Positions 1 through 51,106 of a stretch of 51,106 bases of DNA are shown here, piece by piece. Both the position numbers and the translations under genes were made by a program. The notes under the pieces were generated by a model. The model was given only the letters and a program-made list of their open reading frames with translations, ran no database searches and was not told the DNA's origin. This DNA comes from Octopus bimaculoides (lineage: Eukaryota): assembly GCF_001194135.2 (NCBI RefSeq), contig NC_068988.1, forward strand, positions 79,741,423 to 79,792,528, in the 5' to 3' direction. Position 1 is the stretch's first letter. Each line of letters begins with the position of its first letter.

Positions 1-98
1 CGAAAGTAGTACTGATGGGGGGAGTCTTACGAGAGTTGCTCGAAGGAATCCCACAAAGACCACTGTTGCCTTACCCTCCTCCCTCATAGTTAGAGCGG

Positions 99-644
99 TT
101 CGCGAATTTTTTTTTTCCCACGAGAGTTCCGGACCCCAGTTATGAACTCATTTGCATACAGCCAACCAGAGCTCAACTATCAAACTAACTTACGAGCGCA
201 TAAGTGATGGGCGATAAGATAAGGTCACTTGGTTAAGGAATGACCATGCTTCTTTTCTCTTTTAAGAATACTTCTTGACCTTGTTCTTGTTTCAACCATG
301 GCTGCCTCTGCGTAGTTATTTGTGTTGTTGTTTACTTTGTAAAGGCGAGAGGGTTGTTAAGCACATCACCCTCTACCCACATTTTTCCCATTCACATCTT
401 TACCATATAGGGCCCTAACAAAATTCGATAATAGGTATTGATGCAAATCTATCTAATTACTTGTGTCTTTCTAAAATCAGGCATAACTTGGCGATCGGTC
501 AAATTACAACACCATTCTTCGTCTTGAGTTTACTTGGTAAAGTGTGTTTGTTAACTTGACAAGTTCAAGGTGAACTCTGATTGGCTGTATGCAAATGAGT
601 TCATTACTGGGGTCTGGAACTTTCATGGAAAAAAAATTTCGCGA
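99..644. repeat. Inverted repeat pair (arms ~99-177 and ~569-644), possible non-autonomous TIR element; arms carry octamer and CCAAT-like motifs
   Basis: Reverse complement of 99-177 aligns to 569-644 (ctctg[g/a]ttggctgtatgcaaatgagttcat[a/t]actggggtc[c/t]ggaact...ttcgcga). ATTTGCAT at 150-157, ATGCAAAT at 589-596. No TSD found. Confidence 0.7.
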
Positions 645-1080
645 GCGGGTCCGTTCATTAGGACCAGCCTTACCACATTCATCCGCTTTGCAACAAATTT
701 GCTGAGAAAAAGCACTTCCATCTTCGCCCTTACTTTCCTTTTCAAGTGAAACTTGAAAAAGTTGATGGGTGTTTGGCAAAAGAGGGTGTTTGTCTTCATT
801 CCTTTCAATCTGGCCCATTACACAACCTCTGTCTCTAAGGTCAATGGACAGATGAATACTGCTTGACCTTCCAGGCAGTAGGATGATTTTCAGAATGGCT
901 TCAACCGCTAGCTGGATACGTCCTACATGTGAGAGTAGGTATTCGAAATAAAGCCATGGGTTAACAACGCTCTGGTACTGGTTGGGTGCATGCACAAAGG
1001 TTTCGTCCTTCAGTGCGCATCTCGAGCATGTCCGGCTGTTTGGATCACATTTTGGATATCGCTGACTGTCGATAGTATTC
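645..1080 (-). mobile_element. Decayed Tx1/L1-like LINE ORF2 C-terminal fragment
   Basis: Minus-strand translation gives a zf-RVT-like CSRC...ETFVH motif, then (frameshifted) EVV*WARLKG...INFFKFHLKRKVR...KRMNVVRL, resembling Tx1-type ORF2 ends. Confidence 0.5.
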
Positions 1081-1740
1081 TCTCTTACACGACATAATTT
1101 TTCAAACCCTGCATCGCAGTATTAACAGTGTCTTGTGCGTTCAGTAATCCTCTGCCGCCTTCATTTCTTCGTAAGTAGAGTTGATTGGTAATGCTTTTAG
1201 TGTGGAGTGCATTGTGGATTGTGAAAAGTTTTCTAGTTCTTCCGTCCAAGTTCGGCAGCTCGACTTTTGTCCATTTCAAAAAGGGAGCAGAGTATCTCAA
1301 TACTGGCATAATCCATGTATTTATGGCTTTAATGATGTTTCCGTCATTTAATTTTGTTTCGTTCACCTTCCTAATTCTCCTCTTGTACCCCAATGATTTC
1401 TCTCCTATTTCTACTTCTATTATCATGTCGTTTTGCAACACCCGTATATATTTGTACCTGTCATTATTCCACAGCGATCTAATGATGTTGTCTTGGAGTA
1501 ATTTTATACCATCAGAGTTTACCTTACGGCCTCTCTTCATAATTTGTAACTGCGCGTTTATTTACCCCGAACTACATTCCAGCATTTTCACTGAATACTC
1601 TCACTGTTTGGATCAATGAGTCTAGGTCTGTCTGTCTCATATTTTTGTATACAGCTGGAGGTCATCCATATAAAATAGGTGATTTATTCTTTTCTTGTTT
1701 GCGAAGCTAGGGACGGATGGAACTAGCACAATAAGAGTAC
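1081..1740 (-). mobile_element. R4/Dong-like non-LTR reverse transcriptase fragment (decayed)
   Basis: YMDDLQLY at ~1645-1670, then TVRVFSENAGM*FG, YKYI, KAINTWIMPVLRY and LHTKS...LYLRRNEGGRGL (ORF 1085-1540), the RT/thumb signature of R4/Dong-clade LINEs. Confidence 0.85.
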
Positions 1741-1854
1741 AACGAAGACACTTGGACTGTGACTGCCAAGAGTACTATATAATGGTCAGGAATTCTGATG
1801 CTAAAATTGTGCCTTGCTGCAACACTGTTACTTAGTCTCTACATATTTAATTTA

Positions 1855-2012
1855 CCGTATCACAAGGCATTCACATAGTCCCCATATATTTAACTTATAC
1901 ACTCGCTCACATAGTCACCTTATATTTAACTTGTCGTGTCACAACATACTTAGTCACCATATTCTTAGTCCCCCATATTTATAACTTACCATGTCACAAT
2001 GCATTCACTTAG
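1855..2012. repeat. Imperfect tandem repeat with core (c/t)tagtc(a/c)cc...atattt-aactt
   Basis: About five degenerate copies of cacatagtcccc/cacatagtcacc/acttagtcacc/cttagtcccc/cacttagtcacc, spaced 15-50 bp apart. Confidence 0.55.
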
Positions 2013-2715
2013 TCACCATTTACGAACAATTACAAAACTGTATGTGAAAGCAAGAGAAAATGTATATTTATTACGATATAAAATTGAAACATAGCCAGGG
2101 AGGAAACGACAGAAAAAGAAAAAGAAGTCGGTGTCATTGTTAAGAAAGGTTTTCTTGTTGAATAGAAATCATGCGATGACAATTGAAACAAGGGAGAACA
2201 AAACAAAGGAAAAAGAAATGAAAAGAAAGGAATGGGAGGGAGGGAGGGANNNNNNNNNNNNNNNNNNNNNNNNNNNNNNNNNNNNNNNNNNNNNNNNNNN
2301 NNNNNNNNNNNNNNNNNNNNNNNNNNNNNNNNNNNNNNNNNNNNNNNNNNNNNNNNNNNNNNNNNNNNNNNNNNNNNNNNNNNNNNNNNNNNNNNNNNNN
2401 NNNNNNNNNNNNNNNNNNNNNNNNNNNNNNNNNNNNNNNNNNNNNNNNNNNNNNNNNNNNNNNNNNNNNNNNNNNNNNNNNNNNNNNNNNNNNNNNNNNN
2501 NNNNNNNNNNNNNNNNNNNNNNNNNNNNNNNNNNNNNNNNNNNNNNNNNNNNNNNNNNNNNNNNNNNNNNNNNNNNNNNNNNNNNNNNNNNNNNNNNNNN
2601 NNNNNNNNNNNNNNNNNNNNNNNNNNNNNNNNNNNNNNNNNNNNNNNNNNNNNNNNNNNNNNNNNNNNNNNNNNNNNNNNNNNNNNNNNNNNNNNNNNNN
2701 NNNNNNNNNNNNNNN

Positions 2716-2753
<38 letters not shown>

Positions 2754-2757
2754 TGAG
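2716..2757. repeat. (GA)n microsatellite at a gap edge
   Basis: Direct reading; follows N-gap 2250-2715. Confidence 0.95.
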
Positions 2758-2934
2758 AGAAGGAACGAAATAGATGCGTGCGTGCGTACGTGTGTTATTT
2801 TCATCCTTTCTTAGTGGGTTTACAAAGTGGCAGTGAAAGAAATTGTCGGGCCCCGGCGTGAGTGCTCCCATAGATCCTTTAACGGAGTCGATTCCAAGAA
2901 AGAGAAGGACGAGAAACAAGTGTTTGATCAGTAT

Positions 2935-3052
2935 TTTATTTGTAGTCTCCGAAGGGATAAAGACGAAGTTGATCACGGCGAGATTTGAACTCAGAGTCTA
3001 ATGAACCGGAACTACTACTGCAAATTATTCTTTCCGACGCTGTAGCAACTCT
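2935..3052 (-). mobile_element. Degenerate SINE (family of the 19719 and 32137 copies)
   Basis: cggcgagatttgaactcagag matches the ggaatttgaactcagaa block of the 32137-32344 copy. Confidence 0.45.
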
Positions 3053-3624
3053 GTTAATTTGACAATATAATAGAACACAAATTATATTTATTTTACTCTG
3101 TCAAAGTTTATAGGAGTGAAACCTCTTGCACTTGAAAGTTTCGTTTTCGATATCCGATCACAGCCATTGCCTTGATAGTAGTGTCTACACAAGACATCAA
3201 ACTTTACACTGTTACATGGTACTAAAATGTATAGCAGGGTAAACTAACACCAGCAAAAGCAGCTCATTCACCGAAGCAAACGGTGGACACAAATTCAATA
3301 GCAAGCTGGCTGGAATAATTGGATACTGTGGCTTAAAACGTTTTCCATTGTCCTTCAATAACATAACTGCTTAATAACCAAACGGTCTTTAAGTCTATAG
3401 CACTGTACTTATCGGAGCATCTGCACCTGCACAGAGCAGCTGGACTAATTGGATAAAGCTGATAATCCGAGGTCCCACCAATCTGGCCAATTGACTTTCT
3501 GACTGTACATAATTTTTGAATATTGTGTTATCAATATTTTACCATTATATAAGTGGAAAAGGTCAACTAACCTGGCTGTTGCTGCTGCGCTATTCTTGTT
3601 GCTGCTTTTTTGTTGATGTTGTCG

Positions 3625-3812
3625 ATGTAGTTTCTTTTTAAATCCCGGGAGGCCTGATTAAGCAGGCTTACGATCATACAACATTCCATCTTTTTAAGGG
3701 TATCTAGGACTATATTGTCCAATGTGGCCTTTCCTTCTTTATGGCAGTAAGGGTGCGATTTGTCTATTACTTCTAGCAGATGGAGCGACCACGTAAAGGC
3801 TCTCTTTGCCGA
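3625..3812 (-). mobile_element. SINE-like 3' segment; related copy at ~46285-46475 (+)
   Basis: Reverse complement (ctgctagaagtaatag...ggacaatatagtcctagata...) resembles 46285-46475 (ctggtagaaatagcag...agaataatgtagtctgaaata..., AAC-rich tail). Confidence 0.4.
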
Positions 3813-5637
3813 TATAGTAGATAGCTATTACATTGTTTCCATAGCAATGATATTTAACTCAAAAATTTTGTAGATCGCGTGCTCTTTGCTAATATTACTG
3901 TTTAATCCAAAGTCATCCTTGACCACAATAACAGGAGGTTCCAACTGTGACCGTCATAGTTTGATTCTTTTCGGACATAATATATGTACGATTAAATTAA
4001 CCAGTGAGATTTGACTGCTATTTCTAGTACATTGAACCACTATATAGGAGCTCCTTTATCGGCTCGTCATAAGTGTAAATAGCTTATTGCATGGCAGGCT
4101 GCTACATTTCACCAGCGTGTGAAGCAACACGACTGTATCCTTAGATTTCGGTGCTACTTTCAAATTTTCCATGTTCTCCATGAGTAATGAGAGAATCAGT
4201 GTAGGGTGATTTACTTCAGACAAAATTTCACAAAAGAAAAAAAAAAAAAAATCAAAACATCTCGCTCTCAACCCACCTCGATTTGTGTAGTTTGTGCGGA
4301 AAGTTTAAAATACACGAAATTAAGTAGCTCACAGAATTTACCAAAGTTATTGTTAATTTGGTAAAAACTTTCATCTGAACTGGATAAAGTTCTCATAACA
4401 TCAATCTAGAAACCTACAGGTATTCTTTTCCTAGTTTCCAAGGTTCCACTTGTAAATTCGTCGAAGCCTAAATAATCATTAGAATTTTAGTAGCCATAAC
4501 ATTCAATATTGTTTTAAAAAGTTATTAATACCGTGGAGGAAAGCAACCATTCAACCATTCCAGCTCAAATTATTATACTAAACAAGTAAACTCATTTGAC
4601 AGTGGAGGTTATTAACGTGGATAAAACATTGATTTAGAATTAACTATTGATCAAATTGCTGTAAAGTGTAAGAAGTTAGTCTTGGAAATAATTCTCCAAG
4701 CCCTGCACAATCAATGAACATTAGATTATATCCAATAACTGCTCCTGTAAATGCTTCTCATTAAAAAAAAAAGGCAAATTGATAATGCACTGCTTTTCAC
4801 AAAGTAAACCTAAAGTGGAAAACTGGTATATTTACGCAGTTGGTTAACTAAATAAGGGAAAAGAAATATACCCGAAGGTTGTTAAAATGAATACACAATT
4901 GAATTTACTAAGGCAAACTCCGTGTTATATAAAAGTATAAATTAATATTTGCTATGAATCTATTTTCAAAGAATACTATTAGCGCTGAAGAAGCTTATAC
5001 AAATACCTCCCCAGTTCAATGTTAGCAAGATTGAACATTTTGGTGTGTCTTATAAAAGCTACTCTAAAATACCGAGAGAACAATCACGGTGTGACTGCAA
5101 ACAAAAAAGTTTTTTCACCTTGTAATATTCAGTTAAAAGCCAGAGCGCAAAAATATGCATTTGAAGGGAAATCAAACAAATAAACTGAAATTTTTACAAG
5201 AAATTTGCATAGAACTCAAAGCATGTATTAATAAACAAAACTGGTAAAGCAATAGGTTTCGAACATTTTCTCGGAGGTTCTAAAACATTTTGAACTAGAA
5301 GCACAAATATGGTCGCTGAAAAACTTTAACACACAAAATACTCAGATATGGGTGAAGGTAAAAGGCAACCTATCGGTCGCTCTCCATTGTTAGAGTTAAC
5401 AAACTACTTCAGTAATTAATTCTAAGCAGAATTTCAAAGCTTATTCAACACCTTATTAAACAGCAAGTCAGATTCCTTTCTGAAAGTCAACTACGATCCA
5501 GTTACTTAATCTCACTCAATATACAAAGGGTGGATTTGAAAAACAGGTGCGCACGAGTGTGTGTGTATGTGTATGTGTGTGCCTGTGTCTGTGTATGTGC
5601 ATGTGCCTTTGTGGATGTGTGATGATGATATATATAT

Positions 5638-5890
5638 ATCATCATCATCGTCATCGTTTAAAATCCGTCTTCCATGCATGCATGGGGAGAACAGTTCACA
5701 GGAGCCGGCCAGGTAGAAAACTACCCAAGGCAACTGTGACAGTTTTGGTAGGAGTTTTAAGGATGGCTGTCCTTCCTAACACTAACCTAGCACAGGCGAG
5801 GTTAGTTTTGGTATGATTTTTACAGTTGGATGCCCTTCCGAATGCCAACCACTTTACGGTGTTGACTGGATGCTTTTGACGTGGCACCGT
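5638..5890 (-). mobile_element. SINE/LINE 3'-end-type repeat with (GAT)n tail and an internally duplicated ~45-bp motif
   Basis: Starts with catcatcatcgtcatcgttt (tail on the minus strand). Motif ttttggta...gga(t)g...ccttcc...aacc occurs twice (~5743-5787, ~5806-5850). Confidence 0.5.
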
Positions 5891-6211
5891 TGCTTATTGT
5901 CTGCGTTTTCTACATGCTGCCGTCTCAATTTTCTCGCGTTTCTTCTATTTATTCAATTTCTTTAGTTCGTTATGATATGTGCTTTGCGCTTGAAGAATAT
6001 GTTTGTGTTTTCTCAACATATGAAACTATTAGTAGCGCTTTAATACATGTATTGTGACCTTTAGATACTTATCTTTAGATATTTATCTCTCCCCAGATAT
6101 ATATATAGGTTCAAAAAAAGGAAAAAGACAAAAAACAATAACAAAAAACAACAACGTGAGGACGTGATACAGATAGTGTTACTAGACGCTCGGGAAAGGA
6201 AAGAGAGAGAG

Positions 6212-6212
6212 A

Positions 6213-6252
<40 letters not shown>

Positions 6253-6258
6253 GCACAC

Positions 6259-6292
<34 letters not shown>

Positions 6293-6489
6293 CACACAAA
6301 CACACACATATAGACATACATATACATGCACATTTACTGGTACGAAACTTAGCATTTGAGGCGCTTATGCAATTACACATCAGTAAATTATGTATGCATA
6401 TGTATGTATATATGTTCAGCTTTATGCATTAAGCTTCATCACTCATAAATACATACACAAACACGCATACGATATACATATACACACAG

Positions 6490-6552
<63 letters not shown>

Positions 6553-6600
6553 TAACGTGTGTGTGTGTGTGTAATGTATATATGATGTGTATGTTTGTGT
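6212..6600. repeat. Cluster of (TA)n, (CA)n and (TACA)n microsatellites
   Basis: Direct reading. Confidence 0.9.
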
Positions 6601-7494
6601 ATCAAAATAAATACCAGTTGAATACTAGATATTGCAATATGAACTCTACTTCCATGATTCTTGGCACCGTTACTAAACAATTGTGGTTAATCAATAAGAT
6701 CAATCCTAATCTGATTGATTAGCGATCAAAACATTCCAACCATAACCAAGCCGTCTTTTTTTTTCTACCGAATTACCATATTCTAAGTCTTCTTCCCTTC
6801 GACTGCTATTTCCAGCAGTTCGAGTAACTGCGTAGATATTCCCCCAACTCATATTGATCCCCAGCAATGTGCTGGGGGATCAATTCAATCGTTTATTTTT
6901 CATGCACTGCAACTTAAACATCTGACTTTGTCGCTTCTCATCGAAAGCAATCGATTGTTAGATTATTGAACTTTATCGAACTTTATTGTCGATAGTCCAA
7001 CTAAAACCCAACGTATTCCAGTAACAAAGTTTCCCTTTTATAATCGATGGGCAGGATTAAAAATAAATGTTTCTGTTTTCTATTTAATTTATTTGACTTT
7101 CACCTCTCCAGTATAAGGAAAACAACAAAGTTTATTAGACAATGTCTGTTCTTGTCATGAGATTGACCTTGACACAATAGGAAAAACATGCGGGCCTCAC
7201 TAACATACACGCACACAGTGACAGATATACTGACATATATAAATAGCTTCACACACTCACGAATATACATGAATATGCATTCATATATACACTACAACAA
7301 ATGGAGTGACAGATACACTTATATACACACAGAGGTTCACGATTACAAACAAATATACACACGCATTCATGCACACACTAACACAGACTCTCGCACACGC
7401 GCGCTTATACACAAAACCGCAGACAGAAATATACACAAACACAATTTCTCACACACTGACTGACAGACGCACACGCACGCAGACACCCACTGTG

Positions 7495-7864
7495 CCACAC
7501 AGACACACTCACACATACACACACATACACACACATATTACACACATACACACACATATTACACACATACACACGCATATTACACACTTACACACACATA
7601 TTACACACACACACAACACACACAACACACACAGACACACTCACACACATATTACACACATACACACACATACATAAAACACCCTACACGCGCGCACACA
7701 CACACACACACCCATATTACACACATACACACACATATTACACACATACACACACATATTGCACACATACACACACATATTACACACACACACAACACAC
7801 ACACACACACTCACACACACACATACACACACATATTACACACATACACACATACACACACACC

Positions 7865-7897
<33 letters not shown>
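7495..7897. repeat. CA-derived minisatellite, ~21-bp unit ATTACACACATACACACACAT, in two higher-order blocks
   Basis: Repeated acacacatattacacacatac units; both blocks (~7495-7690, ~7700-7870) end in ...caccctacac. Confidence 0.85.
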
Positions 7898-7900
<3 letters not shown>

Positions 7901-8383
7901 CTATTGCACTCTAAGCAAGCGACGTCTTCCTTTATGTCTGCCGTATTGTCTTCCCAGGGCTATTTCGGATGTCTATGTTGTTTATTACATTGCGAATATC
8001 AATTAAGAAAGGAATGGCGGAAATATTCATTCAACGCATGAACACAGTCTCCGGATACATGTCTTTGATTATTCCCTCACTTTAAACAGCCAGCTCTTAA
8101 CCACACATTTTGTCTCTCTAGCATGCCCAACTAGTTTACGGAACATATAAACCTTTATATTATATTTCAGGCTCTCTCAGTTGCACGATCTTTCTCTCAC
8201 TCCTCCTCTCCCTCTCCCTCACTCCCCCTCTCTCTTTCAATCTCTGACTCATTTTCTCTCCTTATAAATGGGGGCAAAAACAGTCAAACACTCACACGCA
8301 CGCATTTATTACACGCACGCACACACACACACACACACGCACGCACGCACGCACACTCACACACACACACACACACAAACATA

Positions 8384-8498
8384 CAGTGTTGGCCAAAAGT
8401 CACCTGACAGTAAATCAGACCCATTTAATTCTAAGATTTATTTATGTTTAACTACTGAATGAATTTAATAATAGTATCTAAATATAAACATCATGAAA
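8384..8498. other. Identical duplicate of the MITE left half before a 10-N gap (probable unmerged contig overlap)
   Basis: 8384-8498 is identical to 8520-8634, separated only by N10 plus acacaaacata. Confidence 0.8.
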
Positions 8499-8519
8499 NN
8501 NNNNNNNNACACAAACATA

Positions 8520-8749
8520 CAGTGTTGGCCAAAAGTCACCTGACAGTAAATCAGACCCATTTAATTCTAAGATTTATTTATGTTTAACTACTGAATGAAT
8601 TTAATAATAGTATCTAAATATAAACATCATGAAAATTGTTCAAACTGAAGTCCTTCTTGGGAGATACATTCTCCCATTCGAGTCAATACAGAATTACAGA
8701 TAGTATTTATGGAATTTTGATTTGCTGTCGGGTGACTTTTGGCCAACCC

Positions 8750-8751
<2 letters not shown>
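8520..8751 (-). mobile_element. Tc1/mariner-derived MITE (232 bp), internally deleted, keeps the transposase C-terminal tip
   Basis: TA|cagtgttggccaaaagtcacctgacag ... ctgtcgggtgacttttggccaaccct(a)|TA gives ~27-bp TIRs with TA flanks. Minus strand encodes INTICNSVLTRMGECISQEGLQFEQ. Confidence 0.85.
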
Positions 8752-8788
<37 letters not shown>

Positions 8789-9261
8789 ATATGCATATAT
8801 ATATGTATGTGTCACTGTTACGTAAAGGTAAGATTAGCCAAATAAGTATTCCATCCACTGAGACTAGTTCTCAACTTTTTCACAGTTGTTCCCAACAGTG
8901 GTTCCCAGCCCTTTTATTTAATTGTCTTTTCCCACGGACCCCTTTTAATATGCTTATCCTTATGTATGTATGCATGCATGTATGTATGTATGTATGTATG
9001 TATGTATGTATAATAATAATATGAATATATATATGCATAAATGCATACATGTACATACATGTATATAGATATGCATATATGGGTATAGGACGTAATAAAA
9101 TGTAAACAACATGAAATACGAAAATAAAGTACACTAACAACGAGAGAAACAAATGGAAAACAAGACAAGTAACGCAAAAAACGACCCTTCATCAGTTGTC
9201 GGCTGTCCTTCAACTCCTTATTTCGAGCATTGTTTTCCGCAGCGTTAGTTGAGTTAATAAT

Positions 9262-9399
9262 AGAAGGGGATGTCCCGCTCGATATACTGAGCTCTCCAAG
9301 GCATGTTGGTTTTGTCTGCTGTATCTTAATAACCAAAATACAGCGGGCAACAGCAACATGCCTAGGACAATTCAGTATATCTAGCGGGATATTCCTTCT
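9262..9399. repeat. Long imperfect hairpin (~62-bp arms, 13-nt loop)
   Basis: 9262-9324 pairs with 9338-9399 (agaagg..tcccgct.gatatactga..tcc.aggcatgttg..tg.c.gctgtat). Confidence 0.85.
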
Positions 9400-9715
9400 T
9401 TATGCATGCATCTGATTTGACACAAACTGCACATATTGGTGGAATACAATTAAATGTACAATATTCTAACAGACAGTTGCAGGATAGGTCGAAACGATCG
9501 TCGCCCTGAATAAGGAATATGTGCACGTTTGTTTATGTGTGTATGTGTATGTATGTGTGTGTGTACGTGCGTGTGTGTGTGTGTATGTATGTGTGTGTGT
9601 GTGAGTGTGTGTGTATGTGTGTGTGTGTGTGTGTGTCTGTGTGTGTCTGTGTGTGTGTGTGTGTGTGTGTGCTTATGTTCCTTATGCATTCTAAAACTTA
9701 GCTGCCGATTTTGAC

Positions 9716-10500
9716 GCATGGGGTATCAAAAGACTCGGTAACCTTTCGGCTACCAAATGAACTTTATTTTCATTTTCATGTTTGCATTAAAAAAATTAAC
9801 ATTATAATCTTTCTATAAGTCAACTATCGTAAATCATATTTTATACCACCACCACATCATATTTTCTATATGAGTGTGTGTGTTTGCGCGTTCGTTACGT
9901 AATTTAGGCCGATGACTGAGAAGTATATGTGCGTGAGTGTATGTGACGATGCATGTGTGTGTGAATATACATACATTCTTGTGACGACTGATGTACACAC
10001 ACACTTCTAAAGAGTGACACACACATACACACAGAGGTACAGAGATACGCCTGGGGTGTGCATGAAGGTATATCTCTTTGAGTCTGTCTTAATATATGTA
10101 TGAGACGTATGAGGCATCAAAAGATTCAATAATCTTTCGGCTACCATATAGACTGTTTATTTACATATTTGCATTACAAAAAATTAACATAATAATCTTT
10201 CTATAAGTCAACCATCGTAAACGATATTTCATACCAGCAAAAACCACCACCACCACCACGACATCACAGTTTCTATATGAGTGTATGTATCTGTGTATAT
10301 GTGCGTTCGTAAGTACTTTAGGCCGATGACTGAGAAGTATATGTGTGTGAGTGTATCTGACGGTGTGTGGGTGTGAATATACATACATTTTTGTGACGAC
10401 TGACACGCACACATACACACGTACACACAAACATCTAAAGAAAGAGAGAGACACACACACACACAGGGACACAGATACACCTGAGGTGTGCGTGACTGTA
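9716..10500. repeat. Old tandem duplication, unit ~390 bp
   Basis: Blocks atcaaaaga..ctttcggctacc, aatctttctataagtcaac.atcgtaaa, ttaggccgatgactgagaagtatatgtg and tgaatatacatacatt..tgtgacgactga recur at ~9725-10050 and ~10115-10490. Confidence 0.9.
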
Positions 10501-10607
10501 TGTCTCTCTGTGTCTGTCTTAGTATATGTATGTGAAAGTATGTCAGACTGTATGTGAGTGCGACTGTATGTGTGATAATTTTTATACGTTAGGCCTCAGA
10601 CAATTTA

Positions 10608-10662
<55 letters not shown>

Positions 10663-10689
10663 TCTACATATACCTACGTTATGTCTATA

Positions 10690-22270: not shown

Positions 22271-24510
22271 CTGGTTTTGAGAAGCATAATTTCTCAAGAT
22301 TGGTATTTAAGCAGTGTGTTACATATCCGAGGGCCCCAATAATTACAGGTATAAACCTGAATTTGTGAGTTGGATAAAGTAACTGCAGAGTCCTAGCTAC
22401 AACATCATGTCTCATCGGTAGATAATACTGTGATGACATTTTCGGACAACTACTTATGATGTAGGTGATATCTTCGGTGTTAACTCCACAAAGTCTGCAT
22501 CGGTTGTCACATTTTACAGCTTTTCTTGCATCTCTATCCCTATTGTGCATCAGGTATTTGGTTGATGTTTCCTGTTCCTGGATTGCAAACGCATACTCTT
22601 CAAAGTGGGAAGTAGTAATCTGGCTATTGATCTATGATAGACTGCTTTGATGATCAATGTTACTATCATCTCGGATCTTTCTATTAACATATCTATGCAT
22701 AGTCTTCAGCTCATATAGGCTCATCCTTTCATCTGATGATACGTTGCGGTAGAGTCGTGAGACTTCTTTCGGCATGTATTTTAGGTTATCAGACAAGGAA
22801 TTTGGCTCAAGGAGCTGCCTTCCAAGTCTTATGATGTTAGCCTCATGTATGCAAACTTGGTCAAGTGATATACTTCGACACTTGGTGGTTAAAAGATATT
22901 GCCGAAGGGATATGATACGACATTCAAAGGCATTTCGGATCGATGTTTAGCGTCTACCGCCTTGTTTGCGTTTTAGGTAGAGGCAGCCAACGTCACTCTT
23001 TACGGTGGAAATTATGTGTGCTTGTTAGTATTTTTCGGGTTTTCATATCAATGGTTTGGATCTCATTAAGCGTCCAATCAAGCAGCCCAAATGCTGGTAT
23101 GAGCACTGGCTTTACAAACATTGCGGGCCACTGTTTTTTTGAAAGCAGAGACTTCTGAGGTCTAAATTATTCTTTCTTCGGCTGTAATATTCCTCAGTGA
23201 CACGTTTTTACAGGTGTAATTGTAAGATATGTTTTCCCCCTTTTCACAACCATATAACATTTATCCTGAGGAAACTCCCACCTACATCCTTTGAGAATGT
23301 TGTAACTAGGTCAAGGCTCTTTTTCATCTCATGCATATTCTTTGCATAAAGTTTTAAGTCATCTACAAAGAAACAGTGTGTAATTTTGATATTTCTGTTT
23401 CCTTGTGAACCAGTGTTATACCTTTCAGACCTTTACAGAAAGTATAAACAACATCACAGCGAGGCTGTCCCCTTGGATCATGCCTTTGCGATACTGTATT
23501 CTATCAGTGATAATACAGTCTCTCTTTGTGTTTAATTTCATGATACTCGCCCACAATGAAGTCATGCTCACTGGAACATGAACAAATTGAAGGGCTTCTT
23601 GCACCCACGAACGGGAAGCAAAGTCAAAGTCTTTCTTCTAGTTTAGCCACACTGAAATTAGGTTCCTTCTATGCTCTCGCACCTCTGACACAACAGTTTT
23701 GTTGATTAACAATTGCTTGGCACATTCCCTGACTCCCTTCTTCCCAGCTGCTTGTTCTGCTGTGAGGATGTTACTGGTTTCCCAATGGTCCTGGAGGAAG
23801 AGGTTTAAGCATGCCGTATATGTCTTACATATTAAGTTCTTGCAAGCAACTGGCCGGAAGTTTTTGTCATGTGGGTGGTTCTGCATTTGGGGATCAATTT
23901 TGTCTCTGCCAGAGCTAACCAGTGTGGTATGTTACTGTTTCCATTGAGAGAATGCTGGTACGGATTGATAAGATATGGTCGGTAGAAGGTTAGTTTCTTT
24001 TTTTTACCAATATCCAACAATCTAGTCTCTTCCAGGTGCTTTTTCGTTCTGGAGTTTCTGGATCACATTTGCAAGAGTTTCACCATCAATGTTGTATGTC
24101 TTGGGTGAAACGCAGGAGCAATAACTTCTTCAGTTTTCTTTCAGCCACAGATCATATTGGTTAAACTCCTTCTTTTCACTCCAGATTTTCCTCCAGAAGG
24201 ATTCTATGTTTTCTCATGAAGACACTTCTCTTCTCATGTCTCTGTATACTGCTACCTGGTTCCGGTTGAAGCTTTTCTTTATTGTTTTTCTCTCAGTTAT
24301 TCTCTTCTGATGTCGGAGATTTTCGTTGACAGCTTTTAGCTCCTGCTTGAGTTTGCAAGTGAGTGTCCTTTTGTTGTCTCCAAACATCATTTCTATCTCC
24401 TTCTTTAATTTCTGTTGGCGGGACGTAGACAGGCATTAATCTGCCAGAATGTGAATTCATCACACTGCTGTCAATAATCCATCACCAATTTCGTTAACAA
24501 CATTTAATAC
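22271..24510 (-). mobile_element. R4/Dong-like LINE (~2.2 kb), frameshifted; endonuclease core deleted
   Basis: NFRPVACKNLICKTYT...EQAAGKKGV..CAKQLLINK...RRNLISVWL, FFVDDLKLYA, CRLC...ED..IISSCPK...YYLPMRHDVVA (CCHC knuckle), FRFIPVIIGALGYV. Confidence 0.92.
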
Positions 24511-25066
24511 CGTATTTGGTGGTGGTGGTGGTGGTGGGGGGTTTAATACTTATTTTGGTAGAGAACACTCTCTTCTCGAGAGAGTACTCCAAAGCCAAAG
24601 TTATTTTTTCTCGGAAAATTTCAAGAAGGGTACATTTCACCGGTATACAATCCTGACTACCACTACTACTACAATAATCACTGCAGTGGTGCTTGCTATT
24701 TACCATAACAGTAGTAGGGAGACAGTAGTCAGTTACTTGAGCCATACTTGGTGTATGTATGAATGTTTCTTCTGTTTTTTTAATTATTATAAATCTTCCA
24801 CTGAGGAAGGAGCCAGTTTCCAACAAAGATACATGGCTCCATCTTTGGGATGGAGTTAACACAGATAAATTCAAATTTGGAACTTGAGAAAAGTCTTGTA
24901 TATTTTTACAGTTAAACTCATAGATTGCACTTGTAATGTACGAATTAGCCGGTCGATTTCTCTTTCTGAAAAACCCTTGTTTATCCAGATTCTCCTTTAA
25001 GCATTTACTAACAGCCCTACTGCTCCAATTATTATTGGTATGACGCACGCTCACACGTGCACACAC
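24494..25066 (-). other. Unassigned 190-codon open frame in non-repetitive DNA
   Basis: Long stop-free stretch in AT-rich DNA. The start lies in CA-repeat sequence, no domain is recognised and no good splice acceptor was found. Confidence 0.15.
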
Positions 25067-25450
25067 GAAGACTGATACTCACACGCATTAATACATACTA
25101 ACTTACACACTCAAACATACACTCACGCGCACACACACAGACACATACACACCGATTCGAGCACACACTCACACGCACATACGCTCTCTCTCACGCATTT
25201 ACACACACACACTCGCTCACACACATAGACACACACACACTGTCTGTTTCTCTCATGCACTCACTCACACACACATACACATGCACGTGTGCGTACACGC
25301 ACACGCTTCCACACACTCTCACACAAGGCATCGCTTATTGCTAACACTGATATTATCAATAACGTCATCTCTTGTTGACATTCGCACACGTACTCACTAG
25401 CGCGCGCTCTCGCACTCACACTCTCACACTCTCTCACACACACACGCACG

Positions 25451-25501
<51 letters not shown>

Positions 25502-25999
25502 NNNNNNNNNNNNNNNNNNNNNNNNNNNNNNNNNNNNNNNNNNNNNNNNNNNNNNNNNNNNNNNNNNNNNNNNNNNNNNNNNNNNNNNNNNNNNNNNNNN
25601 NNNNNNNNNNNNNNNNNNNNNNNNNNNNNNNNNNNNNNNNNNNNNNNNNNNNNNNNNNNNNNNNNNNNNNNNNNNNNNNNNNNNNNNNNNNNNNNNNNNN
25701 NNNNNNNNNNNNNNNNNNNNNNNNNNNNNNNNNNNNNNNNNNNNNNNNNNNNNNNNNNNNNNNNNNNNNNNNNNNNNNNNNNNNNNNNNNNNNNNNNNNN
25801 NNNNNNNNNNNNNNNNNNNNNNNNNNNNNNNNNNNNNNNNNNNNNNNNNNNNNNNNNNNNNNNNNNNNNNNNNNNNNNNNNNNNNNNNNNNNNNNNNNNN
25901 NNNNNNNNNNNNNNNNNNNNNNNNNNNNNNNNNNNNNNNNNNNNNNNNNNNNNNNNNNNNNNNNNNNNNNNNNNNNNNNNNNNNNNNNNNNNNNNNNNN

Positions 26000-26063
<64 letters not shown>

Positions 26064-26185
26064 TATCGGTGAAATAAGACACTGACACTCGAAATGACAA
26101 TACTATTACATGTCTGTTTCTTCATTATTTGACTGAATGAAAGTCATAAAGTTAGATTTTTTTAGTTATTGTTTTTACTAATTAA

Positions 26186-26400
26186 AAGGCGGCAAATTAA
26201 CAGAATCTTTACCACGCTAAGTAAAATGCTTGGCAGCATTTCATTCTTTTATATGCTCCGAATTCAAATTCTGGCAAGGTCGACTTTGCCTTTCACCCTG
26301 TTGGAGGTCGATAAAATAAGTACCAGTTAAGTACTGGGTCAATATAATCGACTAACCCCCACTCCCAACATTTCAGGTCCTGTCCCTATATATAATAGAC
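26186..26400 (+). mobile_element. SINE (32137-type tail)
   Basis: aaggcggcaaattaacagaa...gaattcaaattctggcaaggtcgactttgcctttca...taatcgactaacccc...tcaggtcctgtccct. Confidence 0.8.
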
Positions 26401-26783
26401 AGGGTTTATTTTTATACTATATGTAAGTGTATACTAAGTAATCATAAAATTTACATATTTATCTTTAATAAATTAATAGGTTATTGAATGTTTAATTACA
26501 TTAAATTATGGACTTAAATATTTTCTTGTTTTGTTGTGTCTGGGGAGAGTCATTTTCACTTTCTTGTTCCAGTTGTCATTTTGGGCAAAATTAAATACAT
26601 GACACGCGAGAGAAAGTTATACACTCCTCTGATAATGTTAATTCTATAAAATACATTGAATATATTCACATACATCTACATCTACATACAATATGTATGA
26701 ATGGATAGATGGATGCGTGCACGAGTTGTACTTTTAGGACTCATTTTGCAGAAAAATAGACATATGCAATAGCATTCTATTTC

Positions 26784-27106
<323 letters not shown>

Positions 27107-28087
27107 NNNNNNNNNNNNNNNNNNNNNNNNNNNNNNNNNNNNNNNNNNNNNNNNNNNNNNNNNNNNNNNNNNNNNNNNNNNNNNNNNNNNNNNNNNNNNN
27201 NNNNNNNNNNNNNNNNNNNNNNNNNNNNNNNNNNNNNNNNNNNNNNNNNNNNNNNNNNNNNNNNNNNNNNNNNNNNNNNNNNNNNNNNNNNNNNNNNNNN
27301 NNNNNNNNNNNNNNNNNNNNNNNNNNNNNNNNNNNNNNNNNNNNNNNNNNNNNNNNNNNNNNNNNNNNNNNNNNNNNNNNNNNNNNNNNNNNNNNNNNNN
27401 NNNNNNNNNNNNNNNNNNNNNNNNNNNNNNNNNNNNNNNNNNNNNNNNNNNNNNNNNNNNNNNNNNNNNNNNNNNNNNNNNNNNNNNNNNNNNNNNNNNN
27501 NNNNNNNNNNNNNNNNNNNNNNNNNNNNNNNNNNNNNNNNNNNNNNNNNNNNNNNNNNNNNNNNNNNNNNNNNNNNNNNNNNNNNNNNNNNNNNNNNNNN
27601 NNNNNNNNNNNNNNNNNNNNNNNNNNNNNNNNNNNNNNNNNNNNNNNNNNNNNNNNNNNNNNNNNNNNNNNNNNNNNNNNNNNNNNNNNNNNNNNNNNNN
27701 NNNNNNNNNNNNNNNNNNNNNNNNNNNNNNNNNNNNNNNNNNNNNNNNNNNNNNNNNNNNNNNNNNNNNNNNNNNNNNNNNNNNNNNNNNNNNNNNNNNN
27801 NNNNNNNNNNNNNNNNNNNNNNNNNNNNNNNNNNNNNNNNNNNNNNNNNNNNNNNNNNNNNNNNNNNNNNNNNNNNNNNNNNNNNNNNNNNNNNNNNNNN
27901 NNNNNNNNNNNNNNNNNNNNNNNNNNNNNNNNNNNNNNNNNNNNNNNNNNNNNNNNNNNNNNNNNNNNNNNNNNNNNNNNNNNNNNNNNNNNNNNNNNNN
28001 NNNNNNNNNNNNNNNNNNNNNNNNNNNNNNNNNNNNNNNNNNNNNNNNNNNNNNNNNNNNNNNNNNNNNNNNNNNNNNNNNNNNNNN

Positions 28088-28185
28088 CGGCAGCAGCGGC
28101 AGCAGCGGCAGCAGCGGCAGCAGCGGCAGCAGCGGCAGCAGCGGCAGCAGCGGCAGCAGCGGCAGCAGCGGCAGCAGCAACGGCA
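28088..28185. repeat. GC-rich 9-bp tandem repeat (CGGCAGCAG)n at a gap edge
   Basis: About 10 perfect units emerging from the 981-bp gap. Confidence 0.95.
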
Positions 28186-28689
28186 GAAGGAGACAACTTT
28201 TTGACTAATTACTTAATCGAGTTGTTTGATGGGCAAGTTCTTTCATCGCGATCTGCGACCTAATGATGCACAATTAAATACTTTTCTTCTGATACAAACA
28301 ATAAAAGAGTCAATTAGTTGGCAATTAAACTGATTTACAATAATTAAAAGTACTATAAATATTTCTCGTTTTGAGCTGTAGATTGTCTGCAAAGAAATTA
28401 TGTGTTATATTAGTATGTGCTGTTATTATAGACTCTCACACATAACCATGGATATTTGTGTAAGACATGACAGCCGCTACAGCAGAAGGTACTTATGTTA
28501 AGTGCAATGACCTTAGTAGCCATGTGTGGGGAACAGAACAGAATAGAAGGCCTTCTTGTATTCTAGCCATACAGTTACACGCTCTCTGTGTTACTTTCAT
28601 ATTACAGACACAACTTTATTTACCAAAAGTTGTTCTATAAATCCTAAACTAACTTCTGTCTATCTGTCATCTCACCAGTCACTATATTA

Positions 28690-28980
28690 TAGGATTCACT
28701 GGTTTTGAAGAAGCTAGTCGAAACTGTGAGGTGTTTGTAAGATTTATACTAGTTCCTCAACGGTTACGAGGGGATTTTGTTCCAGTAGGGTCTGCCGGAC
28801 GTCCATGGCGAGCTCTACAGATCTTCCAGGACGAGGCTTGTCTTCTAGGTTGTAGTTTCCGGTTCGGAATTTCTGGAACCACAGTTGAGACTGTTTTACG
28901 CTTATCGTCCGATCCCCATATATTCTGCATTAATATTCCTGAGACTTTCCGTTGCATTGTTGCCTTTATTGAACTCATAA
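28690..28980 (-). mobile_element. Possible N-terminal ORF fragment of a non-LTR element
   Basis: Basic, low-complexity frame (ORF 28757-28978, ...RARHGRPADPTGTKSPRNR*GTSINLTNTSQFRLASSKP) resembling LINE ORF N-termini. No catalytic motif. Confidence 0.3.
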
Positions 28981-29192
28981 AGCAAAATATGCAGAATATG
29001 CTGTGCTACTTTATAGCTTCGAAAAAAATAACTGTGTTAAAATCGAACTGCACTCTTCAAAACTTGCGCTTAGAATAAGTACAAGGAAAATTATTACCTG
29101 CTTTTATAGCAAGTTGATGGAAGTAGTTCATCCCGTCCCCCTCCGACTTTTAGTTCATGCAAGTGAAAAAACTGCATGACTTACGGGATGAC

Positions 29193-29249
<57 letters not shown>

Positions 29250-29589
29250 ATGTACACATATTCATCTATACAATCATATACGTACGTATACATATATACA
29301 TGCATACATACATATGCACAAAGATATACATACATTCATTGATGTGTATACATATATACATAGACGCAAACACAAACATCTATACATACATCTATACATA
29401 TCCATATCCATTCATGCATACGTCTTTACATAAATACATATATAAATACATATATGCATACATCATTACATTCATGCATACCTACATAAATACATACATA
29501 CATACATACATTCATACGAACTCAAAATGTATAGAATGCTCTTTACTGTGAAACTAGCTGACGTTGGATCGCGAGGATAAGTGGTTGCA

Positions 29590-29870
29590 TCAACCTGTCG
29601 GCTACTCGGGTAGTTGAGTATCAAAGGCCGCAGAAGAATTACAACAATCAAACGCTCGTCTGATGTTGCTGGAAAGAACTCAATGTGGATATGGGCGAAG
29701 AGAAATGACCAATGGACCTAGTTTATGGATTCCACTGATTATTTATAGGAAATATAAGGAAGAAGAGAACGGTTCGTTCGTCGGTCAGAATGGCCTGGTG
29801 GGCTGAAACACAGACCTGGAAACACAAGTTCACAAAAAGAATGACCCAGATTCAAATTCCGCTGAAGACG
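29590..29870 (+). mobile_element. Highly decayed RTE-like LINE 3' fragment
   Basis: Fragmentary WIWAKRNDQWT..WIP..RK pattern resembling RTE ORF ends. Confidence 0.3.
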
Positions 29871-32136
29871 GGATTTTAAAAAGCAGCAGCAGTCATGACC
29901 TGGTTTGACCCGGGAGTGGCAGGTATAAGGGCCGAAACACTTGTCCGATGGGAGTTCTTACTTTGAAGATCTCTCCTGCTGAGTGTGTTTATGCATGAAT
30001 ATATACGAAGTAAAGAGTTAGGAAGTTGCTTTTACTATCCTGAGGTCTCGTGTTCGATACCACTTCTCCAAGTATATTTTACCATGACCTGGGTTTGATA
30101 TATACCTGTAAATGAAAATGGGTTGACAGAATCTACAGAAGTCTTTTTCCTGGACTATTATCATTGTTATTCAAACATTTAGCTTTGTAATACTCGTGTC
30201 ATATTGATCCTGTTTGATGATTACGAACAGGATATAAACGTTTGCGGAATACCCACCCATCGATGATTCTGTTGATCTACTAAGATTCATTCATTGCTCT
30301 CACCCACGAAGTCTCCATTTACAGCAGCTTGTAAAACTAGAAACATAGTTACTAAAAATAGTTGTTTTTCTGTTTTTGACGAAATCCAGTTCACAATCCA
30401 AGACTACGAATCATTTCGAAAAATAACAGAAGCGAGTTCAACGAGGTAGGGTTACTCTGATTGTTTGCTTGCACTGTTTTTATTCGTTTCTCCTGAATTT
30501 TTAGGCAAATTGCCCTAACTTACTCAGAAATATCACTATAAATATTGTTTTGATGAGACATAATACAGTAAAAGTTCTCTGTGACCAAGCCCTCAGGTAT
30601 TCACTAGTTTATGCTTTTCGCTGTATCAACCCGTGGCTTTTACAAATGTATTTGACTATGCTGACTAGTTGCAACAGCGTGTTTTCACGTCATACCAACA
30701 TACACATATATGGAAGAATCCCACATTGTATTACGTCATCTTGGCATTTATTATCGTTCGAGATCTTATCTAATGGGTGTATCCCGCCATGTAGAAACCG
30801 AATTACCAGTAATTCCAGCCTCTATCTGAAATACACCAAATTATATATTAATCCCACAGCCTAGTTTCTTTCTATAGGTTTCTTCACGTATAGAAAGAAT
30901 CGATCTATAGTTCGGTTCGAGCCGATCTTTGAAAAGACACTTTTATATTGCTTGTGTGTGGTACGTAAGAAGGATATCACTACTAACTAATTAATCAAAT
31001 TCTTGGCTCTTGGAGCACTACTTAATATAAGAAGCAAAAGCTGAACTTGCATGACCTTTTTCAGGTTATCGTTATATTTAGAATGTGCCAGCAGTAGAAT
31101 GCCATAGTAAGTATTTCGCCGAATTCTGTATATCCTATAAACTGTTATCTTCAGTGGATCATCGTTTCTGCGTGAATATATAAATAGATTCTCTCTTCAT
31201 TATAACAAACATAAGCATGACAAATAATGTTGAATAATTGACATATTAATGTAAGTTGGCATTCAATGTTGGTGGTGTCGAAAGTAAAAACGTCAGTAAA
31301 CGTTTATGCAATGCAATCACAGTTCGACATTAATATAAATATACTGGAAGAACGACCTCCCCGCTCACTGTACGTAAATATTACGTCTTCTTCGGTGCCT
31401 GACTCTAAGCTATTTAAACTGCAGACAGAACCACTTTGCAACTCTCTTCCTACTTTATATACTCACACTAATTAATCATAGACCACGCTGACAGTTTCAT
31501 CCAGATGAGTCGATGTAATGCCGGTCTACGAACTGAATGGTTTACAGTTTTTACAACCTTTTTGGAGAACTTAATGTACATCTTTATTTTTTCTAAATAA
31601 ACCCATGATTTTAGCCTGGCAGTGACTATTAACCAAAGTGATTACCCTATAGCTGACACAAGCTTCCATGTTGTGACATGTATCACAAAACTAGTGTGAT
31701 GCTGTTGTTATATCACTTGACTGCCTACCTATCCAGTCTAATTGAATCGATATAGGTATTTATCTAGATACTCTCAAGTCTCTCAATCGTAGTCTCTTGC
31801 TTGAAGTCTAGGAAACACTTGAATCCGTTGCTTAAATTATTTCAAGTACATGAGCGGTATTGTATCACCCTAGAAGGATGTAATGCCAAGCTAACATCGG
31901 CGAAATATTAATAACGTAAAGGGCCTGAACTGAGTGCGCACAGTTTTTTTGTAAAACTTTCTGATTATACTGACAATCTACCACCTAAAATATATGGTAT
32001 AATTAATACTCTAATAATTAACACAAGGTAAACTAAATGTCACTTTTCTGTGGAGGAATCTTCAAATCAATGACTATTTTGTCACAAGAGCATGGACCAC
32101 TATGTCACTAGGAACTGCCCAGTAGTGTAACATAAT

Positions 32137-32344
32137 CTTTTCTACTCTAGGCACAACGCCCGAAATTTTGGGGGAGGAGGCCAGTCGATTAGATCGACTC
32201 CAGTAAGCAACTGGTGCTTAATTCATCGACCACGAAAGGCAAAGTTGACCTCTGCGGAATTTGAACTCAGAATGGTGGAGACAAACGAAAAACCGCTAAG
32301 CATTACGCCCGGCGTGCTGACGTTTCTGGCAGCTGGCCGCCTTA
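32137..32344 (-). mobile_element. SINE with 16-bp TSD
   Basis: Reverse complement of the family consensus; agtagtgtaacataat at 32121-32136 and 32345-32360. Confidence 0.92.
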
Positions 32345-32992
32345 AGTAGTGTAACATAATACATGAAGAATAGTTTAGAAAAGGTGTAGAATTGTACGTA
32401 ATGAATATTATAGAAATAATGTAGAACTGGATGTAAGGTGTACTGCAGAAATAGTAGTAATGAAGAATAGTGTAGAAACTGCGCAGAACGGTTGTTATAA
32501 AAGTTGAGTAGAAGTAGTCTGAAATGGTACATAAGGAATGTGTAGAAACATTGCTAGAAAACAATTAGGACATTTGAAATAATCAAGATTGAAGAATGAA
32601 CAGTATAATAATAATTCCTTGAGTTTTGATAATTTTATACGTCTTAAGAACAAAAGCAATCCAATATTTTGGGACTACTCCTTTATCCGCGAAATAGAAA
32701 ACATTTTATATTCTTCTCTGGCTCTCATATGAATACACTGACAAAGAACATCAGGGTTTTTTTCTCGTCACTCCAAAGAAATATATCCAAACTTATGAAT
32801 AACGTTGTATAATTTTCACCGACAGACCATCATCAGTTTTCTTGGACTCTCTTTGCTATGAAGAGGAAAGTATATGTAAGAAAAGTATTTCTTATTGAGA
32901 TGAATAAAAGTGGAACGTAGAGAGACCTTGGATGTGAAGGAGAAAATCAGACCCAAGTGCTGAAACTGACATAATAATTATTTCACCACCAG

Positions 32993-33023
32993 GGAAGATA
33001 GTGAAAACAAACTACATCAAACT
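32993..33023 (+). CDS. Candidate 31-nt micro-exon (phase 2 to 0; R-EDSENKLHQT) possibly upstream of the RAWUL exon
   Basis: ttatttcaccaccAG|g...caaact|GTAAGA. Phases match the short linker exon preceding the RAWUL exon in BMI1; no sequence homology. Confidence 0.25.
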
Positions 33024-33073
33024 GTAAGAAGAGAAAACTTCAGAATTGTTACTGCGTGCTATTAAACAGTAAA

Positions 33074-33258
33074 CATACATACATACATACATACATACAC
33101 ACACACATACATACATACATACATACATACATACGCATGCATACATACATACACACATAGATACATACATACATACATACATACACACATACATACATAC
33201 ATACATACATACATACATACATACATACATACATACATACACATGTACGTATGTATGT
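33074..33258. repeat. (TACA)n array flipping to (TATG)n at ~33243
   Basis: Direct reading: ...catacatac acatgtacgt atgtatgt. Confidence 0.95.
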
Positions 33259-34730
33259 CATTATTCAGTTTTATTTCAAGATTTTTTGCCAATAGAGAAC
33301 AAATCGGTTTCTAACCTAGATCCAAGGATCCTTCATTGGAATTGTAACATCAATAAAAGGGTATTTTTGTATGTATGTATATGTGCAGATTTGTATGTAT
33401 TCTCACGCATATAGTTGCATATCTAGACATGCTCATATATATTTAAATGATAAACTTCTGAAAAGTTTTACAGTTCCACTGATGGATTGGATCTGTAGTC
33501 TTCAAATTAGCTTTCTCCTTTCTAGTTTTGAGAAGCCTAATTTCTCAAGATTGGTATTTAGGCAGGGTGTTACATATCCCAGGGCCCCAATAATTACAGG
33601 TATAAACCTGAACTTCTAATCTGGATAGAGTAACTGCAGACTTCTCAATAGTTCAGCATAGGTGTTCTCTTTTCCACTGATTTTCAGCTTTGTGTTAACA
33701 TCAGCTGGGCAACTGATTTCTACAACTGTGCACAGTTTCTTTTCACTATCCCAAATCATAATATCAGGTCTGTTCTGCTTACATATTATTGAGGTCTTCG
33801 CTGGGACATTTCACCAGTATTCCTTTCTATTATGAGTGGGTTCTTATTTCTTTGTCTTCTGGCTTATCCTTCCGACGGATTTCATTATAGAGTGTCCTAG
33901 CTACAACATCATGTCTCATTGGTAGATAATACCGTGTAGATACTGATATATATCGACAAGGAGAGGGTTTAGCTATAGGTTCGCCATTATCACCGATAAT
34001 GACCAATATATACATGGAATACTGCGATATGATGATGACACCGTTATACTCTGGCTCCATCAGGAAGATGTCCAAGTACTGTTAGATCATGTGAACTCAA
34101 TAAAGCCACCCATACAGTTCATAATGGAAAAGGAAAAAGACAATCAGCTAGTATTCCTGGACGTATTAATAACACACACCAAGTATGGAGTCAAGCATCC
34201 GTATACCGCAAGCCGACCTTCACTTCAATTCCCACCATCCATACAGTGTAAAGAGAGGGATTGCTCAGTGTCTAAAACATCGTGCAAAGAATATAAGTTG
34301 CGATCGTGATACACACCACGAAGAAATGATCAAACTCAATAACAATCTATTAAGCATCAACTACCCCCAAAACATAGTATCCACTCCAATTATGAAGAAA
34401 ACGAGAGGATGAAACCAATAAACTCTCCACAGTCTGTCTACCCTATGTGAAAGGCTTCTCCGAAAAGATACAAAAGATATGCGGCCCATATGACATCAGA
34501 TACATTAGTATTTTTCGGGTTTTCACATCAATGGCTCGTATCTCATCAAGCGTCCAATGAAGCAGCCCAAATATTGGTATGAATACTGGCACTGCAAACA
34601 CATTGTGGGCCACTATTTTATTGAATGAAGAATGTTCTGAGGTCCGGATTTTCTATAGTCGGCTGTAATATTCCTTAGTGACGCGTGTTTTGTTACAAGT
34701 GTCATTGTAAGATATATTTTTATCCTCCCC
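33259..34730 (-). mobile_element. 5'-truncated R4/Dong-like LINE with probably intact 3' end, interrupted by a PLE fragment
   Basis: Homologous to the 22271-24510 copy (33520-33936 and 34505-34730). Keeps RPDIMIWD...VEISCPAD (restriction-like endonuclease), stop at ~33443-33445, and a 3' UTR with AATAAA ending in (ACAT)n. Confidence 0.88.
33937..34504 (+). mobile_element. Penelope-like element reverse transcriptase fragment
   Basis: IYRQGEGLAIGSPLSPIMTNIYME, LRYDDDT, VNSIKPPIQFIMEKEKDNQLVFLDV, YRKPT, LHFNSHHP..KRGI, LPYVKGFSEKI...YDIR: the PLE RT and thumb motifs in order. Confidence 0.92.
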
Positions 34731-35001
34731 TGTATGTATGTATGCATGCATGTATGTATGTATGTATGTATGTAGAGATAGCAAGGCAAAATAAAAGTTT
34801 ATCTTTCATGTATATTTTCTTTAATTTATAAGCAGCTGTTTATTAAATAATTTCTAGAAGACGAATTTTCTTCTCTCATTGAAACACATTGATTTATTTT
34901 GCAGCGGGCAACCTCCTGATGTGGACTTTGATCCTCTTTCAGATACTAGAAAGGTAAGATATATGCACACACAAACACGCACGCACGCACGCACACACAC
35001 A

Positions 35002-35069
<68 letters not shown>

Positions 35070-35149
35070 NNNNNNNNNNNNNNNNNNNNNNNNNNNNNNN
35101 NNNNNNNNNNNNNNNNNNNNNNNNNNNNNNNNNNNNNNNNNNNNNNNNN

Positions 35150-35161
35150 CTCTTCCGATCT
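35150..35161 (+). other. Illumina adapter remnant CTCTTCCGATCT at a contig start
   Basis: Exact 12-mer 3' end of the TruSeq adapter, directly after the N-gap. Confidence 0.85.
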
Positions 35162-35289
35162 AAGCATTGAAAATTTATCGTTAATGGCAAGAATTATTGC
35201 CTTAAAAGTTCTAAGTGTTTAATCACTAACATACAATTAAATATTTTATTGACCAATTTTGTGTTCTTTTTATAACTTAGTTATTGTAT

Positions 35290-35880
35290 AGACTTGTTCC
35301 CTTACCAAATGTTTGTAGCATTTCACTCCAACCAGGGATTTAAAACCCATCGAATATCGTACACCTTTCACTCGCGACAACTGCCAACAATTTAAGACAC
35401 AGGCTCCAAAACAGCGGGGAAAATTTTTATTTTGGCAAAAGAAGTCGCGAATGTTACACGAGAATAATCGCAGCTGACCGAACTGATGCAGTTTATCTGC
35501 TTGCAACTGAAATAGGAACTGGTTCATTTCTCCGTCCTTCTACTCTTCAGTTCGTAATACCTAGTTCAATAATGGATCAATTTCCTTAATGCAGATAGTT
35601 TCGTGTTGTAGGAACACTTTGACAGTCAACAACTTTCGAGATTGTCGAGACATATTCAATTATAACCAGGAATTTCATCCGAGGGAAAAAATGTTGAAGT
35701 GTCTCCCATCATGCTTTTACCTGTAGTTACACTTTGGTAATGGATCGCACAATTGCATACAGGAGTTGCAAAAGATCACTTATAAATTTTCTGTATGAAA
35801 TATAGGGAAATATTCGAAAAAGTAGCTTTTTTTAAATCTCTATCTGCAAATTTCTGTTAATGCAAACATTTCTTTTACCC
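35290..35880 (-). mobile_element. Very old CR1/L2-like ORF2 3' fragment
   Basis: Degenerate SYRKFISDLLQLLYAIVRS, ELKSRR, IRDFFCQ and FKSLV pieces in CR1-like order. Confidence 0.35.
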
Positions 35881-36254
35881 GCTTCGGTATTGTGTCTCTT
35901 GATAGCACTACAGCTTCCACAACTTTTCTGATTACTCTGTCAAATGTAATACATTGATTTGAATGAATCATGCATTGTCTTGGAGTTGTGATCGTTGATT
36001 TTCACAATGACATTGTTAAGTCGGTGTGAGAAGCCAGATCTGGCCAGTTTGAACATAAAACAAGTAGAAAATTTGGGGCTGAATATGGCCGGTTTACATT
36101 CCTATGATTTTCTTTATTTCTATTTAATCTTCCACTCCAGCCCCATCTTTCTGTCTTTCTAATCGAATCTTCCCATTTTTATTTGTGTTTTATAATCCTA
36201 ACGTTATTTTGAACCAGCTCGTTAAAATATATTGGTGTATTTCTGTTTTCTTAG

Positions 36255-36353
36255 CCCGAAGACCACCGATATCTGTCATGTCCTGCTACGTTTCCAGTTA
36301 AGCATATCAAAAGATTTATTCGAATAAAGCATTCTCTTCCTGAAAAATACCAG
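36255..36353 (+). CDS. BMI1: Internal coding exon of a Polycomb group RING finger protein (BMI1/Psc-like), RAWUL domain segment
   Basis: tttctgttttcttAG|ccc...cag|GTttgg; 99 nt, phase 0/0, no stop; PEDHRYLSCPATFPVKHIKRFIRIKHSLPEKYQ aligns gaplessly to BMI1 [33 protein letters not shown], which as I recall is also one 33-codon phase 0/0 exon. Symbol is by similarity only; orthology unverified and other exons not found. Confidence 0.75.
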
Positions 36354-36559
36354 GTTTGGTTTTTGATTTTTTTCAGAAACTCACATCGTTCTGTAATTTT
36401 AGTAAAAATGAATTTAAGAATTATTTCTGCATCCTAGATATTGTACATGCCGCATTATTACCGCCATATATATCACCTAAAGTAGCTTGGTCTGAGAATT
36501 GTTTGATGTTAGCTTTCAACAGCTATATACGATTAGCTTCAAAATACTCAGGCGTCCAT

Positions 36560-36776
36560 CTTAAACCCTTTGCAACAGTTTGTGTTATCGTCCTCTCGTA
36601 TATGTGACTGGCACACAGGCACCTTCAAATATTCTACATCCGTTTGAAATTGTTGTAAGTAGGTCAAGGCTCCCATGCATATTCTTAGCATAGTTTCAAG
36701 TCATCCACTATGAAACAGCGTGTAATTTTGACATTTGGGTTTCCTCTTGAACCAATGAAATATCCTTCAGACTTTT
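36560..36776 (-). mobile_element. R4/Dong-like RT fragment whose 5' break abuts (TACA)n
   Basis: Homologous to ~23270-23435 (FIVDDLKL vs FFVDDLKL); followed on + by (TATG)n at 36776-36817. Confidence 0.85.
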
Positions 36777-36842
36777 ATGTATGTATGTATGTATGTATGT
36801 ATGCATGTATGTATGTATTATATTTATTCTCTTATTCGTTTT

Positions 36843-37010
36843 TTTTTTACTTGTTTTAGTCATTTAACTGTGGCCATGCTAGAGCACCGCCTTGTTTCAG
36901 TCATTAGACTGAGCGCACGTTGGAGCATTAACTTGAAAAATTTCTAATCGAACGAATTGACACCAGCACTTAGTATTTTTTAAGTTTAGTATTTATTCTA
37001 TTGGTCTCTT
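36843..37010 (-). mobile_element. Partial SINE (46813 family 3' end)
   Basis: ttttacttgttttagtcatttaactgtggccatgctagagcaccgcc... Confidence 0.7.
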
Positions 37011-37882
37011 TATGTTATTTAATCACATAAAATGTAGTAATTAACTTAGAAAGGAATATTAGGGAATACCTAACTATGTGGCAAAGACCGCTCTCTATTG
37101 ATTATGGAATGAGTATTCATTAGAAAAACAGAGAGTTGATGTGAACAACTTCCTAGTATAATCTGAGTCTAAGAAGAGAGACATCCTCACCCCATCCAGT
37201 GTAACCAAAAGATAGGAAACCTGATGCATTTATAATGAACAAAATAATCAACAGAAAACGAAGAAGTTAATGTTGCTTATTTTAACATGTCAACCAATCA
37301 CAAAAGTATGGCTTCACTATCTTTATCAAAACACAGAACCTATATTCATTCTCCATTGATTCAAACGGCGGGCAAATTGATCCCGTAGAAGATAGCATTT
37401 TGTTAACATATTTTAACAGACGTACATTGAGTGTCCAGCAAGGATAGACTTTAGAATTATAGGCCGATGTCAATGTAATGTATATTTGGAGCGAATGACA
37501 GATGTCGTTGAACAGGAGGTAAAGGGAGACAACATTGATGGTAGCTTTGCTGAAACATAGTCAGGGCGAATATAAACAATATAAACATCGAAACAGGCCT
37601 TATTTTATCAAAACATTGGCCTTCAATTGTTACTAATGCAGCTTATTCATCCGAATCTGGTGGTATGCATGCGTACTGCTCACATACCCTACTGAAGTCA
37701 CAGATGGCTGAGTTGTTCAGTGTCGGATAATTGACCGATACGTCTACGTTTCGAATCCTGTTGTTACTGCTGATATGTCCAAGTAGTTTCAGTCAACTTT
37801 GTTGTTTGGAAATAAGTATGACACAGTTCATCGAACATAGCTATATGTTATTAGGTATATCATACATAAAAGACATATTAAA

Positions 37883-38099
37883 CGAGAGAGTGCTAAAAAG
37901 TTCCCTGTTTTAAAAATATCGCGGAAGGCCTTACTGGAGGCCTAACTTTCCAAGTTATTTTACGGGGCTTACGAAAACTTAAGGATCACTGCAATAAGCT
38001 TGTGAATCTGAGAGGGGAGTACGTTGAATAAAATCATAACTAACTGATCCTCCTGTATTCTCTTTTACCCAAAGCCAGGAGTATTTCAGCACCCCCTCG
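37883..38099 (+). mobile_element. mariner-derived MITE (~217 bp)
   Basis: TIRs cgagagagtgctaaaaagttcc / ggagtatttcagcaccccctcg; keeps a transposase C-terminal tip HCNKLVNLRGEYVE*. Confidence 0.7.
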
Positions 38100-38399
38100 C
38101 ATATATAAGAATTAGCAAACATTTTTGGTGATGATACAAATACGTTCATCCAGTCTGTAGTCAGATTGGAAATAATTCTGTTACAATCATATCTAAGTAG
38201 AATTGGTATGAAGGAATTAGTGAGTAGTTTCATTGATATATACACCACCAACAGACCACCAACGTGGTCGCTGAACCTGCGAGAAGCATCAGCCAAATTT
38301 CTATCAAATCACACTATGTTATCTTAAAAAACAAAAAAGACACGCACTTTTGAGAATTTACTCCTACAAAAAGACGGAATAACCATAGCTAAAATAGTT

Positions 38400-38705
38400 T
38401 GGCAACAACAGCAGCAACAACGACCATAGCAACAACAGCAGCAACAACAACCATAGCAACAACAGAAACAATGACAAATGCAGAAACCACAACGCAGCAA
38501 TAGCAACAACAGTAAGAACAATTACAGGAGTAACAACATCAACGGCAATAATTACTGTAGCAGCGTTAACAACAATTACAGCAACAACTATAACAGCAAC
38601 ATTGCAGCGGAAGCAACAGCAATAACAATATTAGCGACAACAACAATTGCAGGATCTGCAACAACAATCGCAACACCAGCAGTTACAACAACAACAACAA
38701 CTATA
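38400..38705. repeat. CAA/CAG-rich cryptic trinucleotide low-complexity tract
   Basis: Direct reading. Confidence 0.85.
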
Positions 38706-38963
38706 GTTTGCTGTTCGGTAAGTTTACGAACATGTTTCTACATAATTCATTTATCTATTAATCTGTTCACCCTCCCACACACATGCACACACATATACAC
38801 ACATACATAAATGCACACGCACACACATCCATACGTAAACACCCCCCACACACAACACACAGACACACGTATATATTATAATCACAATCATTTACATTTA
38901 TATACATGGATATACACTCATATACATACATACATACATACATACATACATACATACATACAT

Positions 38964-39345
38964 GTTGGCACTCCGTCGCTTACGACGTCGAGGGTTCCAG
39001 TCGATCCGATCAACGGAACAGCCTGCTCGAGAAATTAACGTGTAAGTGGCTGAGCATTCCACAGATATGTGTACCCTTAACGTAGTTCTCGGGGATATTC
39101 AGCGTGACCCAGTGTGTGACAACGCTGACCCTTTGAATTACAGGCACAACAGAAACAGGAAGTAAGAGTGAGAGAAAGTTGTGGTGGAAGAGTACAGCAG
39201 GGTTCGCCACCATCCCCTGCCGGAGCCTCGTGGAGCTTTAGGTGTTTTCGCTCATTAACACTCACAACGCCCGGTCTGGGAATCGAAACCGCGATCCTAT
39301 GACCGCGAGTCCGCTGCCCTAACCACTGGGCCATTGCGCCTCCAC
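38964..39345 (-). mobile_element. Young tRNA-derived SINE embedded in a (TACA)n array
   Basis: Minus-strand head gtggaggcgcaatggcccagtggttagggcagcgg...ggtttcgattccc (A and B boxes); (catac)n repeats on both sides. Confidence 0.88.
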
Positions 39346-40104
39346 TACATACATACATACATACATACATGCATACATACATACATACACGAGCATAGAG
39401 TCATTGGTTAAATTCCTAGACTAGCCGTGTTCTGTCTTTGAGCAAGGCCCTTCACTTCGAGTTTCCCTTGTCCACTCAGCAGAAAATTAAATATCAGTCT
39501 AGTGCGGGAGTCACTTTCTAGATGTCTCTCTGCTTCAGTGAAAAGAGTGCCGGGCGGGTATGTACGCTTGATAATGACTTCATAAAACAGTTATCGAAAG
39601 TATAGTATATTCTACTAAGTCATACGCACTGCGAATGTCGGCTATGTGTGTTATCACACATACATACATGCGCGCGCACACACACACATTCACATACACA
39701 CTTATACAAACACGTACAACACACATACAAACACACACACACACACATACACGCGCGCGCATAAGTGAGACTTAGACAACTTGTATTGCATTCCTAGGAG
39801 AGTTCCTCAGAGAGTGAAGTATCTCTGGGAGATCTTCACTAAAATATGCTTGTCTAGCGGTGGATTCCAACAAACCGATTGATGTGCATATGCGGGCGTG
39901 GTCAATTGGTTGGTGACAGAATTGATGAGGTCCATAGATTTACAAAAAATACATTAAAGGGAAGTAATGAAAAATATAGAAATACTTAGAAGAGCTGCCG
40001 ATGTGGTAAGCCGACGGCACCACCATGCGACATGTTGATCTGCATTGCATATACATACAAACGCGTGCGCAAACACACACACACATATTATATACATACA
40101 TACA

Positions 40105-40228
40105 TACAAAGAAGTTTGCTTCCCAACGACATAGTTCCGGAGTCAGCTGCTCTTCGTGGCACTTTGAGCAAGTATCTTCTACTACAGCCTCAGATGTACC
40201 AAAGTTTTGTGATTGGATTTGGTACACA

Positions 40229-40292
<64 letters not shown>

Positions 40293-40480
40293 AGTGTGTC
40301 TCTGTGTCTGTGTTTGTGTTCCCACCTGTCACCGTTTGAAAACCGCTGTTGATGTGTTTATGTTCCCGTAACGTAGCGGTTTGACAAAAAGGGCCGATAG
40401 AATAAGTATTATGCTTAAAAAATAAGTCTCAAGGTCGATTTGTTCGACTAAAAACCCTTCAAGGCTGTGCTCAGCATTGA
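40105..40480 (+). mobile_element. Diverged SINE (46813 family) with an internal (CA)n expansion
   Basis: gtggcactttgagcaagtatcttctactacagcctc...tttgtgattggatttggta...ccgatagaataagta...ggtcgatttgttcgactaaa. Confidence 0.75.
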
Positions 40481-40879
40481 CTATCGCGTGTGTATGTGTG
40501 TGTATGTACATGTATGTATGTGTATGTATATTATANNNNNNNNNNNNNNNNNNNNNNNNNNNNNNNNNNNNNNNNNNNNNNNNNNNNNNNNNNNNNNNNN
40601 NNNNNNNNNNNNNNNNNNNNNNNNNNNNNNNNNNNNNNNNNNNNNNNNNNNNNNNNNNNNNNNNNNNNNNNNNNNNNNNNNNNNNNNNNNNNNNNNNNNN
40701 NNNNNNNNNNNNNNNNNNNNNNNNNNNNNNNNNNNNNNNNNNNNNNNATATAATATAATATAAGGTTCACTCTGAGACCACGCAAACATCCTCCGGCGAG
40801 AATATGCCAACCATGACCCCCTTCAACACAAGAAAATATAAACGCTATTCCTACCAAAAAGGCATTATCGCTCGTGGCC

Positions 40880-41400
40880 CTTCAGCCAATGATGAACAGC
40901 ACACAATCTTTCCTAATCACTGAATACATCTTTAGCTACGTTCGCATCCTGACCCTTTACCAATTTCTTCAGAACTAGAATATATATCATCCGCAACAAT
41001 TAATGATAGCTTAAAAGCTCAAGATGACGCCCACAATTTCACATTGCCCTCCTATCTGAGTTAACGCATTTGCTGCTCACACGCATATATCCTTCTCGAA
41101 TTCTAGAAAATAGTCCTTGGCCAACACTCACTACCTTTTCTGCCACTATTAAAATGGCCTTTGCTCTTCAGTGATGGACGCAACCTCCACTCAAACATTT
41201 CTAACCCATTTATCTCTACTGCTCATCCCTATTATCGTGTCCTTAAATCCAGATCTCGCACTAATCACTATTCTCATCCCTTTTCCTCTGCCCATGACTT
41301 TCTCACATGTGTTGAGTTACAAAGTTTCAAGACGAACATTAGCGACAACAAGTTTACAGTTTAAGAGGGTTTGTAACGCAATGGACACAACCCTTACCTC
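40880..41400 (+). mobile_element. Decayed L2/CR1-like ORF2 3' fragment
   Basis: AHPYYRVLKSRSRTNHYSHPF...ELQSFKTNIS end motif; same type as 49300-49640. Confidence 0.5.
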
Positions 41401-41417
41401 TAGATCCAGAAAATATA

Positions 41418-42283
41418 CAGGGTGCGGTGAATAAACTGTCGTCTAAATTACACAAAAATGAAAATAACACTTGGCATCTCATTTTAACAGATATATTTAC
41501 CAAAATTACATTAAAATATCTTTAAAGAGTAAATTTATTCAATAAAATCGCCATTGGCTTCAACCACAGCCTCCAGAAGACTTCGGAATCTCCTGCAACT
41601 CTTTTGGACTGTCTCCTTGTTTAAGATGGTGTATGCTGCCATAATCCTTGCCTTCAGTTCATCTTTGTTGTTACAAGGAATTTTGTTGGTCTCTCGCTCA
41701 ACTGCATCCCACACGTAATGATCAAGGGGATTGCAGTCTGGGGAGTTAGGTGGCCAGATGTTAGGGGTGACCTGGTTGCAGAAATTGTCTGACTGCCATG
41801 ACTGGGTTCTCCTGCTTGTGTGGCATGGTGCAGAGTCCTGTTGCCAGATATAGGGGTCATCCAGCAACCACGCTCTTCATCCACAACAACACTACCCTCT
41901 CCAGGCACTTGATGTAGGACTCCGTGTTGAGTCTGAGACCGTGTGGGAAGATGAATGGAGGCATAACGTCGCCATCACTAGTGATGTTGACTGGATGTTT
42001 GATTTTTATCACTCTCGGTACAGGTCCTCAAATCATACTGTCCTCAAATTGCCGCCAAAATGCTCTGAAATGTTCGTATTGGAGCTTCTGGTGCGAATGC
42101 TAAGCAGTACAGCATGTTCTTTCCAAATTTCTGGCAGAGTGAATTGCGTCATGGTGTTGTTTTTCTCATAGACGGTGCCCAACTGACCCTGCTATACTGT
42201 GTAGTCGACACAATCAAAAACAAACAATGCGCATGCATGAAATTAAAATTATATAATGGCGGCAATTTACCCATCGCACTTTG
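41418..42283 (-). mobile_element. maT (DD37D) Tc1/mariner transposon, internally deleted (866 bp)
   Basis: TA flanks at 41416-41417 and 42284-42285; ~27-bp degenerate TIRs; QQDSAPCH...WPPNSPDCNPLD has 37 residues between the last two catalytic Asp; N-terminus MTQFTLPEIWK is joined to the catalytic C-half. Confidence 0.92.
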
Positions 42284-42490
42284 TATATGCTTAAGTACTT
42301 ATGCATATGCATAAATCTATGTATGCATGTTTGTGTATATGAGCGTGTGTGTGTGTCTGTGTGTACGTGTGTGTGTTGTGTTGTTTGTAAGTGTGTGCGC
42401 GTGAGTGAATGTGTTTATGCATTACTATTCATACGTACTTGAAAGTGTATTGGTGTATACGCATATATATATAGGCGCATATCTGTGTAA

Positions 42491-42560
<70 letters not shown>

Positions 42561-43911
42561 ATAGGCATATATCTATCATGTGCATGCAAGTTCAGACACT
42601 GGTAGGCAGCTGTAGTTGCTGAAAGAGAACATACATTGTCTAAACAATATGTCATATCTGTCTTCGTGTGTCTGTGACAATCGTTTGCCTGGCCCATGCC
42701 ATGCAACAGGACTGTCAGAAAGTCTTTAGACAAAACATTACCGCTTACTCCACACTTAAAAGAGACGCTTTGAAACTGAATGTTTCCGGTTTCACAAATA
42801 TATTCGAGATAAATCGACACTTAAACTGCCACCAACCTTTCTCTATACAAATCTCTCTTGGCTGGCGTCCACGCTGTATTTGTCTGTGTCTGTGCATGTA
42901 GGCATATATATTTACTGAATATATATACATGTATATACAAACATCTCCGTGTATGTGTGTGCGTGCGTATGTTTGTATTTGAGTATCACAAGTATGCATG
43001 TTTACTTGTATGTATGTGAGTATAAATATGCTTGAATTTATGCTTATCTACATTTGCATGTTTATAACATTGTGCATATGCGCAATATGAACGATTGCCT
43101 ACTGGTGTTTAACGTATGTACACCTATATCCACAGCCATGCAAGTGTGTGTGTGTATACATATATATATATATGTATGTACGTATGTATGTATATATATA
43201 TANNNNNNNNNNNNNNNNNNNNNNNNNNNNNNNNNNNNNNNNNNNNNNNNNNNNNNNNNNNNNNNNNNNNNNNNNNNNNNNNNNNNNNNNNNNNNNNNNN
43301 NNNNNNNNNNNNNNNNNNNNNNNNNNNNNNNNNNNNNNNNNNNNNNNNNNNNNNNNNNNNNNNNNNNNNNNNNNNNNNNNNNNNNNNNNNNNNNNNNNNN
43401 NNNNNNNNNNNNNNNNNNNNNNNNNNNNNNNNNNNNNNNNNNNNNNNNNNNNNNNNNNNNNNNNNNNNNNNNNNNNNNNNNNNNNNNNNNNNNNNNNNNN
43501 NNNNNNNNNNNNNNNNNNNNNNNNNNNNNNNNNNNNNNNNNNNNNNNNNNNNNNNNNNNNNNNNNNNNNNNNNNNNNNNNNNNNNNNNNNNNNNNNNNNN
43601 NNNNNNNNNNNNNNNNNNNNNNNNNNNNNNNNNNNNNNNNNNNNNNNNNNNNNNNNNNNNNNNNNNNNNNNNNNNNNNNNNNNNNNNNNNNNNNNNNNNN
43701 NNNNNNNNNNNNNNNNNNNNNNNNNNNNNNNNNNNNNNNNNNNNNNNNNNNNNNNNNNNNNNNNNNNNNNNNNNNNNNNNNNNNNNNNNNNNNNNNNNNN
43801 NNNNNNNNNNNNNNNNNNNNNNNNNNNNNNNNNNNNNNNNNNNNNNNNNNNNNNNNNNNNNNNNNNNNNNNNNNNNNNNNNNATATATATATATATATAT
43901 ATATACACTCA

Positions 43912-44065
43912 CACATACGACAGGTTTCTTTCAGTTTCGTCTGCCAAAGCCTCCGTGGAGGCTTTGGTCAGCTATAGTAGGAAACACTTGCCCAAGATGT
44001 CACGCAGAGAGATTGAACTCAGAACTATGTGCTTGAGAAGCAAACTGCTTGCCACGTAGCCTCTG
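43912..44065 (-). mobile_element. SINE 5' half (46813 family)
   Basis: acgacaggtttctttcagtttc...acacttgcccaag...gaactcagaactatgtg. Confidence 0.7.
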
Positions 44066-44694
44066 CATTGTCATATATTTATGTTTATTTGTCAAATATT
44101 TCACAACTGAAAATAACCACTGAAAACTTAAGCTCTATGTTTTTACTATTTCTTTTTCTATGCCATGATAAATATTCCCTTTTCTTTTCTATATATTTTT
44201 ATATTTTGTTGGGTTTGAAATACTTAAATCATTTTGTCATTAGAACAACTTTTGCACGAATTCTTTTTTTCCCCCTTCATTTCTTCAGTTTATGTATATA
44301 TTCTTAATGAAGACTACAGCTGGTTACGTCGGTCGGGTGACAGCTTTTGGCTGAAATATTAACAAGTTTTTAGTTGTCGCTGGCGTTGCTTTTGTATTAA
44401 TGGTGATTACACCAGACTGCAAATAGGTGTCATGAAGCAGTTCTGTGAAAAGGTATTTTAGCGTAAGGATCGAGAGACATCCAACGAATATTCGGTTAAA
44501 TCTTCAGCCCTAGACAAATGTCCTAATCCTATCAACCCACAGTGCAATGGAGACAAGTTTGGTTTTGATTATAGGTTGTGGTGGTTGCTGAATAGCTATT
44601 ACGTGTCGTTGCTAAATATATACTACAACAATCAGGTAGCTGGGCTGATCTGATTAAGAGAACATCGAATCAAAGCAAAATGAGGGAGAAGTGT

Positions 44695-45000
44695 CAATGA
44701 GGTCGTATTCTGCAGTCGAATCTATGGAATCTATGGAGAGGATGGATGAGGAGCGGATGGTTAGGAGGGTGGTGAAGGTAGAAGTGGTAGGCAGCAGAAC
44801 CTCGAAGCAAACCTCGATTTGTGTCGATGGATGGAGTGAGGAAAGCTTTGGTGGTTAAATGAGTTGGAGTGAGAGAGGCAAGAGAGTTTATAAATGATAG
44901 GAAAGCTTGGAGAGTGTTTGTGGACGGATGAGTGAATTTGATGTTGCTCAAAGGGGTACGGAACCAGCATGATGCAGCCGGGGTAAACCAGCATATATGC
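44695..45000 (+). mobile_element. RTE-clade LINE 3' end
   Basis: MERMDEERMVRRVVKVEVVGSR...KPRF..MDGVRKAL...EAREFINDRKAWRVFV*. Confidence 0.75.
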
Positions 45001-46812
45001 TATNNNNNNNNNNNNNNNNNNNNNNNNNNNNNNNNNNNNNNNNNNNNNNNNNNNNNNNNNNNNNNNNNNNNNNNNNNNNNNNNNNNNNNNNNNNNNNNNN
45101 NNNNNNNNNNNNNNNNNNNNNNNNNNNNNNNNNNNNNNNNNNNNNNNNNNNNNNNNNNNNNNNNNNNNNNNNNNNNNNNNNNNNNNNNNNNNNNNNNNNN
45201 NNNNNNNNNNNNNNNNNNNNNNNNNNNNNNNNNNNNNNNNNNNNNNNNNNNNNNNNNNNNNNNNNNNNNNNNNNNNNNNNNNNNNNNNNNNNNNNNNNNN
45301 NNNNNNNNNNNNNNNNNNNNNNNNNNNNNNNNNNNNNNNNNNNNNNNNNNNNNNNNNNNNNNNNNNNNNNNNNNNNNNNNATATAATGAATCTCAGCATA
45401 GAGCGATCAGACATTAGCGATACATTACACAAGGAAATTAGACATTATTGGAATATTAGAGAAGTTGCACTTTCTGTATAAATTTTCTTATAAGACATAC
45501 AAAATGTTGGGTCCTGTAAATTTGTTCACTTTATTTTAAGGAGAGAAGTTTGTCAGTTTATATTGTATTAAAGTAAACAACAAAAATGTATTGAAAGAAA
45601 ATAGATATTCATTCGACAAATCCATTATGTTCCCCTACCATGTTCATTCTACCCGAGCAGAAATGTTAGTTGTTGCACTTGTTTTGTTGAATTAAGATGC
45701 ATAACTAGAATTACCATGGAGTAAGTCTGTAATTTGGTTGCAATTCAAGCTTGTAGTTATTTCAGTTTGCTTGAATTCACTGGGAAAATACGTGACAATC
45801 TAATTTCAATCATCACTTGAAGTTGATAGGGCAAGTCCCAAGTTTTCTAAGTTAGTTGAATATCGTAGGGTCAATGATTTATACCCCGTCGTTAAGTTTG
45901 TATCTCGTATGGAGACATTCTATTTTCTTCACCTCAGATCACTTAGAGTTTCTTTTCATATATAGAGAGTGGGGAACGGCAGTACAGTATCATTCATGAG
46001 CTTTTTCAGAGTTCCGAGGCTGGAGGGATGGAGACAGAAAAATATGCTCTGATTGAAGACACGGTCCCAAAGCTTGCAGCAAAGTGGACTACACGAAAGA
46101 CACTTGAGGATTAGATGGTGTACTTAAATAGCAAGATCTCGATATAATAAATCATTGTCTCTTTATAATGTCGGAACCTCTAAAGATCCCTCTAGGATCA
46201 TCTCGAATTCAATGTCTCTATGATGTCTCCAACAGTATAAAGTAATGACAATATCATCAACATCAGGTTAAATGGCTCTACAGAGATGTTTATCTGGTAG
46301 AAATAGCAGTCGCGTATCTCTCAGATTACAACCTACCATCTTTAGGAAGGGAAGGATACGTAGAATAATGTAGTCTGAAATATACTATATCTAAAGAAAA
46401 AGAAGTTGGTCATGACTAGACTACCTTTATATCATAGTCAGGACAGATTAGGGGTTAAATAACAACAAAACAACATAATTGAAATATTTCTTTTTTTATA
46501 TTTCGTTTTTTATATTTCCAATAAATGATATGATCCCAATGATATACAGGAACGCTAAACTTGATATGGAATGCTCCGCCATTGTTAGACAGAATCTAAC
46601 CCAGCATACTAACAGTTCATACACTACATATATTGACTTTCTCCAGGGTTTATTGATTGGTTAAGATAGCTGATACTTCTCAATTCTAACATCTCCTTAG
46701 TATTCTAGAAAAAGAAATCCATATTTTGACCCAACAGATACCTCATGTAATGAATGTGTTACAAACTCCCGTCTTTGGTAACGCGAACGTAGTAATAATA
46801 TAATATTCATTG

Positions 46813-47220
46813 ACTCTTTTACTCTTTTACATGTTTCAGTCATTTGACTGCGGCCATGCTGGAGCACCGCCTTTAGTCGAGAAAATCGACCCTAGGACTT
46901 ATTCTTTGGGTGCCTAGTACTTATTCTATCGGTCTCTTTTGCCGATCCGCTAAGTTACAGGGACCTAAACACACCACCATCGGTTGTCAAGTGAAGTTGG
47001 GGGGGACAAACACAGACACACAAACATATACACACATATACATACATATATATACATATATATGACAGGCTTCTTTCAGTTTCCGTCTACCAAATCCACT
47101 CACAAGGCTTTGGTCGGCCCGAGGCTATAGTAGAAGACACTTATCCAAGGTGCCACGCAGTGGGACTGAACCCGGAACCATGTGGTTGGTAAGCAAGCTA
47201 CTTACCACACAGCCACTCCT
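46813..47220 (-). mobile_element. Full-length tRNA-derived SINE
   Basis: Head aggagtggctgtgtggtaag...ggttcagtccc, core ccttggataagtgtcttctactatagcc, internal TA/CA tract, (AGTAAAAG)n tail. Confidence 0.92.
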
Positions 47221-47802
47221 ACTAATATTAAAAATAATAATATAATTAGAATATTGCTAAACAGATTTATCAATGAGAAAATAAAATTATTAGAGTTTGA
47301 CGAGAGTTACGGCAGTCCATTTCATCAGCAAGCTACTTAATTAAAACAAAATTTACAGTGAAGAAGGAAATATTTCAGCCAAAATTTTTGCCAGTTAACG
47401 ATAAACATTTTCCCACATAAATTATTAATGATGCCATCATTGATAAAGTTTTCAAAATGACAATTATCGAACAATAGTCTACTCAAGATAATTCTGTGAT
47501 TAAACCAGACTCCACGATTTACTGGCCAGTGTTTCAGATGAGTTTTGCAGAGCTATGCGGGAACCAAACACAGCACTGCTAGAAATAAGGCCTCTTTTTA
47601 TTATACAATGTTTTTGTTTCTAACTGTTAAAATTATATCTAATCAAACCTATTTTATATCTAAATGGATAAGTTTCAGACACACCCCTTTGTCGGTTACT
47701 AGAATTAACATTAAATTAGTTTATACGCGTTTATTCAAAATTAATAGAATATTAACCTACAATATTACATACCTTTGTGTCTAAGTGTGTGTGTGTGCGT
47801 GT

Positions 47803-47838
<36 letters not shown>

Positions 47839-48269
47839 GTGCATGCATGTATGTGCGTGTGTATCACAATGTATCGCCCTACAAATATCACTGTTATCCG
47901 TCTACACATCCCGTTGTGTGTCAGCCACAAACATCACTCTTATCGACTTACAAGACCGCCGCCACATCTAGCTAAAACAGACTTCAATAAAACTACTTGT
48001 ATATGTCGTTGCCAATGCCAGCGCTTTTTATTCCAGCCAATAACTAGAAGCAGTATTACCGTTATGTCTTCATTACAGTTATCGATTGTCAGAATACAAC
48101 TACTACTATTACTACCACCACTACTGCAACACTACAACTAACGACCTTAGCAGTCGCCACTAGTGCACTAAAGCTGTTCATGGTATGAGAGCAAAACCAG
48201 CACGTCGCCGGCATACTACAATAATTGCCTTTAATAATAGAAAACTAGTTAGTTCCGCCATTTCTACAT

Positions 48270-48720
48270 TTCATCATTATCATCATCAACTTGACGGTTG
48301 TCGTTTGTCGTCGTCGTCGTCGTCATCATTACAATCATCATAATCATCATCTGCACCAAACTCGTCGCCGACATCATTGTTGATGCTGTTGTTGTTGTCA
48401 TTTCCACTATCATAGTCATCGCCAAGTGACTACCGTTACAGTTATAAAAGGTCTTTTAATACATTCACTCATCCTCTCTCATCAGCTCTTCAATAATAAA
48501 ATAATTATTATTCTTCCTTTTCTCTATACCAAAACTATATTTAGACCAATTTACCAATTCCTAATGTTAATGGTACTGCTATTATATTACATTACATCGG
48601 TACACTTACCACCACCACCACCACCACCACCCAACAACCATCGTAACCACTACCCCCCACGCCACCACCATCATCATCAACAGCAACAATAATGACAACA
48701 ATTACAATGCCTAACAATGC
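48270..48720. repeat. CAT/CGT/CAC/CAA low-complexity tract
   Basis: Direct reading. Confidence 0.75.
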
Positions 48721-48769
48721 TATTGATCATATCTTTGTATGTCTATACGTTTAGTGAACAAAAGGCCCT

Positions 48770-48965
48770 TTGGAAACGCAGCTGCCAGAATCGTTGGAGC
48801 GGCGAGAAAATGCTTTGCAGCGCTTCGTCTGGGTCTTTACCTTATTGGTTCAAATCTTGCTGAACCAAGTTTGCCTTTAACTTTTTCGGGGTCGATAAGA
48901 TAAATTAGTCAAGAACTAGTGTCAATGTAATCGATAACCCCTTCCCCTCAAAATTATTAGAAATC
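48770..48965 (+). mobile_element. Diverged SINE (32137 family)
   Basis: ggttcaaatcttgctga..tttgcctttaac..cggggtcgataa..taatcgataaccccttcccctcaaaatt. Confidence 0.7.
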
Positions 48966-49299
48966 CGTATCTGTTAGCGCTTATAGTTGTAAATAGTCTC
49001 TGCTACTAGTAGTGTGAATCAGATGAATTACTACAAGTTGGTGCTTCAGAGACGACTACTTCCGCGCGGTTATGTATCTTTGGGAATTTAGTATAGGCTG
49101 CGTTATAAATGTTTTAACTGTGTATTCATAACTAGTAGAAAAGTAACGCATGCTGACCATATTCTAGTAATTGTTAAAGGAATGTTAGTTTTTAATAGCT
49201 TCTTTGGAGAATATATTCTAGATCTAGATTTATTATTACAGGAGTTTAGGACATTCAAGCAGATGATCTCTAGGTTGAATTTGGATGAAAGATGTTTAC

Positions 49300-49640
49300 G
49301 TAGTTAGTGCAAACATACTAAATGAACGCAAGAGCCTCATTATGAGCCCTAAATTACTTCAGAGTTAACAGAGTGGATTTAAGCAAGTCTGACAAGAATC
49401 TTTTGATCCTTGAGATTAGAGACGAGTGGAGTGCATAAGTGGGCAGCTTCTCTGACCAAATGAATGAATTGCCAAGATCGAATAACTTTGATTTCCCTAA
49501 AGTTCCAAGAGCAAAATGCTATTAATCAGTGCTGTTGATACATGGCCTGTAAGGGCCGTAACTCTACACAATCCATACTGATGGACATTGAGTAGGGAAA
49601 CAGACTGGAAAAGATATATTAGGTAGGGATAAGCTGTAGT
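49300..49640 (-). mobile_element. Decayed L2/CR1-like ORF2 3' fragment
   Basis: Degenerate NSFIW..LP...IKRFLSDLLKS end motif on the minus strand. Confidence 0.4.
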
Positions 49641-50210
49641 TTGTAGGTTTGCCCTTTATCTAGATTCCGTTCCCATAACTTCTTCAATAAATAAGAAAAT
49701 GTTGATGAATTTCCTAATAGTGATTAGACAAAGGCAGTGAAATTTTTAAAAAATTGCAATTAGACGAATCCAAGAAAGGACACGAAAAAATTAACAGAAC
49801 AATATACAATGAGGAAAAACAGAAGAAAATTAAATTTAGATAATGGCATTAAATTTGTGAATGAAGTAAAGTGCAAGAAAAATTGATGGGAATTAATGAA
49901 TTAGCCATACCATTAATAACTTAAATAGGACTATTATAATCTGGACGATGGACGAATTAATGATTAGAGAGAATTAATGATTGAGACAATTTGGAAGACA
50001 CAATTGCTCAATCCAGCTACGCTAACTGTCCATGTTTTCTACAGTAACAACTCCAACACTTAGAAATATATGTGTATATATATGTGGTTGCACGCATGCG
50101 CGCACGTGTATATACATAGACGCATACACACACACGCATACGCACGCACACGCACGCACACACATACACACGCGCGCGCAAGCACACACACGCACTCACA
50201 AACACACACT

Positions 50211-50270
<60 letters not shown>

Positions 50271-50296
50271 NNNNNNNNNNNNNNNNNNNNNNNNNN

Positions 50297-50344
<48 letters not shown>

Positions 50345-51066
50345 ATATATATCATAGAATTTCCTGAAAAAAAATAGTAATTAGTTGAAGGTTAATACAT
50401 GATAGATATTTCAGAGAAATATTAAGCGTTAACTGAATATTACATTATAAAACGATTTTTACATGTTGGAATTAATAACCTCTGGTATTCATATTGAATT
50501 AATTTTACTAATATAACCGGTGTATCAATATATAGCGCAGATATCTATTTCGAAATAAATTGAAATGAGACCCAGTCAACGTTAGCATAACTTCTTCTCC
50601 GAAATCAGATATTGCCCTAGCACGGTTACAACCCAATGGCTGAAAGCAGAAAAAGAAACACTAAACTAGATATGCTAAGATACAGTTCCTGTCACAAACA
50701 ACTGGGATAATTTCGTTCTAGCGGTGATAAGCTTTGTTCAGCATTAAAAATAGGTTACATACGTTTGTGGGAGGGTGTTGGTTAATAACTGATAGTTGTC
50801 TCATTGACCGCTAGAAAACAAAAATTACAAATTCAATCCTGCCGAAAACATAACTTTAGTTACGTCTCGTAGTCATGTGATATATGCAACATTCTTCTAT
50901 TTGCATCATCTTCATAATTCTGGTTATTTTAGCTAATCACCACCCTACCCAACCCGATTAACGAAATTAACGGGCATTGTGAAAGAAAATTATTGGAAAG
51001 ATCACTTGCTTAGTCAGTCAGTTGCTCATTCAAATACTTTCTCAACCGGCCTTTCTATTTGTCAAC

Positions 51067-51106
<40 letters not shown>

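Follow-up and report, generated by a model that had tools for sequence, protein, structure and literature searches.

The question raised by this locus is whether a short open block within a repeat-rich stretch of octopus DNA is a coding exon and, if so, to which gene it belongs. In the window, by which we mean the whole 51,106-nt stretch of Octopus bimaculoides DNA analysed here, positions 36255-36353 of the + strand translate as PEDHRYLSCPATFPVKHIKRFIRIKHSLPEKYQ (33 codons, phase 0/0), and an earlier note, made from the letters alone, had taken this block for a hidden RAWUL exon of a BMI1/Psc-like Polycomb gene. We confirm that 36255-36353 is a coding exon of an octopus BMI1-like Polycomb gene, a reading that is correct and ordinary, and very probably it is a constitutive-looking internal exon of the octopus PCGF2/4 (BMI1, MEL18, Psc) orthologue. 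The gene would lie on the + strand and would have two exons in the window, 34905-34953 and 36255-36353, with a 1.3-kb intron between them and much longer introns on the outside that run off both window ends; the predicted spliced product reads ...(N)GQPPDVDFDPLSDTRK-PEDHRYLSCPATFPVKHIKRFIRIKHSLPEKYQ... The features are the following.

1..34904, + strand: part of the upstream intron, with 10 N gaps
34905..34953, + strand: 49-nt micro-exon of the BMI1-like gene (tblastn of the Octopus vulgaris protein CAI9726763.1, E 1.6e-6)
34954..36254, + strand: GT...AG intron between both exons, 1301 nt as assembled
36225..36254, + strand: polypyrimidine tract and AG acceptor of the RAWUL exon, 78% pyrimidine at -20..-3
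36255..36353, + strand: RAWUL exon, encoding RAWUL/UBL strand beta2, helix alpha1 and the start of beta3, equivalent to human BMI1 residues 158-190
36354..36359, + strand: GT donor of the RAWUL exon (GTTTGG), where the homology to every orthologue stops exactly
36360..51106, + strand: part of the downstream intron, with 4 N gaps

The stop-free 99-nt block, with a pyrimidine-rich AG acceptor and a GT donor, is present in the sequence exactly as the earlier note had described it. Its context, with slashes at the exon boundaries, is ...tatttctgttttcttAG/CCCGAAGAC...AAATACCAG/GTttgg, and the TAG at 36252-36254, which is in frame, doubles as upstream stop and acceptor AG. Pyrimidines occupy 14 of the 18 positions from -20 to -3, compared with 54% in the local background, and a CTAAC branch-like site is found 53 nt upstream of 36255. 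The donor, CAG/GTTTGG, is moderate and usable but not strong, with T at +3 and +4 and G at +5. Since the reading frame stays open until 36434 (60 codons), the 3' limit of the exon is given by this donor and by the end of the homology and not by a stop codon. The exon is single-copy within the window. Splice-like context alone is common by chance, as 502 open intervals of 99-300 nt, bounded by AG and GT in phase 0/0, occur on the + strand of the window, and in 26 of these the tract upstream is just as rich in pyrimidines; the case for an exon must therefore rest on homology.

This homology was found with several independent comparisons. The Pfam RAWUL profile (PF16207) matched the 33-mer significantly (E 7.9e-7) over profile positions 1-29/65, which bears out the assignment to this domain; the score of 29.9 bits is under the gathering score of 33.5 bits because only half of the domain is present. 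Among PDB sequences, only BMI1 chains matched, at residues 160-190 (5FR6_A, E 7.8e-5), and the identity to BMI1 is 45% over 31 residues. A tblastn search of the window with human BMI1 gave E 2.6e-6 at the exon and 0.77 for the runner-up, and an HMM built from BMI1, MEL18 and Psc, run against all 2618 six-frame open segments, gave 3.8e-7 for the exon and 0.38 for the runner-up. When the exon was scored against human PCGF1-6, RING1B and a fragment of fly Psc, a panel in which the RAWUL part of BMI1 was checked to be exact, it reached 37.7 bits with BMI1, 34.7 with MEL18, 28.5 with Psc and 25.0 with PCGF5, whereas PCGF3/1/6 and RING1B did not rise clearly above noise. The likeness to Drosophila Psc / Su(z)2 lies in membership of the PCGF2/4 family and in the RYLxCPA...HLKKF motif, with 46% identity over 24 residues to the octopus exon when the same Psc fragment is used. 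Psc has, in addition, a long C-terminal compaction region. In a library of 1.8 billion proteins the 33-mer reaches significance only for near-identical matches, and its sole match in the search of protein representatives (P0001), a repetitive CASCPAYG...IRRLRRIR protein, was rejected as spurious. The literature on cephalopod and mollusc PCGF sequences yielded accession lists only.

The orthologue is a protein annotated as 'complex BMI-1-like' in Octopus vulgaris (CAI9726763.1 / UniProt A0AA36B3L8, 276 aa, assembly GCA_951406725.2), so that the gene is already annotated in a member of this genus. It was retrieved with a search-only profile that matched 2701 PCGF proteins, CAI9726763.1 being among the 120 matches listed. 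The rows of this profile were chimeric, each combining the RING of one of five PCGF2/4, PCGF3 and PCGF1 proteins with the window exon and the second half of that row's own RAWUL; the profile served for candidate retrieval only, and all conclusions come from later direct comparisons. Residues 199-231 of CAI9726763.1 (PEDRRYLSCPATFPVKHIKRFIRIKHSLPEKYQ) are identical to the window exon at 32 of 33 positions, the one difference being His4 (CAC) in the window and Arg in O. vulgaris. The protein combines an N-terminal C3HC4 RING (zf-C3HC4_2, residues 57-95, E 9.1e-11) with a RAWUL at residues 203-258 (E 1.8e-16, 60.8 bits, above the gathering score); the C-terminal RAWUL is thus seen in the full orthologue and, as its first half, in the window exon. 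Over its length, CAI9726763.1 is 49-53% identical to BMI1-like proteins versus 30-34% to PCGF1/3/5, and a rough NJ tree, built without bootstrap, placed it inside the PCGF2/4 group. PDB matches, panel bits, identities and tree together put the octopus sequence closer to PCGF2/4 than to PCGF1, 3, 5, 6 or RING1/2, and the specific claim of a BMI1/Psc-like gene, as opposed to any other PCGF, is upheld by them.

Comparison with CAI9726763.1 also revealed a second exon in the window. The earlier note had found one host exon, and the homology at 36255-36353 bears this out, but it had overlooked the 49-nt micro-exon at 34905-34953. The first base of this exon completes an Asn codon, and the 16 codons that follow, GQPPDVDFDPLSDTRK, are identical at 16 of 16 positions to residues 183-198 of CAI9726763.1; the exon encodes the linker just N-terminal of the RAWUL core. 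It is flanked as ttattttgcag/C GGG CAA CCT ... AGA AAG/gtaaga, with phase 2 on entry (AA/C, the Asn of ...LELTPN) and phase 0 on exit, so that it joins 36255 in frame across the GT-AG intron. As this intron holds a (CA)n run (34966-35069) and an 80-N gap (35070-35149), its 1301 nt are an assembled length only. Taken together, the two window exons are 48/49 identical to CAI9726763.1, with no frameshift or stop. The O. vulgaris protein reads ...SDTRK/PEDRRYL...EKYQ/IEIYH..., colinear over both predicted junctions, and because it reads straight across them the O. vulgaris model uses exactly the junctions predicted in the window. That model draws on a mixture of transcripts, proteins and ab initio prediction (PMC10700109). 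Use of the junctions 34953/36255 and 36353/next exon in the present animal is predicted from this sister-genome gene model, and, to judge by the sequence, the exon would be spliced and translated here as well. The likeness between the two genes thus covers both exons and their junctions; the O. vulgaris protein has a RING plus RAWUL architecture, and its gene is spread over 203 kb.

The same exon is recognizable in the genomic loci of four relatives, the vertebrate case being BMI1 of the snake Crotalus and not human BMI1.

Lottia gigantea, L001:8750-8848: homologous exon, 99 nt, AG/GT, phase 0/0
Mercenaria mercenaria, L002:6509-6607: homologous exon, 99 nt, AG/GT, phase 0/0
Saccoglossus kowalevskii, L003:5602-5697: homologous exon, 96 nt, AG/GT, phase 0/0
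Crotalus horridus BMI1, L004:2592-2690: homologous exon, 99 nt, AG/GT, phase 0/0

In all four relatives the following exon starts with I/V-D/E-I/V, and the intron positions around the first RAWUL exon of the octopus gene are those typical of the family. The earlier note had given, for BMI1, a matching exon of 33 codons in phase 0/0; this holds because the homologous exon is 99 nt and phase 0/0 in the Crotalus BMI1 locus, in Lottia and in Mercenaria. The exon occupies the same position in Lottia LOTGIDRAFT_135291 (P0066), where it is 58% identical to that of the octopus and the model places the acceptor 24 nt further upstream, and in the Mercenaria BMI-1-like X2 protein (P0042), where it is 47% identical. 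A small exon entered in phase 2 also lies directly upstream in Mercenaria, as the micro-exon does in the octopus, whereas Crotalus and the acorn worm Saccoglossus are without a separate micro-exon at this place.

The octopus gene differs from its relatives in size. The O. vulgaris BMI-1-like gene has a range of 203,312 bp for 276 aa, on a chromosome of 118.9 Mb, compared with an annotation median of 20,288 bp for gene length and 2,467 bp for introns in that species (PMC10700109). The BMI1-like genes of snake, limpet, clam and acorn worm span 3-9 kb, those of Lottia and Mercenaria only 7.7-8.6 kb, and Crotalus BMI1 is compact at about 3.4 kb versus at least 203 kb in octopus. Since 203 kb are used for 276 codons in O. 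vulgaris, the giant introns are real, and the earlier note's claim of very large introns is substantiated by a range that far exceeds the median. For a gene spread over such a distance, one exon pair in 51 kb is to be expected. In the assembled window the intron upstream of the pair is longer than 34.9 kb and the one downstream longer than 14.7 kb, barring an exon in one of the 14 N gaps. Searches with human BMI1, PCGF3, two HMMs, the O. vulgaris protein and a motif scan agreed with the earlier note in finding neither RING exons nor the next RAWUL exon: the RING exons and the ...SVSLELTPN exon were not found in the assembled 1..34904 (tblastn, HMMs, orthologue protein), the next RAWUL exon (IEIYHTDEPLVDNYTLIDIAYIYMWKR) was not found in the assembled 36360..51106, and the motif scan of the window for the last 'PLxLxYxV' exon was empty. 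The N-terminal C3HC4 RING is present in the O. vulgaris orthologue, which holds both exons, and is absent from the assembled window.

The surroundings of the two exons are rich in repeats. The earlier note had spoken of a field of transposable elements (TEs), which is plausible because the O. vulgaris genome consists of about 66% repeats (PMC13282606); this description stands in so far as SINE-like copies, other dispersed repeats, one decayed DDE trace and microsatellites were found, but no intact TE open reading frame accompanies them. AC/TG and ATAC microsatellites are abundant throughout, and about 9.5% of the window recurs within the window. A SINE-like dispersed repeat is present at 20599-20888 and 46813-47222 (+), with 95% identity between the copies, and diverged copies lie at 43887-44055, 40110-40452 (-) and 36845-36893. 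The 26-mers CAGTCATTTGACTGCGGCCATGCTGG and GTGGGACTGAACCCGGAACCATGTGG, which we take to be octopus repeat 26-mers, have exact matches in the window, as would suit DNA of octopus origin. When 24 of the longest open segments of the six frames were compared with Pfam, no intact TE domain emerged. At 41538-41876 (- strand) there is a weak resemblance to the C-terminal region of a DDE_3 transposase (E 0.0019, under the Pfam cut-off), probably a decayed Tc1/mariner-type relic, and a weak zf-RVT trace was seen at 22170-22631 (-, E 0.046). No Rfam family matched in the window. We also observed that 22270-23435 and 33521-36777 (+) share four collinear same-strand blocks with 79-93% identity; the distance from block 3 to block 4 is 47 bp in the former copy versus 1914 bp in the latter, and the extra stretch there contains both BMI1-like exons. 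These blocks reflect either chance flanking by fragments of one repeat family or an intragenic duplicate that is minus the exon-bearing piece.

Structural work on human BMI1 indicates what the exon may contribute to the protein. In vertebrate BMI1 (PCGF4; PDB 5FR6, 2NA1), the homologous exon encodes residues 158-190, the beta2-alpha1 part of the UBL. In the BMI1 UBL/RAWUL, PHC2 lies between the beta2 strand and the alpha1 helix and contacts Tyr163, Leu164, Arg165, Cys166, Pro167, Met170, His174, Leu175 and Phe178, and the R165E/H174E double mutation abolishes PHC2 binding (Gray et al. 2016, PMC5105191). In the octopus exon, six of these nine contact residues are identical (Y163, L164, C166, P167, H174 and F178) and two are replaced conservatively (M170 by Phe, L175 by Ile), the ninth, R165, being Ser. 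Mutation of Arg165 in human BMI1 makes PHC2 binding about 30-fold weaker. This position is also non-Arg in Lottia, Mercenaria and fly Psc. The AF2 model of CAI9726763.1 is poor overall (pLDDT 56.7), and secondary structure was taken from residues 201-250 only, where 10-residue blocks have a pLDDT of 69 (201-210) and 80-87 (211-250); the modelled strand at 204-208, helix at 213-223 and strand from 230 match beta2-alpha1-beta3. By alignment, the 99-nt exon supplies the beta2 strand and the alpha1 helix of the ubiquitin-like RAWUL, and it is predicted to form the Polyhomeotic-binding face of a canonical PRC1 PCGF subunit. In human BMI1 this groove binds the HD1 hairpin of Polyhomeotic (PHC) and thereby builds canonical PRC1, and the RING at the N-terminus, for which other parts of the gene would code in octopus, pairs with RING1 for H2A ubiquitylation. 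The octopus product may thus bind Ph/PHC and RING1 as its counterparts do in flies and mammals.

Three other explanations for the block have to be weighed against a working PCGF2/4 gene. The two exons could be a dead remnant, that is, part of an unprocessed pseudogene or of a decaying BMI1-like paralogue that yields no functional mRNA. It fits such a reading that only two exons are visible in 51 kb, that collinear repeat blocks lie on both sides of the exon pair and that molluscs may have two BMI1-like genes, as Lottia P0066 and P0082, located on one scaffold, suggest. However, sparse exons are just what a 203-kb gene predicts, the window contains no second copy, both exons are open and have canonical splice sites, and their 48/49 identity to an annotated O. 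vulgaris protein is unbroken by any frameshift or stop. We consider a dead remnant improbable on these grounds.

It is still less probable that the block belongs to a non-canonical PCGF gene (PCGF1, 3 or 6) or to RING1/2. Pfam RAWUL spans all of these families, and the domain match as such would therefore suit them equally; the panel bits, however, favour BMI1 (37.7), MEL18 (34.7) and Psc (28.5) over PCGF5 (25.0), and the full orthologue, at 49-53% identity, is far nearer to BMI1-like proteins than to PCGF1/3/5 at 30-34%. PCGF1 and RING1B structures were also absent from the PDB matches at E<=10, although RAWUL structures of both are in the PDB. As for a chance open frame with a fortuitous likeness to the motif, the abundance of AG...GT-flanked open intervals, 502 on the + strand, would allow for it, but it is refuted by the homology E-values and by the 32/33 and 16/16 identities to a real protein, and its probability is negligible. 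An internal coding exon of the octopus PCGF2/4 orthologue is hence the reading that we retain. We regard as unlikely, though worth stating, a broader proposal in which extreme intron inflation, a micro-exon absent from the examined deuterostome loci and the placement of the exon pair in an intragenic duplication come together at this gene; if true, the transcription time or the splicing of a core cephalopod Polycomb gene could come under unusual control through such an architecture.

Knowledge of PRC1 is unchanged by the finding, and its value is mainly one of annotation. Two exons as short as these, with 33 codons in one and 16 in the micro-exon, are easily overlooked in a gap-rich and repeat-rich cephalopod scaffold, and their recognition marks the 51-kb window as intronic to a Polycomb gene and not as intergenic. 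It also exposes probable errors in public gene models, those of O. vulgaris and Lottia being affected at their 3' ends and that of Crotalus by a skipped exon. In CAI9726763.1, the model appears to run past the donor that follows ...YIY(M/S)W(K/R)R and on into the intron (residues 259-276), and a similar read-through is apparent at the C-terminus of Lottia P0066 (L001 ~9525 onward), where the sequence continues with gtaagg. At this place a GT donor is present in Mercenaria, Saccoglossus and Crotalus, and Pfam RAWUL is covered over positions 1-56/65 in the O. vulgaris and Lottia models versus 1-64/65 in Mercenaria. The exon for the last RAWUL strand (PLxLxYRV) is thus probably missing from the O. 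vulgaris and Lottia annotations. In the Crotalus product P0074 ('hypothetical protein Chor_012600') the first RAWUL exon is left out, the protein reading ...KAKEE/VDVMYEEE..., whereas the exon is intact in the DNA, at 99 nt with AG/GT; this is likely an annotation error or a skipped isoform.

Some minor observations concern the annotation and assembly of the two octopus loci. In O. vulgaris, a same-strand gene with a 1245-aa product, for which no Pfam match is recorded, starts 3 bp past the BMI-1-like range and may be a TE open reading frame or part of a mis-split model. In the window, a perfect (CGGCAGCAG)x10 array at 28088-28178 adjoins a 981-N gap, a (TTA)x32 array occupies 26826-26920, and a 136-bp unit at 8373-8635 is doubled around a 10-N gap with 100% identity, a duplication that looks like an assembly artefact.
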